DNA from: Dehalococcoidales bacterium
GTDB lineage: Bacteria > Chloroflexota > Dehalococcoidia > Dehalococcoidales > RBG-16-60-22
Assembly: GCA_028712355.1 (NCBI GenBank)
Contig: JAQTQH010000001.1
Location: forward strand, 9,864 to 73,863
Length of the DNA: 64,000 nt
Direction of reading: 5' to 3'
In this document: piece by piece, positions 1 through 64,000 of the stretch
Layout: the number at the start of each line of letters is the position of its first letter
How positions within the stretch are numbered: position 1 is the first letter of the stretch
The notes under the pieces: generated by a model
The model's database searches: none
The model's input: only the letters and a program-made list of their open reading frames with translations
What the model was told of the DNA's origin: nothing
Made by a program: the position numbers and the translations under genes

Positions 1-1209
1 GTGCTGGGTTTCGGCTACCTGGTCTCTGTACCGGCGGGCTTGAGCCTGCTGGCGCGGGACGTTTATGATAATTTTTCATCCTATTCACTTACCGTAATCC
101 CCATGTTTATCCTGATGGGTTCCATCGCCTTTGCTGCCGGCATGAGCCGCCGTCTTTACGACGCCAGCCACACCATCTTCGGACAGATGCGGGGCGGGTT
201 GCTCTTCGCGACGGTAGCAGGCTGCGCGGGATTTGCCGCCATTTGCGGATCGACCAGCGCAACTGCAGCGGCGATGGGGCGGGTTGCTCTCCCTGAGATG
301 AAACGCTTCAAGTACAATGATGCTATCGCCACCGGCTGCGTCGCGGCAGCAGGCAGCCTGGGCATTTTGATTCCACCCAGTACCATCTTCATGGTCTACG
401 GCATCCTGACCCAGCAGTCCATCGGGAAACTCTTTATTTCCGGCGTCCTGCCCGGCATCTTGCTTGCCGGACTCTTCATGCTCACTATATTCATTATCTG
501 CCGGCGCTACCCTGACTTCGCCCCTCCCGGTAAGCCTACCACCTACGCCGAAAAGATTGCCGGGCTGGCAGGCGTCGGGGAAATGTTCCTCCTTTTCGGG
601 CTGGTCATGGGCGGGCTCTTCCTCGGCTGGTTCAGCCCGATGCAGGCGGGCGCCGCCGGCGCTTTCCTCGCCCTGATTATCGGTATGGCGCGGGGGAAAA
701 TGAGCTGGGGAGGTATGCGCTTCGCTATTAATGACACGCTTAAAGTCACCGGCGAGGTGATGATTATCGTCACCGGGGCGGTCATCTTCGGGCATTTCAT
801 CGCGGTGACCAAGATTCCCATGTCTCTCACCTCCTGGGCGGCAGGACTCGCCATCCCGCCCAACGCCGTCATGGGGATTCTTATCCTGATATACTTTATC
901 GGCGGTTTCTTCATGGATGCGCTGGCGATGATTACACTTACCATCCCTATTGTTTATCCCCTGGTCGTCTCGCTGGGCTTCAATCCCATCTGGTTCGGGG
1001 TCATCATCGTACTGGTAACGGAAATGGGCGTGGTCACGCCGCCGGTGGGCATCAATGTCTTCGTCATCAAGAGCATCGCTGAAGACGTGCCGATGGAGAC
1101 CATTTTCAAGGGCGTATTCCCGTTCGTCGGCGCCATGCTGGTGGCGACCGCCCTGCTGATAGCTTTTCCCTGGATTGCCACATTCCTGCCCGGTCTGGTA
1201 ACGTATTAG
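1..1209 (+). CDS. dctM: TRAP transporter large permease subunit (DctM family), N-terminus cut by window edge
   Basis: 402-aa polytopic membrane ORF open to position 1. Paralogous to the complete DctM at 53081-54406 (shared blocks LGILIPPS/LGVLIPPS, FMD..A.I.LT.PI/FLD....I.IT.PI, PPVGINVF/PPYGVNLF). About 25-40 aa shorter at the N-terminus. Confidence 0.85.
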   Translation: MLGFGYLVSVPAGLSLLARDVYDNFSSYSLTVIPMFILMGSIAFAAGMSRRLYDASHTIFGQMRGGLLFATVAGCAGFAAICGSTSATAAAMGRVALPEMKRFKYNDAIATGCVAAAGSLGILIPPSTIFMVYGILTQQSIGKLFISGVLPGILLAGLFMLTIFIICRRYPDFAPPGKPTTYAEKIAGLAGVGEMFLLFGLVMGGLFLGWFSPMQAGAAGAFLALIIGMARGKMSWGGMRFAINDTLKVTGEVMIIVTGAVIFGHFIAVTKIPMSLTSWAAGLAIPPNAVMGILILIYFIGGFFMDALAMITLTIPIVYPLVVSLGFNPIWFGVIIVLVTEMGVVTPPVGINVFVIKSIAEDVPMETIFKGVFPFVGAMLVATALLIAFPWIATFLPGLVTY

Positions 1210-1218
1210 GAGTGATTT

Positions 1219-2769
1219 ATGACCATCGCTGAAATGCTGGCGAGAAACGCCCGGATGTACCCCGGGGATACCGCGCTTATCGAACTCAAGCCCAGCAAGA
1301 ATATCCGCCGGGAAATCAACTGGCGGCAGTTTGATGAACAGGCGGACCGCATCGCCAATGCCCTCATCCGGCGCGGCGTCCGCAAGGGTGATAAAGTCGT
1401 CCACCTGATGATGAACTCCATCAACTGGCTGGAGGCTTACTTCGGCATCATCCGCACCGGCGCATGGGCGGTGCCGCTCAACTTCCGCTTCACCAGCAAG
1501 GAAATCAACTACTGCGCAGACATCGCCGAAGCGAAAGCCATGATTTTCGGCGAGGAATTTACCGAGCGCCTTGAAGCCATCCGCCCGCAACTGACCAGCA
1601 TCAGGAACTTTATTTTTGTTGGCGAGAAATGTCCCGGCTGGGCAGAAGATTTTGAGAAAGTAATCAAAGAATCGCCGGCGACGCCGCCGCATGTCCCGCT
1701 CCATGACGAAGACCCCTGCGGGCTCTATTTCACCTCCGGCACCACCGGCACGCCGAAGCCCATTTTACTCACGCACAAGAACACGGAAAGCGCTGCTATT
1801 ACCGAAAACCGCCATCACCTCCAGACCCGTGATGATAACTATATCCTGCTACCTCCCCTCTATCACACCGGCGCCAAGATGCACTGGTTCGGCAGCCTTA
1901 TTGTCGGCGGGAGAGGAACCATCCTCACCGAGTTCAGTCCGTTGAACGTATTTAAGGCTGTCCATAACGAAAAGGGTACTATCGTATGGCTGCTGGTGCC
2001 CTGGGCGCAGGACATCCTCGGCGCGCTGGATAGAGGCGAGTTGCAAAAAGAGGACTACGACCTGAGCCGCTGGCGGCTGATGCACATCGGGGCGCAGCCG
2101 GTGCCGCCGAGCCTGGTCAAGCACTGGAAGCAGTATTTTCCTGATATGAAGTATGACACCAACTACGGACTGAGTGAGTCCGCAGGGCCCGGCTGCGTGC
2201 ACCTCGGCACGGAAAACGAGCACAAGGTCGGCGCCATCGGCAAGCCGGGCTTCAACTGGGAAGCCCGCATAGTGGATGATAATGGGAAAGATGTCCCGCC
2301 GGGCGGCGTCGGCGAGGTGATTGTGCGCGGCAACGGCGTGATGAAAGAGTATTATAAAAATCCGCAGAAGACCGCCGAGACCCTCAAAAACGGCTGGCTC
2401 TATACGGGAGACATGGGTCGCGCGGATAATGACGGCTTCATCTATCTGGTGGACCGGCGCAAGGATATGGTGAATGTGGGCGGGGAAAAGATATTCCCGG
2501 TCGAGGTAGAAGAGATATTAATTTCCCACCCGAAGATTTATGACGCCGCCGTTATCGGTGTCCCGGATGAGCGGCTTGGCGAGGCGGTTGCCGCTGTTAT
2601 CGACCCCAAGCCCGGCATGACCCTGACCGAAGCTGAAGTTGCCCTATTCTGCGAACAAAACCTGCCCCGTTACAAACGCCCCCGCCACATCTTCTTTGAC
2701 AAAGTGCCCCGCAATCCCACCGGCAAGATTGAAAAGCCAAAACTAAGGGATAAGTACGGGAAGGGGTAA
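1219..2769 (+). CDS. AMP-dependent acyl-CoA synthetase/ligase (class I adenylate-forming enzyme)
   Basis: 516 aa. AMP-binding motifs YFTSGTTGTPKP, GWLYTGDMG and PRNPTGKIEK. GGAG-type RBS 10 nt after the dctM stop. Confidence 0.88.
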   Translation: MTIAEMLARNARMYPGDTALIELKPSKNIRREINWRQFDEQADRIANALIRRGVRKGDKVVHLMMNSINWLEAYFGIIRTGAWAVPLNFRFTSKEINYCADIAEAKAMIFGEEFTERLEAIRPQLTSIRNFIFVGEKCPGWAEDFEKVIKESPATPPHVPLHDEDPCGLYFTSGTTGTPKPILLTHKNTESAAITENRHHLQTRDDNYILLPPLYHTGAKMHWFGSLIVGGRGTILTEFSPLNVFKAVHNEKGTIVWLLVPWAQDILGALDRGELQKEDYDLSRWRLMHIGAQPVPPSLVKHWKQYFPDMKYDTNYGLSESAGPGCVHLGTENEHKVGAIGKPGFNWEARIVDDNGKDVPPGGVGEVIVRGNGVMKEYYKNPQKTAETLKNGWLYTGDMGRADNDGFIYLVDRRKDMVNVGGEKIFPVEVEEILISHPKIYDAAVIGVPDERLGEAVAAVIDPKPGMTLTEAEVALFCEQNLPRYKRPRHIFFDKVPRNPTGKIEKPKLRDKYGKG

Positions 2770-2780
2770 CTACCTCACCT

Positions 2781-2874
2781 GTCATTGCGAGGAGCATAGC
2801 GACGAAGCAGTCTCTTTTCCTCAACCCCTCCAGACTGCTTCGCCTCTTTCTGCGGAAGGATGGTCTCGCCATAA
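2781..2874 (+). repeat. Family B structured repeat (GTCATTGCGAG ... inner GAAGCAGTCT/AGACTGCTTC hairpin ... degenerate CTCGCCATAA end), copy B1
   Basis: Starts 12 nt after the ligase stop. The 5' terminus GTCATTGCGAGGAGC is shared with copies at 35495, 32253 and 41096. Inner 10-bp hairpin at 2804-2841. Confidence 0.6.
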
Positions 2875-3072
2875 TAATAGCAACCGGGATTGCGTAAAAA
2901 GCGTCTTACCTACCACACAAAGAATTCCGGGCTTCGGTTCTTCCACAGACCCGTAAAGGAGAGCTTTACATATCACGGCAAACCTATCTTTTTACCCCCT
3001 CATTCGTTATAATAATTGCACATGGTAACAATACGTCTGCCCGGCGCTGTGCCGGGCTAAAGGGGTTATCAG

Positions 3073-3606
3073 GTGCAAGATGAGGAGAGCCTCGTCAGGC
3101 GTGCTAAAGAGCATGACCCGGAGGCGTTAACTCAAATATATGAAGAGAACTTCGATAAGGTTTACCGATACGTGGTTCTCAAGATTGGAGAAAGGACCGA
3201 GGCGGAGGATATTACCCAGCAGGTATTCCTCAGCGCCATCAAGTCCATTTCTTCCTTTAAATGGCAGGGGGCACCGGTATCTGCCTGGTTGTATCGTATT
3301 GCGCACAACCAGATTGTGGACTACCTGAGGAGGAAGACCAAGGTGCCGACGGTGCAGCTGGATGAATCACTGGCGAGTGAAAGTGATGACCCGGAGTCTC
3401 TGGCGGAGCAAAAGGTAGAGATTGAGCATCTCAGTATGATAATGAAAAGATTGACCAGGGCGCAGCAGCAGGTGATTTCACTCCGCTTTACCGCGGAGAT
3501 GTCTATCGCGGAATGCGCCAGGGCAATGGGTAAAAGCGAGGGGGCAATTAAGGCATTGCAGCACAGCGCCATCGCGGCGCTGCGGCGGGAGTTAGCGGCG
3601 GGGTAG
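3073..3606 (+). CDS. ECF-type sigma-70 family RNA polymerase sigma factor
   Basis: 177 aa. Region 2 (DITQQVFLSA, WLYRIAHNQIVDYLRR) and region 4 HTH (MSIAECARAMGKSEGAIKALQHSA). GTG start. Confidence 0.88.
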   Translation: MQDEESLVRRAKEHDPEALTQIYEENFDKVYRYVVLKIGERTEAEDITQQVFLSAIKSISSFKWQGAPVSAWLYRIAHNQIVDYLRRKTKVPTVQLDESLASESDDPESLAEQKVEIEHLSMIMKRLTRAQQQVISLRFTAEMSIAECARAMGKSEGAIKALQHSAIAALRRELAAG

Positions 3607-3610
3607 AGAG

Positions 3611-4573
3611 ATGAACAGTACAAGGGAATTTGACAATATTCTGAATGAGTGCCTGGAAAGGATTCTGCTCAAGGGCGAATCCATCGAGCAGTGCCTGGCG
3701 GGGCACCCCGGGATTGCCGGCGAGCTAAAACCCCTGCTGGAGACCGCCATCGCCGCCAAGCAGGCGACGGCAGTCAAGCCGCGGGCCGAGTTCCGTGAGA
3801 AGACACGCCGCCAGTTCCAGAACGCGGTCTATGAAACCGTAGAAAAACGGGCGCACCGCTCATTATTCAGCTGGCACCCCCAGTGGGCGACCACCGTGGC
3901 GGCAGTGCTCATTGTAGTCCTGCTGGGAGGCGGAGGGACGGTCGCCGCCGCCAGCAACAGTCTGCCGGATGAGACGCTGTATCCGGTGAAAATCGCCACG
4001 GAACAGGTTCGCCTGGTCCTGACCCCCACAGCAATGGGCAAAGCCGACCTGTACGTCAAGCTGACGGATAAGAGGGTTAGCGAAATCGAGGCTATGGCAG
4101 CGCGTGGTAACCCCCATCATATTGAGGTAGCCTCCGAGCGTATGAATGAACATCTGGCAGCGATAGCGATGCTGAGGGGAACGAGGGTTGCCATGCCGAT
4201 GGGGATGATGGCACCGGCACCGCAAATGCTAACATCCTCGAATGAGTCGGCGGATACCGCTGCCCCGGCGCGTACGGCTCCTAACTTCGCGCCGGCACCC
4301 GCACCGGTCACAGGAATAGCACCGCCGGTGGCGGTAGCACCTCGTGTGAAAGTACCTGCCGATAATGAAACCCTCAACAAGGAACTTGATAAATTGGACC
4401 GGGAAACCCGGCTGAAGGTTATCATCGCCCGGCGGGCAATCGAAAACCGGGAGGCGCTGCTTGCCATGCTGGAACGCGCTCCGGAACACGTCAAGCCGGC
4501 GCTCCAGCGCGCTCTCGCTCAATCCGAAGAAGGCTACCAGAATGCCCTGAAAGCGCTGGACAAAGAAGAATAG
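3611..4573 (+). CDS. Putative anti-sigma factor, single-pass membrane protein (DUF5667-like)
   Basis: Starts 5 nt after the sigma gene. N-terminal cytoplasmic helix bundle, one TM segment (WATTVAAVLIVVLLGGGG), extracytoplasmic helical domain plus an Ala/Pro-rich segment. Assignment rests on position and architecture. Confidence 0.55.
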   Translation: MNSTREFDNILNECLERILLKGESIEQCLAGHPGIAGELKPLLETAIAAKQATAVKPRAEFREKTRRQFQNAVYETVEKRAHRSLFSWHPQWATTVAAVLIVVLLGGGGTVAAASNSLPDETLYPVKIATEQVRLVLTPTAMGKADLYVKLTDKRVSEIEAMAARGNPHHIEVASERMNEHLAAIAMLRGTRVAMPMGMMAPAPQMLTSSNESADTAAPARTAPNFAPAPAPVTGIAPPVAVAPRVKVPADNETLNKELDKLDRETRLKVIIARRAIENREALLAMLERAPEHVKPALQRALAQSEEGYQNALKALDKEE

Positions 4574-4597
4574 CCGGTTTTTCTTAACAGTTTTCAG

Positions 4598-4626
4598 AAG
4601 CCGTCCTAACTTTCGGGCGGCTTTTG
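4598..4626 (+). terminator. Candidate intrinsic terminator after the sigma/anti-sigma pair
   Basis: 9-bp stem AAGCCGTCC/GGGCGGCTT with an 8-nt loop, followed by a short T-rich tail. Confidence 0.4.
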
Positions 4627-4668
4627 CGTTATAAATAGTGTACGGGAAATTACAAGGAGGATAAAAGG

Positions 4669-5433
4669 ATGAAAAGAACGTGGTTGGCGGTGGTCGGTAT
4701 TTTGCTGGTAGTAGTGGTGGCAGCTCTAACAGCCTGCAGTGGTGAGACCAGCATTGCCGGCCCCGCTAATTTAAAGGTAGACCTGGGCAGCCAGCAGGAA
4801 GGCATCTTTGTTAATGGTACCGGCAAGGTAGCCGCTGCGCCGGATATCGCCACGCTGAGCCTGGGCATCGAAGCCCAGGAAACAAGCGTCGCGGATGCCC
4901 AGACCAAAGCCGCTGCCGCGATGGAAAAGGTAATTGCCGCGCTCAAAAACGGCGGCATCGCCACCAAGGATATTCAGACCCAGTATTTCAATATTCAGAA
5001 AGTGACCCGCTGGGATGATAAACAGCAGCTAGAGGTCGTGCTGGGCTACAAAGTTACCAACATCGTGACCGCCAGGATAAGAACCATGGACAAAGTGGGT
5101 ACGATTATCGATGCGGTAGCGGCGGCGGGGGGTGATCTGACCCGGATCAACAGCGTGTCCTTCTCCATCGAAGACCCGACCGACTATCAGAAAGATGCCC
5201 GTGCCAGGGCGATGGCAGACGCACAGGCAAAGGCGAAGCAGCTTGCCGACCTGAGCGGCATCAAGCTGGGTAAACCTTCCTATATCTCGGAGAGCACTTA
5301 TACCCCGGCACCGATTTACCGTGATACCAAGATGGCGGTCCCGGCAGCGTCTCAGGGAGTGGAGACATCTATCAATGCCGGCGAGCTGGACGTGGTAGTT
5401 AACGTGCAGGTTACCTACGCCATCGCCGAATAA
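4669..5433 (+). CDS. SIMPL/DUF541-family lipoprotein
   Basis: 254 aa. Signal peptide plus lipobox (VVAALTAC). Strong AAGGAGG RBS. Overall pattern of the 26-kDa periplasmic immunogenic protein family (GYKVTN.V.V.......G.IID, INAGELDV). Confidence 0.7.
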   Translation: MKRTWLAVVGILLVVVVAALTACSGETSIAGPANLKVDLGSQQEGIFVNGTGKVAAAPDIATLSLGIEAQETSVADAQTKAAAAMEKVIAALKNGGIATKDIQTQYFNIQKVTRWDDKQQLEVVLGYKVTNIVTARIRTMDKVGTIIDAVAAAGGDLTRINSVSFSIEDPTDYQKDARARAMADAQAKAKQLADLSGIKLGKPSYISESTYTPAPIYRDTKMAVPAASQGVETSINAGELDVVVNVQVTYAIAE

Positions 5434-5495
5434 CATAGAAATCACCCGTAAATTGTAATAGGAAAAGAAAACACAGAAGGGAGGAGGTGACCAAG

Positions 5496-6086
5496 ATGTC
5501 GCGAAAAGTAAAGGTTCTGATAGGGGTTCTTCTGGGAGTGATGATGCTGACGCTGGGCGGTACCGCCATCGCGTTTGCCGATGACACGGCGGCTGCCCCG
5601 GTGGACAACGCCACCAGTCCATCGATACTCGACCGGATAGCGGAAATCTTGAAAATCGATAAGCAGACCCTGACCGATGCCTTCAACCAGGCGCGCCAGG
5701 AGATGCAGGCGGACAACCAGACCCGGTTCCGCGAGCGGAGAGAGTTGACCGAGGAAGAGAAAGCACAACTGCAGGAGAGGCGGCAGGAGCAGATTGAGAA
5801 GATGAAGGAGCGGATGCTGCAGATGAGGGAGAGAGCCGCCGAAGCCCGCCAGCAGATGCTGGATAGAGCCGTTGAGAAGGGCACTATCACCGGGGATGAA
5901 AAACAGGGGATCATCGACTGGTGGAATGCCCGACCGGAGGCACTGGACAAGCTGGGACCGCAGGGTGGAATCGGCAACAGTTTCTGCCCGCCCGGACAGT
6001 TTAAAAAGGCGCCCAATGCAACGCAGAACCAGAGAGCTAACAGGGTTATGCCTGGAGCCGGCATGATGGGTGGAGTGGTGAGGTAG
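5496..6086 (+). CDS. Secreted coiled-coil protein of unknown function (DUF2680-like)
   Basis: ORF track starts at GTG 5487. ATG 5496 lies 8 nt after GGAGGAGG. Signal peptide (VLIGVLLGVMMLTLGGTAIAFA) followed by a highly charged helical repeat region. Confidence 0.5.
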   Translation: MSRKVKVLIGVLLGVMMLTLGGTAIAFADDTAAAPVDNATSPSILDRIAEILKIDKQTLTDAFNQARQEMQADNQTRFRERRELTEEEKAQLQERRQEQIEKMKERMLQMRERAAEARQQMLDRAVEKGTITGDEKQGIIDWWNARPEALDKLGPQGGIGNSFCPPGQFKKAPNATQNQRANRVMPGAGMMGGVVR

Positions 6087-6143
6087 AAAGAGCATGCGGC
6101 TGACGCCGTGCTAGCCCGCCCGGTGCAAACCGGATTTCACATT

Positions 6144-6170
6144 GAGGGAGCTTCGCATAGAGGCTCCCTC
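6144..6170. terminator. Hairpin between convergent genes (possible bidirectional terminator)
   Basis: GAGGGAGC-11 nt-GCTCCCTC followed by TCCTATTTATT. Sits between the stops at 6086 (+) and 6173 (-). Confidence 0.4.
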
Positions 6171-6172
6171 TC

Positions 6173-6721
6173 CTATTTATTCCCCGATTCAGTGTAGCGT
6201 TCCCATTCGCTGTATAGGCAGCCGCAGTACTGCTGGCGGTAGAGTTCCATCGGTTTTGTGATGTGGCGGCTGTCCGAGTAGCGCTTGCGCAGGTCGGCGT
6301 AGAGGAAGGCAATACCCTTCTCCTTAGCAATTTTCTCGCCGATTTCCTTAATCAGTTCGTGTTTCTGATGGGGGCTGATGAGCAGGGTGGTGGTGAAGGA
6401 CCCGATTCCCATCTGGCAGGCTACCTCAGCCGCCCTGGTGAGTCTCAGCTCGAAGCAGCAGCGGCAGCGGTCGGCTTCATGCCCCGCTACCCGCCGGAAG
6501 TACTCCGGCATGTCATAGCTTTCGGCAACGGTGAGCGGCAGACTGATTTCCTGCGCCAGCTTTTGCATGGCTTCCAAGCGGCTCTGGTGTTCCATGAAGG
6601 GATGGATGTTGGGGTTGTACCAGAAGCCGCTTGCCTGATAGCCCTGCTCCCGCCAGTATTGGGCGGTATACGCGGCGCAGTGGGCGCAGCAGGTGTGAAT
6701 TAAGACGGAGGTCATGGGCAT
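6173..6721 (-). CDS. queH: Epoxyqueuosine reductase QueH (DUF208)
   Basis: 182 aa. N-terminal HTCCAHC, central CRCC, C-terminal YCGC cysteine pattern and the length typical of QueH. Confidence 0.85.
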   Translation of the reverse strand: MPMTSVLIHTCCAHCAAYTAQYWREQGYQASGFWYNPNIHPFMEHQSRLEAMQKLAQEISLPLTVAESYDMPEYFRRVAGHEADRCRCCFELRLTRAAEVACQMGIGSFTTTLLISPHQKHELIKEIGEKIAKEKGIAFLYADLRKRYSDSRHITKPMELYRQQYCGCLYSEWERYTESGNK

Positions 6722-6817
6722 ATTTTAGACTGACGGAGAAGGATTTGGCAATGTTTTATGGTAAAATGAGAATGATCAATGACTAAATGAATAATAAAAA
6801 ATAGGAAGGAGTGCCAA

Positions 6818-7051
6818 ATGAATATGGATGGAAGGGCTGCTAGTCTTAAAGCGAGGGAATATCTGGTCGAATTGAATGGTTCCTATAATATCTGGAATTT
6901 TCAAGTAGAAAACGTTGAGTATAATGAGCAAAACAAAACATGGGCTGTACAATGTTCTTTTACACCAAACATGTTCGTTACTGAAAGATTGAAATATGAA
7001 ATTATAGTATCTGATACTGGGAGTATCAAATCGGCAAAGAAAGTCAAGTAG
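6818..7051 (+). CDS. Hypothetical 77-aa protein in AT-rich islet (candidate partner of the PIN-like protein)
   Basis: AGGAAGGAG RBS 6 nt upstream. AT-rich codon usage matches the downstream ORF. No recognisable family motif. Confidence 0.5.
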   Translation: MNMDGRAASLKAREYLVELNGSYNIWNFQVENVEYNEQNKTWAVQCSFTPNMFVTERLKYEIIVSDTGSIKSAKKVK

Positions 7052-7055
7052 TTTT

Positions 7056-7574
7056 ATGAATTATTTATCAATATTATCAAATGGCTTGATAATTGATACT
7101 GGCCCCCTATTGTTACTTACGTTTTGTCGTTATAACGAAGGGCGATACCTTGAAAAAGTACGGTCTTACATTCCCAAGCCAGATATTAAGGCAGTGTCGG
7201 TGACAATCCAACAAATACTCTCCGCCGTGCCCAAAGCTGCTGTGACATCTTATGTATTAGGTGAATTTCACGCACTCGCAGGTAGGGAATTAGATTCAGA
7301 GGGAGTAATTGGTTTGATGTCCAGCAATTATGAGATGCTTAATAAAATTGAAGAAATCACTATCAGCAAGGGTGATATTTTACGTGCAAAACAGGAAAGA
7401 ACATTCCACTTTTGCTTTGCTGACACATCGCTAATGCTCGCTGCAATGCGGACTAACATGCCAGTATTGACTATAGACCGTGAATTGGGAAGATATTGTA
7501 AGGCTAATAATATCCCATCACTTGATCTGTATTATGAGTGCTTTGTTAACGACAGTTGGCTTACTTTCTCGTGA
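7056..7574 (+). CDS. PIN-domain-like (VapC-like) protein
   Basis: 172 aa, 4 nt after the previous ORF. Acidic residues in PIN order and context: LIIDTGPLL, SYVLGEFHAL, CFADTSLMLAAM, PVLTIDRELGRY. Motif-level call only. Confidence 0.55.
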   Translation: MNYLSILSNGLIIDTGPLLLLTFCRYNEGRYLEKVRSYIPKPDIKAVSVTIQQILSAVPKAAVTSYVLGEFHALAGRELDSEGVIGLMSSNYEMLNKIEEITISKGDILRAKQERTFHFCFADTSLMLAAMRTNMPVLTIDRELGRYCKANNIPSLDLYYECFVNDSWLTFS

Positions 7575-7592
7575 GCAGCATTTTCCAAATAT

Positions 7593-8618
7593 TTACAGCA
7601 GACTCGGCTGGTTGTTGTTCTTCTCTTTGTGATAGGGGATGCCGAGGTGCTGGTAGGCGAGGGGAGTGGCGAGTCTGCCGCGGGGGGTGCGCTCCAGGAA
7701 GCCCAGCTGCAACAGGTAAGGTTCGTAGACATCCATGATAGTGTCCGATTCCTCGCTGATGGAGGCGGCAATGGTCTCCAGCCCCACCGGTCCCCCGCCG
7801 AACTTATCGATTATCGTGTGCAGCAGCTTGTGGTCGACATCATCCAGCCCGATGGCATCGACCTGTAGTTTCGCCAGCGCTTCAAGGGCGGCTTTCTTCG
7901 TGATGATGCCGTCCGCCATCACCTGGGCGTAGTCCCGCACCCGGCGCAGGAGGCGGTTGGCGACGCGGGGTGTGCCGCGGGCGCGGCAGGCGATTTCTTT
8001 TAAACCTTCGGCTTCCGCTTCGACCTGTAAAATCTGGGCGGAGCGTTTTATAATTTTTTCAATCGACTGCGGGTCATAAAAATCGAGGCGGTACACCGAG
8101 CCAAAGCGGTCGCGCAGGGGCGGACTGAGCAGGGCGTAGCGGGTGGTGGCGCCGATGAGGGTAAATTTGGGCAGGTTGAGACGCAGGCTGCGGGCGCCCG
8201 GCCCCTTGCCGATGATGATATCCAGCGCATAGTCTTCCATCGCCGGATAAAGGATTTCCTCGACGACGCGGCTGAGGCGGTGGATTTCATCGATAAAGAG
8301 GATGTCCCCGGCTTTCAGATTGGTCAGGATAGCCGCTAAATCTCCGGTGCGCTCGATGGCAGGCCCCGAGGTCATGCGGATGTTTACGCCCACCTCGGCG
8401 GCGATGATATAAGCGAGGGTGGTTTTGCCGAGTCCCGGCGGACCGTAGAGCAGGACGTGGTCGAGGCTTTCGCCGCGGGCGCGCGCCGCCGCAATGGCGA
8501 TGCCAAGGTTTTCTTTAATCTGTTCCTGCCCGGTAAAATCCGCCAGGGTATGCGGCCGCAGGCTGGTATCCAGCGGGGCATCTTCCACGGCGGGCTTACC
8601 GGAAACAACGCGTGCCAT
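7593..8618 (-). CDS. ruvB: Holliday junction branch migration helicase RuvB
   Basis: 341 aa. Walker [10 protein letters not shown], Walker [10 protein letters not shown], sensor and winged-helix C-terminus. Confidence 0.96.
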
Positions 8619-8717
8619 ATTACCTCACTGGAGTTAATATAGCATTTTTGAGGGGATTTATAAACCGCTCACCGCGAGTCTTTGCTGAAAAATCGGGACT
8701 TGATAGAGTATTTAACT

Positions 8718-8786
8718 GTCACCCTGAGCGGAGCGAAGGCTCTCATTCAACGGGATTATTCGGTCGCTTCGCTCGCTCAGAATGAC
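8718..8786 (+). repeat. Family B-related structured repeat (GTCACCCTGAGCG ... CGCTCAGAATGAC), copy B3
   Basis: 69 nt in the ruvB/rpoC spacer. Outer inverted termini plus inner GAGCGAAG/CTTCGCTC pairing. Confidence 0.55.
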
Positions 8787-8795
8787 AAGGTTCTT

Positions 8796-12782
<3,987 letters not shown>

Positions 12783-12785
12783 AAT

Positions 12786-16544
<3,759 letters not shown>

Positions 16545-16688
16545 CTCAACTCCTTAAAAGGCAAACGCTTATTCTAAAACTGCCGCGTATCTTCTGAACT
16601 TAGTTTATTGATTGCAAACGCATACTTCAGCGCATTTTTTCAGTGGGTCTTACAGAGGTTAAAATATGAGGCATTATTGCAAATTTAA

Positions 16689-16717
16689 ATCTTATCATTT
16701 TTTTTTACGGTTGTCAA
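16689..16717 (-). promoter_or_regulatory. Candidate sigma-70 promoter for rpoBC
   Basis: Minus strand reads TTGACA-17 nt-TAAGAT in the AT-rich spacer, about 140 nt upstream of the rpoB start. Confidence 0.4.
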
Positions 16718-16867
16718 ATTCATTCTCAAATTACGTATAAACAATTTCCGCCGCCCTGTTCTTGACTCCCCAGTAAAAGCGATGTTGAAAGAAAAGAGGT
16801 GTGGTTGTAGTATATGTATATATGTATATTAGAGTGAAATAGTGCCGGGTGATAAGGAGTCCGTATC

Positions 16868-17062
16868 ATGCTGTTTAAAATAAATTGTCCGAGCTGTGGC
16901 ACTGAAACCAGTTTCTCTTTCCGGGAGCTCGATTATAAAGGACCGTTCCGCTGCTGGAAGTGCCGGGCTACGTTTACCATTAGAATCGAAAATAAAAAGC
17001 TGACTTCCTGTGAGCCTCTTAGCGCCGAAGATTTTGCCAAGGTGAATAAGCTGAACTACTAG
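16868..17062 (+). CDS. Small zinc-ribbon protein
   Basis: 64 aa. CPSC ... CWKC pair of CxxC knuckles. AAGGAG RBS 9 nt upstream. Confidence 0.5.
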   Translation: MLFKINCPSCGTETSFSFRELDYKGPFRCWKCRATFTIRIENKKLTSCEPLSAEDFAKVNKLNY

Positions 17063-17068
17063 GCAGAC

Positions 17069-17692
17069 TCACCGCGGGTGCTGCAAAACGACATTGCGAA
17101 AGACACCCCAGAGTGAATTATACTTTTCCCGCAGATCGAAGCCGTACTGACTTAAAGTCCAGGTGTTGACCAGTCCCTGGGTCAAACAGAAAAATAGCCC
17201 CGCGGCAGCATCAAGGTCAACATCGGCGCGGACGGTTCCGGAATCAACCCCACGGCGCAGCATTTCCGCAATCATGGTGGTATATCCATCAATTACCTCA
17301 TAAGCCTTTTTGTTCAGTTTGCTGTCACCGAAGCTGACGATTTCCGCGATGACCTGGAAGGAAATACCACGCCTTTCTATGATGTGTGACATGTGATTGA
17401 TGAAAGCATTTTCGAGTGCTTCCTGAGTACGGCAGTCTTCCGTAAGAACAAATCCCTCTTCAGAAAGGAGGGCTTTTTCGACATCGTCAATCAGGAGGGA
17501 AAGCACGTCACGCTTGCTTTTAAAGTGTTTATAGATGGCGCCCTCGGAAATGCCAGTTTCCTTGGCGATTCTCCGTACGGTAACATGCTCGCTGCCGTAC
17601 CGGGTGATGAGCTTGCGGGCGGCATCGATTATCTGTTTCTTTCGTACCGTCGTACTGGAGCGCTTTTGAACCACGCAAATTCCCTCACGCAC
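17069..17692 (-). CDS. TetR/AcrR family transcriptional regulator
   Basis: N-terminal TetR HTH (VTVRRIAKETGISEGAIYKHFKSKRDVL). The GTG at 17674, preceded by GAGGGA, is a likelier start than the ORF-track 17692. Confidence 0.87.
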   Translation of the reverse strand: MREGICVVQKRSSTTVRKKQIIDAARKLITRYGSEHVTVRRIAKETGISEGAIYKHFKSKRDVLSLLIDDVEKALLSEEGFVLTEDCRTQEALENAFINHMSHIIERRGISFQVIAEIVSFGDSKLNKKAYEVIDGYTTMIAEMLRRGVDSGTVRADVDLDAAAGLFFCLTQGLVNTWTLSQYGFDLREKYNSLWGVFRNVVLQHPR

Positions 17693-17872
17693 TTGAAGCT
17701 ACCATAATCTTACCACAAAGCAACCTGCCACAAAAGAGCGCAGCACGCTTCCCCATGCATATCACAAAACGGCCGTAATGTTACAAGAGCAGAGCCCGCA
17801 ATATTATCGACGCGCCCATTACCTTACAGATCCCAACACCGCCGGAATCCTTAAGGCGTTTCTTGATTTGGA

Positions 17873-18043
17873 CTAGCCGCCGGTAGCCGCGGAGACGGCG
17901 ATGATGATGCCCATCACGACAATAAGGATGAGTATCCAGCCGCCCATCATTAAGAACGTGGCGAACTTGCCCCAGAAACCCTTCTTCTTCTTGACTTCTT
18001 TGGTTTCCTTCACTTCATTCTGCTGAACCATTGTTTCCTCCAT
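17873..18043 (-). CDS. Small membrane protein (56 aa), absent from the ORF track
   Basis: Own translation: MEETMVQQNEVKETKEVKKKKGFWGKFATFLMMGGWILILIVVMGIIIAVSAATGG. AGGAGA RBS 7 nt upstream, charged N-terminus plus one TM helix, TAG stop. Lies upstream of the TetR gene on the same strand. Confidence 0.5.
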   Translation of the reverse strand: MEETMVQQNEVKETKEVKKKKGFWGKFATFLMMGGWILILIVVMGIIIAVSAATGG

Positions 18044-18128
18044 TGCCCTCTCCTTTCAGAAAAATGCAGCGTTATTGCTAATTACGGCAGACGAATTCTG
18101 CTTTATAAACGAGGCGTAAGTAAGCAAG

Positions 18129-18175
18129 CGTTTACTTTGTTAGTAAACGATAACATACCTTTTTTCTTTTGTCAA
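18129..18175 (-). promoter_or_regulatory. Candidate promoter with perfect palindromic operator (CGTTTACT-N5-AGTAAACG)
   Basis: Minus strand reads TTGACA (18170-18175)-17 nt-TATCGT (18147-18152). The 8+8 bp inverted repeat at 18129-18149 overlaps the -10 and the predicted start site, about 90 nt upstream of the small membrane ORF. Confidence 0.45.
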
Positions 18176-18223
18176 GACCTTTTGTAAGTCGGTTTTGCTC
18201 AATTGTGTTTGCAATACCGTGTT

Positions 18224-18290
18224 TACCTCACCCTGTCCTCTCCCGTAAGAGTCAACTATTATACCGAGATACATTTAGCTGGAGAGGGAG
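18224..18290 (+). repeat. Family C repeat variant (CCTCACCCTGTCCTCTCCC ... GGAGAGGGA)
   Basis: Shares the TCACCCT..CCTCTCCC / GGGAGAGG motif with copies at 41128, 41188, 47235 and 47297. This copy has an enlarged loop. Confidence 0.45.
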
Positions 18291-18360
18291 TGTACAAAAA
18301 GAGGGGTGGTTCTTCCAAAATTAAGCCGTGTTATAATAAATTACGGAGGATTCAAGCTGA

Positions 18361-18750
18361 ATGCTGTTCCGGCTGATAATGGCAATATTCACCACGCTGG
18401 TAGAAGAAGCCGCCATGGTGCTGCTCTGGCTTTACGGGCTGCCCTACCTGGGGATTAACCTGCCGCTGCCGCTGCTTTTCGTAACAATGGTTCTCTGGGG
18501 GGCTTTTTCCGTTTTTTATTTCAAGCTGGGGACGCGCGCCCTAAAAAAAGCCGCCCTCGCCGGCTTGCCAGCCATGAGCGGCTGTACCGGCAAAGTCACC
18601 GAACCGCTGGCGCCGCAGGGGATGGTAAAAATCGGAGGCGAACTCTGGACTGCGGAATCACTGGAAGGGGACTTAAAACAGGATGAGGCGGTAACCGTGA
18701 TCAAGCAGGAAGGGCTCAAACTGTTCGTGAAACGTTGCGCTAAACATTAA
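18361..18750 (+). CDS. NfeD-family membrane protein (short form)
   Basis: 129 aa. Two N-terminal TM helices plus a C-terminal OB-like NfeD domain (GKVTEPLAPQGMVKIGGELWTAES...VTVIKQEGLKLFV). No SPFH/stomatin partner adjacent. Confidence 0.72.
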   Translation: MLFRLIMAIFTTLVEEAAMVLLWLYGLPYLGINLPLPLLFVTMVLWGAFSVFYFKLGTRALKKAALAGLPAMSGCTGKVTEPLAPQGMVKIGGELWTAESLEGDLKQDEAVTVIKQEGLKLFVKRCAKH

Positions 18751-19843
18751 ACAGGAAGGTGACGACATCGCCTTCTTTTATGATATATTCCTTGCCTTCC
18801 AATCGCAGCAGTCCTTTTTTTCGCGCCTCGGCGATGCCGCCGCACCTGACCAGGTCATCGTAGCCGATGACCTCGGCGCGGATGAAGCCCCGCTCCAGGT
18901 CGGAGTGAATCTTCCCGGCCGCGCGGGGCGCCGGAGTGCCGGAAGGTACGGTCCAGGCACGGGTCTCGTCGGGACCGGTGGTCAAGAAGGTGATCAACCC
19001 GAGTAATTCGTAGGAAAGTTTAATAGTGCGCTCCAGCGCGGATTCCTTGATGCCGAAGTCGGCACGGAAAGCTTCGCGGGCGGACTCATCCAGCTGAGCG
19101 AGTTCCATCTCCAGCCTGCCGCATAGCGTAATGACGCCGCAGCGCGGGCGGGCGTAGCTCCGGTTCAGTTCGGCTTCCAGCGTTACTGCCTGCGGGAGCT
19201 GGTCTTCACTGATGTTAACCACGATGAGGAGCGGCTTTGCGGTGAGGAACTGATAATTAGCCAGTGATTTCAGCTCGGCAGCTTCCAGCCCCATTTCCCG
19301 GATGGGAATCTCTTTTTCCAGCTCCGCCTTGATTTTAAGCAGGATTTCCTTTTCGCGGAGCGCGCTCTGACGGTCGGCAGGCTTGGCACCCTTCATCGAT
19401 GACTCGATGCGCTCGAGCCGCCGTTCGATAATGGCGATATCGGAAAAGGCGAGTTCAAGGTTCATCGCGGCGATATCCCGCTTCACATCGATGCTGCCAG
19501 CGGGGTGGGGGACGCTCTCTTCATTGAAAGCGCGCACGACATTAATCAGGGCGTCTGTTTTGCTGAGTTGATTGAGCAGTTCGCCGGCGATGCCCTTCTC
19601 TTTGGCTGGCGACTTCAAAGAAGCCCCGATATCAATATAGCCGATTTCCACCGGCACTTGTTTGGCGGATTTGAACAAATTGGAAAGCACCTGAATGCGC
19701 GGGTCCGGTACCTTCGCTGTGCCGATGTGTCCTTTAGCTTCCGGAGCGCGGCTGGTGGTATCCGCTTTACCGCTGGTCAGCGTGTTGAAAACAGTGGTCT
19801 TGCCGCTCAACGGCAGACCGATGATGCCGATTTCAATATTCAT
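18740..19843 (-). CDS. ychF: Ribosome-binding ATPase YchF
   Basis: 367 aa. P-loop GLPLSGKTT, coiled-coil insert, C-terminal TGS-like block (TGPDETRAWTV..G..AP.AAGKIHSDLERGFIRAEV). Confidence 0.93.
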   Translation of the reverse strand: MNIEIGIIGLPLSGKTTVFNTLTSGKADTTSRAPEAKGHIGTAKVPDPRIQVLSNLFKSAKQVPVEIGYIDIGASLKSPAKEKGIAGELLNQLSKTDALINVVRAFNEESVPHPAGSIDVKRDIAAMNLELAFSDIAIIERRLERIESSMKGAKPADRQSALREKEILLKIKAELEKEIPIREMGLEAAELKSLANYQFLTAKPLLIVVNISEDQLPQAVTLEAELNRSYARPRCGVITLCGRLEMELAQLDESAREAFRADFGIKESALERTIKLSYELLGLITFLTTGPDETRAWTVPSGTPAPRAAGKIHSDLERGFIRAEVIGYDDLVRCGGIAEARKKGLLRLEGKEYIIKEGDVVTFLFNV

Positions 19844-19864
19844 CAGTTAATCGTCCGAAAAGAA

Positions 19865-20098
19865 TCAGCGGTTATGCTTGATGAGTTCACGCACTCTTTT
19901 CAAGGCCAGGTCCCGTTCTGCGAAAGTGAGCTTTTCATCCGCCACGAGGGCGAGCAGGACGAGGAGAGCTTCATAGGAGCGTGCGTTAGCGATGGACTCG
20001 ATGGCATCACTACGCAATTTGGGCGTGAGTTCCAGGTCGGTGGCGATGCTCATCAGTTTTTTCAGGTCTTCCGGCAGCTCGGGCAGGTTCAGAAACAT
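19865..20098 (-). CDS. Hypothetical helical protein (HEAT-repeat-like), upstream of ychF
   Basis: 77 aa all-helical ORF, 21 nt upstream of ychF on the same strand. No family motif recognised. Confidence 0.4.
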   Translation of the reverse strand: MFLNLPELPEDLKKLMSIATDLELTPKLRSDAIESIANARSYEALLVLLALVADEKLTFAERDLALKRVRELIKHNR

Positions 20099-20265
20099 AG
20101 TTCACCTCACAAATCGTGGCAAGGGCTGCCACCCCTGCGATTATTCCGCATCGGCATACGGTTTGTCAAACTTATCTGAATCTTCCGTTGACACCATCCC
20201 AATCATTGTTGCCAATGCAATATCATCCTTCCCCAGAAAGAGTCAAATCAATTTTTGCCGCAATT

Positions 20266-20300
20266 GAGATTGCTTCGCCGCTATCATTCCTCGCCATGAC
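20266..20300 (+). repeat. Family B repeat, 3' half only (GAGATTGCTTCGCC...CTCGCCATGAC)
   Basis: Matches the right half of copy B2 (AGATTGCTTCG...CTCGCAATGA). The left half is absent. Confidence 0.4.
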
Positions 20301-20364
20301 AGATATTGACAGAACCTCAATAAAACCATAACATTTTCACAGTAGCTTTTACACGGAGGTTAAG

Positions 20365-21585
20365 ATGGCAGGCATCCTAGAAGGCGTTAAGGTCCTGGAA
20401 ATGGGACACGTGGTGGTCGTGCCCGCTGCCGCGGCGACGATGGGCGACTGGGGCGCGGATGTTCTCAAGCTGGAGCCGCTCACCGGAGACATGGCGCGCG
20501 GTTTCAAGACTATCGAAAAAATACCGCCGATTCTCCGCAGAAACGGAACGGAAATACACTGGTATTTTTCTTATTTGAACCGCAACAAGAGGAGCATCGC
20601 CCTCAACCTCAAATCGCCCGCCGGCCGCGCTGTCTTCGATAAGCTCATCCGGAATTACGATATTTTTATGTCCAATTACCAGGCCTCCTCGCTGGAAAGG
20701 CTCAATATCAACTATGAAACTCTCCGCAAGATCAACCCCCGCCTGATATACTCCATTGTTACAGGGTACGGGTCGAAAGGGCCGGACAAGGACGAGCGCG
20801 GCTTCGACCATACCGCCGCCTGGGCGCGTTCCGGCATTCAGCAGGGAATCGCCGAGCCGGGCATGCCCCCGCCGATGGAACGCGGCGGCATGATGGACCG
20901 CGTTACCGCCGCCCATGAGCTAAGTGGCATCATGGCTGCCCTGTATCACCGGGAAAAAACGGGCAAGGGACAGGCGCTGGAAGTATCGCTATACCATGCT
21001 GCGGTATGGACAGTCTCGGAAGACGTTCAGGCCGCTCTCATGGGCACGCCGCTGCCGCAAAAAGACCGCACCATCGCCGAAAACCCCCTGTTCAACTATT
21101 ACCGCACCAAGGAAGGCCGCTATTTCCAGCTCGCCATGCTGCAATCGGATGTGCAGTGGCCCGGCTTTTGCCGCGCCATAAACCGGCTGGATTTACAGAA
21201 CAACCCCCGCTTCAAGGATATGGACGCCCGCGCCGCCAACTGCCGCGAGTTCATCAAGATACTTGATGATATTTTTATCACAAAAACACGCCCCGAATGG
21301 GAGCAGCTTTTCAAAGCCCATGACTGCATCTACGGGCGGATTGAAACAGCCGCCGAAGTCGCCGGGGACCCCCAGGCAACCGCCAATGATTTCTTCGGGG
21401 AAGTGCCGCATCCGGCAATGGGCCCCATCAAGATGGTGAATACCCCGGTCCGGTTCCGGCAGAATCCTCCTTCCCTGAGGACACCCGCCCCGGAAATCGG
21501 ACAGCACACCGAGGAAGTACTGCTGGAACTCGGCTATGACTGGGAAGACATCGGCAAGCTGAAAGAGCAGGGCGTCATACTTTAA
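20365..21585 (+). CDS. Family III CoA-transferase (CaiB/BaiF type)
   Basis: 406 aa. N-terminal LEGVKVLEMGHVVVVPAAAATMGDWGADVLKLEP motif and an interlocked-dimer family length. TTGACA-17-TAACAT promoter-like site at about 20296-20324. Confidence 0.88.
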   Translation: MAGILEGVKVLEMGHVVVVPAAAATMGDWGADVLKLEPLTGDMARGFKTIEKIPPILRRNGTEIHWYFSYLNRNKRSIALNLKSPAGRAVFDKLIRNYDIFMSNYQASSLERLNINYETLRKINPRLIYSIVTGYGSKGPDKDERGFDHTAAWARSGIQQGIAEPGMPPPMERGGMMDRVTAAHELSGIMAALYHREKTGKGQALEVSLYHAAVWTVSEDVQAALMGTPLPQKDRTIAENPLFNYYRTKEGRYFQLAMLQSDVQWPGFCRAINRLDLQNNPRFKDMDARAANCREFIKILDDIFITKTRPEWEQLFKAHDCIYGRIETAAEVAGDPQATANDFFGEVPHPAMGPIKMVNTPVRFRQNPPSLRTPAPEIGQHTEEVLLELGYDWEDIGKLKEQGVIL

Positions 21586-21610
21586 ACTGGAAATGTTGGC
21601 AAAAGTCGGT

Positions 21611-21683
21611 GTCATTCCCGCGAAAGCGGGAATCCAGCAGCGAAGAAAGGGCGCTGGATTCTCAGGTCAAGACTGAGAATGAC
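21611..21683 (-). repeat. Family A cloverleaf-like structured repeat, copy A1 (best preserved, 73 nt)
   Basis: 7-bp outer stem GTCATTC/GAATGAC enclosing three hairpins: CCGC-GAAA-GCGG; GAATCCAGC-loop-GCTGGATTC; CTCAG-GTCAAGA-CTGAG. There are no unpaired junction nucleotides. Reverse orientation relative to copies A2, A3 and A5. Confidence 0.7.
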
Positions 21684-21692
21684 AATCGGGCT

Positions 21693-24600
21693 TTAAGTCT
21701 TTCGCCCGTTCTCGTTACAAAACTTGACCAACTCGGCGAACTCGTTAATTTTGACCATGTTGCTCGACTCGATGAAGCCGTCGTAGGTCAGGCTAATCCA
21801 GGGCTTCTCGTATGCCGTGCTGAACTTCTCCGCCATCGCCGCCACGATTCCGCCGGGCATGCAGCCGTGCGGCATGACGGAAATCACCCCGGCGAATTCC
21901 GGATTTTCCAGCCAATCGATGCCGCTGCCGATGCTGAGCACCGCCTCGCTGCCGCATCGCGGCGAGAGATATTGCGCTGATTTCGCCAGGATTTCCCCGG
22001 TCGCTGGCTCATGCCCATCCACCACGCCATGGAAATAGCCGGCAATTCCTCCCTCATCACGCTCCTGCACCAGCTTGCGGAGATAGCTCCTGACCGTCTG
22101 AGACAGCCTGCGGTTCTTGACGGCATCTTCCAGATTACGGTAAGAAGTATATCTAATCCACTCGCCCATCGGTGAAACGGCCGCTTCCAGACCAGCCGCT
22201 TCGCACACCCGCACCAGGTCGCGGTTGCTGAAGCGGTTGGAGCGCAGGTAGATTTCCCCATTGATGCCCACCAGCGGACGGCGCGGCAGTTCCTTATCAA
22301 CGAGAGCCATGAAGTCCGCCGGGGCTTTGCGTAAAACACCTCTCAGATTTACCTTATTACTAATAGCGCCGGCAATCTCTTTCAAATATTCGTCAAACAA
22401 TTTATCCGCCGCGCCCTTCTCCTTTTCGTAAGGACGGGTGCGCCAGAGTAGCTTCTGCAGGTAGTCCACAGTAACGATGCCTTTCCAGGCGAGCCGCTCG
22501 AAGCCGGGACCCAGGTTCAGGTCGCGGTAGGCGTTATTGGACACGGTCGTGCGGATGGGCAAATTGAAGCCCACATCCTTAAGCACCCGGATTTGCTCGA
22601 CGGCGTATTTGCCGAGGCGGCACGGCCCGTACGAGCCGCTCATCAAGCCTTCGACATTATCCAGTCCGTCGCCGTTGTGCTCGTGAAAATAGCGCAGGAA
22701 ATCTCCCAGAGTAACACGGTAAGGCAGGCATTCGGTACCGGCGGTATACTGGTTAGCATAAAGCAGGTTGCGTTCATCGGGCTCAGGCAGAACGACCGCC
22801 TTTACGCCATAAGATACCATCGCCGCGGCGACGGCTTCCGCATGGGGCGTCATGCGCGGGATGAGCACGGTCTTCCCGGCGCTGATACTCGTATTCGTAC
22901 CACGGTAAATGTCCCTCCGCGGGGCTTGGACTTCTCCCCGGGCGCGGGCATAGCTGGTGATAGTGTCAACATAGGCTTCCAGTCGTGTGACCAGTCCCGC
23001 CTCGGCGGCATGTTCGTCGATTTCCAGTTGCCCCAGCGGCTTGCTCCCCATGATATCTTCCAGCAGTTTGATAATAAACGAATTGGGACCGCAGCCGAAG
23101 TTGGTCAGCGCCAGGCTGTAGAGCCGAGAGGCATTCGCGCTGATGGCAGCCCCGGCGATGAACTTGCCTTCGTACGACCAGTAGGGACGGTCCGAGTATT
23201 TTTTCGGGTCGATTGAGGCCAGCGGCAGGAAGTCCAGCGGCACCGGCACCACGCCGAGCTGCGCCAGCTTTTCCGCGATGCCCAGGTTCGCCCCGGAGTC
23301 CTGTGACATGTAGGAGCGGGTGAGGAGGACAACACCAAGCTTATCGCTTTCGCGTAATTGCTCGAGGAGCTTTTCGCCCAGCACCGTTCGATCGGCTTCA
23401 AACCTGCGCTGGGCATCTATGCCCGCCGCAGCAGCTTGCCTGCCCGCATCTTTACTGAAGCCCAGCCGCACCGCGATATCCGCCAGGTTTTTGATGACAT
23501 CAGCATCGCCGCGACTGAAATCGATGATGGGAATAAGCAATTTGTCCCCGAGACCGAGCACCTGCCGTACAATGTATGGTGAAGCCTGGATGAGCGGACA
23601 GGCGTATTTCTGGTCTTCTTCACCATCTTTCTTGCCCAGTCGAATCGCGCAGGGGTAGAGAATATAATCGGCGTTTTTCAAAGCGGCGGCGTGCCCGTGT
23701 AGCAGCTTCATGGGGAAACAGCTATCGGTATAAGCCAGCTCGATGGCGTGCTCCATAATTTGCTTGCTGGTCTTACCGGAGAGCGCCACCCTGACTCCCA
23801 GCGCATTCAAAAACCCGATGAGCAGCGGCGCGTAGTCATATACCATCAAGGCGCGCGGGATGCCTACCAGCGGGCCGCTGCCCGTACCTGCATGATAATC
23901 GCGGAAGAGCAGCTTTTCCCGCTCATCGAAGAAGGTCTCCCGCTTCGCCTGGCTGAGCGTGCTGTCGTAGCGGTCGCAGCGGCTGCCGTAAAAAGTCGGC
24001 TTTTCCCCGGGCATTTTCATCTGGGTGATGGCGCAGTTGTTATCGCAGCCCTGGCAGGTAAAGGTGGAAAGATTATAATCCCCTTCGATGACCTTCGTAA
24101 AACCTTTGAACTTTGATTCAGCCCCATTCATCGACTCTTTCGCCAGCAGGGCGGCGCCGATGGCCCCGGAGACTTCGCGGTGTTCCGCTACGGTAAGGGT
24201 TTTACCTTTTAGCTGGTCGCTAAAGGCAGCAACCACCGCCCGGTTATAGAAGACCGCTCCGGTAAGGATAATCCGGTCGCCCAGCTTGCGCGTCCCCACT
24301 ACCTTGGAAAGGTAGTTCTTGGCGATGGAGTTCGCCAGGCTGGCGGTGATGATGGGCAAGGGCACACCCTCCTGCTGGGCGGAGGACACCGCCTGTCCCA
24401 TGAACGCGGCGCAGCGCGTACCCAAATCGATGGTGTGCGGCGCGGTGAACGCAAGCTCGGCGAACTCGCCGCTTTTCACGGAAACGCCGAGCATCTCGGC
24501 AAGCTCATCAATAAAGCTGCCGGTACCGGCGGCGCAGGCTTTATTCATCTGGTAGTCCACAACAACGCCGTTGCGCTTGATGACCAGCTTGGAGTCCTGC

Positions 24601-25826
24601 CCGCCGATTTCAATAATATCCGCTTCCGGGTCGATGTCATAAGCCGCCCGGGTCTGGGCGGTAATCTCGTTCTTAATCAGGTCGGCGCCAATCATGCTGC
24701 CGATGAGATAGCGCCCCGAGCCGGTCACGCCCACGCCGGCGATGGCAACGTTGTCCGCGCCCGCCTGCCGCAGATTGCGGAAGACCTCCTTCACCGCATC
24801 CACAGGGCGTCCCGCCGTCATGAGATAATGCTTGGCGAGAATGGTTTTTCCGGACTCGTCCATGATGACTGCCTTGGTGCTCGTCGAGCCGACATCGACG
24901 CCGAGGTAGCCCCGGAGCGACGCATTGATGGCCAGTTTTGCCCCGTTACTTGGCAGGGAAACTTCCGGCAGCCGGGGCATTTCGAAATAGCGCTGGCGGG
25001 CATCGCCTTCCGGCAACAAATTAACTGCCGAAATCTTATCGCGGGAAAGCAGCGCCGCCCCCAGCGCTTCCATATAGAGATAATTTTGCGGAACAATGAC
25101 TTCGACAGGTTGCCCGTTCCTTGCCGCAAGCACTTCGCTGAGCGCTTTGATAATGGCAGCGTTGGCGGCAACCCCGCCGACGAAATAGACCGGCGGAGGG
25201 AAAGTGCCTTTCTGGAGAGAGGCAACCATGCGGGCGATACTCTCGCACAAGGCGTAGAGCATGGCTGACACCGGAACGCCCTTCTGCTGGAGGTGAATCA
25301 GGTCGCTCTTGGCAAAAACGCTGCAACGGGCGGCGATGCGGGGCGGGGCTCCCTGGCATTTCAACGCCAGACCGGCAAAGTCCTCGATTCCGATGCCGAG
25401 CCGGTAAGCCTGCTGCTCTAAAAATCTGCCCGTGCCGGCGGCGCAGAGGGGATTGGCGGCGACCTTCCACGGCTTCTTCAGTCCGTCTTCCAGCACCACC
25501 GCCAGTGAGCTTTGCCCGCCAATCTGGATAATCGTTTTGGCATCCGCATGATGGTGCAGCAAGCCTGATATTATCGCCAGAGAACTGCTGTACTCCGCCC
25601 AGTGGAACGCCGGCGGAACGGCGCCTTTACCGGAGCCGGAAACGCCGGCGGCGGCAATCTCATCAAGGCGAAATTTTTCACTCAGGCGCTTCAAAAGCGT
25701 ATTTATGGCAATTTTCGGATTACCGGCGATGCGCTGGACACCCAGATGAAGGATTTCACCACCTTCATCAATGAGCGCCAGTTTGACATTCACCGAACCG
25801 ACATCGATTCCGAGATAGCGTTTCAT
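21693..25826 (-). CDS. Fusion protein: two BadF/BadG/BcrA/BcrD-type (HgdC-like) activase ATPase domains plus a dehydratase-related C-terminal region (DUF2229-like)
   Basis: Two ASKHA phosphate-1 motifs (MKRYLGIDVGSVNVK; GYLGVDVGSTSTKAV), a Cys cluster CQGCDNNC...C, and a long C-terminal region. The ORF track starts at 25898, but MKRYLGIDVGS at 25826 fits the family N-terminus. Confidence 0.8.
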   Translation of the reverse strand: MKRYLGIDVGSVNVKLALIDEGGEILHLGVQRIAGNPKIAINTLLKRLSEKFRLDEIAAAGVSGSGKGAVPPAFHWAEYSSSLAIISGLLHHHADAKTIIQIGGQSSLAVVLEDGLKKPWKVAANPLCAAGTGRFLEQQAYRLGIGIEDFAGLALKCQGAPPRIAARCSVFAKSDLIHLQQKGVPVSAMLYALCESIARMVASLQKGTFPPPVYFVGGVAANAAIIKALSEVLAARNGQPVEVIVPQNYLYMEALGAALLSRDKISAVNLLPEGDARQRYFEMPRLPEVSLPSNGAKLAINASLRGYLGVDVGSTSTKAVIMDESGKTILAKHYLMTAGRPVDAVKEVFRNLRQAGADNVAIAGVGVTGSGRYLIGSMIGADLIKNEITAQTRAAYDIDPEADIIEIGGQDSKLVIKRNGVVVDYQMNKACAAGTGSFIDELAEMLGVSVKSGEFAELAFTAPHTIDLGTRCAAFMGQAVSSAQQEGVPLPIITASLANSIAKNYLSKVVGTRKLGDRIILTGAVFYNRAVVAAFSDQLKGKTLTVAEHREVSGAIGAALLAKESMNGAESKFKGFTKVIEGDYNLSTFTCQGCDNNCAITQMKMPGEKPTFYGSRCDRYDSTLSQAKRETFFDEREKLLFRDYHAGTGSGPLVGIPRALMVYDYAPLLIGFLNALGVRVALSGKTSKQIMEHAIELAYTDSCFPMKLLHGHAAALKNADYILYPCAIRLGKKDGEEDQKYACPLIQASPYIVRQVLGLGDKLLIPIIDFSRGDADVIKNLADIAVRLGFSKDAGRQAAAAGIDAQRRFEADRTVLGEKLLEQLRESDKLGVVLLTRSYMSQDSGANLGIAEKLAQLGVVPVPLDFLPLASIDPKKYSDRPYWSYEGKFIAGAAISANASRLYSLALTNFGCGPNSFIIKLLEDIMGSKPLGQLEIDEHAAEAGLVTRLEAYVDTITSYARARGEVQAPRRDIYRGTNTSISAGKTVLIPRMTPHAEAVAAAMVSYGVKAVVLPEPDERNLLYANQYTAGTECLPYRVTLGDFLRYFHEHNGDGLDNVEGLMSGSYGPCRLGKYAVEQIRVLKDVGFNLPIRTTVSNNAYRDLNLGPGFERLAWKGIVTVDYLQKLLWRTRPYEKEKGAADKLFDEYLKEIAGAISNKVNLRGVLRKAPADFMALVDKELPRRPLVGINGEIYLRSNRFSNRDLVRVCEAAGLEAAVSPMGEWIRYTSYRNLEDAVKNRRLSQTVRSYLRKLVQERDEGGIAGYFHGVVDGHEPATGEILAKSAQYLSPRCGSEAVLSIGSGIDWLENPEFAGVISVMPHGCMPGGIVAAMAEKFSTAYEKPWISLTYDGFIESSNMVKINEFAELVKFCNENGRKT

Positions 25827-25893
25827 ATCCAAATCAATTTTAGCAGAGATATGGATTTTACAAAAGTCTGAGGTAATCAGAGTGCTTAAATAT

Positions 25894-25964
25894 GGCATTC
25901 TCGGGCTTGACCCGGGAATCCAGAATGCGTTCGCCCACTGGATTCCCGTTTTCGCAGGAATGAC
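25894..25964 (+). repeat. Family A cloverleaf-like structured repeat, copy A2 (71 nt)
   Basis: GGCATTC-TCGGGCTTGACCCGG-GAATCCAG..CTGGATTC-CCGTTTTCGCAG-GAATGAC. Aligns end to end with the reverse complement of A1. The first hairpin keeps pairing through an A:T to G:C double change. Confidence 0.65.
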
Positions 25965-26044
25965 CGGTTATTACTTGATATTCCTTATTGGCTGCGATAA
26001 GCTGAATCATACAGGGAAAACCAGCGCTACTTACAGGAAAATCA

Positions 26045-27217
26045 ATGAAGCGTATCTACCTTGATTACGCCGCGACGACACCGGTACATCCGGATGTAGT
26101 GAAGGCAATGCGGCCCTTTTTTACCAGGACGTACGGCAACCCTTCCAGTATCCATGCCTGCGGACAGGAGGCAAAGGAAGCGGTTGAGGCCGCCCGTGGC
26201 GAGGTCGCCGGTTTTATCGGCGCGGGCAGCGAGGAAATCGCCTTCACCAGCGGCGGCACCGAGGCGGATAACCTCGCCATCAAGGGCGTGGCTTACGCCA
26301 ACCGTAAAAAGGGCAACCATATTATCACCTGCGCCATCGAGCACCATGCCGTGCTGGAAACCTGCAAATTCTTGGAAGAGACCGGGGTTGCTGTAACTTG
26401 CCTGCCGGTGGACGGCGAAGGCAGGGTCGACCCCGATACTCTTAAGAAAGCGATTACTCCTAAAACGATTCTCATTTCCATCATGCACGCCAATAACGAA
26501 ATCGGCACTATCCAGCCCATTGCCGAAATCGGTAAGATTGCCCGCGCCGCCGGCGTTTATTTCCATACCGATGCGGTACAGACGACGGGACACCTGCGCG
26601 GCGATGTTAACGAGCTGGGAGTCGATTTACTGGCGATGTCGGCGCACAAGCTGTACGGGCCAAAAGGAGTGGGCGCGCTGTACATCCGGAAAGGCACCAG
26701 AATCGCCCCTCTCCTGCACGGGGGCGGACAGGAAAGCGGCATGCGCTCCAGCACGCACAATGTCCCCGGCATTGTCGGGCTGGGGGAAGCGGTACGCATC
26801 GCCCGGCGGGAAATTACCGAGGAAATCCAGCGTCTGACCTTCCTGCGTGACAAACTGATTAAGGGAATCCTGCAGCGCATCGATGACTGCCGCCTTAACG
26901 GCCCGCTCGCTTTCCGCCTGCCCAACAACGCCAACATCAGCATCAGCTATGTCGAGGGAGAGTCGATGTGCCTGAATCTCGACCTCGCCGGGATTTGCGC
27001 TTCCACCGGCTCGGCGTGCAGCTCCGGCAGCCTCGAACCGTCCCACGTCCTGCGGGCACTGGGGCTTCCCGCCGACCTGGCTCACGGCTCGCTGCGCTTC
27101 ACCATGGGCAAATGGACGACCGAAGCGGAAATCGACCGGGTTCTGGAAGTCCTGCCCCGTATCGTGAGCAAGCTCCGCGCCGTGTCTCCCCTTTACCACA
27201 CCCGGAAGCAGAGATAA
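26045..27217 (+). CDS. nifS: Cysteine desulfurase (NifS/IscS class I)
   Basis: 390 aa. PLP-lysine block SAHKLYGPKG, SGGTEADN, catalytic-loop ASTGSACSSG. Confidence 0.92.
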   Translation: MKRIYLDYAATTPVHPDVVKAMRPFFTRTYGNPSSIHACGQEAKEAVEAARGEVAGFIGAGSEEIAFTSGGTEADNLAIKGVAYANRKKGNHIITCAIEHHAVLETCKFLEETGVAVTCLPVDGEGRVDPDTLKKAITPKTILISIMHANNEIGTIQPIAEIGKIARAAGVYFHTDAVQTTGHLRGDVNELGVDLLAMSAHKLYGPKGVGALYIRKGTRIAPLLHGGGQESGMRSSTHNVPGIVGLGEAVRIARREITEEIQRLTFLRDKLIKGILQRIDDCRLNGPLAFRLPNNANISISYVEGESMCLNLDLAGICASTGSACSSGSLEPSHVLRALGLPADLAHGSLRFTMGKWTTEAEIDRVLEVLPRIVSKLRAVSPLYHTRKQR

Positions 27218-27253
27218 GCCGGAAGGGTGTAGTAAGGAACACCATCATTCGCC

Positions 27254-27283
27254 TTGACTTTTATTTAACCCATTCCCTATAAT
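27254..27283 (+). promoter_or_regulatory. Candidate promoter of the tRNA-tuf transcription unit
   Basis: TTGACT-18 nt-TATAAT, 45 nt upstream of the first tRNA. A second weaker TAGACA-18-TATAAT lies at 27527-27556. Confidence 0.5.
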
Positions 27284-27327
27284 ACGAAGGTTAAGCATGA
27301 GTTTGCCAGTATGGCTGGCAAGACAGT

Positions 27328-27400
27328 GCCCGAGTAGCGCAATGGCAGCGCAACCGACTTGTAATCGGTAGGTTGACGGGTTCGACTCCCTCCTCGGGCT
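27328..27400 (+). tRNA. tRNA-Thr (anticodon TGT)
   Basis: Hand fold: acceptor GCCCGAG/CTCGGGC, D stem GCGC/GCGC, anticodon stem ACCGA/TCGGT with loop CTTGTAA, T loop TTCGACT. The T stem needs one bulged C or two mismatches. Confidence 0.85.
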
Positions 27401-27415
27401 GGGGATAGGTACTGG

Positions 27416-27502
27416 GGAGGGATGCCGGAGCGGCCAATCGGAGCAGACTGTAAATCTGCCGCCCTAAGGGCTACGCAGGTTCGAATCCTGCTCCCTCCAC
27501 CA
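27416..27502 (+). tRNA. tRNA-Tyr (anticodon GTA), class II with long variable arm, CCA encoded
   Basis: Acceptor GGAGGGA/TCCCTCC, anticodon stem GCAGA/TCTGC with loop CTGTAAA, variable arm GCCC-TAA-GGGC, T arm GCAGG-TTCGAAT-CCTGC, 3' ACCA. Confidence 0.93.
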
Positions 27503-27567
27503 TATGAATGTGGGAGCAAGCTCCTCTAGACAACAAATAATAAATATCTGTATAATAGAAACAATGT

Positions 27568-27640
27568 GCCCACATAGCTCAGTAGGTAGAGCACGCCCTT
27601 GGTAAGGGCGGGGTCATCAGTTCGAATCTGATTGTGGGCT
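27568..27640 (+). tRNA. tRNA-Thr (anticodon GGT)
   Basis: Canonical cloverleaf: GCCCACA/TGTGGGC, GCTC/GAGC, CGCCC-TTGGTAA-GGGCG, ATCAG-TTCGAAT-CTGAT. Confidence 0.95.
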
Positions 27641-27661
27641 CGGAAATAAACGGAGGAAGAT

Positions 27662-28870
27662 ATGGCTAAGCAGAAATTTGACAGGACGAAACCACACGTA
27701 AACGTCGGCACCATCGGTCACGTCGACCACGGCAAAACTACTCTCACCTCGGCAATCACGCTGGTGCTATCGAAGCAGGCTGGCGTCGGGACGCAATTCA
27801 AAGCCTTCGAATCGATTGATGCCGCCCCGGAAGAGAAAGCCCGCGGCATGACCATCGCTATCGCCCACGTGGAATACGAGACCGCCAAGCGGCACTACGC
27901 CCATGTCGACTGCCCCGGCCATGCCGACTTTATTAAGAACATGATTACCGGCGCCGCCCAGATGGATGGCGCTATCCTCGTGGTCAGTGCCCCGGACGGC
28001 CCGATGCCCCAGACCCGGGAGCACGTCCTGCTGGCACGCCAGGTGCAGGTGCCCTACATCGTCGTCGCCCTGAACAAGGTAGATTTGATGGAAGACGAAG
28101 AACTCCTTGAACTCGTCGAAGTCGAAGTGCGGGAACTGCTTTCTAAATACGAATTCCCCGGTGATAAGACACCGGTCGTCCGCGTTAGCGCCGTCAAAGC
28201 CCTGGAATGCGGCTGCGGCAAGAGAGAATGCAAGTGGTGCGGCGCTATCCTCAAGCTGATGGATGCCGTAGATGATTTCATCCCCATTCCGCCTCGTCCG
28301 AAGGACAAGCCGTTCCTGATGTCCATCGAAGACGTATTCAGTATCAAGGGCCGCGGCACCGTGCCCACCGGCAGGGTAGAGCGCGGTACGGTCAAAGGCG
28401 GCGACGAAGTTGAAATCGTTGGTCTGCATCATGAGGCACGCAAGGTGGTGGTCACCAGCCTGGAAATGTTCCACAAGATTCTGGACACCGCCGAGCCCGG
28501 CGATGCGGTCGGCTTGCTCCTCCGCGGCGTAGAGCGCGAAGATATCGAGCGCGGTCAGGTGCTGGCAGCTCCCGGCTCCATCAAACCGCACACCTATGCC
28601 GAAGCCGAGGTCTACGTCCTGAGCAAAGACGAGGGCGGCCGCCATACCCCGTTCTTCAACGGCTACAAGCCGCAGTTCTACATCCGCACGACGGATGTTA
28701 CCGGCAGCATTGAGCTCCCCGAAGGCGTCGAGATGGTCATGCCCGGCGACCATATCAAAATGAAAATTAAATTGATTTACCCGGTAGCCCTGGAACCCGG
28801 TCTGCGCTTCGCTATACGCGAGGGCGGCAGGACGGTCGGCGCGGGCGGCATCATCAAGATAATAGAGTAG
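27662..28870 (+). CDS. tuf: Elongation factor Tu
   Basis: 402 aa. [18 protein letters not shown]. Carries an unusual [11 protein letters not shown] insertion at aa 183-193. Confidence 0.98.
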
Positions 28871-28876
28871 AGGTTT

Positions 28877-29044
28877 ATGGCAAAGAAAACGGACGCAAGA
28901 GGTGTTATCTACCTTGCCTGCACCGAGTGCAAGGAGAGAAACTATACTACATCAAAGAACCGGAAAAACGATTCGCAGCGCATGGAGCTGACGAAGTACT
29001 GTCCCCGTTGCCGCGCGCATAAGCCGCACAAGGAGACCAAATAG
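28877..29044 (+). CDS. rpmG: 50S ribosomal protein L33 (Zn-ribbon C+ form), absent from the ORF track
   Basis: Own translation, 55 aa: [55 protein letters not shown]. Canonical tuf-rpmG-secE position. Confidence 0.9.
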
Positions 29045-29077
29045 CCCTGTTGCCTTCGGGCGCGGGACGTCTATAAC

Positions 29078-29299
29078 ATGAAAGTTAATTCTGCGGTCAG
29101 GCACAGCCCCGGTGCAAGATTAATCCGGTACTTTATCGGCATCGTTGACGAGCTTAAAAAAGTGGTCTGGCTCAGCCGGCGGGAGGTTATTTATCTCACC
29201 ACCCTGGTCTTGCTCGTGGCCGGCATCGCCGGCCTGGTGCTGGGCGCGCTGGACTACGGCTTTACTGCTCTGATTGACAAGCTTATCCTGGGCAGATAA
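29078..29299 (+). CDS. secE: Preprotein translocase subunit SecE
   Basis: 73 aa. Amphipathic helix (DELKKVVWLSRREV) followed by a single TM. Position between rpmG and nusG. Confidence 0.85.
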   Translation: MKVNSAVRHSPGARLIRYFIGIVDELKKVVWLSRREVIYLTTLVLLVAGIAGLVLGALDYGFTALIDKLILGR

Positions 29300-29343
29300 T
29301 GGACTCCTGTGAATAGTCAATTATCTGCCCCGTAGCTTTTACC

Positions 29344-29907
29344 ATGGGAGAGACATTGGGAGAGAGGTTATCTGTGGCGGTCGACGAAAAACAGTGGTTT
29401 GTCATCCATACTTACTCCGGGCATGAAGACCGGGTCAAGAAAAACCTGGAGCAGCGTATCAAGTACATGGACTCCGGCAATGCAATCTACCAGGTGGTGA
29501 TACCCACCGAGGAAGAAATTGAAGTCAAGAGCGGGCGGCGCCGCACGGTCACCCGCAAGACCCTGCCCGGATACGTCCTCGTCCAGATGAAAATGACGGA
29601 CCAGACCTGGACTCTGGTACGCAACACGCCCGGCGTCACCGGCTTCGTCGGCAGCACGGGCAAACCCACGCCGCTGGATGAAAAGGGCGTCAATGACATT
29701 CTTAAACAGATGAGCGCCGAAGCTCCCCGCGTGAAAGTGGGCTTCCGCAGAGGACAGAGCGTGCGCGTCATTGACGGGCCGTTCATCGATTTTGTCGGAG
29801 TGGTTGACGAGATAAATATGGAAAAGGGCAAGGTCAAAGTGCTCCTGTCCCTGTTCGGGCAGGAAACACCGGTGGAGCTGGATTTACTCCAGATTGAAAA
29901 GCTCTAG
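29344..29907 (+). CDS. nusG: Transcription termination/antitermination factor NusG
   Basis: 187 aa. NGN domain (WFVIHTYSGHEDRVK) and KOW motif (GQSVRVIDGPFIDFVGVV). Confidence 0.95.
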   Translation: MGETLGERLSVAVDEKQWFVIHTYSGHEDRVKKNLEQRIKYMDSGNAIYQVVIPTEEEIEVKSGRRRTVTRKTLPGYVLVQMKMTDQTWTLVRNTPGVTGFVGSTGKPTPLDEKGVNDILKQMSAEAPRVKVGFRRGQSVRVIDGPFIDFVGVVDEINMEKGKVKVLLSLFGQETPVELDLLQIEKL

Positions 29908-29927
29908 CCCCCCCCTGAGGAGATAAC

Positions 29928-30350
29928 ATGGCAAAAAAGGTCAAGACAATCATCAAATTACAGATTCCCGCCGGACAGGCAAACCCGGCGCCCCCGGTCG
30001 GTCCCGCACTGGGCCAGCACGGTATCAACATCATGGCTTTCTGCAAGGACTACAATGAGCGCACCGCTTCCCAGGCTGGCTCGGTTATCCCGGTAGAAAT
30101 CACCGTCTACGAGGACCGGTCATTCACTTTCGTCACGAAGACACCGCCCGCCGCCGACCTGCTGAAGAAAGCCCTGGGACTGGAGAAAGGCTCCGGTACA
30201 GCGGGGCATGACGTCGCCGCTACGCTTTCCCGCGAAAAGCTGCGGGAAATCGCCAAAGCCAAAGTGAAAGACCTCAACGCCAACAGCATCGAAGCTGCGG
30301 AACGCCTGATTGAAGGCTCCGCCCGAAGTATGGGGATTAAGGTAGAATAA
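29928..30350 (+). CDS. rplK: 50S ribosomal protein L11
   Basis: 140 aa. [31 protein letters not shown] hallmark. Confidence 0.97.
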
Positions 30351-30351
30351 G

Positions 30352-31065
30352 ATGGCAGAACACGGAAAGAAATATCAGGAAACCGCTAAACTCATCGAAC
30401 CCAGTAAGGCTTACGGACCACAGGAAGCCGTTGAGCTGGTTAAAAAGACAACGCATACTAAATTTGACGAGACTATCGAGTTGCACCTGCGCATGGGGCT
30501 CGACCCGCGGGACGCCACCCAGCAGGTGAGAGGAGTCGCCATCCTGCCCGGCGGACTGGGCAAGCAGGTGCGTGTCCTCGTCTTTGCGCAGGGCGAAGCG
30601 GAGCGGACTGCTAAAGAAGCCGGCGCGGATATCGTCGGTAATGATGATATTATCAAGCAGATTGAGGGGGGCTGGCTGGAGTTCGATGTTGCCATCGCCA
30701 CTCCGGAAATGATGGGCAAAGTAGGCAGGCTGGGTAAAATCCTGGGCCGCAAGGGGCTCATGCCCAATCCCAAGGCGGGCACGGTGGTTGCCGATGATGA
30801 CCTGCCCCGCGTTATTGGCGATTCCCGCAAGGGACGCGTTGAGTACAAACTGGACCGCACCGCCATTATCCATGTGCCGGTGGGCAAAGCCAGCTTCGCG
30901 CCGGATGCGCTGCTGGCGAACCTGACCGCCATCATAGAGGCGGTCGTCAAGGCCAAGCCGGCGGGCGCCAAGGGACAGTACGTGAAGAGTGCCTACATCA
31001 AAACCACCATGGGGCCGAGCATTAAGCTCGACCTTTCCAGTACTCTCACTTTGACCGCCGCCTAA
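30352..31065 (+). CDS. rplA: 50S ribosomal protein L1
   Basis: 237 aa. FDETIELHLRMGLDPR and GLMPNPKAGTV blocks. Starts 1 nt after rplK. Confidence 0.97.
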   Translation: MAEHGKKYQETAKLIEPSKAYGPQEAVELVKKTTHTKFDETIELHLRMGLDPRDATQQVRGVAILPGGLGKQVRVLVFAQGEAERTAKEAGADIVGNDDIIKQIEGGWLEFDVAIATPEMMGKVGRLGKILGRKGLMPNPKAGTVVADDDLPRVIGDSRKGRVEYKLDRTAIIHVPVGKASFAPDALLANLTAIIEAVVKAKPAGAKGQYVKSAYIKTTMGPSIKLDLSSTLTLTAA

Positions 31066-31256
31066 TACTGATTGCGTTTTACTGATATATTGTGCTAAGA
31101 TAAATTTAAATTGAATATAGTATCCTAAGACAGCGGGTGCCGCTCGCGGCTTAATGAGTCTGCCTGCCGAGGAATCAAGAAATCGATAGATTTGAGAGTC
31201 CTTGTGCATGGCGCAGGGACTTTCTTTTTTGAGCGTCACTTCAGGAGGATGAAAAA
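31066..31256 (+). promoter_or_regulatory. rplJ leader: promoter-like site plus terminator-like attenuator hairpin (candidate L10 leader)
   Basis: TTGCGT-18-TAAGAT at 31072-31101. An 11-bp stem AGTCCTTGTGC/GCGCAGGGACT at 31197-31221 is followed by TTTCTTTTTT and ends 27 nt before the rplJ ATG. Confidence 0.5.
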
Positions 31257-31790
31257 ATGCCACGGGAACACAAGGCGAAGGTTATCGAAGAGCTCCAGGA
31301 AGCGTTCGGGAAAGCCAGCATCGGCGTGATTACCGATTACCGCGGCATCCCCACCCCCGAACTTAATATCCTGCGCAAAAAACTGCGGGAAGCCGGCATC
31401 AGCCTCAAAGTGGTCAAGAACACCCTCGCGGAAATCGCCGCCAAAAATGCGGGACGGGAAGACCTCACAAAGTCCTTTGCCGGACCAGCGGCGGTCGTCC
31501 TCGGGTACGACGATGTCTCCCATCCTGCCAAAATCCTCACCGAGCACATCCGCAGCACCAAGTCCGCCCTTAAAATCAAGAGCGGCTTCCTCAAGGGCAA
31601 TCTGCTCACCGAGCAGGACATCCAGACCCTGGCGACCCTGCCTTCCCGAGAAGTGCTCATCAGCCAGGTGCTCGCCGGGATGCAGAGCCCCATCGCTATT
31701 TTCATCACTTATCTCGCCAGCCCTTTGAGCGGATTAGTCAACGTGCTGGAAGGCCACCGCAAGCAACTGGAGGCCGCGCCCAAAGCATAA
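31257..31790 (+). CDS. rplJ: 50S ribosomal protein L10
   Basis: 177 aa. Position and sequence (DYRGIPTPELNILRKKLRE). Confidence 0.96.
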   Translation: MPREHKAKVIEELQEAFGKASIGVITDYRGIPTPELNILRKKLREAGISLKVVKNTLAEIAAKNAGREDLTKSFAGPAAVVLGYDDVSHPAKILTEHIRSTKSALKIKSGFLKGNLLTEQDIQTLATLPSREVLISQVLAGMQSPIAIFITYLASPLSGLVNVLEGHRKQLEAAPKA

Positions 31791-31862
31791 GGAAACTCGT
31801 GCTGACACACGGTCGGCATTTATTAAATATCAGACAAATATAATCGGAGGACGGAGAAACAA

Positions 31863-32243
31863 ATGACTACTGAAGAAATCATGAATGCCATCAAGGGTAT
31901 GAACGTTCTGGAACTGGCGGAGCTGGTTAAAACCCTGCAGACCGAATTCGGCGTCACTGCCGCCGCACCGGTCGTCGCCGCCGCACCGGCTGGTGGAGCT
32001 GCCGCTGGAGCCGCCCCCGCTGCTGAAGAAAAGACCGAGTTCACCGTCATCCTCAAGGAAATCGGCGCGAACAAGATTAACGTCATCAAGGCGGTCCGCG
32101 AGCTCACCAACCTCGGCTTGAAAGAGTCTAAGGACCTGGTTGAAGGCGCTCCCAAGCCAGTCAAGGAGAACGTGAGCAAGGAAGAAGCCAACACGGCGAA
32201 GACCAAGCTGGAAGCAGCCGGCGCTACTGTCGAAGTAAAGTAG
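31863..32243 (+). CDS. rplL: 50S ribosomal protein L7/L12
   Basis: 126 aa. Ala/Pro hinge and C-terminal domain ([24 protein letters not shown]). Confidence 0.97.
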
Positions 32244-32252
32244 CAAAACATA

Positions 32253-32316
32253 GTCATTGCAAGGAGTCACGGCAAAGAAGCAATGCCGGCCGCGTTAAAG
32301 GATTGCTTAGATTGTG
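32253..32316 (+). repeat. Family B repeat, 5' part (GTCATTGCAAGGAG ... AAGCAATG/GATTGCTT hairpin)
   Basis: Begins 10 nt after the rplL stop. The 3' terminus is degenerate. Confidence 0.45.
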
Positions 32317-32340
32317 GCTCATATACCCGGGGCTAATGTG

Positions 32341-32373
32341 GAGGGGCGTACAATACGCCCCTCTTCAGGTTTT
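32341..32373 (+). terminator. Intrinsic terminator of the ribosomal protein operon
   Basis: GAGGGGCGTA-CAA-TACGCCCCTC (10-bp stem) followed by TTCAGGTTTT. Confidence 0.6.
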
Positions 32374-32406
32374 CCCTGCTACCAAAAAGCTCCCTTACGG
32401 TATATT

Positions 32407-32479
32407 ATCATCCTCAAGCTTGCCCCGAAAATCCAGAATCCCCCCTCCCCTGCTGGATCCCCGCTTACGCAGGAATGAC
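32407..32479 (+). repeat. Family A cloverleaf-like repeat, copy A3 (degenerate, 73 nt)
   Basis: ATCATCC-TCAAGCTTGCCCCGA-AAATCCAG..CTGGAT-CCCCGCTTACGCAGG-AATGAC. Collinear with A2 but with mismatches in the outer stem and first hairpin. Confidence 0.5.
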
Positions 32480-32542
32480 ATTTACTCAACCTCTAACCTG
32501 CCCTTGCACTAAACTAAGACGGCAGGCTATAATTTCCCTAGC

Positions 32543-33070
32543 ATGGATAACCGGAAACTTAAAGTTCTGCTTTCCCATGATGAGATATCCGCTGTCACAG
32601 GGAAGCTGACAGCGGATATCACCAGGGACTACCACGATAAAAATCCCCTGCTTATCGGCGTGCTCAAGGGCGCTTTTATTTTCATGGCGGATTTGGTACG
32701 CCGGCTCGATTTCCCGCTGGAGCTGGAGTTCGTCCGCCTCGCCAGCTACTCCGGTACCGAGACCACCGGACGATTGAAAATGCCGCAGGCTCTCACCACC
32801 CCCATCAAAGGCAAAGATGTGCTCGTTATCGAAGATATCGTGGATACCGGGCTGACTACTGCCTTCATCATGAGATATCTGCGCCGCAAGTCACCGGCAT
32901 CGCTCAAGCTGTGCGCATTGCTCAATAAACCCGCCCGCCGCCGCGTCCCTCTTGATATCGATTACCTCGGCTGCAACGTACCCGACCAGTTCCTCGTCGG
33001 CTACGGACTGGACTGCGACCAGCAGTACCGCAACCTGCCGGATATCTGCATACTGGAGGAAAAACCGTGA
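32543..33070 (+). CDS. hpt: Hypoxanthine(-guanine) phosphoribosyltransferase
   Basis: 175 aa. PRPP loop VLVIEDIVDTGLT and C-terminal VGYGLD motif. Confidence 0.93.
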   Translation: MDNRKLKVLLSHDEISAVTGKLTADITRDYHDKNPLLIGVLKGAFIFMADLVRRLDFPLELEFVRLASYSGTETTGRLKMPQALTTPIKGKDVLVIEDIVDTGLTTAFIMRYLRRKSPASLKLCALLNKPARRRVPLDIDYLGCNVPDQFLVGYGLDCDQQYRNLPDICILEEKP

Positions 33071-34773
33071 GCACGAAACTCGCCCGGTTGATTGCGGTCG
33101 CCCGCGGCGACCAGCCCGCCGACCTTATTTTGGCGAATGCCCGGATTATCAATACCTTCAACGGCGATATTGAAAGGGGTAATGTTGCCATCAGCGGCGA
33201 CCGCATCGCCGGCATCAGCGATTACCGCCAGGCGAAGCAAATCATCGACCTCGAGGACAAATTTCTTTCACCGGGCTTGATTAACGGACACACCCACCTG
33301 GAAAGCTCGCTGCTGGATGTGGGGCAGTATGCCCGCGCCGTCGTGCCGCACGGCACCTCCGCAATAGTGACTGACCTCCACGAGATTGCCAATGTCAGCG
33401 GTCTGGCAGGCATGAAATACGTGCTGGACTGCGCCCGCCGCTTGCCCCTGGATTTGTTTTTAATGGCGCCCTCCTGCGTCCCCGCCACCCACCTGGAGAC
33501 TGCCGGCGCCGCGATTACCCCCGAAGATATCCGCCGCATCCTGCGCTGGCATAACTGCATCGGACTGGGGGAGGTGATGAACTTCCCCGGCGTACTCGGC
33601 GCGGATGCTCCAGTATTAAGCAAGATTACCGCTACCACCGGAAAATCAGTGGACGGCCACGCCCCCGGGCTGAGCGGGAAAAACCTGAACGCCTACCTCG
33701 CCGCGGGAATCGGCTCCGACCACGAGTCGGTCAACTTTGCCGAAGCGGAGGAAAAACTCCGGCGCGGCATGTTCATCATGATTCGTGAAGGCTCCTCGGA
33801 AAAGAACCTGGACACCCTGTTGCCACTGGTCACCGATAAGACCTACCCGCGCTGTCTTTTCGTGGTGGACGACCGATCCTGCGCCGACCTCCTGCGCGAT
33901 GGCGACATCGATGCCGTGGTGCGCAAGGCTATCCGCCGCGGCCTGGAGCCGGTGCGCGCTCTCCAGCTTGCCACCATCAACCCCGCCCGCTACTTCCGCC
34001 TGGATGGACTGGGCGCCGTCGCCCCGGGATATTTCGCCAATCTGGTAGTTTTCGCTGATTTGAAAGACTTAACGGTTAGTTCCGTCTATTATCGCGGCAA
34101 GCTGGTGGCGCATGATGGACGTCCCCTATTTGAAGCTTACCGGTGCGAAACAGGTAAGCTCACCCGCACCGTGAAGATAAAACCTTTCACCGCCGAGAAC
34201 CTCAGGATAAAGCCGCTGGGGGAAAGCCAGCCGGTTATCGAGGTTGTCCCCGGGCAAATCATCACCAGGATGCGGCAGGAAAAGGTCAAGGTAGTCAACG
34301 GGACGGTGATACCAGATACCAACCGCGACCTGCTGAAGCTGGTGGTGATAGAAAGACATCACGCTACCGGCAACATCGGCGCGGCGCTCGTAACCGGCTT
34401 CGGCTTGCAGCGGGGCGCCCTGGCGACATCTATCGCACACGATTCCCACAATATCGTAGCAGTGGGAACGACTGACGAAGACATTATTGCCGCCATCAAA
34501 GAAATAGAAAGACACCGGGGCGGGCTGGCGGTGGCGGCGGGGGGCAAGGTGCTGGCCAGCCTGGGGTTGCCCATCGCCGGGTTGCTCTCTGATGAGCCGC
34601 TGGAGCAGGTCGCCGGTAAGATGGACCGTATAGAGCATCTCGCAAAAGAACTGGGCGCAAAACTGCCCGCGCCCTTCGCCGCGCTCTCGTTTTTAGCGCT
34701 GCCGGTTATCCCGGAGTTGCGCCTGACCGACCAGGGTCTCGTCGATGTCAACCAATTCCGCATTATCTCGTAA
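33067..34773 (+). CDS. ade: Adenine deaminase
   Basis: 568 aa amidohydrolase. GLINGHTHLESS metal motif and the Ade-family C-terminal domain. 4-nt overlap with hpt. Confidence 0.9.
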   Translation: MSTKLARLIAVARGDQPADLILANARIINTFNGDIERGNVAISGDRIAGISDYRQAKQIIDLEDKFLSPGLINGHTHLESSLLDVGQYARAVVPHGTSAIVTDLHEIANVSGLAGMKYVLDCARRLPLDLFLMAPSCVPATHLETAGAAITPEDIRRILRWHNCIGLGEVMNFPGVLGADAPVLSKITATTGKSVDGHAPGLSGKNLNAYLAAGIGSDHESVNFAEAEEKLRRGMFIMIREGSSEKNLDTLLPLVTDKTYPRCLFVVDDRSCADLLRDGDIDAVVRKAIRRGLEPVRALQLATINPARYFRLDGLGAVAPGYFANLVVFADLKDLTVSSVYYRGKLVAHDGRPLFEAYRCETGKLTRTVKIKPFTAENLRIKPLGESQPVIEVVPGQIITRMRQEKVKVVNGTVIPDTNRDLLKLVVIERHHATGNIGAALVTGFGLQRGALATSIAHDSHNIVAVGTTDEDIIAAIKEIERHRGGLAVAAGGKVLASLGLPIAGLLSDEPLEQVAGKMDRIEHLAKELGAKLPAPFAALSFLALPVIPELRLTDQGLVDVNQFRIIS

Positions 34774-34791
34774 ACCAGAGAGGAGAACTAC

Positions 34792-35493
34792 TTGAGGCAT
34801 ACTACTAAAGAACCGGCTTTCGAAAATCGCTATGATGCCGGGCATAAGCTTGCCGCCAAGCTGGCGGCATACAAGGGCAGAACATGCGTGGTCATGGCCA
34901 TCCCCAACGGCGGCGCGCCGGTGGCGCTGGGCGTCGCCCTGGCGCTCGATGCCGATTTCGACCTGGTCATTTCCCGCAAGATTCCCCTGCCCCTCAGTCC
35001 GGAGGGCGGCTTCGGCGCGGTCACCGATGACGGCACCACCATCCTCAACGATGCCGTCGTCAAGCAGGCCGGACTGACCCCGCAGCAGATTAATTACCAG
35101 GTGAGCCAGGTGCGGGCGAACATCCGCCAGCGCAGCCTGCTCTATCACCAAGAGCGCCCGCCCGCCATCACCAGCGATAAGACAATCATCATCGTGGATG
35201 ACGGCATGGCTTCCGGCTACACCATGATGGCTGCGGTCGAATCCTTACGCCACCGCCGCCCACGCGAGATTGTGGTGGCGGTACCGGTAGCCCACGAAAA
35301 GACAGTCAAAGAGGTGGCAAAGCGAGCGGATAAAGTCGTGGCTTGCGTGGTGGACTCATCTCAAAAGTTTTATCTCGCCGATTTTTACCGGTTCTGGAAT
35401 GAGCCGAGCGATAAGGAAGTCCTCCAGTGTCTCAAGGAGTGGCGCATCCGCCGCCAGCCGGTCATCGACCTGACCATCAAGGGCAGACAATAA
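34792..35493 (+). CDS. Type I phosphoribosyltransferase-family protein (unknown substrate)
   Basis: 233 aa. PRPP-binding IIIVDDGMASGYT. TTG start 6 nt after GAGAGGAGA. Confidence 0.75.
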   Translation: MRHTTKEPAFENRYDAGHKLAAKLAAYKGRTCVVMAIPNGGAPVALGVALALDADFDLVISRKIPLPLSPEGGFGAVTDDGTTILNDAVVKQAGLTPQQINYQVSQVRANIRQRSLLYHQERPPAITSDKTIIIVDDGMASGYTMMAAVESLRHRRPREIVVAVPVAHEKTVKEVAKRADKVVACVVDSSQKFYLADFYRFWNEPSDKEVLQCLKEWRIRRQPVIDLTIKGRQ

Positions 35494-35494
35494 T

Positions 35495-35563
35495 GTCATT
35501 GCGAGCGAGGCAGTCTCGAGGGGGGAAGGAGATTGCTTCGTCGTTTTGAACCCTCGCAATGAT
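35495..35563 (+). repeat. Family B structured repeat, copy B2 (complete, 69 nt)
   Basis: GTCATTGCGAG...CTCGCAATGAT outer inverted termini and an inner GCAGTCTC/GAGATTGC hairpin. Starts 2 nt after the stop codon. Confidence 0.65.
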
Positions 35564-35630
35564 ACGGTAACTTCCCTAGATTGCCCCCTCGTGATATACT
35601 AACTCTATCTGCCGGAGGGTGGAGGGATAT

Positions 35631-36143
35631 ATGCCCCGTAAATTGAAGACAGACCCGCAAATCCTGGAAATGCCCGCCCAGAAAATGGCGGTGGTCTACG
35701 GCAAAGGCGCTCCGGATAAAGTCTTCCCCGTGGTCTTTCCGGCGCTCTATGGCGCAGTCTATACGCTCAAGTTTGACCTTAAAAAGAGAGGACTGCCTAC
35801 CTTCAAGGTCGGGCCGCTCCGTTCCCGCTACCCGGATGCGCACCTCGTGCCGATGAACGAGTGGACGATTGTGACCGGTTTGCCCATTCCCGCCGATACC
35901 GAGTCGCTGCCCCAGAAAATCGGCAGTCCGGATGTGCGGATTGAAGAGTGGGCATACGGTACGGTGGCGCAAATCCTGCACCTCGGGGCATACGACCAGG
36001 AGCAGGAATCCATCGAGAAGCTGCACCGATTCATCCAGGAAAACGGTTACGAACTCGCCGGCGCGCACGAGGAGGAGTACCTCACCACGCAAGACGCCAA
36101 GGTAATTAAGACGGTTATCAGATACCGGATTAAGAAGAAGTAA
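35631..36143 (+). CDS. GyrI-like small-molecule-binding domain protein
   Basis: 170 aa from ATG 35631 (GGAGGG RBS); the ORF track gives GTG 35619. The pattern of duplicated beta-alpha-beta-beta modules is typical of the GyrI-like/SOUL fold. Motif-level call. Confidence 0.6.
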   Translation: MPRKLKTDPQILEMPAQKMAVVYGKGAPDKVFPVVFPALYGAVYTLKFDLKKRGLPTFKVGPLRSRYPDAHLVPMNEWTIVTGLPIPADTESLPQKIGSPDVRIEEWAYGTVAQILHLGAYDQEQESIEKLHRFIQENGYELAGAHEEEYLTTQDAKVIKTVIRYRIKKK

Positions 36144-36195
36144 TTGGGCGTTTTGCCCCCTTTGAAAAAAGGAAAACAAGAAGGGTTTTCACCTC

Positions 36196-36227
36196 GCCTT
36201 CCGGATTCCCGCTTTCGCGGGAATGAC
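36196..36227 (+). repeat. Family A repeat, 3' fragment (copy A4)
   Basis: CCGGATTCCCGCTTTCGCGGGAATGAC matches the right end of the reverse complement of A1 with one change. The left part is not recognisable. Confidence 0.45.
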
Positions 36228-36251
36228 ACATTACTTTAAGGATACCTATCT

Positions 36252-37427
36252 ATGGGAATTAGTGTTGATCTTGATAAATGCATCGGTTGCGGCAGTTGCG
36301 TGCCGGTCTGTCCCTACGCCTTAATCGAATTAGTCGATGATAAGATACACATCAAAGAAGGCTGCACCCTCTGCGGCGCCTGCCGCGACGCCTGCGCCAG
36401 CGAAGCCATCAACATCGAGACGGCTCCGGTCGCTGCGCCGGTGAGCGCCGGACGCGGCGTGTGGGTCTTCGCCGAGCAGCGGGACAGCAAGCTAAAAGGC
36501 GTCGGCTATGAACTGCTGGCGAAGGGCAGAGAGCTGGCAAATACCCTGCAGACCGAGCTTACCGCGGTGTGCTTCGGCTCGGGAATTACGGAAGCGGACA
36601 ATCTGATTGCCGCCGGCGCCGATAAGGTCTATCTATTAGATAGCTCTGAATTCGCTTCCAATCCGGAAGAGCTGTGCGCCAGCCAGCTCGTCAACCTTAT
36701 CCGGCAGCACCAGCCGGAGATTGTGCTCACCGGCGCCACCGCGTTGGGGCGCGCGCTCATCCCCCGCGTGGCGGCACAGCTCAAGACCGGACTCACCGCC
36801 GATTGCACCGGGCTGGAAATCGACCCTGCCAATAAGCTTTTGCTCCAGACCCGCCCCGCCTGGGGCGGCAACATCATGGCAACCATCATCTGCCCCGCCC
36901 AACGACCCCAGATGGCGACGGTGCGCCCCCGCGTTTTCAAGCGGAATACACCGGACAAGACCCGCAAAGGCCAAATCATCAAGCTCGATTTCAACCATGA
37001 AAAAGTCACCGCCAAGACGAAGCTGCTCGACTTTGTCGCCGACCTGGCCCAGACCGTAAAGCTGGAGGATGCTGATGTCATCGTGGCGGGGGGACGGGGG
37101 CTGGGCAAGACGGAGAATTTTGCCCTGATTAAAGAGCTGGCGGAGGCACTGGGCGGAGCGCTGGGTTCCTCGCGCCCGCCGGTGGACGAGGGGTGGCTGC
37201 CCTACGCTCACCAGGTCGGACAGACCGGCAAGACCGTCTGCCCCAAGCTATACATTGCCTGCGGCATTTCCGGGGCGGTGCAGCACCTCGCCGGGATGCA
37301 GACGGCAGAGTGCATCATCGCTATCAATGACGACCCCCGCGCCCCCATCTTCGAGGTAGCGACCTACGGCATCGTCGGAGACCTGTTCAAAGTGGTGCCG
37401 CTGATGGTGCAGAAATTAAAGAGGTGA
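36252..37427 (+). CDS. etfA: Electron transfer flavoprotein alpha subunit with N-terminal 2x[4Fe-4S] ferredoxin domain
   Basis: 391 aa. CIGCGSCVPVCP and CTLCGACRDAC clusters followed by the EtfA FAD domain (GRGLG..ENF, QVGQTGK.V.P.LYIA.GISGA.QH..G). No etfB adjacent. Confidence 0.88.
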   Translation: MGISVDLDKCIGCGSCVPVCPYALIELVDDKIHIKEGCTLCGACRDACASEAINIETAPVAAPVSAGRGVWVFAEQRDSKLKGVGYELLAKGRELANTLQTELTAVCFGSGITEADNLIAAGADKVYLLDSSEFASNPEELCASQLVNLIRQHQPEIVLTGATALGRALIPRVAAQLKTGLTADCTGLEIDPANKLLLQTRPAWGGNIMATIICPAQRPQMATVRPRVFKRNTPDKTRKGQIIKLDFNHEKVTAKTKLLDFVADLAQTVKLEDADVIVAGGRGLGKTENFALIKELAEALGGALGSSRPPVDEGWLPYAHQVGQTGKTVCPKLYIACGISGAVQHLAGMQTAECIIAINDDPRAPIFEVATYGIVGDLFKVVPLMVQKLKR

Positions 37428-37497
37428 CACGCTTGCGTCACGCTGCTTTATTATCTTATAATTAAAAGTTAAGTTATGCGGGTAGGAGTAGCTGATT

Positions 37498-38010
37498 GTG
37501 GAAATCAACGTTGCCGGGCTGCTTCATGATAACATCGGCGCGGTCCGGGAATATGATATTGAGGGGGCGGAAATTACCGCCGAGGATATTAATACCCGGG
37601 AGGTGTCCGGTAAGGTCAAACTGATACGCACGCCGAGCGGCATCCTGGCGGATGGTGAATTCAGCGGAGAAGTGGAACTGGTCTGCAGCCGCTGCCTGAG
37701 CGCCTTCCGCTATCCGTTCACAGTGCGCTTCCAGGAGGAATATCTCCCCACGATTGACATCAACAGCGGGGTGCCGCTGCCGGAGCCGGATGAGCCGGGG
37801 GCTTTCCGAATTGACGACCACCATACTATCGATGTGGATGAGGCGATAAGACAATATGTTGTGATGGCGCTGCCCATGAAGCCGCTCTGCAAGGAGAATT
37901 GCGCGGGCTTGTGCCAGAGCTGCGGACAGAACCTGAACAAGGGAGACTGCAAGTGCCCACCGGAGACTACCGACCCGCGATGGGCGAAACTGAGCGAAGT
38001 AAGAAAATAA
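37498..38010 (+). CDS. yceD: YceD/DUF177 family protein (ribosome-associated, upstream of rpmF)
   Basis: 170 aa. C-terminal CxxxCxGLCxxCGxNLN motif (CKENCAGLCQSCGQNLNKGDCKC). Conserved position before rpmF. Confidence 0.85.
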   Translation: MEINVAGLLHDNIGAVREYDIEGAEITAEDINTREVSGKVKLIRTPSGILADGEFSGEVELVCSRCLSAFRYPFTVRFQEEYLPTIDINSGVPLPEPDEPGAFRIDDHHTIDVDEAIRQYVVMALPMKPLCKENCAGLCQSCGQNLNKGDCKCPPETTDPRWAKLSEVRK

Positions 38011-38033
38011 TACGCGAAAGAACGGAGTAGACT

Positions 38034-38234
38034 ATGGCAGCTTTACCAAAAAAGAAAATAACCGCAAAACGCAGGGGCGACCGGCGGGCACATTCCGCGC
38101 TCAAAGCGCCGCAGTTGGAATCCTGCCCGCAGTGTCATAGCCCCAAATTGCCCCACCATGTCTGCCCGACCTGCGGCACCTACAACGGGCGGGAAGTCAT
38201 CAAAATGGAAGCGGCACCCAAGAAGACCGAATAA
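38034..38234 (+). CDS. rpmF: 50S ribosomal protein L32 (Zn-binding form)
   Basis: 66 aa. CPQC...CPTCG. Confidence 0.93.
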   Translation: MAALPKKKITAKRRGDRRAHSALKAPQLESCPQCHSPKLPHHVCPTCGTYNGREVIKMEAAPKKTE

Positions 38235-38297
38235 CAACGCTCCTACCAACGGCGTCCCAGTATCTCCTTAATCATTTTACCCGGGAGGTTGATTGAG

Positions 38298-39212
38298 ATG
38301 ACTAAGGTAGCCTTTGTTTTCCCCGGACAGGGTTCACAGAACGTGGGGATGGGTCGCGACCTCTACGAAAGTTTCCCGGCAGCCAGAGCCGTTTTCGATG
38401 AAGCGGACAAAGTGCTGGGGTTTCCCATTTCACAACTATGCTTTTCCGGCCCCGAAGATGAGCTGCGCAAGACTGTCAACGCCCAGCCGGCGCTGGTTAC
38501 CGCCAGCTATGCCTGTTTACAGGCGGTACGTGAGGCGGGCAACAAATCGCCGCCGGACTTTGTCGCAGGACACAGCCTCGGCGAATATACCGCACTGGCG
38601 GTTGCCGGAGTGCTCAGCTTCGCCGATGCGGTAAAACTGGCGCGGGAGCGCGGGCGGCTGATGTACGAGGCGGGACTGGCGCAGCCAGGCAGCATGGCAG
38701 CGGTACTGGGCATGGACGAAGCGGTACTCGCCGGAGTATGCCGCGCGACCGGAGTCTGGCTCGCCAATATCAACTGCCCCGGGCAACTCGTCATTTCTGG
38801 TGCCGTAGCGAACCTCAACCAGGCGATGGAACAGGCAAAAGCAAAGGGCGCCAGCCGGGTTATCCCGTTGCAGGTAAGCGGAGCTTTCCACACCCCCCTC
38901 ATGCAGCCCGCCGCTGACGGGCTCGATAAAATGATTACCTCTTTACAGTTCCGCGAGCCAGCTATTCCGGTTATCGGCAATGTTACCGCTCAACCGCTAT
39001 CCTCCGCGCAGGCGGTAAAGGAAGAGCTATTAAAGCAGTTGACCAGCCCGGTGCAGTGGCAGCGCTCGGTGGAATATATGGCGGCGCATGGCGTGACCAC
39101 CTTCTACGAAATCGGCCCCGGCAAGGTGCTCGCCGGACTTATCAAGCGCATCAACAAAGAAGCAAACACCATAAACGTGGGAGATGCAGCGGCGGTAAGA
39201 GCTTTAGTTTGA
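38298..39212 (+). CDS. fabD: Malonyl-CoA:ACP transacylase
   Basis: FVFPGQGSQ, GHSLGEY active-site serine, VSGAFHT. ATG 38298 (GGGAGG RBS) is preferred over the ORF-track TTG at 38289. Confidence 0.93.
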   Translation: MTKVAFVFPGQGSQNVGMGRDLYESFPAARAVFDEADKVLGFPISQLCFSGPEDELRKTVNAQPALVTASYACLQAVREAGNKSPPDFVAGHSLGEYTALAVAGVLSFADAVKLARERGRLMYEAGLAQPGSMAAVLGMDEAVLAGVCRATGVWLANINCPGQLVISGAVANLNQAMEQAKAKGASRVIPLQVSGAFHTPLMQPAADGLDKMITSLQFREPAIPVIGNVTAQPLSSAQAVKEELLKQLTSPVQWQRSVEYMAAHGVTTFYEIGPGKVLAGLIKRINKEANTINVGDAAAVRALV

Positions 39213-39256
39213 TCTGAAAGGGAAGCCCGAAGGGGCTCTGCCCCTTCGGAAAAATA

Positions 39257-39301
39257 CCTTCCCTTCCCTGCACTATCGGGAAGGGGTCAGGGGATAGGTC
39301 A
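39257..39301 (+). repeat. Family C-like repeat variant (CCTTCCC-N9-GGGAAGG GGTCAGGGGATAGG)
   Basis: Same architecture as family C, with T/C swaps retained on both hairpin arms. Preceded by the hairpin CGAAGGGGC-TCT-GCCCCTTCG at 39227-39249. Confidence 0.4.
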
Positions 39302-39339
39302 CCTACCTTATACTTGCAGTACCAATTAAGGAGATTTAA

Positions 39340-40092
39340 ATGAATCTTGCGGATAAGGTCGCGATCGTGACGGGGAGCGGGCGGGGCATCGGCAAAGCCA
39401 TCGCCCTTAAACTTGCAGCGGCAGGTGCTAACGTGGTTATCAATGACGTGGGCGACCCGGCAGTGGCGGATGGAGTTGCCGCAGAAATCAAGGCGCTGGG
39501 GCGGCAGAGCCTGGCAATTACCGCCGATGTCAGTTCGCCGGCGGAAGTTACCGCCATGATAGATAAGACCCTCGCCGCCTTCGGCAAGGTTGATATCCTG
39601 GTTAACAACGCCGGCATCACCCGCGACCAACTCCTTTTACGCATGTCCGATGACGATTGGGACAAGGTGCTCACCATTGACCTGAAGAGCGTTTTCCTGT
39701 GCACTCGCGCCGTGCTGCGTCCCATGCTCAAAGCGCGCTGGGGACGCATCATCAGCCTCTCCAGTATCGTGGGTATCGTCGGCAATGCTGGCCAGGCAAA
39801 CTACTCTTCGGCGAAGGCAGGCATCATCGGCTTTACCCGCTCCATAGCCAAAGAGGTCGCTTCGCGCGGCATCACGGCGAACGCCGTCGCCCCCGGTTTT
39901 ATCGATACCGAGATGACCCGCAGGCTCACCGAGGAGCAGCGGCAGACTGCCTCAAAGCAGATACCGGTCGGTTACCTCGGCTCCCCTGATGATGTCGCAA
40001 CCGCCATCGTCTTCCTGGCTTCCGAGGAGGCAAGGTACATCACCGGACAGGTGCTCAACGTGGACGGCGGGCTGGCCGGCGCCTGGATGTAA
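39340..40092 (+). CDS. fabG: 3-oxoacyl-ACP reductase
   Basis: 250 aa SDR. TGSGRGIG, NNAG, YSSAKAG catalytic motif. Confidence 0.92.
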   Translation: MNLADKVAIVTGSGRGIGKAIALKLAAAGANVVINDVGDPAVADGVAAEIKALGRQSLAITADVSSPAEVTAMIDKTLAAFGKVDILVNNAGITRDQLLLRMSDDDWDKVLTIDLKSVFLCTRAVLRPMLKARWGRIISLSSIVGIVGNAGQANYSSAKAGIIGFTRSIAKEVASRGITANAVAPGFIDTEMTRRLTEEQRQTASKQIPVGYLGSPDDVATAIVFLASEEARYITGQVLNVDGGLAGAWM

Positions 40093-40096
40093 TGGC

Positions 40097-41017
40097 ATGA
40101 CCGAAAAGTTTGCCGTCCAGGACATCACCCCTGATTTGAAGCTCATCGAACTCAAGCCGCCTTTTCCCGGCTTTGAAAACTTTTTGGGAACCTACGTTTT
40201 TACCGGGAAAAAGAAGGCAATTATCGAGGTCGGCCCGCGCTCTGCGATGCCTTCGCTGCTAGCCACGCTGGCACATCTCGGCATCAAGGTATCCGATATT
40301 GATTATGTCATCCTGACGCACATCCACCTCGACCATGCCAGCGGCATCGGGACGATTATGAAGCAGATGCCCGGAGCGAAGCTTATCGTCCATCCCCGCG
40401 CCCGCCCCCACCTGATTGACCCGACTCGTCTGTGGCAATCCAGTTTAGCCACCATCGGCGAACTGGCGTACCAGTACGGTGAAATCGAGCCGGTACCCGC
40501 CGAACGCATCATTGATGCCGCCGACAGGATGAAGCTGGACCTGGGCAACGGTCTGATGCTGGAAATCTATTTGACTCCCGGGCATGCCTCCCACCACCTC
40601 TCCATTTTCGAACGGCGCAACGGCGTGTTGCTTGCCGGGGAAGCGGCGGGGGTCTGCATGGGAGACAGCCTGCGCGTGACCACGCCGCCGCCCTTCCGCA
40701 TGGAGGAGACGCTGGCTTCCCTCGACCGGCTGATTGCGCTGGAGCCGCGGAAAATCTGCTATGCCCACTTCGGCTGCTATGACCATCCTCTGGACAGGAT
40801 GAAGCAGGTGCGCCGGAAGCTGCTGGAATGGCAGGAGATTATCCGCGCCGAAGCCGCCAAAGGCAAGAGCCCCGAAGAAATCCTGGCGCGGCTGCGGCAG
40901 ACCGATGCCGGTCTGGGCTATCTCAGCACTGTCTCACCCGCCGAGTTTGACCGGGAATACGCCCTCATCCTCAACAGCGTGAAGGGCATCTACCAGTCGG
41001 TCAAAGAGACTCGCTAG
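40097..41017 (+). CDS. MBL-fold metallo-hydrolase
   Basis: THIHLDHASG metal motif. The ORF track starts inside fabG (39989). ATG 40097 (MTEKFAV) lies 4 nt after the fabG stop. Confidence 0.8.
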   Translation: MTEKFAVQDITPDLKLIELKPPFPGFENFLGTYVFTGKKKAIIEVGPRSAMPSLLATLAHLGIKVSDIDYVILTHIHLDHASGIGTIMKQMPGAKLIVHPRARPHLIDPTRLWQSSLATIGELAYQYGEIEPVPAERIIDAADRMKLDLGNGLMLEIYLTPGHASHHLSIFERRNGVLLAGEAAGVCMGDSLRVTTPPPFRMEETLASLDRLIALEPRKICYAHFGCYDHPLDRMKQVRRKLLEWQEIIRAEAAKGKSPEEILARLRQTDAGLGYLSTVSPAEFDREYALILNSVKGIYQSVKETR

Positions 41018-41094
41018 TGTAGTGTCACCGTAATACCTTTACAATGAGTCTAAGGTCGCCCATTGTAAAGCTGTCGTTGAGATACTACACTAGC
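41013..41094. other. 82-nt extended imperfect hairpin overlapping the MBL hydrolase stop codon
   Basis: Perfect 11-bp outer arms GCTAGTGTAGT/ACTACACTAGC and perfect 10-bp inner arms CTTTACAATG/CATTGTAAAG. They are separated by a symmetric 13x13 internal loop, with a 14-nt apical loop. Confidence 0.5.
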
Positions 41095-41095
41095 T

Positions 41096-41247
41096 GTCAT
41101 TACAAGCGAAGCAATCCTTGCTGTTTTCCCTTCTCCCTTGATGGGAGAAGGTCAGGATGAGGGTGAAATTTCTGCCTAATCTAAATCTACCCCTCACCTT
41201 TTTCCTCTCCCACAAGGGGAGAGGAAACATTTGCTCCTCGCAATGAC
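41096..41247 (+). repeat. Composite repeat: family B termini enclosing an inverted pair of family C units
   Basis: GTCATTACAAGCGAAGCAATCC ... [C unit 41128-41166] ... [inverted C unit 41188-41225] ... TTGCTCCTCGCAATGAC. Confidence 0.6.
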
Positions 41248-41257
41248 ACAGTCAGTA

Positions 41258-42427
41258 TTACCACACGGACTCGAATATTTTTGTGGCGTCCGCGCGGGTG
41301 CAGTGGCGCGGGTTCTGCTCAACCAGCCGGTCCTGATACTCAAACAGGATATCCACCGCCTTCTTGATATCCTCTTTCTTCATGCCGATATCGCGCAGCC
41401 GCTGCGGAATGCCCACATCGATGGAGAGCTGGCGGATAGCCTCGATGCCCGCTTCCGCCTTTTCCCGCGCGCTTAGCCCCTCGACATTTTCACCCATCAG
41501 CATGGCGATGCGCCCGAATTTATCCAGGTTGGCAATCATGTTGAAGGACATGATGGCGCAGAGCATCAGCGAGCAGGATTCGCCGTGGGTCAGGTTATGC
41601 ATCACCGATTGGAGTGCGTGTGCCATGCCGTGCCCCAGGTTCGCGCCCACGCTGAGCATCGGGTTGCAGGCAATCATCGAAGCAAAGGACATGTTATAGC
41701 GGGCTTCCACGTTCTCGGCGCCCTTGGCATAGGCGGCGCGCAGGTTAGCGCCGATGAGCCGGATGGCTTCCCCGGCGAGCATATCCGCCCAGAGATTGGG
41801 GCGGTAGCCGGTGTATTCCTCAATGGCATGGGTCAGGGCGTCCATGCCGGTATCAGCGGTGACCTTGGGCGGGCAGTCCAGCGTCAGCAGCGGATCGACG
41901 ATGGCGTAATCTGGAACCAGATAAGCGCTGCGCATCGCCGCCTTGCGCCCTTCATTCATCACAACGATGGGCATCGTCCACTCCGAACCGGTGCCGGAGG
42001 TAGTAGGTATCATAATTTTGGGCAGACCGCGGCGGGGGACTTTATCCGTGCCCAGCCATTGGCTGATGTCCGTCTTATCGATATTCTTGTAGTCGGCGAG
42101 GACGCTGGCGGCTTTGGCGTTGTCCATCGTGCTGCCGCCCCCCACCCCGATAATCATGTTACAGCCGTTCGCCTGTGCGGCTTTCGCCGTCGCCACGATA
42201 TTCTCAATCGGGTTATTCGGTTCCACTTCCGAAAAAACGGCGTGTGCGATGCCGGCTTCTTCGAGAGATTTTTTGACCTTGTTCAGCGTTTCCGATTTGG
42301 CGATGACCGCGCCGGTAACCAGCAACGCTTTCCTAGCGCCCAGTTCTTTAGCTGTCTTCCCCACTTCACTGACGACACCGTTGCCGAAGATAGTGTTGGG
42401 GACGCGGATGGAAAAGCTGTGTAACAT
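41258..42427 (-). CDS. Iron-containing (group III) alcohol dehydrogenase
   Basis: 389 aa. GGGSTMDNAK NAD motif and the His-rich metal site (HAIE, HGMAHAL, HGES). Confidence 0.9.
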   Translation of the reverse strand: MLHSFSIRVPNTIFGNGVVSEVGKTAKELGARKALLVTGAVIAKSETLNKVKKSLEEAGIAHAVFSEVEPNNPIENIVATAKAAQANGCNMIIGVGGGSTMDNAKAASVLADYKNIDKTDISQWLGTDKVPRRGLPKIMIPTTSGTGSEWTMPIVVMNEGRKAAMRSAYLVPDYAIVDPLLTLDCPPKVTADTGMDALTHAIEEYTGYRPNLWADMLAGEAIRLIGANLRAAYAKGAENVEARYNMSFASMIACNPMLSVGANLGHGMAHALQSVMHNLTHGESCSLMLCAIMSFNMIANLDKFGRIAMLMGENVEGLSAREKAEAGIEAIRQLSIDVGIPQRLRDIGMKKEDIKKAVDILFEYQDRLVEQNPRHCTRADATKIFESVW

Positions 42428-42477
42428 GACTGCCTCCTTAAATACTAATCCGCTATTCGCATAAAAGAAACGCCTGC

Positions 42478-43302
42478 TTAAAGCAAGAACTTCCGGATGG
42501 CTGCCGCCAGCCCATGCTCATCGACATCCAGGGTAACATGGTGGGCGATGGACTTGACCTCGTGGGAAGCGTTGCCCATCGCGATGGCCAGACCCACCGT
42601 CGAAAGCTGGGAAATATCGTTACTGCCGTCTCCGATGGCGATGATCGCCTCGAGAGGTATCTTAAGACGTGCCGCCAGTTTTTTAAGGGCGTTGCCTTTG
42701 GAGACCCCTGACGCAAGGAGATTGTTGAAGACCACGCCCGGATAGACGGGGGTGCGCGCCCGGGAAACGTAAACCGCCTCCCCGAAGTGTTTTATCAATT
42801 TCTCTGCCTGCGCTTCTTCCTGCGTATTGGTGGTCACCAGTCCGGCTTTGATGATGCGCTCCTTGTCCCAGAGCCCGTCCAGGCTCCGGATGACCGCTTC
42901 GATGCCGAAGAACTCGCGGTGTGCCTTCGCCGACCAGGTCTCGCCGTGGGTAAAGTAGCGTGTCCTCGAAAACAGCTCAAGGTCGGTTTTCTCCCGCCGG
43001 GCATATTCCACCATTTCTTTGACCAGTAACGGGGCAAGAGGTTGAACGTAGACCTCCTCAGAGAGGTCGGCACGGGTTACCAGAGCGCCATCGAAGAAGA
43101 TATGATAGCCGCTATCGAGGGGGAGCTGCGCCAGAATCTCACGGCAGGAAGACAGCGACCTTCCCGTCGAGATAGCGACCTGCACCCCGGTGCGGTGCGC
43201 TTCAACGAGCGCGTCCCGGTTCTCGGGGGAGATTATTTTATTCCCGCCGACGAGCGTGCCGTCAATATCGACGACGAGAAGTTTATAGTGGTTTTTGGTC
43301 AA
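42478..43302 (-). CDS. Cof-type HAD-IIB family hydrolase (sugar-phosphate phosphatase-like)
   Basis: 274 aa. LLVVDIDGTL motif I, STGR motif II, GDGSNDISQL motif IV. Confidence 0.85.
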   Translation of the reverse strand: MTKNHYKLLVVDIDGTLVGGNKIISPENRDALVEAHRTGVQVAISTGRSLSSCREILAQLPLDSGYHIFFDGALVTRADLSEEVYVQPLAPLLVKEMVEYARREKTDLELFSRTRYFTHGETWSAKAHREFFGIEAVIRSLDGLWDKERIIKAGLVTTNTQEEAQAEKLIKHFGEAVYVSRARTPVYPGVVFNNLLASGVSKGNALKKLAARLKIPLEAIIAIGDGSNDISQLSTVGLAIAMGNASHEVKSIAHHVTLDVDEHGLAAAIRKFLL

Positions 43303-43453
43303 ATTCGGTACTCCCGCAGATACCGGATGAGGGTAGATGCGTCTTCCCGCGCAAACCCTCCGCCTAATTGTAGCATTGCCCGCCGCAGGTTGCCAAACGA
43401 AGAGCTAATCCCGTATATTGAAAAGGAACATACTGGAAATGGAGACTCCCGAC

Positions 43454-44122
43454 ATGAATGCCCCACCAAAACACAAGTACCTGGTCCAGTGCGATTTTGA
43501 CGGCACTATCACCAATAAGGACGTGAGCTTTTTGGCGCTGGATAAGTTCGCCGATGGCGACTGGCAGGCGCTCCTGCGGGAATACCAGACGGGCAAAATA
43601 CCGGTCGGCACCTTTAACACAAAGGCGTTCGCCATGATAAAAACCGATAAAAAAACGCTGCTCGATTTTATTCTGAACAACCCGGAACTGCACATCCGCC
43701 CCGGGTTCAAGGAACTGGTGGACTACTGCGAAGAGCACCGGCTGGAGTTCGTCATCGTCAGCAACGGGCAGGACTTTTACCTTGAAGCTATCTTGAAAAA
43801 GCTGGGCTTGCCGCATTTGCGGTTTTTCGCGGCGAAGAGCCGCTTCCTGCCCGACCGTCTCCAGGTGGACTACATCGCCCCCGATGGAACCATCACCGAG
43901 GAAGGCTTCAAGGACAAGCACACCGAGATGTTCCGCAGGCAGGGCTACCGCATCATCTACATCGGGAACGGCGTCTCGGACTACTCGCCCGCCCGCCAGG
44001 CCGATTATGTTTTCGCCACCGGCGAGCTGCTCCAGAGCTGCCGCGAAAATAACCTGAAGTGCCTCACCTTCGAAGACCTGCATGAAGTGGTGCAGGGTTT
44101 AAAAAATCTGAAGCTGGACTAG
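43454..44122 (+). CDS. HAD-IB family phosphatase (MtnX/PSPase-like)
   Basis: CDFDGTIT motif I, VSNG, GNGVSDYSPA motif IV. The ORF track starts at TTG 43418. ATG 43454 (GGAG 9 nt upstream) or ATG 43439 are likelier, so the start is uncertain. Confidence 0.75.
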   Translation: MNAPPKHKYLVQCDFDGTITNKDVSFLALDKFADGDWQALLREYQTGKIPVGTFNTKAFAMIKTDKKTLLDFILNNPELHIRPGFKELVDYCEEHRLEFVIVSNGQDFYLEAILKKLGLPHLRFFAAKSRFLPDRLQVDYIAPDGTITEEGFKDKHTEMFRRQGYRIIYIGNGVSDYSPARQADYVFATGELLQSCRENNLKCLTFEDLHEVVQGLKNLKLD

Positions 44123-44895
44123 CCCAAAGTCAGGACCAGCCCCACCGGGCAGTGGTCGGAGCCCATCACCTCCGGCAGGATAAAGGCGTCCTTCACCGCA
44201 GGTAACAAATTCTCACTCACGAAAAAGTAGTCTATTCTCCAGCCCACGTTCCGGGCGCGCGCCCCCGATTTCAGGTCCCACCAGGAATACTGGGCCGGCT
44301 CCGGATGGAACCGGCGGAAGGTGTCCACGTAGCCGTGGCTGATGAATTTATCCAGCCAGGCGCGCTCTTCAGGCAGAAAGCCGGATATTTTTGAGTTTTC
44401 TTTCGGACGCGCCAGGTCGATTTCCTGGTGCGCCGTATTGAAATCGCCGCAGATGACCAGTTTTTCGCCCGCTGCCTTCATGCTATCGGCAAAATTCAGG
44501 AATGCCTCGTAAAAGTCCATCTTGTATTTCAAACGGATAGCATCCTTCTTGCCGTTGGGAAAATAGATATTTAATAGCCAGAAGCCGGGGTGCTCGGTGA
44601 TAAGAACCCTCCCCTCAATCTCGATAGCCGCCGCCCCGAAATCATACCGGACACTGAGCGGCTTTTCTCTCGTAAAGTTTACCACACCGCTGTAACCCTT
44701 CCGCTGCGGTGAGTTCCAAAAAGTATAATAGCCCGGCGGCTCTCTCAAGTCGGCGTCAAGCTGGTCCAGCTGGGCTTTCGTCTCCTGGAGACAGAGTGCA
44801 TACGGCGACTCGCGGGTAAGCCATTCTAGAAAACCCTTGTTCCGGACCGAGCGTATACCGTTAACGTTCCAGCAGAGCAATCTGACCTCTTTCAT
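44119..44895 (-). CDS. xth: Exodeoxyribonuclease III
   Basis: LLCWNVNGIRS, LQETK, GDFNTAH, SDHCPV motifs. ATG 44895 follows a GGAGG RBS; the ORF track gives 44919. Confidence 0.93.
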   Translation of the reverse strand: MKEVRLLCWNVNGIRSVRNKGFLEWLTRESPYALCLQETKAQLDQLDADLREPPGYYTFWNSPQRKGYSGVVNFTREKPLSVRYDFGAAAIEIEGRVLITEHPGFWLLNIYFPNGKKDAIRLKYKMDFYEAFLNFADSMKAAGEKLVICGDFNTAHQEIDLARPKENSKISGFLPEERAWLDKFISHGYVDTFRRFHPEPAQYSWWDLKSGARARNVGWRIDYFFVSENLLPAVKDAFILPEVMGSDHCPVGLVLTLG

Positions 44896-44975
44896 GATAA
44901 ACCTCCGAGCCTGCGCCACCGATTCTCCCCATTATACAACGGAGCAAAGAGGATTTGTTTTTGAAAGCCTGCCAA

Positions 44976-45031
44976 TTGACTTCCCGTATTAACGTTTGTA
45001 TACTTGTATTATTAGTACCAGTACAAGTATA
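44976..45031 (+). promoter_or_regulatory. Candidate promoter plus 10-bp inverted repeat operator upstream of and overlapping the regulator start
   Basis: TTGACT (44976-44981)-17 nt-TATACT (44999-45004). Inverted repeat TATACTTGTA (44999-45008) / TACAAGTATA (45022-45031) spans the -10 and ends at the first base of the ATG at 45031. Confidence 0.45.
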
Positions 45032-46176
45032 TGATTGAGATAACTTTCCGCTCTGACACCGCAATTTACGGCCAGATAGCCGACCATCTCCGCCGGCAGG
45101 TCGCGCTGGGCAAGCTGCAAGCCGGTGACCGCCTGCCGGCTATCCGGGAACTCGCCCGCGAGTATAGTCTGAATCCGGGAACGGTCGCCCGGGCATACTA
45201 TGAACTTGAGAGGGAAGGAATCATCAGCACCCGGCGGGGCGGCGGCAGCTTTGTCTCCGCCGGCGCCAGCACCAGGCGCCTTGCCGAGCAGCAGCAAAAG
45301 CACCTGGAAACTACGGTGGAAAAAGCGATTCTGGAAGCCCTCGGGCAGGGCTTTGCCGTCGAGGATATTGAGTCAGCATTCGTCACCCGCCTGGCGGACT
45401 GGCGGGAGCGCCGCCGCCAGACTGGCAAAAAACCGGCGTCCCCCGTTGCGCAACCTGTCAGCCAGATTCGTTTTTACGGCAGCCACGACCTGGCTATCGA
45501 ATTGCTGGCAAGCCACATGGGGACCGTCTACCCCGCCCTGAAATTCAGCACGTCTTTTGTGGGCAGCCTAGCCGGGATGATGGCGCTGGCTTTGCAGGAG
45601 GCGGATATCGCCGGGGCTCACCTGCTCGATACCGAGAGCGGCGATTTCAACATTCCCTTCATCCGGAAGCTCCTGCCTAACGACATTGTCGTGCTCATGA
45701 ACCTGATGCAGCGCACGCAGGGATTAATCACAGGGAAGGGCAATCCCAAGAAAATCCTCAACCTGGGAGATTTCCAGCGCCCCGGCATTACGATGGTCAA
45801 CCGCCAGAGCGGCTCCGGGACACGGGTCTGGCTGGACGCGCATCTGCTTAATTTGGGAATCTCTCCTCTCGATATTAAAGGGTACGAGAATGAGGAGACC
45901 ACTCACGTTGCGGTGGCGGCGGCGATAGCGCAGGGGCGAGCGGATGCTGGCATCGGTACGGAATCGGCGGCATACGTCGCCAGTTTGAACTTCATTCCCC
46001 TGTTCCGGGAGCGCTACGACCTGATTGCGCACGAAACCACCTTCGCCCAGCCAAAGCTTCAGAAGATACGCGATACCGTGCTCAACCAGAGTTTTCAGAA
46101 AATGCTGCGTACCATGCCCGGCTATGACCTTACCGATACGGGTAAAATAACGATAATTTCACCGAAAAATAAGTAG
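45031..46176 (+). CDS. GntR-family wHTH fused to a periplasmic-binding-protein-like (oxyanion-binding, PF12727-type) domain; putative tungstate/molybdate-responsive regulator
   Basis: N-terminal LPAIRELAREYSLNPGTVARAYYELEREGIISTRRGGGSFV. C-terminal GSHDLAIELL ... NRQSGSGTR ... IGTESAA blocks typical of the PBP-like domain. Immediately upstream of tupA. Confidence 0.7.
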   Translation: MIEITFRSDTAIYGQIADHLRRQVALGKLQAGDRLPAIRELAREYSLNPGTVARAYYELEREGIISTRRGGGSFVSAGASTRRLAEQQQKHLETTVEKAILEALGQGFAVEDIESAFVTRLADWRERRRQTGKKPASPVAQPVSQIRFYGSHDLAIELLASHMGTVYPALKFSTSFVGSLAGMMALALQEADIAGAHLLDTESGDFNIPFIRKLLPNDIVVLMNLMQRTQGLITGKGNPKKILNLGDFQRPGITMVNRQSGSGTRVWLDAHLLNLGISPLDIKGYENEETTHVAVAAAIAQGRADAGIGTESAAYVASLNFIPLFRERYDLIAHETTFAQPKLQKIRDTVLNQSFQKMLRTMPGYDLTDTGKITIISPKNK

Positions 46177-46181
46177 AAAGG

Positions 46182-47225
46182 ATGAATATCATGATCAATC
46201 TCAGCAAACGAAAATTCAGAACCATGGCTACAAGCTCAACGCTGCTGGTCGTCCTCGTCCTGCTCCTCAGCCTGTTCGCAGGCGCCTGCTCCCCGTCACC
46301 TGCATCCCCCACCACCCCGGCGGCGACCACTCCACCCGTGGCCACGACACCGACCGCACCACCGACAACACCGTCTTCTCCAGCCACTACCCCGGCGCCG
46401 ACGACACCCAAGCCGACCGCGACAGCGACGCCGGCACCCACCGCGACTGCCGCCGTCCCGAAGCCGGCTAATCCCGAACTTATTCTCGCCACCACCACCA
46501 GCACTGCAGACACCGGCTTGCTGGATGCTATCCTGCCCATGTTCGAAAAGAAGACCGGCTACAAAGTGAAACCCATCGCCGTGGGTTCTGGCCAGGCGAT
46601 GACCATGGGCGAGCGCGGCGAAGCCGATGTCCTGCTGGTGCATTCGCCGGACGCCGAGCTCAAATTCATCCAGAACGGACACGGCATCAACCGCCGGCTC
46701 GTCATGCACAACGACTTCATCATCATCGGGCCTTCTGGCGACCCGGCTGTTATCAAGGGAGCGAAGTCCGCCATCGAAGCACTGACCTACATCGCCGGCT
46801 CAAGAGCCATTTTTATCAGTCGCGGCGATAATTCCGGCACCGACGCCCTTGAGAAAAAGCTCTGGAAAACTGCCGTCATCGACCCCAAGGGGCAGACCTG
46901 GTACCAGGAGACCGGGCAGGGCATGGGCGCCACGCTGAACGTTGCCGCAGAGAAGCGGGCTTATACCATCACTGACCGCGGCACCTACCTCAAGACCCGG
47001 AAAAACCTGAACCTCGATATCCTGGTCGAAGGTGACAAAGTCCTGCTGAACGTTTATCATGTTATCGAGGTCAACCCGCAGAAATCGGACAAGATTAACG
47101 CCGCAGGGGCGAAGGCTTTCTCCGATTTCATCGTCAGCACGGAAATCCAGGAGTTCATCGGCAAGTTCGGCGTCGATGCCTATGGCTTACCCCTGTTCTT
47201 CCCCGATGCCGGCAAACCGGAATAA
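46182..47225 (+). CDS. tupA: Tungstate ABC transporter substrate-binding lipoprotein (TupA-like) with long Pro/Thr linker
   Basis: Lipobox LFAGAC, a ~60-aa PT-rich tether, TTTSTADTGLLD anion-binding motif, and an adjacent permease and ATPase. Confidence 0.75.
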   Translation: MNIMINLSKRKFRTMATSSTLLVVLVLLLSLFAGACSPSPASPTTPAATTPPVATTPTAPPTTPSSPATTPAPTTPKPTATATPAPTATAAVPKPANPELILATTTSTADTGLLDAILPMFEKKTGYKVKPIAVGSGQAMTMGERGEADVLLVHSPDAELKFIQNGHGINRRLVMHNDFIIIGPSGDPAVIKGAKSAIEALTYIAGSRAIFISRGDNSGTDALEKKLWKTAVIDPKGQTWYQETGQGMGATLNVAAEKRAYTITDRGTYLKTRKNLNLDILVEGDKVLLNVYHVIEVNPQKSDKINAAGAKAFSDFIVSTEIQEFIGKFGVDAYGLPLFFPDAGKPE

Positions 47226-47234
47226 TGTAACATT

Positions 47235-47333
47235 CCTCTCTCCCCAACACGGGAGAGGTGATAGTGAGGGGGCTCTATAGCAATACACAGCGATTTCACC
47301 CTCACCTGACCTCTCCCATCAAGGGGAGAAGAG
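47235..47333. repeat. Inverted pair of family C units in the tupA-tupB intercistronic spacer
   Basis: 47235-47271 CCTCTCTCCCCAACACGGGAGAGGTGATAGTGAGGGGG. 47297-47333 is its near reverse complement (TCACCCTCACCTGACCTCTCCCATCAAGGGGAGAAGAGG). Confidence 0.65.
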
Positions 47334-47350
47334 GTAATTTTCGTTAATCT

Positions 47351-48049
47351 ATGGACCTAATTGTTGAAGGCATCATTCAGGCGTTTGTCCTGCTCGTTCA
47401 CGGCGACCCGGAAGTCATGCGGGTCGCCGCCCTGTCTCTGGGCATCTCACTTGCCGCGACGGTCATCAGCCTTTTCATCGGCGTTACGCTGGGCACGGCT
47501 ATCGGCCTGACGCGGTTTTACGGACGGCGCTTTCTGGTCAGTCTCATCAACACCGGCATGGGCGCGCCGCCGGTCGTCGTCGGGCTTATCGTGACCATCA
47601 TGCTGTGGCGCAACGGCCCGCTGGGGGTGTTGCACATCCTTTACACACCATACGCCATGGTCATCGCCCAGTGCGTCATCTCACTGCCCATCATTACCGG
47701 CTTCACCATGGCATCCATCCAGCAGGTCAACCCCAAGCTTAGGCTCCAGATTCTCGCCCTGGGGGCATCGCACGGTCAGCTGCTCTGGCTGCTGCTCCGC
47801 GAGACCCGACTGCCCCTGCTGTCGGCGGTGATGGCCGGCTTCGGCGCCATCATCTCGGAAGTGGGCGCCTCCATGATGGTCGGCGGCAACATTACCGGGC
47901 AGACGCGCGTGCTCACGACGGCGATTGTCATGGAAACCGGCAAGGGCGACTTCGGTCTGGCATTTGCCTTAAGCCTCATCCTGATGGCGCTGGTCTATCT
48001 GGTCAACCTAGTGCTTACCTTGATTCAACAACGGAGCCGCCCCCGATGA
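47351..48049 (+). CDS. tupB: Tungstate ABC transporter permease
   Basis: 232 aa, 5-6 TM. EAA-like loop (ALGASHGQLLWLLLRETRLPLLSAV). Confidence 0.8.
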   Translation: MDLIVEGIIQAFVLLVHGDPEVMRVAALSLGISLAATVISLFIGVTLGTAIGLTRFYGRRFLVSLINTGMGAPPVVVGLIVTIMLWRNGPLGVLHILYTPYAMVIAQCVISLPIITGFTMASIQQVNPKLRLQILALGASHGQLLWLLLRETRLPLLSAVMAGFGAIISEVGASMMVGGNITGQTRVLTTAIVMETGKGDFGLAFALSLILMALVYLVNLVLTLIQQRSRPR

Positions 48050-49137
48050 ACCAGGCGGTGCTGGAAGCCCGCCAGTTATCCATGGTGCTGGGCGAGCGGC
48101 AGGTCTTGCAGATACCTTCTTTCCAGGTACTTCCCGGAGAGACGCTGGTGATTATGGGGCCGAACGGGTCGGGCAAGACCACCCTCCTGCTCTGCCTCGC
48201 CCTGCTGCTCAAACCGACGGCAGGAAGCCTGGCTTATCACGGAACTACCGTCAAAGACGCCGCCGCCGAACTTCAACTGCGCCGCCGTTTCGCGGTTGTC
48301 TTCCAGGAGCCGCTGCTGCTGGACACCACCGTATTGAAGAACGTCACAATGGGGCTGCACCTGCGCGGCATTGATTCTCAAGAGGCAAAGCAAAGGGCGA
48401 TGGAATGGCTCGGGCGCTTCGGCATCGCGGCGCTGGCGGAGCAGTCGGCGCGGACTCTCTCCGGTGGGGAAGCGCAGCGGGCGAGCCTGGCGCGCGCGCT
48501 TGCTTTGCAGCCGGAAGTGCTCTTCATGGACGAGCCTTTCGCCAACCTGGATGCGCCTACCCGCCAGGCCCTCATCGAAGATTTTGAGAGGATTTTACGT
48601 GAGACGAAGGTCACTACGGTCATGGTCACTCACGACCGTAATGAAGCCCTGACTTTAGCCAACCGCGTGGCGGTGCTTATCGAAGGAAACCTACGCCAGA
48701 TTGGTCTGCCGCACGAGGTCTTCGCTTCGCCTACCGACGAGGGGGTTGCCGGATTCGTCGGTGTGGAAAACGTTTTGCCCGGCGTGGTCAGCGCGCAGAG
48801 CAAGGGGATTGCCACAGTTACGGTGGAAAATCAGAAGATAGACGCCGTCTCCGAGCTACCGGCGGGCAGCCGCGTGACCGTCTGTCTTCACCCCGAGGAT
48901 GTTACCCTCGCCCAGCCTGCCGTAGAAGCCACTACAAGCAGCGCCCGCAATCACCTGACGGGCACGGTAATTAAGGTTTTTCCTATCGGCTCTCAGGTCA
49001 GGATAACCATCGACTGCGGTTTCCCCTTAATCGCCCTGATTACGCGGCGTTCTTTTGAAGAAATGGGGCTGGTGACCGGTCAAAACATAGTTGCCTCTTT
49101 CAAAGCATCTTCCATTTACCTTATCCCTCATCGCTAA
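48046..49137 (+). CDS. tupC: Tungstate ABC transporter ATP-binding protein with C-terminal TOBE/Mop domain
   Basis: Walker A GPNGSGKTT, signature LSGGEAQR, Walker B LFMDEPF. ~120-aa C-terminal TOBE-like extension. 4-nt overlap with tupB. Confidence 0.85.
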   Translation: MNQAVLEARQLSMVLGERQVLQIPSFQVLPGETLVIMGPNGSGKTTLLLCLALLLKPTAGSLAYHGTTVKDAAAELQLRRRFAVVFQEPLLLDTTVLKNVTMGLHLRGIDSQEAKQRAMEWLGRFGIAALAEQSARTLSGGEAQRASLARALALQPEVLFMDEPFANLDAPTRQALIEDFERILRETKVTTVMVTHDRNEALTLANRVAVLIEGNLRQIGLPHEVFASPTDEGVAGFVGVENVLPGVVSAQSKGIATVTVENQKIDAVSELPAGSRVTVCLHPEDVTLAQPAVEATTSSARNHLTGTVIKVFPIGSQVRITIDCGFPLIALITRRSFEEMGLVTGQNIVASFKASSIYLIPHR

Positions 49138-49224
49138 GTATCACCCATTTAGAAGTACCTATTGACAAGTTGCCTGATTAGGTATGAGATTAAATTATAC
49201 TATTCTTTAGCGAGGAGAATGACC

Positions 49225-49434
49225 ATGAAACTCAGTGCACGGAATATCCTCAAGGGCAAGGTAAAGCAAATCAAGGTAGGCGCAGTCAATACCGAGGTAA
49301 CTCTCAAACTGGCAAGCGGCGTAGAAGTCGTATCAATCATTACCAAAGAGTCCGCCGAAAACCTGGGTTTAGCGAAAGGTAAAGAAGCCTACGCCGTTAT
49401 CAAGGCATCCAGCGTGATGATTGCGGTGGACTAG
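49225..49434 (+). CDS. mop: Molbindin (Mop/TOBE single-domain molybdate/tungstate-binding protein)
   Basis: 69 aa from ATG 49225: MKLSARNILKGKV...VVSIITKESAENLGLAKGKEAYAVIKASSVMIA. GAGGAG RBS. The ORF-track start at 49162 is unlikely. Confidence 0.85.
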   Translation: MKLSARNILKGKVKQIKVGAVNTEVTLKLASGVEVVSIITKESAENLGLAKGKEAYAVIKASSVMIAVD

Positions 49435-49448
49435 CCGCGAGTGCGCCC

Positions 49449-50378
49449 TCATGCAGTGTCCGAGGTAAACGCCAGCACCTCATCTATCGATGCGGCGTCA
49501 CAAAAAAGCATCACCAGCCGGTCCATGCCCAGGGCGATGCCGCCGCAGGGAGGCAGGTGGGATAGTACTTCTAAAAAATTCTGCGGTAACGGTACAGTCT
49601 GTCCCCGTTCCTTTTCAATCTGCGCCGCTTCAGCGGCAAAGCGCCGCTTTTGCTCAGCGGCATCGCAGAGTTCCGAGTAGGCGTTCGCCAGTTCCAGTCC
49701 GCCGGCAAAAACCTCGGCACGTTCCGCAACGGCAGGGTCGCCCGGCTTGAGCCGGGCAAGGGAAGCCATCGGTGCGGGAAATTCGGCAAGCACGGTGGGA
49801 CCCCCGGAGGAGAAGGATGGAATCACTCTGGTCACCAGGTCAGTATCGAACTTCAGCGGATCGTGCTGCGCCACCGGGTCCCATCCGACAGTTTCCCGGA
49901 AAGCCTCCCGGACTGTAATTTGCAGCCAGGGCAGCGAAAGGTCAATTTCCTGCCCCTGATACTTAATCCTGCTGCCGAGTCCCAGTCCCTGCGCCACATA
50001 GTTAATGAGCTCTCCGGTATCTTCAACCATCCGTCGGTAATCACCGCCGGCACGATACCATTCCAGTATGGTGAACTCCGGATTGTGATGCCGCCCCCTT
50101 TCCCCTTTGCGAAAACAGTGGATAATCTCGAAAAGCCTGTCGTAACCGGCGGCAAGCAGGCGCTTCAGGTGCAGCTCCGGAGAGGTACAGAGGAACCAGC
50201 CTTCGCTGAGCAGCGGTACGATGTTTGCCTCGGGGGCAACGGCGGGAAAACGCAGAGGAGTCTCAACTTCAAGGAAGCCCTGTTCTTGGAAAAATTGGCG
50301 GGTAAGTGCGAAGATGCGGGCGCGGCGTACGAGGTTATCCTTTATCCTGGCCAGCCGCGCCTGTTCCCCAGATGCCAT
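49449..50378 (-). CDS. epmA: EF-P lysine beta-lysyltransferase (EpmA/PoxA/GenX; class II LysRS catalytic-core paralog)
   Basis: 309 aa. Class II aaRS motif 2 (FRKGERGRHHNPEFTILEWY) and motif 3 (GIALGMDRLVM), with no anticodon-binding domain. Directly abuts efp. Confidence 0.85.
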   Translation of the reverse strand: MASGEQARLARIKDNLVRRARIFALTRQFFQEQGFLEVETPLRFPAVAPEANIVPLLSEGWFLCTSPELHLKRLLAAGYDRLFEIIHCFRKGERGRHHNPEFTILEWYRAGGDYRRMVEDTGELINYVAQGLGLGSRIKYQGQEIDLSLPWLQITVREAFRETVGWDPVAQHDPLKFDTDLVTRVIPSFSSGGPTVLAEFPAPMASLARLKPGDPAVAERAEVFAGGLELANAYSELCDAAEQKRRFAAEAAQIEKERGQTVPLPQNFLEVLSHLPPCGGIALGMDRLVMLFCDAASIDEVLAFTSDTA

Positions 50379-50945
50379 CTATTTCTTGCCGGTGACGCGC
50401 TCGACGTAGGTGCCGGTACGGGTGTCTATTTTAATGACGTCACCCTCTTTAATGAAGGCCGGCACGCCGATAGCGGTGCCGGTTTCCAGGGTTACCGGTT
50501 TATTTTGCGATACCAGGCTATCCGTTTTGGTGGACGCCGAAGTTTCCACAACCTTGAGCTCGACAAAATTGGCAATGTTTACCGCAATCGGCGCCTCGCC
50601 CATCATCTGCACCACGGCGGTCGTACCTTCCTTAAGAAACTTCTCCCGGCCGCCCAGCCTCTCTTCAGGAATGTGGTACTGCTCGAAGGTTTCCGTATTC
50701 ATGAAGACGTAGCTCTTGCCGTCCTGGTAAAGATACTGCATCTCATAACTGCTGACTTCGACCTCTTCCACGTCATCACCGGAATGGTAAGTCTGCTCCA
50801 TCACGGTGTTTTCTTTCAGATTGCGCAACCTTAAACGGTAAACGGCGCGCCCCTTGCCCGGCTTCATGAAGTCCACATCGTCAACATTGAAGGGGATGCC
50901 GTTCAGCAGCATCTTGGTATTCCGGCCTACGTCTTCTATTTTCAT
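50379..50945 (-). CDS. efp: Elongation factor P
   Basis: 188 aa. Modified-loop KPGKGRA (Lys31) and three OB/KOW-like domains. Confidence 0.95.
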   Translation of the reverse strand: MKIEDVGRNTKMLLNGIPFNVDDVDFMKPGKGRAVYRLRLRNLKENTVMEQTYHSGDDVEEVEVSSYEMQYLYQDGKSYVFMNTETFEQYHIPEERLGGREKFLKEGTTAVVQMMGEAPIAVNIANFVELKVVETSASTKTDSLVSQNKPVTLETGTAIGVPAFIKEGDVIKIDTRTGTYVERVTGKK

Positions 50946-51102
50946 CTAAAGTATGCTCCTCAATAACTCCATCTGACTTGATTTGATTGATACTACACGA
51001 TATTATAAGATTTCTGGAGTTTATTGTACATAGCGGTACAGGCGGGACTTTATCAGCTATTGGGAGAAAATCGGTCTCCGCAGCGTATAGATTGGCAGGC
51101 AA

Positions 51103-51131
51103 TTGACAAGGGTGACCTAACAGAGTAAAAT
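51103..51131 (+). promoter_or_regulatory. Candidate promoter of the TRAP operon
   Basis: TTGACA-17 nt-TAAAAT. Implies a ~185-nt leader before the TTG start at 51324. Confidence 0.45.
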
Positions 51132-51323
51132 ATCCGAAATAGTTAAAAATAGACGGCGGAAAAACAAGAGATACCGCTTCGGAGATTCAAATCACACGGC
51201 ACGTCAGTGAAGTGGCAGTGCCTGTCTTTTAGTCCTTTAGTCATATTGAGAAGGGAGGTGAGAGGGCAGAGAGATAACAAATATTATTGCAAAACGTTCA
51301 CAAAATCTCTTGAGGAGGAAAAG

Positions 51324-52511
51324 TTGAAAGGAAAACTGATTAAATCTATTGGTATTATTATTGCCTTAGTACTGGTCGCATCGCTTTCATTGATTGCCTG
51401 CCAGCCGGCGGCGCCCGCCACCACCACCGCCCCGGCCGCAACCACTCCGGCGGCGACTACTCCGGGCGCGGTAACCGCTACAGCGACCACCCCGGCCGCC
51501 ACGAAGCCTGCCACTACCACCCCCGCCCCGAAGCCGGCGGCCACGGTAATCAAGTGGAAATTCCAGACCCATGAGGGCCCAGATCTGGTTAACTCCACCA
51601 AGCTCCAGAAGTGGCTTGTCCCCACCCTCGAGGCCATGACCGATGGCCGCTTCACGATGGATATCTTCTATACCGGCGCAATCCTGCCCAACGAAGAACT
51701 GGTTGACGGCGCCAACAAGGGCGTTATTGACGGCTTCGATATCAGCCAGGGTTATTTCTCCGGCGCTAAGAACATGGGCTGGACGATTGCCGCCGGCATT
51801 GAGCCTTTCATCGAGAAGACCGGCATCGAAATCTTCGAGTTCCTCTGGGACTGGGAAGGCGGCAAGATGGAGAAGTGGCATCAGAAGCAGTGGGACCCGT
51901 TCGGCATTCACTTCTTCACTTCCGTACCGGCTAACGGTGTTGGCCTTATCTGCTCCAAAGATATCACCAACCTGGCGGATGTCTCCAAGATTATCGTCCG
52001 CACGCACAGCGGCGCGGCAGTCTTCTGGGAGCAGCTTGGCGCCCGTACCACTTACATCCCCGGACCGGAAATCTACACCGGCCTCCAGCTCGGCACCGCT
52101 AATGCCGCCACCTGGAAATCGGCTCAATCCTTCAAGGACTGGCACTGGGAAGAGGTCGCCAAGTACCTCGTTATGCCGGCCCCGCTACCGTGGGCGGCCC
52201 ACCAGTCTTATAGCAGCATTAATGCCTGGAACAAGCTGCCCAAGGACATCCAGAATTGCATGACCATCGCTTTCCGCGAGTTCGCCCAGCAGCACCACCG
52301 CAACTACGTGGACCTCGACGAGAAAGCCGCCCAGGAAATGGCTGCCAAGTCCGGCGTTAAAGTAATCCGATGGACCAGCGCGGCGGACATGGCCAAGCTG
52401 GAGGCAGCTAAAATGTACGTCATGGACTGGATTTCCAAGAAGGATGCCAGCGGCGCGGAATACATCAACCTGTGCAAGGACTATCTCAGATACAAGGGTT
52501 ACATACAGTAA
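51324..52511 (+). CDS. dctP: TRAP transporter substrate-binding lipoprotein (DctP-type) with Pro/Thr/Ala linker
   Basis: TTG start 5 nt after GAGGAGG; the ORF track gives 51207. Lipobox LSLIAC and a ~50-aa PAT-rich tether, followed by a solute-receptor domain, then dctQ and dctM. Confidence 0.8.
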   Translation: MKGKLIKSIGIIIALVLVASLSLIACQPAAPATTTAPAATTPAATTPGAVTATATTPAATKPATTTPAPKPAATVIKWKFQTHEGPDLVNSTKLQKWLVPTLEAMTDGRFTMDIFYTGAILPNEELVDGANKGVIDGFDISQGYFSGAKNMGWTIAAGIEPFIEKTGIEIFEFLWDWEGGKMEKWHQKQWDPFGIHFFTSVPANGVGLICSKDITNLADVSKIIVRTHSGAAVFWEQLGARTTYIPGPEIYTGLQLGTANAATWKSAQSFKDWHWEEVAKYLVMPAPLPWAAHQSYSSINAWNKLPKDIQNCMTIAFREFAQQHHRNYVDLDEKAAQEMAAKSGVKVIRWTSAADMAKLEAAKMYVMDWISKKDASGAEYINLCKDYLRYKGYIQ

Positions 52512-52571
52512 CTTAAGTTCAAAGTGGGGTGGCTTCGAAGCCACCCCACTTTACCCCCTGAAGGAGCCAGT

Positions 52572-53084
52572 ATGAATCTTCTTCGTGCCATTTTGCATGG
52601 TATCGACACGATGAGCGAGTGGATCGGGCGGTTGATGTGCTGGTTCGTCGTCGTTATGTTTATAATCATTTGCTTTGAAATTTTCATGCGATATATTTTT
52701 CGTATGCCCACCCTGTGGGTGCATGAAACTACCGGTTTCATCCTCGTTATTGCCGTAATGATGAGCGGAGGCTTTACCCTCTACCACCGAACTCACGTAA
52801 ATGTGGAAATCCTGTACAACCGGCTTTCGCCGAGAAACCGCGCTATTTTAGATCTGTTCACTTGGCTGATGTTCTACGCTTTTATCATTATCCTTATCTG
52901 GCAGGGCGGCGAATTGTCACGCCTGTCTATTGCCCGTAACGAGCACTCTAATACCTACTGGCGTCCTATCATGTGGCCTTTCAAGCTCATGGTTCCGATA
53001 GGTGCGGTACTTATTTTACTTCAGGGTCTGGCGAAAACGGCGCGTGACCTGGTAACGGCAATAACCGGAAAGGAGCTGGCATGA
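52572..53084 (+). CDS. dctQ: TRAP transporter small permease (DctQ)
   Basis: 170 aa, 4 TM. AAGGAG RBS before ATG 52572. 4-nt overlap with dctM. Confidence 0.82.
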   Translation: MNLLRAILHGIDTMSEWIGRLMCWFVVVMFIIICFEIFMRYIFRMPTLWVHETTGFILVIAVMMSGGFTLYHRTHVNVEILYNRLSPRNRAILDLFTWLMFYAFIIILIWQGGELSRLSIARNEHSNTYWRPIMWPFKLMVPIGAVLILLQGLAKTARDLVTAITGKELA

Positions 53085-54406
53085 GCATCGAACTAAGTAC
53101 GGCGCTCCTTTTCATCGCCCTGCTGGTTTTACTGGCACTCGGTCTGCCCATTGCCTTCACCATTGGCGGCATTGCCGTGGTCTTCACCTACTTCCTGCTC
53201 GGGCAGAGCGGCCTATTTTTATTTGGCGGCAGTGTTTTCCGCCAGTTGACCAGCTTTATCTTCGCCGCTTTACCCCTCTTTATTTTCATGGGTCATATGC
53301 TGGAGCGCTCCGGAATCGCCGATGACCTCTACCAGATGTTTTTCGTCTGGATGGGCCCCCTGCGCGGCGGTCTCGCTATGGGTACTGTCCTCATCTGCAC
53401 TATCTTCGCCGCGATGGCCGGTGTGAGCGCTGCGGCTACCGTGACCATGGGCATCGTCGCTCTACCGTCAATGCTCAAGCGCGGCTATGACAAGAAACTG
53501 GCGCTGGGCTGTATCGGCGCCGGCGGCGCGCTGGGGGTACTCATCCCGCCCAGCAACATCATGATTCTCTACGGCGCTTTCTCCGGGGAGTCTATCGGCA
53601 GGCTCTATGCCGGCGGCATCTTTCCCGGCTTAATCCTTTCCGGGATGTTCTGCCTCTACATCGCGATACGCTCGTTTATCCAGAAAGACCTGGCGCCTGC
53701 GCTGCCCAAAGAGGAGCGGGCGAGCTGGAGAGTAAGATTCGCTTCCCTCAGAGCCGTCATCCTGCCCATTCTACTCATTATTGCAGTTTTGGGTTCTATC
53801 TTCGCCGGCATGGCGACGCCTACTGAGGCGGCGGCGGTCGGCGCGCTCGGCAGCGTGGTCTGCAGCGCGATTTACCGGCGTCTCACGTTTAAAGCCCTCT
53901 ATCAAGCAGCTTACCGGACGCTGGGCACCACCTGCATGATTCTCTGGATTGTCATCGCAGTGACTGCTTTTACTTCGTTCTACACCTCGGCAGGCGCCCA
54001 GGACCTGATAAAGGGCATACTGCTGGGCTTACCCATCAGCCCCTTCATGCTCATCATCGCCATCCAAATTATCTGGTTCATTCTGGGCTGTTTCCTCGAC
54101 CCCACCGGCATCATCATGATTACCGTGCCCATCTTCGTCCCGGTCATCAAAGCGCTCGGTTTCGATCCAGTGTGGTTCGGCGTGCTCTTCGTGGTCAACA
54201 TGGAGATGGCATACCTCACCCCGCCCTACGGCGTCAACCTGTTCTATCTTAAAGGCGTCGCCCCCGAGGGTGTGACCATGTCCGACATTTATCGTTCCAT
54301 CGCACCATTTGTCGCCCTGCAGGCTGTGGCGCTGGCGCTGGTATTGATGTTCCCGCAGATAATCCTGTACCTGCCCAATCTGCTGCTGGGTGTCGTCAAG
54401 GGCTAA
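53081..54406 (+). CDS. dctM: TRAP transporter large permease (DctM)
   Basis: 441 aa polytopic protein, paralog of the truncated gene at 1-1209. Confidence 0.9.
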   Translation: MSIELSTALLFIALLVLLALGLPIAFTIGGIAVVFTYFLLGQSGLFLFGGSVFRQLTSFIFAALPLFIFMGHMLERSGIADDLYQMFFVWMGPLRGGLAMGTVLICTIFAAMAGVSAAATVTMGIVALPSMLKRGYDKKLALGCIGAGGALGVLIPPSNIMILYGAFSGESIGRLYAGGIFPGLILSGMFCLYIAIRSFIQKDLAPALPKEERASWRVRFASLRAVILPILLIIAVLGSIFAGMATPTEAAAVGALGSVVCSAIYRRLTFKALYQAAYRTLGTTCMILWIVIAVTAFTSFYTSAGAQDLIKGILLGLPISPFMLIIAIQIIWFILGCFLDPTGIIMITVPIFVPVIKALGFDPVWFGVLFVVNMEMAYLTPPYGVNLFYLKGVAPEGVTMSDIYRSIAPFVALQAVALALVLMFPQIILYLPNLLLGVVKG

Positions 54407-54431
54407 TTCCGAAGATAAACCACTTAATAGT

Positions 54432-54464
54432 CGGCTGGCTCGGTACCGAGCCAGCCGGTTTTTT
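54432..54464 (+). terminator. Intrinsic terminator after the TRAP operon
   Basis: 12-bp GC-rich stem CGGCTGGCTCGG/CCGAGCCAGCCG followed by GTTTTTT. Confidence 0.8.
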
Positions 54465-54567
54465 ATACGTAAAAGATGACAGCAGAGCCTGCAATCGGTT
54501 AAAATATTGTCCGGTGCTTCACATTGTCTAATCATTAAAACCACTCATAAATCAGGAGGATTTCAGC

Positions 54568-56142
54568 ATGAAAATGGCAGGGCACATGGGAATGGAGGAA
54601 GGCATTGAGGAACTGGAGAGGCGCCGGGCGAAGGCGCTGGAACTGGGCGGCGCCGAACAGGTAGCGGCGCAGCACGCCCGCGGCAGATTGACGGCCCGTG
54701 AGAGACTCGCCAAACTTATTGACCCCGGGACTAATTTCCGCGAATTCGGCATGCTGAATGTCTCCGAACGCCCGGAAATGGCCGACCGTACACCTGCCGA
54801 TGCCAGAATCACCGGCATCGGTATCATCAACGGGAGGAAGACTTCCATATGCGCGGATGACCGCACCGCCCTAGGCGGCAGTGACGGTTGGGTAGGTTCA
54901 TTTATGAAACGCCCGCGCCTGCATACCATGTTCACCCAGAAAGGCTACCCGGAAATCTACCTGGGAGACAACCTCGGTGGGCTGCGCCTGCCGGACGGCA
55001 TGGGCTCCGCCGGCATGAGCCGCGCCCCGCTACCCCCGCCCCTCTTGAAAGACCCCCGGGAAACGCCACGCATCGCCGCCATCATGGGCGAGTGCTTCGG
55101 CGAGCCGAGCTGGATGGCTTCCCTGGCGGACTTCGTGGTCATGCTCAAGAACGGCTGCATGGGCGCCGCCGGGCCCCGTATCCTCAAGATAGCCATCGGC
55201 GAAGAAATCACCCCCTGGGAACTGGGCGGATGGGAGCTGCGCTACAACCAGACCGGCGAAGTAGATAGGGTCGCCGAGAACGATGAGGAATGCCTAAACA
55301 TTGTCCGGGAATACTTGACCTACATGCCGGCGCATAACGGCGAGGAACCACCCATCGTCCCCACCAAAGACCCCACTGACCGCCGCATCGACGATATTGG
55401 CAAGATAGTCCCCGATGAACTGAACAAGGGCTACGATATGCACCGTGTCATCAAGCGCGTGGTCGATGACGGCAAATTCTTCGAGCTGAAAGCCGGCTTC
55501 GGCAAATCGCTGATTACCTGCCTGGCACGGCTCAACGGACGGGTGGTCGGTTTCATCGCCAACAATCCGTTCTTCGATGCCGGCGCGCCCTCGGTGCAGT
55601 CCTGCGAGAAAGCCGCCAGCTTTATCTGCCTGTGTGATTCGTTCAATATCCCGCTGATTCACCTGGCGGACGTCCCCGGCATGTTCCCCGGCAGCATTTC
55701 AGAAAAGCAGAAGCTGCCTGCCAAAATCATCAACTGGCTGGAAGCACAGAACCTGGCGACGGTACCCAAGCTCTCCATCATCATGCGCAAGTCTTACGGC
55801 ATCGGCTACAACGTCATGATGCAGCCCTGCGAGACTGCTGACTTCGTGGTTGCCTGGCCCACCGCTTCCGTCAGCTTCGTCGACCCGACCGTCGGCGTAG
55901 AACTGGTGGAAGGCCGCCGCATCGAAGCCTCACCGAATCCGAAAGAGATACGTGAGCGTCTCAAGCAGGAATGGGCGACCGAGACCACGCCATGGAAGGC
56001 TGCCGAAGGCGGTTACTTCGATGACGTTATCGACCCGCGGGATACCCGCCGCTGGCTTACCGATACTCTGGACATCATCGTCGGCTACCGTCGCAACCTG
56101 ATTGGCGAACACAAGCTCCGCGTCTGGCCGACCAAGTTCTAG
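54568..56142 (+). CDS. Acyl-CoA carboxyltransferase-family protein (PccB/GcdA/MmdA-like), divergent N-domain
   Basis: 524 aa. C-domain block VGFIANNPFFDAGAPSVQSCEKAASFICLCDSFNIPLIHLADVPGMFPG. The N-domain has DNLGGLRLPDG where I recall DSGGARIQEG in canonical enzymes. CAGGAGG RBS. Confidence 0.8.
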   Translation: MKMAGHMGMEEGIEELERRRAKALELGGAEQVAAQHARGRLTARERLAKLIDPGTNFREFGMLNVSERPEMADRTPADARITGIGIINGRKTSICADDRTALGGSDGWVGSFMKRPRLHTMFTQKGYPEIYLGDNLGGLRLPDGMGSAGMSRAPLPPPLLKDPRETPRIAAIMGECFGEPSWMASLADFVVMLKNGCMGAAGPRILKIAIGEEITPWELGGWELRYNQTGEVDRVAENDEECLNIVREYLTYMPAHNGEEPPIVPTKDPTDRRIDDIGKIVPDELNKGYDMHRVIKRVVDDGKFFELKAGFGKSLITCLARLNGRVVGFIANNPFFDAGAPSVQSCEKAASFICLCDSFNIPLIHLADVPGMFPGSISEKQKLPAKIINWLEAQNLATVPKLSIIMRKSYGIGYNVMMQPCETADFVVAWPTASVSFVDPTVGVELVEGRRIEASPNPKEIRERLKQEWATETTPWKAAEGGYFDDVIDPRDTRRWLTDTLDIIVGYRRNLIGEHKLRVWPTKF

Positions 56143-56163
56143 CCGCATCAGAGAGATGGCACC

Positions 56164-57366
56164 TTGAAAGCAGCTCTGGGCGACCTGAAGATAATCGAGT
56201 ACGCCAGCCTGATTAATGGTCCTTATTGCAGTAAAATGCTGGCGGACATGGGCGCCGATGTTATCAAAATTGAAAAAAACGGCGGCGACGATGCTCGCCG
56301 CCGTGGACCCTTTCTCGCCGATATCCCCGGCGCCGAACGCAGCGGGCTTTTCCTTTATGTAAACACCAACAAGCGCGGCATCACACTGGATATCACCACC
56401 GCCACAGGTAAAGAAATCCTCCGCAAACTACTGACAGACGCCGATATCTTCATTGAAGACACCCGGCCCGGCACTTTATCCTCTCTCGGATTAGGCTACG
56501 CCGCTCTCAAAGAACTGAATCCGCGCCTTATCATGACCTCGGTGACACCATTCGGGCAGACCGGCCCCTGCCGGCGCTGGAAAAGCTCCGACCTCATCGG
56601 CTGGGAGATAGGCGGCATGGGCTTCATTACACCTCGGCATGCTGGCAGCTCTGACCAAGAGCCGCTACGTTTACTCCAGACAATTAGTTTTATCACCGGG
56701 GTCACCGCCGCCATGGGCACGATGTTCGCCGTGGAAGCCAGGCGCTATACCGGTCTCGGTCAACAGGTCGATTGCTCGCAAATAGAGTCCGCCATTTACC
56801 TGAGCGGCGACGGTATCGCATACCCGCCTTACGAACACCGCAGTATGAGCCGGACTTTCAAGACGATGTTCGGACCCGAGCACCTGGTGCGCTGCCAGGA
56901 TGGCTTTGTCATGGTACACGGGATGGAGCCGCACCACTGGCGCGGCCTGGCGGAATTGACCGGAAATACCAATCTGGTTGATGATGAGCGTTTCAAAGAC
57001 ACTTTCTTACGCGGGCAAAACTGGGACATCTTACAGCCGCTTATCGAAGCCTTCACCATGCAACACACCAAAGACGAGCTTTTCCAGATGGCGAAAGACA
57101 AAGCTATCCCGATGGGACCCGCCCGCACCATGGACGAGATTCTGAAGGCGGAGCAGTTTAAATTCCGGCAGTTCTTCATCAATATCGAGCACTCCGAAAC
57201 AGGGAGATTGACTTACCCCGGCGCACCGTGCAAGTACTCCACCATGCGATGGAAAATCCGGAGACCGGCGCCCCGGCTGGGTGAGCACAATGAAGAAGTC
57301 TACTGCGGGCAACTCGGCTTCTCCCGCACCGAACTGGTCAGGCTGTACGAGGCAGGAATTATTTGA
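56164..57366 (+). CDS. Family III CoA-transferase, subunit 1 of an adjacent pair
   Basis: 400 aa. LGDLKIIEYASLINGPYCSKMLADMGADVIKIE motif. TTG start. Confidence 0.85.
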   Translation: MKAALGDLKIIEYASLINGPYCSKMLADMGADVIKIEKNGGDDARRRGPFLADIPGAERSGLFLYVNTNKRGITLDITTATGKEILRKLLTDADIFIEDTRPGTLSSLGLGYAALKELNPRLIMTSVTPFGQTGPCRRWKSSDLIGWEIGGMGFITPRHAGSSDQEPLRLLQTISFITGVTAAMGTMFAVEARRYTGLGQQVDCSQIESAIYLSGDGIAYPPYEHRSMSRTFKTMFGPEHLVRCQDGFVMVHGMEPHHWRGLAELTGNTNLVDDERFKDTFLRGQNWDILQPLIEAFTMQHTKDELFQMAKDKAIPMGPARTMDEILKAEQFKFRQFFINIEHSETGRLTYPGAPCKYSTMRWKIRRPAPRLGEHNEEVYCGQLGFSRTELVRLYEAGII

Positions 57367-58550
57367 AAAAAGCTAAAGCATTGCCACTAGAAGGCATCCG
57401 CATCGTGGAAATTGCTACCGCATGGGTCGGTCCCGGTAGTGTCGGCATATTGTCATCGATGGGCGCTGAGGTCATCAAGATTGAAAACCCGGCGCACCCC
57501 GATTTCTGGCGCCGATGTCAGCCCTTCGCCGAGCGAGTCCCGGGTATTAACCGCAGCGGCGCTTTCGCCCTGCTCAACCGGGGCAAGAAGGACTGCGAGC
57601 TCGACCTTAAGTCGCCGGAGGGTGCGGCTCAAGCAAAGGAAATTGTTAAAATCAGTGACATGGTCATCACCAATTTCGCCCCACGCGTCATGGGCAATTT
57701 CGGGCTGGGCTACGCCGACCTTTGCAGAGTAAAACCGGATATTATCATGGTCTCCGCTTCCGGTTACGGCATTGATGGGCCCGACCGTGACCGCGTCGCT
57801 TTCGGTCCGGTACTTGAGGCATATAGCGGTATTAGCTGTTTAATCGGACACCCCGGGAGTCCACAGCTCTGCGGTACTTCCATCACCGACCACATCGGAG
57901 CTATCAACGTTGTCTTTGCCGCGCTGGCGGCGCTGCATCACCGTCGTCTCACCGGAGAGGGGCAGTTCATCGATCTTGCTGAAACAGAGAGCGCTCTCAC
58001 CTGCATGGGCGATGCCGTCATGGAATATACGATGACCGGGCGGATACCCGAACCCTGCGGCAACCATGACGAGGCGATGTTTCCCCATAACTGCTATCGC
58101 TGCCGCGGCGACGACAAATGGCTGGCAATCGCCATCGCCAACGACGATGAGTGGCGGTCGCTCTGCCGGGTAATGGGAAAACCCGAACTGGCAACTGATG
58201 AGCGCTTTGCCGATGGCTTCCGGCGCTGGCAGAACCAGAAGGCACTGGACAAGCTCATCACGGCATGGGCGAGCCAGCAGGACGATATCAAGATTGTTCA
58301 TCAGCTCCAGAAAGCGGGGGTGACCGCTTCACCAATCTACAGTGCTGCAGACCAGTATCAGGACGCGCACCTTAAGGCGCGGCGCTACTTTGTGGAACAT
58401 GAGCATCCGGAAGTCGGCAAGCGGGTACTACCCGGTGTGATTGTGCGGCTCAGTGAAACTCCCGGCAAGATTGAAGGATATGACCCGCTTCTCGGTGAGC
58501 ATAACGAATGGGTGCAAAATGTCCTGCTGGGCAACAAGGGCATTGGTTGA
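57363..58550 (+). CDS. Family III CoA-transferase, subunit 2 of an adjacent pair
   Basis: 395 aa. LEGIRIVEIATAWVGPGSVGILSSMGAEVIKIE motif. The TTG start overlaps the upstream TGA (ATTTGA), suggesting translational coupling. Confidence 0.85.
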   Translation: MKKAKALPLEGIRIVEIATAWVGPGSVGILSSMGAEVIKIENPAHPDFWRRCQPFAERVPGINRSGAFALLNRGKKDCELDLKSPEGAAQAKEIVKISDMVITNFAPRVMGNFGLGYADLCRVKPDIIMVSASGYGIDGPDRDRVAFGPVLEAYSGISCLIGHPGSPQLCGTSITDHIGAINVVFAALAALHHRRLTGEGQFIDLAETESALTCMGDAVMEYTMTGRIPEPCGNHDEAMFPHNCYRCRGDDKWLAIAIANDDEWRSLCRVMGKPELATDERFADGFRRWQNQKALDKLITAWASQQDDIKIVHQLQKAGVTASPIYSAADQYQDAHLKARRYFVEHEHPEVGKRVLPGVIVRLSETPGKIEGYDPLLGEHNEWVQNVLLGNKGIG

Positions 58551-58582
58551 TTTAATCATTAAAACTCAGATTCAATACAAAT

Positions 58583-58651
58583 ATCATTCCCGGGATTGAC
58601 CCGAGAAACCAGAGATTCTCACCTCTGAATCCCCCCTTGCTCGGGGATGAC
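58583..58651 (+). repeat. Family A cloverleaf-like repeat, copy A5 (diverged, 69 nt)
   Basis: ATCATTC-CCGGGATTGACCCGA-..CAGAG-loop-CTCTG..-CCCCTTGCTCGGGG-ATGAC. Same order of elements as A2, with a shorter middle arm. Confidence 0.5.
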
Positions 58652-58675
58652 ATCTGATTCTAAGGTCATTCTCAC

Positions 58676-58716
58676 AATAAAAAAACGGCAGCATCCACTC
58701 ATTGCAAATGCTGCCG
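58676..58716 (-). terminator. Intrinsic terminator of the acyl-CoA synthetase gene
   Basis: Minus strand: CGGCAGCAT-13 nt-ATGCTGCCG followed by TTTTTTTATT. Confidence 0.75.
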
Positions 58717-58738
58717 CCTAATCTTAACTTAAACCTTG

Positions 58739-60634
58739 CTATTCGCCGCGCTTGACGACTTTGAGACTGTCTTTTATCTCGTCCAGGATGGCGGGGTCAT
58801 CAATAGTAGACGGTACGGTATAAGGCTGATTATCGGTGATCTTGCGGATGGTCGAGCGCAGTATCTTTCCTGACCGCGTCTTGGGCAGTCTCTTGACGAT
58901 AATCGCCTGCTTGAAGGAGGCAACCGCCCCGATGTTGTCCCTGACCAGCTGCGCCAGCTCTTTAATGATGACTTCGTTCTCACGCTTGACACCAGCTTTC
59001 AGCACGACGAAACCCAGCGGCAACTGTCCCTTGAAGCTGTCCGCCATACCCACCACAGCACACTCCGCTACATCCGGGTGCTTGGCAATCGCCTCTTCCA
59101 TGGAGCCGGTCGAGAGGCGGTGCCCGGCGACCTTGATAACATCATCCGCACGGCCCATCACGAAGAGATAGCCGTCATGATCGATTTTGCCGACATCGCC
59201 GGTGAAGTAGAATCCAGGATAAGGGTCGAGGTAAGAACTGACGTATCTGTCATCATTCTGCCAGAGAGTGGGCAGGTTGCCCGGAGGTAGCGGCATTTTG
59301 ATGAGCACCAGACCGTCAGTATCCGGCGGTGCCTGAGTGCCATCAGCATCTACTATCTGCACATTATAGCCGGGAGCTGGCTTGGTGGGCGAGCCCGGTT
59401 TGATGGGCAGGGCTTCCAGCCCCATGCAGTTGGCGGCAATCGGCCAGCCGGTCTCAGTCTGCCACCAGTGGTCGACGACGGGAATCTTGAGCATATTGCT
59501 TGCCCAGTAATAGGTATCCGTATCCAGCCGCTCGCCAGCGAGGAAAAGGTATTTCAAAGAGGAAATATCGTACTTCTTGAGGTAGGCGCCCTCCGGGTCT
59601 TCCTTCTTGATGGCGCGGAAGGCGGTGGGGGCGGTAAAGAAGCAGCGCACCTTGTGCTGGGAGATGACCCGCCAGAAAGCACCGGGGTCGGGCGTGCCGA
59701 CCGGCTTACCTTCGTAGATAATGGAAGTGCAGCCGTAAAAAAGCGGGGCGTAGATAATGTAAGAGTGTCCCACCACCCAGCCTACATCCGAGGCCGCCCA
59801 GAAGACATCCCCCGGCGCTACGCCGTAGATATTCTTCATCGTCCATTTCAGAGCCACGGCATGACCGCCATTATCCCGCACCACACCCTTGGGGATGCCG
59901 GTCGTGCCGGAAGTATACAGAATATAGAGCGGGTCGGTGGCTTTCATCACTTCACAATCGGCGGGCTTCGCTGCTTTCATCAGCTCTGCCCAATCAAAAT
60001 CACGCCCCGGGATTAAGTTGGCGTTCGCCTGCGGACGCTGAAGAATGATGCATTTCTCCGGCTTGTGCTTGGCTTCGTCAATCGCCCGGTCGAGTAACGG
60101 TTTATACTCGATGACCCGCTTCGTTTCGATACCGCAGGACGCCGAGAGGATGACTTTCGGCGCGGCATCGTCAATACGGATGGCAAGTTCGTGCGGGGCA
60201 AACCCCCCGAAGACCACAGAGTGAATCGCGCCGATGCGGGCACAGGCGAGCATGGCGACCGCCGCTTCCGGCACCATCGGCATATAGATAATCACCCGGT
60301 CGCCCTTGTTGACGCCGTTTGCCTTAAGTACGCCGGCAAAACGAGAGACCAGATCCAGAAGCTGGGCGTAGGTGATTTTGCGCACCGTATCCGTTACCGG
60401 GCTGTCATAGATATAGGCAACCTGATTGCCTCTGCCGTTTTTGACGTGATAATCCACAGCATTATAGCAGGTATTGAGCTCGCCGCCGGTAAACCAGCGG
60501 TAGAAAGGTTTTTCGGAATCATCGAAGACCTTGCCGTACTTCTTGTACCATGCTACTTGATGGGCGGCTTCGCCCCAGAACTTCTCGGGATTATTAATCG
60601 ATTCGTCGTAAGCTCGTTGATATTCTCCAGCCAT
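58739..60634 (-). CDS. Acetyl/propionyl-CoA synthetase family enzyme (Acs/PrpE-like)
   Basis: 631 aa. YTSGTTGIPKGV, FTGDVGKIDHDGYLFVMGRADDVIKVAGHRLSTGSMEEA, PKTRSGKILR. N-terminal region typical of the ~630-aa PrpE/Acs clade. Confidence 0.88.
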   Translation of the reverse strand: MAGEYQRAYDESINNPEKFWGEAAHQVAWYKKYGKVFDDSEKPFYRWFTGGELNTCYNAVDYHVKNGRGNQVAYIYDSPVTDTVRKITYAQLLDLVSRFAGVLKANGVNKGDRVIIYMPMVPEAAVAMLACARIGAIHSVVFGGFAPHELAIRIDDAAPKVILSASCGIETKRVIEYKPLLDRAIDEAKHKPEKCIILQRPQANANLIPGRDFDWAELMKAAKPADCEVMKATDPLYILYTSGTTGIPKGVVRDNGGHAVALKWTMKNIYGVAPGDVFWAASDVGWVVGHSYIIYAPLFYGCTSIIYEGKPVGTPDPGAFWRVISQHKVRCFFTAPTAFRAIKKEDPEGAYLKKYDISSLKYLFLAGERLDTDTYYWASNMLKIPVVDHWWQTETGWPIAANCMGLEALPIKPGSPTKPAPGYNVQIVDADGTQAPPDTDGLVLIKMPLPPGNLPTLWQNDDRYVSSYLDPYPGFYFTGDVGKIDHDGYLFVMGRADDVIKVAGHRLSTGSMEEAIAKHPDVAECAVVGMADSFKGQLPLGFVVLKAGVKRENEVIIKELAQLVRDNIGAVASFKQAIIVKRLPKTRSGKILRSTIRKITDNQPYTVPSTIDDPAILDEIKDSLKVVKRGE

Positions 60635-60791
60635 TTTTTCTCCTTGTCAGCTTCGATATGCGCACAGTCATACTTATTCCATGTTTGTACCCAGTATGTC
60701 GATGAGTATTCCTGAAGAGCGGCACCACGGCGCTGAGAATGTTCAACGCCACATGGGCAGTAGCTGAGACTGACTCTAAGTCATCAGCAAA

Positions 60792-60820
60792 ATTATATCA
60801 TTATGCCATCCCTTTGACAA
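60792..60820 (-). promoter_or_regulatory. Candidate promoter of the Acs/PrpE-like gene
   Basis: Minus strand TTGTCA-17 nt-TATAAT. Implies a ~150-nt 5' UTR. Confidence 0.5.
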
Positions 60821-60858
60821 CGCGCTATGCTGGTTCCGATAGGGGCTGGGAAAAGGGG

Positions 60859-60892
60859 ATAAACATAGGGGGGCATATAATGCCCCCCCCCC
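60859..60892 (-). terminator. Intrinsic terminator of the thiolase gene
   Basis: Minus strand GGGGGGCA-TTATA-TGCCCCCC followed by TATGTTTAT. Confidence 0.6.
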
Positions 60893-60914
60893 GTTACTGA
60901 CTTGAAGATACTTG

Positions 60915-62135
60915 CTAATCCACTCTGATGATGGTGGTATTAGCCTGGGACAAGCCGCCGCAGATGCCGCCCATAGCATAGCCGCCGCCGCGCCGCCGCA
61001 GCTCGTACATCAGGTTCATGACCACACGCGCGCCGGAGGCAGTGTTGGGATGTCCGATGGCAATGGCGCTGCCGTTGAGGTTCATGCGGTCGTAGATGCT
61101 CTTGTACTTCGTCTTGTCGTTCTCGGCGAGGATGCGCATCGAGACCAGCGGCACTGCCGCAAAGGCTTCATTGATTTCCATGCAGGAGATATCGTTCAGG
61201 GTCAGGTTACATTCCTTCAAGAGTTTCTGCATGGCAAAGCCGGGACCTTCCGGCATACGGGAGGTGCGGATGGCGATGTGCTTGCAACCCACCACGGTAG
61301 CGAGAACTTCCAGCTTGAGCTCTTCCGCCTTGCTTCTCCGCATCAGGAGGATGGCGGTCGCGCCGTCGTTCATGCCGGGGGCGTTGCCCGCGGTGATGGC
61401 TTTGCTGCCATAGATGGGCTTGAGCTTGGACAGTTTCTCAATAGAGGAGTCGGCACGGTACTGTTCGTCGATATTCAGGATTTTAGGCTCGCCCTTGCCC
61501 TGCGGGATAGAAACGGGAAAGATTTCGTCTTTGAATTTGCCGGCGTTCCAGGCGGCGCCGTAGTTCATGTGGCTGCGCAGCGCCCATTCGTCCATCTCTT
61601 CACGGCTGATACCGTATTCGGTCGCCACCAGGTCGGACTCTACCGAGACCGGCGGGAAGTCCTTGGTGGTCATCGGGAAAACAGGGTCTTCCAGCGTCTG
61701 GGCAAACTTGGTATCTCCGAAGCGGACGCCCCTCAGGATGAAGGGCTCCTGCCCGAAGGAGGTACATCCGCCGCAAACAGCAGCATCTATCTCGCCGGCC
61801 TTAATGTGCATTACCGCCAGCTTGATGGCATGCATCGCGGAGACACACGCCATATCGAAGGAGATAGAGGGAACGGTAGGCGGATAGCCTGCCTTGAGCA
61901 GCGTCTGCCGGGCGGCGCAGGGAGTGAAGGGGTCTTTACATTCCGAGGTGTCGCCGACGCCCCAGAAGATATGCCCGACTATGCCCGGGTCAACCTTCAC
62001 TCGCTTGACGACTTCCCGCATCGGGATAGCGCCCAGATCATAGTAGTCGACATCTCTCAGAGAGCCGCCGTACTTGCCGAACGGCGTCCGCAACGCGCTG
62101 ACGATGACGACATCGTCTTTGTTCTTGGTTACCAT
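60915..62135 (-). CDS. Acetyl-CoA C-acyltransferase (thiolase)
   Basis: 406 aa. Nucleophile Cys block FDMACVSAMHAI, NLNGSAIAIGHP, and C-terminal GGICGGLSQA. Confidence 0.92.
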   Translation of the reverse strand: MVTKNKDDVVIVSALRTPFGKYGGSLRDVDYYDLGAIPMREVVKRVKVDPGIVGHIFWGVGDTSECKDPFTPCAARQTLLKAGYPPTVPSISFDMACVSAMHAIKLAVMHIKAGEIDAAVCGGCTSFGQEPFILRGVRFGDTKFAQTLEDPVFPMTTKDFPPVSVESDLVATEYGISREEMDEWALRSHMNYGAAWNAGKFKDEIFPVSIPQGKGEPKILNIDEQYRADSSIEKLSKLKPIYGSKAITAGNAPGMNDGATAILLMRRSKAEELKLEVLATVVGCKHIAIRTSRMPEGPGFAMQKLLKECNLTLNDISCMEINEAFAAVPLVSMRILAENDKTKYKSIYDRMNLNGSAIAIGHPNTASGARVVMNLMYELRRRGGGYAMGGICGGLSQANTTIIRVD

Positions 62136-62186
62136 TAGTCCCTCCTACATCTGTTTATATTGGGAACGATAAAATCCAACCTATTT

Positions 62187-62216
62187 ATTATACTTTAACG
62201 ATTGATGACGGTTCAA
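62187..62216 (-). promoter_or_regulatory. Candidate promoter of the thiolase gene
   Basis: Minus strand TTGAAC-18 nt-TATAAT, about 50 nt upstream of the ATG with a GGAGGGA RBS. Confidence 0.45.
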
Positions 62217-62273
62217 ATAAACACTCTGTAATCTCTAATCCGGCTGAAATAAACCTGGCAAATTCTGTAGTGG

Positions 62274-62304
62274 GATTAAGAAAGAGGGGGCTTTCGCCCC
62301 CTCT
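62274..62304 (-). terminator. Intrinsic terminator of the trpB2-like gene
   Basis: Minus strand AAGAGGGGGC-GAAA-GCCCCCTCT followed by TTCTTAAT. Confidence 0.72.
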
Positions 62305-62336
62305 TAGAACTCTCCCCTTTTCTACTCTCGCGGATT

Positions 62337-63710
62337 TTAGACAGCCACTTTAGGCAGGCGGGTGAGGGCTTCCTTCACTTTCTCCTCGGGGTAGGCATAG
62401 TCTTCCAGCTTGCCGGAGAAATAGGCATCGTAAGCCGCCATATCGACATGTCCGTGCCCGCTGTGCGCCAGCAGGATGGTCTTGGCTTCACCAGACTCGC
62501 GGCACTTGAGCGCTTCGTCAATGGTGACGCGGATGGCATGCATCGTCTCCGGGGCACTGAGGATGCCTTCGGTGCGGGCGAACTGGATGCCGGCTTGGAA
62601 GGTGGCAATCTGCGGCACCGCTCTGGCTTCCACCAGTCCCAGATTATGAAGGTGACTGATTATTGGTGCCATGCCGTGATAACGCAAGCCGCCGGCGTGG
62701 ACGGGGGGCGGGGTAAAGTCATGACCCAGGGTGTACATCTTGAGCAGGGGGGTAAGCCCGGCGACATCGCCGAAGTCATAGGCGAAGGCGCCCTTGGTCA
62801 GGCTGGGGCAGCTTTCCGGCTCGACTGCGATGATACGCAGGTCCTTCTTCTTGCCGCTGAATTTGTCACGGATGAAGGGCAGGAACATCCCGGCAAAGTT
62901 AGAGCCGCCGCCCACGCATCCGACGATGATGTCCGGATAGCAGCCCGCCATCTCCATCTGGAGACGGGCTTCCTCGCCGATGATAGTCTGGTGCATCAGG
63001 ACATGATTGAGCACGCTGCCCAAAGAATAGTGGGTATCCTCACGGGAAGCGGCGTCTTCCACCGCCTCGCTGATGGCAAAGCCCAGGCTACCGGAATAGT
63101 TGGGGTCTTTCGCCAGCATGTCGCGGCCCACTTTAGTATCGGGGCTCGGGCTAGGGACGCACTTGGCGCCCCAGGCTTCCATCATACTGCGGCGGTAGGG
63201 CTTCTGCCGGTAGCTGACACTGACCATATAGACTTTAATTTCAATGCCGAACAGGGCGCCGGCAAAAGCCAGCGAACTGCCCCACTGCCCGGCACCGGTT
63301 TCGGTAGAGATACGTTTGATGCCTTCCAGCTTGTTATAGTAAGCTTGTGCTACGGCGGTGTTGGGTTTATGGCTACCAGCGGGGCTGGTGCCCTCGTACT
63401 TGTAATAAATTTTCGCCGGGGTATCCAGCGCCTTCTCCAGGTGGAAAGCGCGGTGCAGGGTCGTCGGCCTCCAGAGCCGGTATGCCGTCTGCACTTCTTC
63501 GGGGATTTCGATATAGCGCTCCGGGCTGAACTCCTGCATGATGAGCGCCATCGGGAACAGCTTCTTCAGGTCGTCCGGCGTGACCGGCTTACCAGTCGCC
63601 GGGTGCAGGACGGTAGGCAGCGGCTTGGGGAGGTCCGGCAGCACGTTATACCACTTGGTGGGCATGTCCTTCTGTTCGAGGAAAAACATTGCTTTATCGG
63701 TCTTCTTCAT
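62337..63710 (-). CDS. trpB: TrpB2-type tryptophan synthase beta-like PLP enzyme
   Basis: 457 aa long form. PLP-lysine block [25 protein letters not shown], and the N-terminal extension typical of TrpB2. No trpA adjacent. Confidence 0.85.
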
Positions 63711-63832
63711 TATCTACTCCTTTTTTCATTAGTATCTCTTTTAAAGGTGCGGGTATTTCTTACTATCATATATCGGCCTCAGCGAGGCCAGTGCCAGCTC
63801 ATCGTTGTCATATTTAATTAACCCCCTTTTAG

Positions 63833-64000
63833 CAAACAATAAAGCCTCCCACCCACGAAGGGGCAGGAGGCTTGCTTCTGCGGTGCCACCCTTCTTAGCC
63901 GGCTCACGGAGGAGCAAACAGCTATCTCATAACGGGTACAGCCTTTTTGAGCGATACCCCGGGCTGTGCTAACGGTGCCCTTCCGTCAAGTCCTACTGGG
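63833..64000 (-). promoter_or_regulatory. T-box riboswitch leader (3' two thirds; Stem I lies beyond the window edge)
   Basis: Minus strand: T-box AAGAAGGGTGGCACCGCAG (63896-63878). Antiterminator GAAGGG[UGGCACC]GCAG...CUGC CCCUUC. Mutually exclusive 12-bp terminator (63872-63843) plus UUAUUGUUUG. Two CCGUUA (F-box-like) motifs at 63975-63970 and 63935-63930. Confidence 0.8.

Follow-up and report, generated by a model that had tools for sequence, protein, structure and literature searches.

What are two small genes of deviant composition doing between ruvB and queH, and how would the nuclease that one of them encodes be kept in check? These questions are raised by a short AT-rich islet in the window, i.e. 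the whole stretch of 64,000 nt of Dehalococcoidales DNA that was analyzed. In the original prediction, the islet was described as two tandem plus-strand ORFs, 4 nt apart, between the minus-strand genes queH and ruvB, and it was read as a horizontally acquired toxin-antitoxin-like or defence-like pair with a non-canonical partner. The ORF coordinates agree with this arrangement, and the following features can be recognized.

6173 to 6721, minus strand: queH, the native left flank (Pfam QueH 2.8e-55; 86.7% DNA identity to the sister MAG)
6715 to 7591, no strand: inserted AT-rich cassette of ~880 bp, delimited by blastn against the sister locus L026 and by a GC content of 0.373
6722 to 6751, minus strand: promoter-like site TTGCCA-18-TAAAAT (10/12) within the inserted DNA, pointing at queH; putative function
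6745 to 6773, plus strand: promoter-like region of the cassette, TTGGCA-17-GAGAAT (9/12); putative function
6803 to 6811, plus strand: Shine-Dalgarno sequence AGGAAGGAG, read from the sequence, 6 nt before the ATG of the partner gene
6818 to 7051, plus strand: partner gene, 77 aa, a putative inhibitor or antitoxin (ORF; PepSY-like; upstream of the PIN gene everywhere examined)
7056 to 7574, plus strand: gene of a PIN-domain (VapC-like) nuclease, 172 aa (family, profile, AF2 fold and invariant acidic residues)
7593 to 8618, minus strand: ruvB, the native right flank (Pfam RuvB_N at 5e-80, AAA_lid_4 and RuvB_C; 85.5% identical to the sister MAG)

The base composition clearly sets the islet apart. 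The GC content amounts to 0.373 in the 877 bp from 6715 to 7591, compared to 0.564 ± 0.030 across all non-overlapping 877-bp segments (z = -6.4), and this is the lowest-GC stretch of the whole window, the next lowest (16551-17427) reaching 0.439. For the interval 6722-7592 the value is 0.371. The same can be observed in the codon usage: GC3 is 0.34 in the 77-aa gene and 0.37 in the 172-aa gene, whereas queH, ruvB, rpoB, rpoC, SIMPL and ychF range from 0.67 to 0.77. Both statistics had been proposed as a check, and the five GC values originally counted by hand (33.3, 38.3, 31.7, 65.0 and 58.3%) were all reproduced. The additional statement that this would be the only accessory-looking DNA in the window has to be softened. 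The islet is the most extreme region by far, but milder dips are found at 16.5-17.4 kb and at 50.5-51.4 kb.

The junction was subsequently compared with that of one sister Dehalococcoidales MAG (locus L026), the sole relative in which it was examined. The two genomes share the gene order rpoB-rpoC-ruvB-queH-SIMPL with flanks that are 84-87% identical, and the cassette is absent from the sister MAG. In blastn, positions 6966-8005 of L026 correspond to 8631-7592 of the window (85.5%) and positions 8002-8544 to 6714-6172 (86.7%), while L026 has no match to 6715-7591. Because the site in the sister MAG is empty and otherwise collinear, the cassette is an insertion. In the sister MAG, ruvB and queH overlap by 4 nt (GTGA), so that the GTG start of queH overlaps the stop codon of ruvB; the C-terminus of RuvB (...NQPSLL*) is the same in both genomes. 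Each junction has a T(G/A)A triplet (minus-strand reading; 7593-7595 and 6712-6714), and the ends of the cassette are therefore uncertain by at most 4 nt. Apart from this 3-nt triplet, neither inverted nor direct terminal repeats were found at the islet ends, nor a tRNA or an integrase. No mobility gene that would account for the insertion was found either. Horizontal acquisition itself, as originally proposed, is supported by the empty site together with the strongly deviant composition, and conservation of the pair at this junction is contradicted by the relative's empty site. A two-gene cassette of ~880 bp would have been acquired horizontally and placed exactly at the 4-nt ruvB/queH overlap in a Dehalococcoidales lineage. 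The insertion split a translationally coupled gene pair, and the filled and the empty site together provide an unusually clean natural experiment.

How the cassette would be expressed can partly be read from its upstream region. The strong ribosome-binding site that had been claimed is present, and an AGGAGG-type Shine-Dalgarno sequence is found at the same position in three homologous loci (L001, L002 and L004). The promoter claim stands in part: TTGGCA-17-GAGAAT does exist at 6745-6773, but it is weak with a score of only 9/12, and such sites are common here. A consensus scan found 9 promoter-like sites in the AT-rich DNA versus 2.8 ± 1.8 in shuffles. Inside the same region, TGGTAAAAT (6759-6767) forms an extended -10-like box, namely TAAAAT at 6762-6767 preceded by TGG, which lines up with TA[A/C]AAT boxes in front of the four closest cassettes. 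This TAAAAT is a better -10 candidate than GAGAAT. On the opposite strand, TTGCCA-18-TAAAAT abuts the start codons of queH (6721 and 6715), of which the ATG at 6715 is the NCBI-annotated start (exact look-up: MDD5126494). The inserted DNA appears to give queH a new start codon and promoter. At the other end, the PIN gene and ruvB are convergent with stop codons 18 nt apart, and no terminator-like hairpin was found.

The identity of the larger protein does not follow from a direct database match. Neither window protein has a significant match in Pfam, NCBIfam, PADLOC or PHROGs, and the 172-aa protein has no Pfam match even at E <= 1. A phmmer search of the PDB yielded a single nanobody match, which was judged to be chance. 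The family is rare, with 59 clusters among 1.84 billion representatives in an exhaustive profile search, and it is seen only by such a search; a word-indexed homology search returned only 3 PIN and 3 partner clusters. Despite the missing Pfam match, the PIN/VapC-like identity given in the original prediction was corroborated through the relatives, the profile and the fold. PF01850 is matched by 21 of the 48 family members at E <= 0.1 (best 7.7e-7), and a few match PIN_5, PIN_9 or PIN_4. When compared to PDB sequences, the family profile finds PIN chains at 4e-5 to 2e-3, including 1o4w, 3i8o and VapC26. The AF2 model, built from the 48-sequence alignment (pLDDT 94.6, pTM 0.90), displays the PIN fold, i.e. 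three alpha/beta/alpha layers with a central parallel beta-sheet. Foldseek, which had been suggested for this protein, returned almost exclusively PIN/VapC folds from the PDB. All six matches with E <= 1e-3 are PIN/VapC chains (2fe1, 1o4w, 5wzf, 5wz4, 5x3t) with a target TM of 0.64-0.73, the best being PAE0151, AF0591, VapC20, VapC26 and FitB. A fold search of BFVD with the same model gave no match at E <= 1e-3.

The active site could be delineated as well. The four acidic PIN/VapC positions that had been picked out beforehand coincide exactly with columns that do not vary within the family: D14, E70, D123 and D141, like T64, are the same in all 28 sequences compared, and E100 is near-invariant. 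These residues occupy the canonical PIN positions and fit the secondary structure of the AF2 model. D14, E70, D123 and D141, with E100 as a possible addition, are the predicted catalytic residues. As a separate observation, the PIN protein shows weak NCBIfam similarities to archaeal housekeeping-type PINc families (RNA ligase partner, PRK13764).

The 77-aa partner is a different matter. It had been noted that no antitoxin signature of the RHH, AbrB, HTH or Phd type could be recognized in it, and this holds for the whole family: in Pfam, NCBIfam and PDB sequences, no such match was obtained with the window protein, its 19 homologues (0/19) or the profile. The partner is indeed non-canonical, and PepSY is the only family that was detected. 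A homologue from locus L005 (1019-1321), recovered by the partner HMM at 1.3e-33 and sharing 32% identity with the window protein, reaches 27.6 bits with the Pfam PepSY model (cut-off 24, E 3.8e-6) over model positions 7-59 of 60. PepSY is matched at E <= 1 by only 2 of the 17 partner homologues; the window protein has no Pfam PepSY match, and the family profile does not match PepSY sequences from the PDB. The best match of the partner profiles among PDB sequences was the MS2 coat protein (E 0.09), which was taken as chance. In the partner family alignments A4 and A6, Y15, F28 and W42 are invariant, and the conservation and hydrophobicity pattern of A6 suggests a PepSY-type topology of helix and sheet. 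With its N-terminal helix, four amphipathic strands and a 'YEV.V..dG.IL.V' motif at the C-terminus, the family looks similar to what we take to be the PepSY consensus, and the window's own 77-aa protein would presumably adopt the same fold. By eye, the sequences show no N-terminal hydrophobic stretch, signal peptide or TM segment. Judged from its sequence, the partner appears to be a small globular, compact PepSY-like alpha+beta domain without a recognizable DNA-binding motif.

The two genes are strictly linked. In 31 of 31 loci and in the window, the PIN gene is directly preceded by a partner homologue in the same orientation, and the linkage extends to the most distant PIN family members. 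The hosts comprise Dehalococcoidia, other Chloroflexi, Archaeoglobaceae, Bathyarchaeia, Methanotrichaceae, Methanosarcinales and Thermoplasmata, a distribution that is patchy and crosses domains. The spacing of the two genes lies between -17 and +42 nt with a median of about 3.5 (14 loci; 4 nt in the window). PIN and partner have also diverged together, as their distance matrices correlate (r = 0.86) and their trees are congruent. In the tree, the window copy groups with L001 and L004, near the archaeal copies and apart from the other Chloroflexi clade, a position that also supports the insertion. Both genes are under purifying selection (dN/dS 0.03-0.13, with dS up to about 2.9). A tblastn search of plasmid and phage collections with the PIN protein gave no match, a profile scan (A1) of genome contigs and viral contigs found nothing, and a metagenome scan found only a duplicate of L001. 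A frameshift in the L018 partner was considered as evidence against an essential antitoxin but set aside: it falls within an A8 homopolymer of a MAG and may be an assembly error. The pI values of the window pair (7.8 and 5.7) do not show the charge complementarity of an acidic antitoxin and a basic toxin.

The best reading, which we favor with modest confidence, is a mobile type II toxin-antitoxin-like nuclease-inhibitor cassette with a globular, non-DNA-binding PepSY-like partner. Its layout is TA-like, the small partner preceding the larger nuclease. The cassette would encode a PIN-domain, VapC-like ribonuclease of 172 aa, predicted to be catalytically intact. The gene of the 77-aa protein immediately upstream is probably translationally coupled to it, and its product is an obligate companion of the PIN protein across the family. 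In a stoichiometric complex with the nuclease, the small protein would close off the acidic active-site pocket, in analogy to PepSY propeptides that block their cognate peptidases or to barstar that blocks barnase. Physical binding, inhibition, RNase activity and toxicity of the pair are what we infer here. As the partner does not contain a recognizable DNA-binding domain, unlike canonical VapB, autoregulation of the operon would not be expected. An accessory character is suggested by the AT-richness of the pair relative to its flanks, by the patchy distribution across domains and by the SIR2-STAND, SIR2, IS21 or R-M genes next to some copies. What speaks against the TA-like reading is that charge complementarity, PADLOC matches, plasmid or phage copies, a mobility gene and terminal repeats were all looked for and not found.

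PIN/VapC toxins constitute the largest toxin-antitoxin superfamily. To our knowledge, every antitoxin described for them is a DNA-binding protein that has a tail for toxin binding. The constant pairing of a PIN nuclease with a compact PepSY-like protein would represent a different solution to nuclease control, and it would give the PepSY fold a cytoplasmic role. In the literature on PepSY in connection with PIN, antitoxins, immunity proteins or nuclease inhibitors, no precedent was found. More tentatively, the pair may represent an undescribed family of PIN-nuclease modules from Chloroflexi and archaea, in which the cytoplasmic PepSY-like partner would form a new class of antitoxin or nuclease inhibitor without a DNA-binding domain. 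If true, the inhibitory PepSY fold would extend from the control of extracellular peptidases to that of intracellular RNases, and the VapC world would gain a non-autoregulating architecture in the style of barnase and barstar. The family is invisible to current TA and defence finders, since its members carry the label 'hypothetical protein' and no model exists for it in Pfam, NCBIfam or PADLOC.

Not all copies look mobile, however, and it has to be considered whether toxicity is the point at all. The pair could be a non-toxic, two-subunit RNA-processing or regulatory nuclease, with the PIN protein as substrate-specific RNase and the small protein as specificity or regulatory subunit. It would then be kept for a physiological role instead of addiction or defence, and the window copy would just be one that arrived by lateral transfer. 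Four diverged Chloroflexi lineages carry the pair inside the pur operon, with purB and purC on either side and junctions of 0 nt. Its place in Methanotrichaceae, next to leuS, is conserved, and the pair is under strong purifying selection there; the leuS position is also found in Methanosarcinales, with dN/dS and dS as given above. Embedding in pur operons and at the leuS site implies stable inheritance, which fits housekeeping genes better than selfish TA cassettes and counts against the TA-like reading. Genes for an aaRS, TtuA and the Lhr helicase are among the other neighbors. The partner as a compact globular domain, unlike the typical labile and partly disordered antitoxin, and the weak similarity to the RNA ligase partner and PRK13764 PINc families would suit such an enzyme too. 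A physiological nuclease fits less well with the presence/absence polymorphism between sister genomes, with a family this rare and patchy across domains, with a pair that is consistently AT-richer than its host and with copies that adjoin defence or mobile genes. Moreover, no third conserved gene or consistent pathway context was found across the lineages. On balance this explanation is rather unlikely, though it survives best among the alternatives. The coexistence of mobile copies and copies fixed in pur operons bears on the domestication of selfish nuclease cassettes.

The copies with defence or mobile neighbors lead to a second alternative, which amounts to the TA-like model with selection for defence: anti-phage abortive infection, where the PepSY-like protein would hold the PIN nuclease inactive until a phage cue arrives. 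The variable flank of the Methanotrichaceae locus contains SIR2+nSTAND3 and SIR2 proteins as well as IS21. In L027 and L028 the pair is directly adjacent to an N6_N4 methyltransferase, an EcoO109I-type restriction enzyme and DUF2726, and in L017 it is flanked by repeats and has a canonical VapBC-like pair as its neighbor. Housekeeping contexts nevertheless prevail in most loci, and the window cassette lies outside any defence island, between rpoBC-ruvB and queH. PADLOC-DB 2.0 likewise provides little for defence, as neither window protein has a match at E <= 1 and the 48 PIN family members only have scattered ones (E >= 0.0037). Abortive infection is an improbable role.

A third alternative concerns the history of the locus: the cassette could be ancestral at the junction and precisely deleted in the sister MAG, the AT-richness being a gene-specific composition. 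In 24 of 26 loci the pair exceeds its flanks in AT content, i.e. in nearly all hosts, including lineages where it seems to be vertically inherited, and low GC alone is consequently no proof of recent arrival. In addition, the junction was seen in one relative only. A deletion, however, would have had to recreate the GTGA start/stop overlap perfectly and to leave RuvB with its C-terminus intact. Both the GC gap of 19 points and the GC3 values (0.34-0.37, compared to about 0.7) lie at the extreme of the range seen, and the nearest homologues reside in unrelated genomic contexts, all of which makes an ancestral cassette very improbable. Hardly credible, finally, is a PIN-fold small-molecule enzyme like the cyclodehydratase RohQ, perhaps acting on an imidazole or purine intermediate with the small protein as accessory subunit: RohQ is matched by Foldseek (9c5w, E 5e-3, TM 0.55-0.59, similar length) and several Chloroflexi copies reside within a purine biosynthesis operon, but it ranks below more than 20 VapC/PIN nuclease chains at only 10-11% identity, the four canonical metal-binding acidic residues are invariant, most loci (the window included) have no purine context, and a literature search found no support.

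The TA-like nuclease-inhibitor cassette can now be set beside the systems that it resembles. The closest is VapBC (VapBC20 and VapBC26 of M. tuberculosis, FitAB, PAE0151 of Pyrobaculum). Here too, a small gene followed by the PIN gene forms a tight or overlapping two-gene operon, and in the cassette family order and strand are conserved in all loci. The PIN fold and the four canonical acidic residues are shared, and VapC proteins are the best structural matches of the 172-aa protein. Both systems are patchy, laterally transferred and found in AT-rich DNA. The empty site and the deviant composition fit such an accessory distribution, yet some lineages retain the pair vertically and hold it stably inside housekeeping operons, unlike VapBC. 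The cassette partner also differs in that it contains no AbrB, RHH, Phd/YefM or HTH DNA-binding domain. The PIN proteins of the family are longer (160-180 aa compared to about 130) and contain the additional near-invariant E100, and the window PIN protein fails Pfam PF01850.

For the partner, the reference is PepSY (PF03413), known from M4 peptidase propeptides and the YpeB and YpmB types. Known PepSY domains are extracytoplasmic, being found in propeptides, membrane-anchored proteins and spore-cortex regulators, and their partners are peptidases or lytic enzymes. The L005 homologue passes the gathering threshold over nearly the full model. In contrast to the known domains, the cassette partner is a stand-alone protein, apparently cytoplasmic as judged by eye, and it is encoded with a PIN nuclease, which is its invariable neighbor instead of a peptidase. 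The proposed stoichiometric inhibition of a cognate enzyme would parallel the inhibitory role that Yeats et al. (2004) proposed for PepSY, as cited in a passage of PMC6393860.

Among the sequences in the PDB, the best profile matches of the nuclease are archaeal, namely the PINc protein AF0591 (1o4w, 3.9e-5) and the PIN domain of MJ1533 (3i8o, 7.5e-5). The match spans the C-terminal half ('tD.Sli.aA...-LT.D..L'), and 1o4w is also the second-best fold match. The cassette family likewise has an archaeal component. Proteins of the AF0591/MJ1533 type are regarded as Fcf1-like or of unknown function. They differ from the cassette PIN protein in being stand-alone or fused to ATPase or KH domains, without a PepSY-like partner, and the similarity is remote (12-18% identity). 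AF0591 has been placed in the PIN_9/COG1412 group (Matelska et al. 2017, PMC5499597).

The last comparison, with barnase and barstar, is a working analogy. The cassette pair has no sequence or fold relationship to these proteins, its nuclease lacks a secretion signal and a delivery domain, and its inhibitor gene lies upstream instead of downstream. What the two systems would have in common, however, is the principle: a globular inhibitor that does not bind DNA is co-expressed with a dangerous nuclease and blocks its active site.

The AT-rich cassette between queH and ruvB (6715-7591) is an insertion. The comparison comes from a second Dehalococcoidales MAG (GCA_028706655.1), whose QueH belongs to the same 90%-identity cluster as that of the window. 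Its ruvB-queH locus (L026) and the window have the gene order rpoB, rpoC, ruvB, queH, DUF2680, SIMPL, DUF5667, sigma-70 in common. In L026, ruvB (6979-8004) and queH (8001-8543) overlap by 4 nt, the GTG start of queH overlapping the TGA stop of ruvB (GTGA). By blastn, L026 6966-8005 aligns with window 8631-7592 and L026 8002-8544 with window 6714-6172, collinearly and at 84-87% identity; window 6715-7591 has no match in this locus. The RuvB C-terminus (...NQPSLL*) is the same in both, and the window queH takes an ATG start from the margin of the insert. The two cassette junctions each have a T(G/A)A triplet, either a 3-bp target duplication or microhomology, which makes the boundaries ambiguous by up to 4 nt. 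Terminal repeats, a tRNA or an integrase were not found with the cassette. That the cassette was ancestral at this junction and was precisely lost from the sister genome is very improbable, since an insertion is far likelier than a precise deletion that restores the GTGA overlap. The empty junction, together with the deviant base composition of 6715-7591, bears out the horizontal acquisition proposed in the original prediction. The features of the cassette and its flanks are the following:

6803-6811, Shine-Dalgarno sequence AGGAAGGAG, read from the sequence
6818-7051, + strand, ORF of 77 aa (the partner), an ORF reading
7056-7574, + strand, ORF of 172 aa (the PIN protein), 4 nt after the 77-aa ORF
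one flank, - strand, queH (Pfam QueH, 2.8e-55)
other flank, - strand, ruvB (Pfam RuvB_N, 5e-80)

The insertion separated the translationally coupled ruvB/queH pair; the stretches concerned are window 6711-6751 (- strand) and L026 7990-8010. Within the insert, a promoter-like TTGCCA-18-TAAAAT (- strand, 6751..6722, 10/12) directly abuts the start codons of queH. Judged from this site, cassette DNA may now drive queH, whose mRNA could be leaderless and start near 6715. The PIN gene and ruvB have stop codons just 18 nt from each other, a search for terminator-like hairpins at the cassette came up empty, and read-through from ruvB would be antisense to the cassette. The promoter predicted earlier for the cassette itself, TTGGCA-17-GAGAAT, is present, but it scores only 9/12 and such sites are abundant here (9 in the cassette region vs 2.8±1.8 in shuffles). 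The better -10 candidate is the TAAAAT box at 6762-6767, which lines up with TA[A/C]AAT boxes in front of the most similar homologous cassettes.

The fall in GC is genuine and extreme. The five hand-counted values were all reproduced within rounding, and the GC of 6715-7591 is 0.373 vs 0.564±0.030 for all other 877-bp windows (z = -6.4). GC3 is 0.34 in the 77-aa gene and 0.37 in the 172-aa gene, vs 0.67-0.77 in queH, ruvB, rpoB, rpoC, SIMPL and ychF. The runner-up 877-bp stretch is 16551-17427 (GC 0.439), and the low-GC patch to which it belongs qualifies the claim that, apart from the islet, no DNA in the window looks accessory. This second-lowest patch (16551-18360, GC 0.44-0.50) holds the intergenic region upstream of rpoB, a TetR-like regulator ORF (17069-17692, - strand, GC3 0.575) and an ORF-poor stretch (17700-18360); the sister contig stops within rpoB, short of its counterpart. 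A third, mild patch is located at 50501-51377 (GC 0.455). Three tRNA genes and a ribosomal protein L10 leader (27328-27640 and 31106-31235, Rfam gathering-level matches) are ordinary housekeeping features unrelated to the islet.

The 172-aa protein itself has no Pfam, NCBIfam, PADLOC or PHROG match, and a word-indexed search of 5.8 billion proteins returned only two relatives. When 1.84 billion cluster representatives were searched exhaustively with a profile, 59 proteins scored at E <= 1e-3, nearly all of 150-185 aa. Among 48 aligned members, D14 and D141 never vary and T64, E70, E100 and D123 hardly do; 21 of the 48 match Pfam PIN PF01850 (best 7.7e-7) and a few PIN_5, PIN_9 or PIN_4. Against the PDB, the family profile finds AF0591 (1o4w, 3.9e-5), the MJ1533 PIN domain (3i8o, 7.5e-5) and VapC26 (2e-3). 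AlphaFold2 with three sequences gave an unusable model (pLDDT 40), and the 48-sequence alignment was used instead (pLDDT 94.6, pTM 0.90). With this model, Foldseek retrieves PAE0151, AF0591, VapC20, VapC26, FitB and dozens more VapC/PIN chains from the PDB (target TM 0.6-0.73). When 28 members from all loci were aligned with hmmalign, D14, T64, E70, D123 and D141 were invariant, and E100 gave way to another residue in just two, L018 (Q) and L019 (Y), both Chloroflexi loci. The four acidic motifs originally picked out are exactly the catalytic columns of the family, invariant in these 28. The 172-aa protein is thus a PIN-domain nuclease by fold and catalytic residues, with predicted RNase activity.

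In every locus recovered, through exact-protein look-ups, one metagenome scan and a GTDB genome scan, a homologous gene of 77-101 aa lies directly upstream of the PIN gene on the same strand (spacing -17 to +42 nt). The partner profile matches by hmmsearch in 26/26 sources and, beyond these, in the two PIN lineages that lie farthest from the rest of those sampled (E 1.9e-9 and 3.6e-13). According to the genome records, the hosts are Dehalococcoidia, other Chloroflexi, Archaeoglobaceae, Bathyarchaeia, Methanothrix/Methanotrichaceae, Methanosarcinales and Thermoplasmata. The two proteins have co-diverged (broadly congruent NJ trees, pairwise distances with Pearson 0.86), and both genes are under purifying selection among Methanotrichaceae orthologues (dN/dS 0.03-0.13). 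No neighbouring gene conserved across lineages was found, which leaves a module of these two genes only. As a partner, the 77-aa protein is obligate and of a new type.

Of 19 partner sequences, none matches the RHH, AbrB, HTH or Phd families and PepSY is the sole family detected, in agreement with the non-canonical partner that had been proposed. The homologue in L005 reaches 27.6 bits against Pfam PepSY (gathering cut-off 24, model positions 7-59 of 60), and a second member matches more weakly; the window protein and the family profiles have no significant match to PepSY or PepSY structures. At the N-terminus the partner alignment has an amphipathic helix, and four segments of alternating hydrophobicity follow; Y15, F28 and W42 are invariant, and the motif 'YEV.V..dG.IL.V' lies at the C-terminus. 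This pattern is consistent with a PepSY-like topology when compared to the PepSY consensus. A PepSY-like fold is therefore probable, if tentatively assigned. In L018 a frameshift within a run of eight A (A8, about 5822-5829) breaks the partner gene (5655-5958) in two, and the PIN gene is intact but for E100Q. As evidence on antitoxin essentiality the frameshift is uninformative, with MAG assembly error, decay or slippage all possible.

The module is AT-richer than its flanks in 24/26 sources, by up to 19 GC points, the largest gap being that of the window. The closest relatives of the window pair (57-61% identity) are found in unrelated contexts, a 44% GC contig (L001) and a 65% GC flank (L002). 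In NJ trees (computed without bootstrap values) the window copy groups with these, near archaeal copies and apart from the other Chloroflexi clade. In four diverged Chloroflexi/Dehalococcoidia lineages the module sits between purB (± FAA hydrolase) and purC-DUF3105-purS (L006 5752-6516; L010 71-858; L018 5655-6477; L019 2174-2971), with 0-nt or overlapping junctions and GC still below the flanks. This embedding suggests long-term domestication or a conserved insertion hotspot. In Methanotrichaceae and Methanosarcinales (L020-L024, e.g. L021 5763-6483) it lies convergent with leuS at a conserved site; its opposite side varies, with SIR2+nSTAND3 (L021, 1123 aa), SIR2 (L024, 508 aa) or IS21 (L020), which fits a defence or variable hotspot. 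The pur-operon and leuS-site copies point to stable residence. No module copies were found in plasmid and phage collections, the PIN model has no viral structural match at E <= 1e-3, and PADLOC has no model for either protein. In the most distant module sampled (L027 3855-7201) an R-M system lies alongside: a DUF2726 gene preceded by an unannotated 87-aa gene on one flank, and an N6_N4 methyltransferase/EcoO109I-type restriction enzyme pair on the other, a small defence-island-like cluster. In L017, a canonical VapBC-like pair (3605-4302) lies near the PIN/PepSY-like module (5661-6498). Copies of a repeat of ~100 nt bracket both (3349-3622, 5132-5375, 6535-6758), in tandem pairs, one bounded by a 26-nt inverted repeat; the layout resembles a cassette array or MITE-like organisation.

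We lean towards a type II TA-like nuclease/inhibitor module, in which the putatively toxic PIN RNase would be kept inactive through stoichiometric binding by the co-translated, putatively PepSY-like protein. Conditional autoregulation is not expected, because the candidate antitoxin has no recognisable DNA-binding domain. A non-toxic two-subunit RNA-processing nuclease is a possible but doubtful alternative, favoured by the operon-embedded, vertically retained copies of the pair. A dedicated phage-defence role, a sub-case of the TA-like model, is unlikely. A small-molecule enzyme like RohQ, a PIN-fold cyclodehydratase forming 2-aminoimidazole, is scarcely credible: the model does match RohQ (PDB 9c5w/9oq8, E about 5e-3, TM 0.55-0.59), which is curious given that Chloroflexi copies sit in pur operons, but VapC nucleases are at least as close to the model and the metal-binding acidic tetrad is invariant.

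The TA-like interpretation agrees with the original prediction in its insertion, PIN protein and non-canonical partner. Full-text literature searches turned up no paper that connects PepSY to PIN domains, antitoxins, immunity proteins or nuclease inhibitors. In two 'dark matter' papers of Makarova/Koonin, PepSY is mentioned solely as a presumed inhibitor of proteases or as the propeptide of secreted ones, and it is absent from the main text of the PIN classification by Matelska et al. (PMC5499597). TA-like PIN cassettes are commonplace. Distinctive here are the strictly conserved, unannotated, probably PepSY-like partner common to Chloroflexi and archaea, and the clean filled-site/empty-site pair, which make the module a worthwhile and cheaply testable candidate for a new antitoxin/nuclease-inhibitor class. 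It would work like VapBC; however, the defining DNA-binding antitoxin is absent, no such domain being matched, so the module is best regarded as a variant rather than a member of VapBC. In working terms, as a nuclease with a bound inhibitor, it would resemble barnase-barstar, and likewise a PepSY propeptide with its peptidase.

Follow-up and report, generated by a model that had tools for sequence, protein, structure and literature searches.

Repeat copies in the window

The window, by which we mean the whole 64-kb stretch of Dehalococcoidales DNA analyzed here, contains four full copies and one partial copy of a ~73-nt interspersed repeat, set between genes that include those for a CoA-transferase, a 1401-aa acyl-CoA dehydratase/activase-like protein, NifS, and the ribosomal protein RplL (Table 1). 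The best relatives of the 1401-aa protein (≤74% identity) are encoded in Dehalococcoidia/Chloroflexota MAGs. Copy A1 reads on the plus strand at 21611–21683 exactly as given in the initial annotation, and the collinear copies that it listed at 25894–25964, 32407–32479, and 58583–58651 are all present on the minus strand, with the partial one ending at 36227. A covariance-model scan of the whole window with filters off recovered the four full copies together with the partial copy at 36154–36228, and no further copies were found by this unfiltered scan at E < 0.01. The 25-mer GTCATTCCCGCGAAAGCGGGAATCC likewise has four matches in the window at ≤3 mismatches, compared with 0.00 expected (none in 100 shuffles). 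All five copies are intergenic, as had been stated.

Table 1. Coordinates of the repeat copies in the window and of their component parts
Feature	Position	Strand	Description and neighboring genes
A1	21610–21684	+	Full head-to-head doublet, TGTC...GACA; covariance model 83.6 bits; flanked by two converging genes, one for a CoA-transferase (end at 21585) and the other the 1401-aa acyl-CoA dehydratase/activase-like gene (end at 21693)
A1 unit 1	21610–21637	+	TGTC tag, stem ATTCCCGC, loop GAAA, stem GCGGGAAT, CCAG tail; assigned to NTS / CGTC-1 REP
A1 spacer	21638–21653	+	CAGCGAAGAAAGGGCG; differs among copies; purine-rich on the unit-1 strand
A1 unit 2	21654–21684	−	TGTC, ATTCTCAG(T), CTTGA, (C)CTGAGAAT, CCAG; 9-bp stem and 5-nt loop, classed as NTSvar-like
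A2	25893–25965	−	Full doublet; 69.7 bits; unit 1 at 25938–25964 (−), unit 2 at 25894–25923 (+); divergently flanked, by the start of the 1401-aa gene and by nifS
A3	32406–32480	−	Full, partly decayed doublet in the rplL/hpt interval; 68.7 bits
A5 (partial)	36154–36228	−	One NTS unit (36201–36228) and a spacer remnant, without unit 2; 32.4 bits; 24 nt upstream of an etfA-like gene
A4	58582–58652	−	Full doublet; 62.6 bits; between convergent CoA-transferase and propionate/acetate-CoA ligase genes
Unit fragment GTCATTCTC	58665–58673	+	9 nt, 13 nt from A4; identical to the start of unit 2; direct reading

The 9-nt fragment beside A4 may be the remnant of another unit or a chance match. The initial annotation had also pointed to spurious ORFs generated by the repeat, and MSFPRKRES... 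does begin at a GTG at 21609. Repeat units yield such ORFs recurrently (MSFPRKRES..., VIPAKAGIQ...), and they are worth masking in the annotation of environmental genomes; a literature search for these peptide strings found no paper.

Two further observations concern the surroundings of the repeats. The rpoB and rpoC genes (8796–16544, minus strand) lie ~15 kb from rplK-rplA-rplJ-rplL (29344–32480), which are on the opposite strand, and the usual rplL-to-rpoB order is broken. Copy A3 occupies the exact spot where rpoB normally follows rplL, possibly the breakpoint of a rearrangement that took place at a repeat. Elsewhere, at ~39255–39300 of the window and at L207:1320–1400 of a syntenic relative, the same intergenic region contains another palindromic repeat, CCTTCCCTTCCC...GGGAAGGGGTCAGGGG.

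Anatomy and folding of the element

The element is an imperfect palindrome in which two inverted units of ~27–30 nt flank a variable G-rich spacer. Each unit comprises a 5′ YGTC tag, an 8–9-bp stem beginning with AT, a 4–5-nt loop, and a CCAG tail; the consensus of unit 2 is ATTCTCGGG / CTTGA / CCCGAGAAT, followed by CCAG. Of the 62 rows aligned, 61 have CGTC or TGTC as the tag and one (L261) has AGTC. Among the four window rows, A2 has GGTC, and the tags of A1, A3, A4, and the partial copy A5 are TGTC. A head-to-head arrangement, with the tags pointing outward, is seen in all four full copies of the window and in 57 distinct copies from metagenomes. In these hybrid doublets the spacer measures 10–24 nt, and its unit-1 strand contains 57% G and 4% C; within this strand-asymmetric segment (alignment columns 29–52; window positions 21638–21653 and 32437–32452), GGAGG is often present.

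As RNA, A1 folds with a free energy of −35 kcal/mol (z = −5.7; 0 of 200 shuffles as good), and the folds of A2–A4 are weaker (z = −0.3 to −3.3). The initial annotation had described A1 as a tight cloverleaf closed by a 7-bp outer stem; in the minimum-energy structure this stem has 5 bp. The A1 junction has five branch-migration isomers within 1.4 kcal/mol when RNA parameters are used and within 1.2 kcal/mol with DNA parameters, and the minimum-energy DNA fold consists of three separate hairpins from which the outer stem is absent. Because each unit is a palindrome, such that ATTC...GAAT occurs four times, each ATTC and GAAT segment is able to pair either within its unit or between units. The lack of unpaired bases at the junction likewise arises because an inverted unit is itself palindromic, and it therefore does not indicate that a four-way junction has been selected for.

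Conserved base pairing lies within the units

Compensatory changes between A1 and A2 (A:T to G:C and T:A to T:G) had been taken as evidence that the hairpins are maintained. The changes are correct by direct reading, and maintenance of hairpins through compensatory change is borne out within units; unit 1 of A4, for instance, carries ATCC/GGAT, a change compensated inside the unit. We scanned IMG/VR with a search pattern that left stem positions 2–4 and their partners free and obtained 138 units in distinct contexts, 98 of them canonical and 40 non-canonical. Full Watson-Crick compensation was found in 29 of the 40 non-canonical units, which represent six types (TCC/GGA, CCC/GGG, CTC/GAG, TGC/GCA, TGG/CCA, and TAC/GTA).

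Head-to-head dimers allow the two pairing models to be compared directly. In 23 mixed dimers, defined as those whose partners are unlike in the outer four stem pairs, 177 of 184 in-unit pairs are Watson-Crick, versus 111 of 184 between-unit pairs, among which there are 44 mismatches. Scoring of 43 dimers at the eight pairs that discriminate between the models gave 35 doubly compensated cells and 3 unpaired cells for the within-unit model, as against 4 doubly compensated and 37 unpaired cells for the cloverleaf. Selection of the dimer set required a hairpin in each unit, which inflates the percentage of in-unit pairing but not the lack of between-unit covariation; the 138-unit test with free stem positions is without this selection bias. 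The tail pairing CCAG/CTGG also covaries, but it is common to both models and so does not discriminate between them. RNAalifold covariation across 61 hybrid copies is approximately zero (−0.11), and covariation within the hybrid family is uninformative because the copies are too uniform. The conserved structure is the hairpin of each unit and not the cloverleaf, which had been proposed as the selected fold: in dimers the cloverleaf-specific pairs lack conservation, and the junction can branch-migrate.

Membership in a described repeat family

By its sequence, the ~73-nt element is a head-to-head pair of palindromic repeats that have been described as CGTC-tagged REPs, as dRS3/NTS, and as SRMs. 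In the survey by Di Nocera et al. (2013, PMC3733652), CGTC-tagged REPs have a CGTC or TGTC (or CCTC) tag, 8–9-bp stems starting from AT, 4–5-nt loops, and a CCA tail; the CGTC-1 family has an 8-bp stem and a 4-nt loop, occurs predominantly as head-to-head dimers, and includes the dRS3 repeat of Neisseria. Unit 1 fits the CGTC-1 definition in its stem, its loop, the AT at its start, and its CCA tail; unit 2 would belong to either CGTC-3 or CGTC-4. A more recent study (Nat Commun 2025, PMC11893778) defines the 28-nt NTS CGTCATTCCCGCGMAVGCGGGAATCYRG, which contains dRS3, together with a variant motif, NTSvar, whose stem is 9 bp and whose loop is 5 nt. In the NTS, the C that follows the palindrome is critical for binding (PMC11893778), and a C is present directly after the palindrome in unit 1.

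Unit 1 of A1 and the A5 unit each match the NTS consensus with one mismatch, which in A1 unit 1 lies at the first base (T in place of C). The same two units match the published SRM expression (2 hits versus 0.41 expected in the window), and consensus unit 2, checked by hand, fits it as well. The other seven of the nine window units fail the strict expression through point substitutions, so some of the window copies are possibly decaying relics. On these sequence features we assign unit 1 to the NTS that contains dRS3, that is, to the CGTC-1 REPs, and we class unit 2, with its 9-bp stem and 5-nt loop, as NTSvar-like.

The suggestion in the initial annotation that this is a REP-like interspersed repeat agrees well with the YGTC tag, the AT-start stem, the CCAG tail, and the head-to-head dimers. 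Its remark that no Rfam family is known also holds, as nothing relevant appears either at the gathering threshold or at a permissive E-value. Its view that the element has no assigned function is outdated, since the unit corresponds to dRS3/NTS, to a CGTC-tagged REP (PMC3733652), and to the target of the ssDNA nuclease SsnA (PMC11893778). Because the element matches a described repeat family that has a known role, it cannot be regarded as novel.

Distribution and insertion contexts

The repeat had been said to be widespread in environmental bacteria, and we find the hybrid doublet in many metagenome contigs, at no fewer than 57 distinct insertion sites. Scanning metagenomes with the inner halves of the two units as anchors returned 92 stretches, about three quarters of which contain a complete hybrid doublet; the full copies scored lie in 57 distinct flank contexts, and their unit sequences are nearly invariant. 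The exact 25-mer is also found in Neisseria, Azospirillum, and Sphingopyxis records and in at least 95 stretches of IMG/VR (pro)phage contigs, where it occurs singly, paired, or as Neisseria arrays. In several of the IMG/VR loci, which include L010, L023, L032, and L037, the 25-mer stands directly 5′ of a gene start, identical across contigs.

Among 80 related Dehalococcoidia loci (957 kb), the repeat is present in one locus only (L159), versus five copies in 64 kb here. The L207 contig and several other contigs with doublets are syntenic with the window at ~70% nucleotide identity. In one shared intergenic region, L207 has a doublet and the window is empty; in another, L207 has a full doublet where the window has A5, a single unit in the opposite orientation. 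Because the closest relatives are only ~70% identical, which leaves ends and target duplications undefinable, presence or absence was all that was scored at shared intergenic regions.

Hybrid doublets often have conserved flanks of the TGTTTARYAAT type just 5′ of the tags. Across the doublet loci L178–L269 (for example L196:248–386, L221:2094–2232, and L262:455–590), many copies have GAGAGTGTTTAGCAATAGTTTGGT upstream and ATTATTAAACAATCTC downstream; in the window these flanks are weak, at 25862–25893 and 32480–32511. The upstream and downstream sequences together make an imperfect inverted repeat outside the doublet, and a conserved TTTAATAAT lies on the bottom strand just 5′ of the unit-2 tag, at the predicted cut site of the Ssn nuclease considered below. 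At L180:5041–5072 and in L187, L213, L225, L230, and L265, a third direct unit, GTCATTCCAGCGAAAGCTGGAATCCAG, and a 12-nt C-rich linker, AACTTCCACGCT, precede the doublet and produce trimers. Unit-2 variants with an expanded loop, TCAAGCCTTCAGGCTGAATCAGGCTGAAG, occur in L189, L195, L229, L257, and L269. Insertion of IS elements into unit loops was considered and rejected, as the apparent insertions are loop expansions of 18–23 nt.

Association of the repeat with ssn genes

SsnA is a 94-aa single-domain GIY-YIG nuclease that binds and cleaves the NTS (PMC11893778). Ssn is orientation-specific and cuts only ssDNA, leaving dsDNA and RNA intact, and the cut falls a few bases 5′ of the tag; cleavage specificity has been published for four homologs, from Neisseria and three further species (PMC11893778). 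The same study reports that ssn genes are flanked by SRMs across phyla and that in Neisseria the action of Ssn reduces transforming-DNA integration, and it puts forward Ssn-driven mobility of the repeats as a hypothesis (PMC11893778).

No ssn gene is present in the 64-kb window. In other contigs (L020, L185, L062, and the N. gonorrhoeae locus L304), we found ssn genes flanked by the motif. In the viral locus L020, a 97-aa GIY-YIG gene (PF01541, E = 2.6e−15) lies between inverted NTS units with their tags outward, and in the metagenome contig L185, a 95-aa GIY-YIG gene (E = 3e−16) lies between inverted unit-2-type repeats, with a hybrid doublet ~100 nt upstream of the gene. The N. gonorrhoeae homolog, which has NTS units on its flanks (L304), is 52% identical to the L185 protein. 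The latter has more than 7,900 homologs at E ≤ 1e−10 and is labeled Patescibacteria by NCBI, so that the doublet occurs in unrelated phyla; the sole ssn gene adjoining a hybrid doublet is this one, labeled Patescibacteria, and none of the Ssn homologs seen here comes from a Dehalococcoidia contig. The doublet has the geometry of the SRM-ssn-SRM gene unit, with the tags facing outward. Its G-rich spacer may be what is left of an ssn 5′ leader.

Discussion

We think it probable that the doublets provide an Ssn-type nuclease with hairpin sites on ssDNA and have spread as gene-less miniatures of the SRM-ssn-SRM unit. When a strand becomes single-stranded, each unit would fold as its own hairpin, to which an Ssn of ~95 aa with a GIY-YIG domain would bind, nicking the ssDNA 5′ of the tag. 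Because the units are inverted, each strand would present a single forward site, the top strand that of unit 1 and the bottom strand that of unit 2. Cuts are thus predicted at both outer edges, and whichever its polarity, the ssDNA would receive a nick just outside the element. The doublet would then spread in trans as a gene-less miniature, a reading suggested by the geometry that it shares with the SRM-ssn-SRM unit. A cognate Ssn that cuts these copies is predicted to be encoded by this Dehalococcoidia genome, and it is plausible that Ssn, rather than another enzyme, is the disperser. A stronger version of this proposal, in which the doublet is a currently active miniature of SRM-ssn-SRM that is moved via ssDNA by the GIY-YIG nuclease and is spreading horizontally between unrelated sediment and groundwater phyla (Dehalococcoidia and Patescibacteria), seems doubtful to us at present.

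An alternative source of mobility is the RAYT family of HUH/Y1 tyrosine transposases, which copy REP doublets in trans as REPINs, as in Pseudomonas and E. coli. The doublets described here share the REPIN architecture of an inverted REP pair with a short spacer, hairpin units, and a 5′ tag. In the reading of Bertels and Rainey, the repeat ATTCCCGCGCAGGCGGGAATC of Neisseria is a REPIN linked to NMAA_0235, a Group 2 RAYT, and they observed that it decays where the RAYT gene is frameshifted; in N. gonorrhoeae, moreover, a CGTC-1 doublet lies ~135 nt upstream of the RAYT gene. The CGTC survey, however, found CGTC units at the flanks of neither a RAYT gene nor any other transposase gene, whatever the species (Di Nocera et al., PMC3733652), and the N. 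gonorrhoeae RAYT gene is immediately flanked not by CGTC units but by GTAG-tagged REPs (GTAGGTCGGAT...), as is a RAYT gene of Chloroflexota (flanks inspected at L096:1370–1500 and 1990–2020 and at L303:2890–2970 and 3560–3930, from N. gonorrhoeae and a Chloroflexota plasmid). This arrangement shows that the GTAG and CGTC repeat super-families coexist with separate protein partners. Searches by tblastn with seven RAYT/TIRYT seeds detected no RAYT in the window, in the viral loci, or beside the hybrid doublets, and gave weak hits only in L153, a locus from a Dehalococcoidia relative in which no repeat unit was detected. We therefore consider dispersal by a RAYT improbable. A passive role, in which IS110-family or phage integrases would use the hairpins as landing sites in the way that filamentous prophages of Neisseria use dRS3, merits hardly any credence as a separate explanation. 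It would accord with the report that dRS3 is a phage recombinase target (PMC11893778) and with the exact 25-mer, which in IMG/VR is frequent on (pro)phage contigs and in some cases lies at the end of the contig, but it leaves near-identical doublets at 57 or more sites unexplained. Neither an integrase nor an IS lies beside the window copies, and what look like insertions into unit loops are short expansions rather than IS elements. A landing-site function is in any case compatible with the Ssn explanation rather than an alternative to it.

The remaining possibility is that the element acts as a structured RNA, whether a cloverleaf tRNA mimic or an mRNA 3′-end stabilizer or terminator, with its RNA fold under selection. 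The strength of the A1 fold speaks for such a role, as does the placement of two of the five window copies (A1 and A4) between convergent genes, 9–87 nt from the stop codons, and E. coli REPs are reported to affect 3′UTR stability. The cloverleaf, however, is not conserved in its specific pairs and is one of five junction isomers of near-equal energy, its DNA counterpart folds as three hairpins, RNAalifold detects no appreciable covariation in the hybrid copies, and SsnA is inactive on RNA (PMC11893778). Copy A2 lies in a divergent promoter region. Around the doublets we counted 18 sense, 16 antisense, 8 convergent, and 7 divergent contexts, from crude gene calls that mis-assign some neighbors, and there is no orientation bias in the 34 unidirectional ones. 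This lack of strand bias, together with the absence of a T-run 3′ of any copy, leaves the terminator idea of the initial annotation weak; no terminator-like site was called at A1, A2, A3, or A5 (21000–37000 scanned), and terminator and promoter calls at the elements do not exceed chance. Its tRNA-mimic idea finds no backing from ARAGORN, which calls no copy and only three true tRNAs, or from Rfam, which gives no match. A primary RNA role is unlikely, and we regard selection on the RNA fold as a very improbable explanation; any RNA-level effect of the stable hairpins on adjoining transcripts would be secondary.

Under the Ssn explanation, the presence of a near-identical Neisseria-type NTS/dRS3 repeat in a Dehalococcoidia genome and in a Patescibacteria contig would point to a wider host range for the Ssn-SRM system. 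What is new here is the Dehalococcoidia host, the fixed pairing of an NTS with an NTSvar-like unit around a G-rich spacer, and the conserved outer flanks. The doublet offers a simple system for asking whether a GIY-YIG ssDNA nuclease disperses repeats, a question about the disperser that dates from 2013, the year in which CGTC REPs were reported to have no transposase of their own. Were the doublet indeed an active miniature, its transposition would be driven by a nuclease class not known to mobilize bacterial MITEs.

Among known repeat systems, the CGTC-tagged REPs of Di Nocera et al. share with the element the tag, stem length, AT start, loop length, and CCA tail, as well as an intergenic location, spurious small ORFs, and dimers that in some cases lie inside longer palindromes (PMC3733652). 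Spacers of head-to-head dimers are variable in both, at 20–100 nt in the survey versus 10–24 nt here. The hosts listed in that survey belong to five phyla that do not include Chloroflexi, whereas the present host is one of the Dehalococcoidia, and the survey describes no dimer that joins two CGTC families, reporting hybrids only for GTAG repeats (PMC3733652). Relative to the NTS/SRM study, the element differs in being a fixed hybrid pair (an NTS with an NTSvar-like unit) with a G-rich spacer, where the main text of that study does not use the word "dimer", and in its host, Dehalococcoidia (Chloroflexota), which the main text does not mention (PMC11893778). The dRS3/NIME repeats of Neisseria resemble it in that the hairpin fits ATTCCC-N8-GGGAAT and an identical 27-mer occurs in N. 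gonorrhoeae; unlike the isolated doublets with short G-rich spacers seen here, they are mostly found in large arrays whose RS spacers measure ~57 nt. REPIN-RAYT systems and E. coli BIMEs, like the present element, consist of inverted doublets of hairpin units with a 5′ tag and are non-autonomous and intergenic, and the E. coli BIMEs also share with it the use of unlike partners, in their case the Y and Z REPs. The REPIN-RAYT systems combine a GTAG tag with an HUH tyrosine transposase, whereas the repeat described here combines a CGTC tag with a putative GIY-YIG nuclease partner and has no associated RAYT.

Follow-up and report, generated by a model that had tools for sequence, protein, structure and literature searches.

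A TRAP transporter, a divergent carboxyltransferase and a BbsEF-type CoA-transferase pair in a Dehalococcoidales genome: a possible module for organic acid decarboxylation

When the window (the whole 64,000-nt stretch of DNA analyzed) was examined at positions 51324 to 58550, a TRAP uptake operon was observed next to a unit encoding a divergent carboxyltransferase (CT) and two family III CoA-transferase subunits (CoAT1 and CoAT2). We read this locus as a catabolic module for organic acid import, CoA transfer and biotin-dependent decarboxylation, and give this reading a probability of about 0.5. For CT itself, the most likely role is that of a plug-in alpha subunit in a decarboxylase that depends on biotin and possibly pumps Na+. 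The host genome belongs to a small landfill member of the Dehalococcoidales (1.53 Mb, 96 % complete). Sediments, aquifers and landfills harbour abundant non-dehalogenating Dehalococcoidia, none of which, to our knowledge, has been cultured on a defined acid. If the reading is true, the locus offers a testable route from uptake, through CoA transfer by a heteromer in which a single subunit is catalytic, to biotin-dependent decarboxylation.

The TRAP operon consists of dctP (51324..52511), dctQ (52524..53084) and dctM (53081..54406), all on the forward strand. It is preceded by a promoter-like site (TTGACA-17-TAAAAT, 51103..51131, forward strand) and closed by an intrinsic terminator (54429..54460, forward strand) with a 14-bp stem containing 9 GC pairs and followed by TTTTAT. 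A second promoter-like site (ATGACA-18-TAAAAT, 54476..54505), like the first a consensus match only, stands before CT (54568..56142), CoAT1 (56164..57366) and CoAT2 (57363..58550), which are on the same strand. The gene calls and the terminator thus confirm the sequence-only reading, in which dctPQM with its own strong terminator was followed by a separate CT-CoAT1-CoAT2 unit. The terminator between the TRAP operon and the CT unit is a point against the module reading. L018, a Dehalococcoidales MAG contig with 94 % identity, has the same order of genes: efp-epmA, dctPQM, CT, CoAT1, CoAT2.

All three TRAP-T components exceed their family cut-offs: the solute-binding lipoprotein DctP (PF03480, 78 bits), the small permease DctQ (PF04290, 102 bits) and the large permease DctM (PF06808, 305 bits; TIGR00786, 357 bits, also above the cut-off). 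The start codon of dctP is TTG, preceded by GAGGAGG, and the product has a signal peptide, a lipobox (LIAC) and a Pro/Thr/Ala tether of about 55 aa. Among solved structures, the closest is that of the lactate-binding TTHA0766 (66 bits), and its nearest solved relatives, which bind lactate or 2-oxoacids, are only weakly similar (45-66 bits). A dicarboxylate as the imported substrate, as proposed earlier, is not supported as written. The TRAP operon may still be tied to the CT unit, as was also proposed. Adjacency and paralogous modules, not a common transcript, speak for this link: TRAP operons are directly fused to paralogous CoAT pairs on contigs C8 and C53 of the same genome.

CoAT1 and CoAT2 (PF02515, 323 and 357 bits) each contain a full-length CoA_transf_3 domain covering the whole profile. 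The ATTTGA overlap of the CoAT1 stop and the CoAT2 start is present at 57361-57366, as had been read from the letters, and CoAT2 is predicted from it to be translationally coupled to CoAT1. The best solved match of CoAT1 was one chain of BbsEF, the succinyl-CoA:(R)-benzylsuccinate CoA-transferase (9fn0_A, 182 bits), and that of CoAT2 was the other (9fn0_B, 235 bits; next chain 172). CoAT1 reads SSD, aligned with the catalytic Asp of 4ed9, SUGCT and 9fn0_A, while CoAT2 reads FG, with a Gly at the catalytic Asp position that is aligned with the Gly of 9fn0_B. These alignments bear out the suggested BbsEF-like pair, and CoAT1 and CoAT2 are accordingly predicted to be its catalytic and non-catalytic subunits. 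As in BbsEF and the phthalate CoA-transferases, two PF02515 paralogues are placed in tandem. The matches to the BbsEF chains are moderate only, and, unlike the BbsEF system, the locus has neither the bbs beta-oxidation genes nor the glycyl-radical synthase.

Nine BbsEF-type CoAT pairs are encoded in the genome, and in two cases the pair is fused to a TRAP operon. Seven of the nine first subunits retain the catalytic Asp (C8 has His and C45 has Glu), and none of the nine second subunits has it: Gly is found in eight and Ala in C8. When the CoAT1-CoAT2 heterodimer was modelled, it scored 0.96 compared with 0.00 for the best control. Among the reference cases, 58 of 80 solved complexes and 2 of 110 mismatched pairs attained this mark, and the high score may reflect likeness to the solved interlocked family III dimers. 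Three runs agreed in at least 95 % of contacts with a partner pLDDT of 92, and the model does not separate a heterodimer from a homodimer.

CT, a "group I" divergent carboxyltransferase of 524 aa, has the two-domain Carboxyl_trans fold: PF01039 (330 bits) extends over residues 35-504, and full-length alignments were obtained to 1vrg, 1x0u and 1on3. As a canonical PccB/MmdA/12S protein it was rejected, with 368 bits against the TIGR01117 cut-off of 998.8 and without the canonical motifs, and the earlier description of CT as divergent and not an ordinary PccB agrees with this. The motifs GECFGEPSW and RKSYGIGY take the place of the canonical GPAAGGAVY and RKAYGGAY, so that CT reads CFGE, YGIG and DNLGGLRLPDG where the canonical proteins read AGG (N domain), YGGA (C domain) and DSGGARIQEG. 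In the altered oxyanion-hole motif, Cys-Phe-Gly-x-Pro-Ser-Trp is invariant. Both oxyanion-hole motifs differ from those of structurally known biotin-dependent enzymes, and this weighs against the module reading.

The proposed likeness of CT to GcdA proved weak, as 3gf3 and 1pix match residues 220-497 only (E-values of 1e-24 to 1e-25, compared with 1e-99 for PccB-type chains). The biotin-independent malonate decarboxylase MdcD/E was also rejected (NF005530, 27 bits; cut-off 228), and matches to the malonate decarboxylase families are weak (E-value about 1e-6). By its sequence, CT is placed in an uncharacterised clade with altered oxyanion-hole motifs, to which this locus draws attention and which is common to Dehalococcoidales, Syntrophales and Desulfomonile. 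At least four types are represented among the 12 CT genes of the genome, and the canonical motifs are found only in an MmdA-like paralogue on contig C75.

No biotin component was found in the window, where a six-frame [AESVC]MKM scan matches only CT's own N-terminus (MKMAG). The term "biotin-partner-less", which had been applied to CT, therefore holds within the window and fails genome-wide. In the whole-genome search, the only Biotin_lipoyl and OAD_beta matches were on contigs other than that of the window: one mini biotin carrier (70-100 aa, SMKM motif) between clpC and radA on C15, and one OadG-OadB pair between a P-type ATPase and an MFS gene on C43. That the biotin carrier, OadB and a second CT are all absent from the locus is unfavourable to the module reading.

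In the whole 96 %-complete genome, no Biotin_carb_C match, and thus no biotin carboxylase, and no PYC_OADA match (5S-type partner) were found, which makes a decarboxylating or carboxyl-transferring role of CT likelier than ATP-driven carboxylation. Pipelines name proteins of this clade "acetyl-CoA carboxylase" or "propionyl-CoA carboxylase beta"; as no biotin carboxylase was found, these labels are probably wrong here. Biotin-protein ligase was likewise not found in the assembly, a further observation against the module reading. Since 79 of 83 good genomes from the order encode it, its absence here is probably an assembly gap.

Relatives of CT were also analyzed for their neighbours. At L043, a 73-aa carrier with an AMKM motif lies 22 nt upstream of a group I relative that has the same motifs (55 % identity), and biotin carriers were also found within 2.5 kb of the CT at L102, L058, L095 and L099; at L102, as at L043, a CT with the same motif signature directly adjoins the mini carrier. 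The carriers adjoining relatives in the clade bear an (A/S)MKM motif. At one sister-clade locus, OadB accompanies the CT, and a biotin carrier follows about 1 kb downstream. Further sister-clade loci (L088, L107, L108, L111, L116 and L119), from metagenomes of uncultured anaerobes, consist of CoAT-CT-BCCP-CT operons. Their CTs share 39-42 % identity with CT, and, as here, a family III CoA-transferase adjoins the CT in an operon without a biotin carboxylase or pump gene. They differ in that each operon includes its own carrier of 70-105 aa, a second CT is present and there is just one CoA-transferase; here the transferase has two subunits, there is one CT and the carrier is missing. In addition, a CoAT pair with a group I CT recurs at the C45/C46 junction of this genome, where group I and group II CTs adjoin, and at the metagenome locus L047.

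In the proposed mechanism, an acid would be taken up by the TRAP system and converted to its CoA thioester by the heteromer of CoAT1 (catalytic) and CoAT2 (Asp-less), with CoA supplied by a donor acyl-CoA. CT would then pass the free carboxyl of the CoA ester to biotin on the single small carrier encoded on C15, and the carboxybiotin would be decarboxylated with Na+ export, for which the single OadG/OadB membrane module of C43 is the most likely site. The acyl-CoA product could be the CoA donor of the next round, comparable to the formyl-CoA transferase/oxalyl-CoA decarboxylase or the Propionigenium succinate cycle.

Three other explanations were weighed. The CT-fold subunits of malonate decarboxylase act without biotin, and CT could be a soluble, carrier-free decarboxylase that uses free biotin or none and conserves no energy; the single carrier and OadG/OadB may then serve only the canonical MmdA-like CT on C75. 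That they may do so is also a point against the module reading, and a methylmalonyl-CoA mutase is encoded in the genome. The lack of a partner gene at the locus and the altered motifs with their invariant residues agree with this explanation, as does GcdA, which by itself decarboxylates glutaconyl-CoA with free biotin (Braune et al. 1999, cited in PMC2996986). We nevertheless consider it unlikely, because CTs with the same motifs directly adjoin mini carriers at L043 and L102, sister-clade CTs adjoin OadB, and both the MdcD score and the matches to malonate decarboxylases are low. Somewhat less likely again is an ATP-free transcarboxylase, in which the carboxyl would travel via the shared carrier to one of the 11 paralogous CTs and a second acyl-CoA would be carboxylated, for example to malonyl-CoA. 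Such a role would fit the 12 CT genes of several types in this genome, where the search gave no biotin carboxylase, and it is in line with the recurrent CT-BCCP-CT operons of relatives and the neighbouring group I and group II CTs at the C45/C46 junction. However, a second CT is absent from the locus, OadG/OadB is a direct sink for carboxybiotin, and no acceptor can be named.

It is also conceivable, and in our view the least probable of the three, that the TRAP operon, and perhaps CT as well, handle different compounds from the one used by the CoAT pair, the clustering being due to the general density of TRAP, CoAT and CT genes with which this genome is crowded. The two units are set apart by a terminator and a promoter-like site, and CT orthologues (58-59 % identity) stand after his genes in the Dehalococcoidales genomes G113 and G140 with no CoA-transferase nearby, which also speaks against the module reading. 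On the other hand, only 21 nt without a terminator separate the CT stop from the CoAT1 start, three of the four group I CTs of the genome have a CoAT pair within 6 kb (about 8.5 % expected for a random gene, a rough estimate that ignores contig breaks), and on C8 and C53 TRAP and CoAT genes are fused into one operon.

The module reading can be compared with several known systems. In TRAP-linked phthalate clusters, CoA transfer is followed by a decarboxylation step, as is proposed here, but the candidate decarboxylase of this locus has a carboxyltransferase fold and is not a UbiD enzyme. With the Na+-translocating decarboxylases MmdABCD and GcdABCD the locus shares a PF01039 alpha-type carboxyltransferase, and the genome has an OAD_beta beta subunit, a small OAD_gamma-type anchor and a biotin carrier, with no biotin carboxylase found. 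In contrast to those systems, the components are distributed over three contigs instead of one operon, CT is below the MmdA family cut-off with altered oxyanion-hole motifs and a partial GcdA match, and twelve candidate alpha genes face one carrier and one pump.

In the case of formyl-CoA transferase (Frc) with oxalyl-CoA decarboxylase (Oxc), the succinate-to-propionate pathway of Propionigenium modestum and malonate decarboxylation in Malonomonas rubra, a CoA-transferase of family III or another type loads the dicarboxylate, the decarboxylase that follows restores the donor acyl-CoA, and ion translocation conserves energy. The same logic would apply to the cycle suggested here. The decarboxylase is of another type than Oxc, the ACP system of the Mad/Mdc malonate systems is absent, and the locus has no mutase or epimerase.

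The module reading could be extended to a hub-and-spoke arrangement, in which as many as twelve different CT alphas share a single carrier and a single OadG/OadB Na+ pump, several of these CTs being tied to their own TRAP and BbsEF-type CoAT modules, so that this 1.5-Mb bacterium would gain much energy by decarboxylating many organic acids. We regard this extension as doubtful. Many alpha-type genes with one carrier and one pump would bear on energy conservation in streamlined anaerobes.

We also analyzed, for context only, the Acs/PrpE-type acyl-CoA synthetase gene downstream on the reverse strand (58739..60634). Its product scored 776 bits with NF007815 (below the cut-off of 955) and 687 bits with PRK00174 (above the cut-off of 657). 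The gene has its own promoter and terminator, consistent with the PrpE-like, monocistronic gene described before, and the synthetase is a possible source of the priming acyl-CoA.

The TRAP uptake system is encoded by dctP (51324-52511), dctQ (52524-53084) and dctM (53081-54406). These genes are followed, also on the forward strand, by those for a 524-aa carboxyltransferase (CT, 54568-56142) and two family III CoA-transferases (CoAT1, 56164-57366; CoAT2, 57363-58550). This gene set, proposed in the sequence-only reading, was borne out by the ORF list and by the Pfam and NCBIfam scans. A terminator (14-bp stem with T-run, 54429-54460) and a promoter-like site (54476-54505), both on the forward strand, lie between dctM and CT, in agreement with the claim of a separate unit behind a TRAP operon that has its own terminator. 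Within this unit, only 21 nt separate the CT stop from the CoAT1 start, and the described overlap of the CoAT1 stop with the CoAT2 start (ATTTGA) is present. The TTG start codon of dctP is preceded by GAGGAGG, and DctP is a predicted lipoprotein with the lipobox LIAC and a Pro/Thr/Ala tether of about 55 residues. When the leaders were searched against Rfam, no known RNA family was found, the sole matches being below-threshold chance ones and a T-box at the end of the window. The gene order is shared with a Dehalococcoidales MAG contig of 94 % identity; this sister MAG was the sole relative returned by a scan of genome contigs. Among sequencing runs, the stretch was matched by DNA runs only, all from one landfill study.

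When the two CoA-transferases were compared with solved structures, the best match of CoAT1 was chain A of the benzylsuccinate CoA-transferase BbsEF (9fn0) and that of CoAT2 was chain B (235 bits vs 172 for the next structure). In the alignments, CoAT1 has the catalytic Asp common to 4ed9, SUGCT and 9fn0 chain A, and CoAT2 has Gly at this position, as does 9fn0 chain B. Because of this Asp/Gly pattern, the two proteins are predicted to be the catalytic and non-catalytic subunits of a BbsEF-type enzyme, which supports the paralogous pair suggested earlier. A CoAT1-CoAT2 heterodimer model scored 0.96 (0.00 for the best control), a mark that 58 of 80 solved complexes attain and that is also attained by two of 110 mismatched pairs; since interlocked dimers are, to our knowledge, the form of all family III CoA-transferases, this score would show likeness to such dimers and not a preference of the subunits for each other over self-pairing. 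At least 95 % of the model contacts agreed between runs, and the partner pLDDT was 92. The database relatives of CoAT2 are nearly all Dehalococcoidales MAG proteins labelled 'BbsF subunit' by the JGI pipeline, and its close clade was found in two of the 151 Dehalococcoidales genomes searched, own genome included. Putative two-subunit benzylsuccinate CoA-transferases were already reported from marine Dehalococcoidia single-cell genomes (PMC4959651). Literature searches returned nothing on the BbsE/BbsF aspartate or on Dehalococcoidia with a carboxyltransferase and a CoA-transferase together.

CT is a complete PF01039 protein with both domains, and the carboxyltransferase active site lies at the CT dimer interface. 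Its closest solved structures are PccB, MmdA and 12S-type chains (E-values 1e-99 to 1e-88). The score against the MmdA family was 368 bits, far under the cut-off of 999, and three motifs are altered: the N-domain oxyanion hole reads GECFGEPSWMAS (canonical GPxAGGAVYSPA), the C-domain motif RKSYGIGY (canonical RKAYGGAY) and the N-domain loop, which the sequence-only reading had singled out for comparison, DNLGGLRLPDG (canonical DSGGARIQEG). By score and motifs CT is thus divergent, as had been claimed, and distinct from ordinary PccB enzymes. GcdA gave only a partial match (E-value 1e-25). All three altered motifs are conserved in 119 homologues, whose sources are Dehalococcoidales, Syntrophales, Desulfomonile and further Thermodesulfobacteriota MAGs; the names of these proteins are generic or come from automatic pipelines, and none of them was found to be characterised. 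As judged from their sequences, CT and its homologues form a distinct uncharacterised clade, here named group I, which occurs in 6 of the 151 Dehalococcoidales genomes searched (own genome counted).

The biotin attachment motif was absent from all frames of the window except for MKMAG at the N-terminus of CT. The description 'biotin-partner-less' therefore stands for the window. It does not stand for the genome (assembly of 1.53 Mb in 80 contigs, 96 % complete), in which the single Biotin_lipoyl match is a small SMKM carrier flanked by clpC and radA (contig C15), and the single OAD_beta gene has a small OAD_gamma gene directly upstream, the two being flanked by a P-type ATPase and an MFS gene (contig C43). 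Within the order, OAD_beta was found in 105 of 151 genomes. Neither a biotin carboxylase domain nor a 5S/OadA domain was found in the 96 %-complete genome, and an ATP-driven carboxylase role for CT is unlikely for this reason. Biotin-protein ligase was not found in this assembly either. As the ligase is present in 79 of the order's 83 good genomes, its absence is probably an assembly gap, and it was set aside as a sign of biotin independence.

Relatives of CT were collected by scanning metagenome contigs with the group I alignment, and their gene contexts were read by our own scripts. One group I relative with the same motifs (L043, 55 % identity) has a 73-aa AMKM carrier encoded 22 nt upstream of CT, and carriers are found within 2.5 kb of CT at four more group I loci (L102, L058, L095 and L099). 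At L066, a locus of the sister clade, a CT is accompanied by OadB and then, about 1 kb downstream on the same strand, by a carrier. The (A/S)MKM motif was present in 28 of 28 carrier-like ORFs of the metagenome loci. Mainly because the loci of relatives hold carriers or OadB, our main reading is that CT would be biotin-dependent with its partners encoded elsewhere. That CT is a soluble decarboxylase independent of the carrier remains an alternative, and a passage in PMC2996986 describes GcdA as functioning with free biotin. Another remaining explanation is an ATP-free transcarboxylase working through a second CT. At locus L047, two group I-like CTs come after a CoA-transferase pair, and a sister-clade operon of four genes (family III CoA-transferase, CT, 70-105-aa carrier and a second CT that differs in type from the first) recurs at L088, L107, L108, L111, L116 and L119; no biotin carboxylase or pump gene was found in these six operons.

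With CT read as biotin-dependent, the best-supported scheme has four steps. The TRAP system would take in an acid, a CoAT1/CoAT2 heteromer would transfer CoA to it, CT would move the free carboxyl of the CoA ester onto carrier-bound biotin, and the carboxybiotin would be decarboxylated, most likely by the membrane pair OadG/OadB, with export of Na+. The acyl-CoA product may donate CoA to the next round, and the adjoining Acs/PrpE-type synthetase could conceivably prime this cycle. CT-fold chemistry needs a carboxyl alpha, or vinylogous, to the thioester, which suggests that the substrate of CT would be a CoA ester of the malonyl or glutaconyl type. In the case of the imported acid, the proposed 'dicarboxylate' was not borne out: the nearest solved relatives of DctP bind lactate or 2-oxoacids, and these matches reach only 45-66 bits. 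The reading of the TRAP, CT and CoA-transferase genes as unrelated neighbours also remains. Two other Dehalococcoidales genomes have the CT orthologue placed behind his genes with no transferase near; in the own genome, three of the four group I CTs have a CoA-transferase pair within 6 kb, a proximity for which we roughly estimate a chance of about 8.5 % for a random gene.

Across the own genome, 13 PF01039 matches correspond to 12 genes, because the ends of contigs C45 and C46 join inside one CT gene. Only the CT on contig C75 has the canonical motifs. The TRAP-T transporter, the BbsEF-type transferase and the PF01039 carboxyltransferase are each of a known kind; what is new is their combination, the group I clade and, genome-wide, the twelve-to-one ratio of alpha-type genes to both the carrier and the pump.

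PF02515 was found in 19 genes, including nine tandem pairs in which the CoAT1-like gene is always ahead of the CoAT2-like one. The catalytic Asp is kept by 7/9 first subunits and by none of the nine second subunits (Gly in eight, Ala in the C8 pair); in our alignment the two exceptions among first subunits have His (C8:3016-4230) and Glu (C45:22012-23364). Neighbours of the pairs are dctPQM (C8), dctPQM with a glycyl-radical enzyme and activase (C53), two acyl-CoA dehydrogenases (C12), an aldehyde:ferredoxin oxidoreductase (C29), an ADP-forming synthetase-like gene (C25) and a divergently transcribed group I CT (C45/C46 junction). At least seven TRAP systems accompany the 12 CT and 19 CoA-transferase genes.

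The C53 run (C53:1718-10788) holds, on a single strand, dctP-dctQ-dctM, CoAT1-like and CoAT2-like genes, an 803-aa glycyl-radical enzyme and its activase. Intergenic spacing is 2-14 nt from dctM through CoAT2, 194 nt before the enzyme and 42 nt before the activase. A glycyl-radical enzyme adjoining a BbsEF-type transferase is unusual. Its assignment as a fumarate-adding synthase was unsupported, the nearest solved relatives being dehydratase-type (glycerol dehydratase 461 bits, MasD 376, BssA 364).

A dense cluster (C45:3561-23925 and the C46 end) crosses a contig join of 242 nt overlap at 98.8 %, spanned by the group I CT. It includes two tandem divergent CTs together with an enoyl-CoA hydratase, the second glycyl-radical enzyme with activase, an NMO-like gene, several SDRs, and a CT of another type (group II) with a molybdopterin oxidoreductase; past the CoA-transferase pair and group I CT, the cluster continues with a further group II CT, an SDR and a TRAP system in which dctP is present twice. 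Because the C18 end overlaps the C19 start (106 nt, 99 % identity), a CoA-transferase pair is followed about 5.5 kb downstream by a group I CT; between them lie the gene of an SBF transporter and genes of glucan metabolism. At C47:8323-11583, and at one locus of another genome (L032, G136), a group I CT is near an HpaB/AbfD-family gene of the 4-hydroxybutyryl-CoA dehydratase type. Neither the glucan-metabolism genes beside the C19 paralogue nor the HpaB/AbfD-like gene beside that on C47 gave a clear functional lead. Within the window itself, at 20365-25898, a single family III CoA-transferase adjoins a 1401-aa protein with BcrAD/BadFG ATPase and DUF2229 domains, of the CoA-enzyme activase type.
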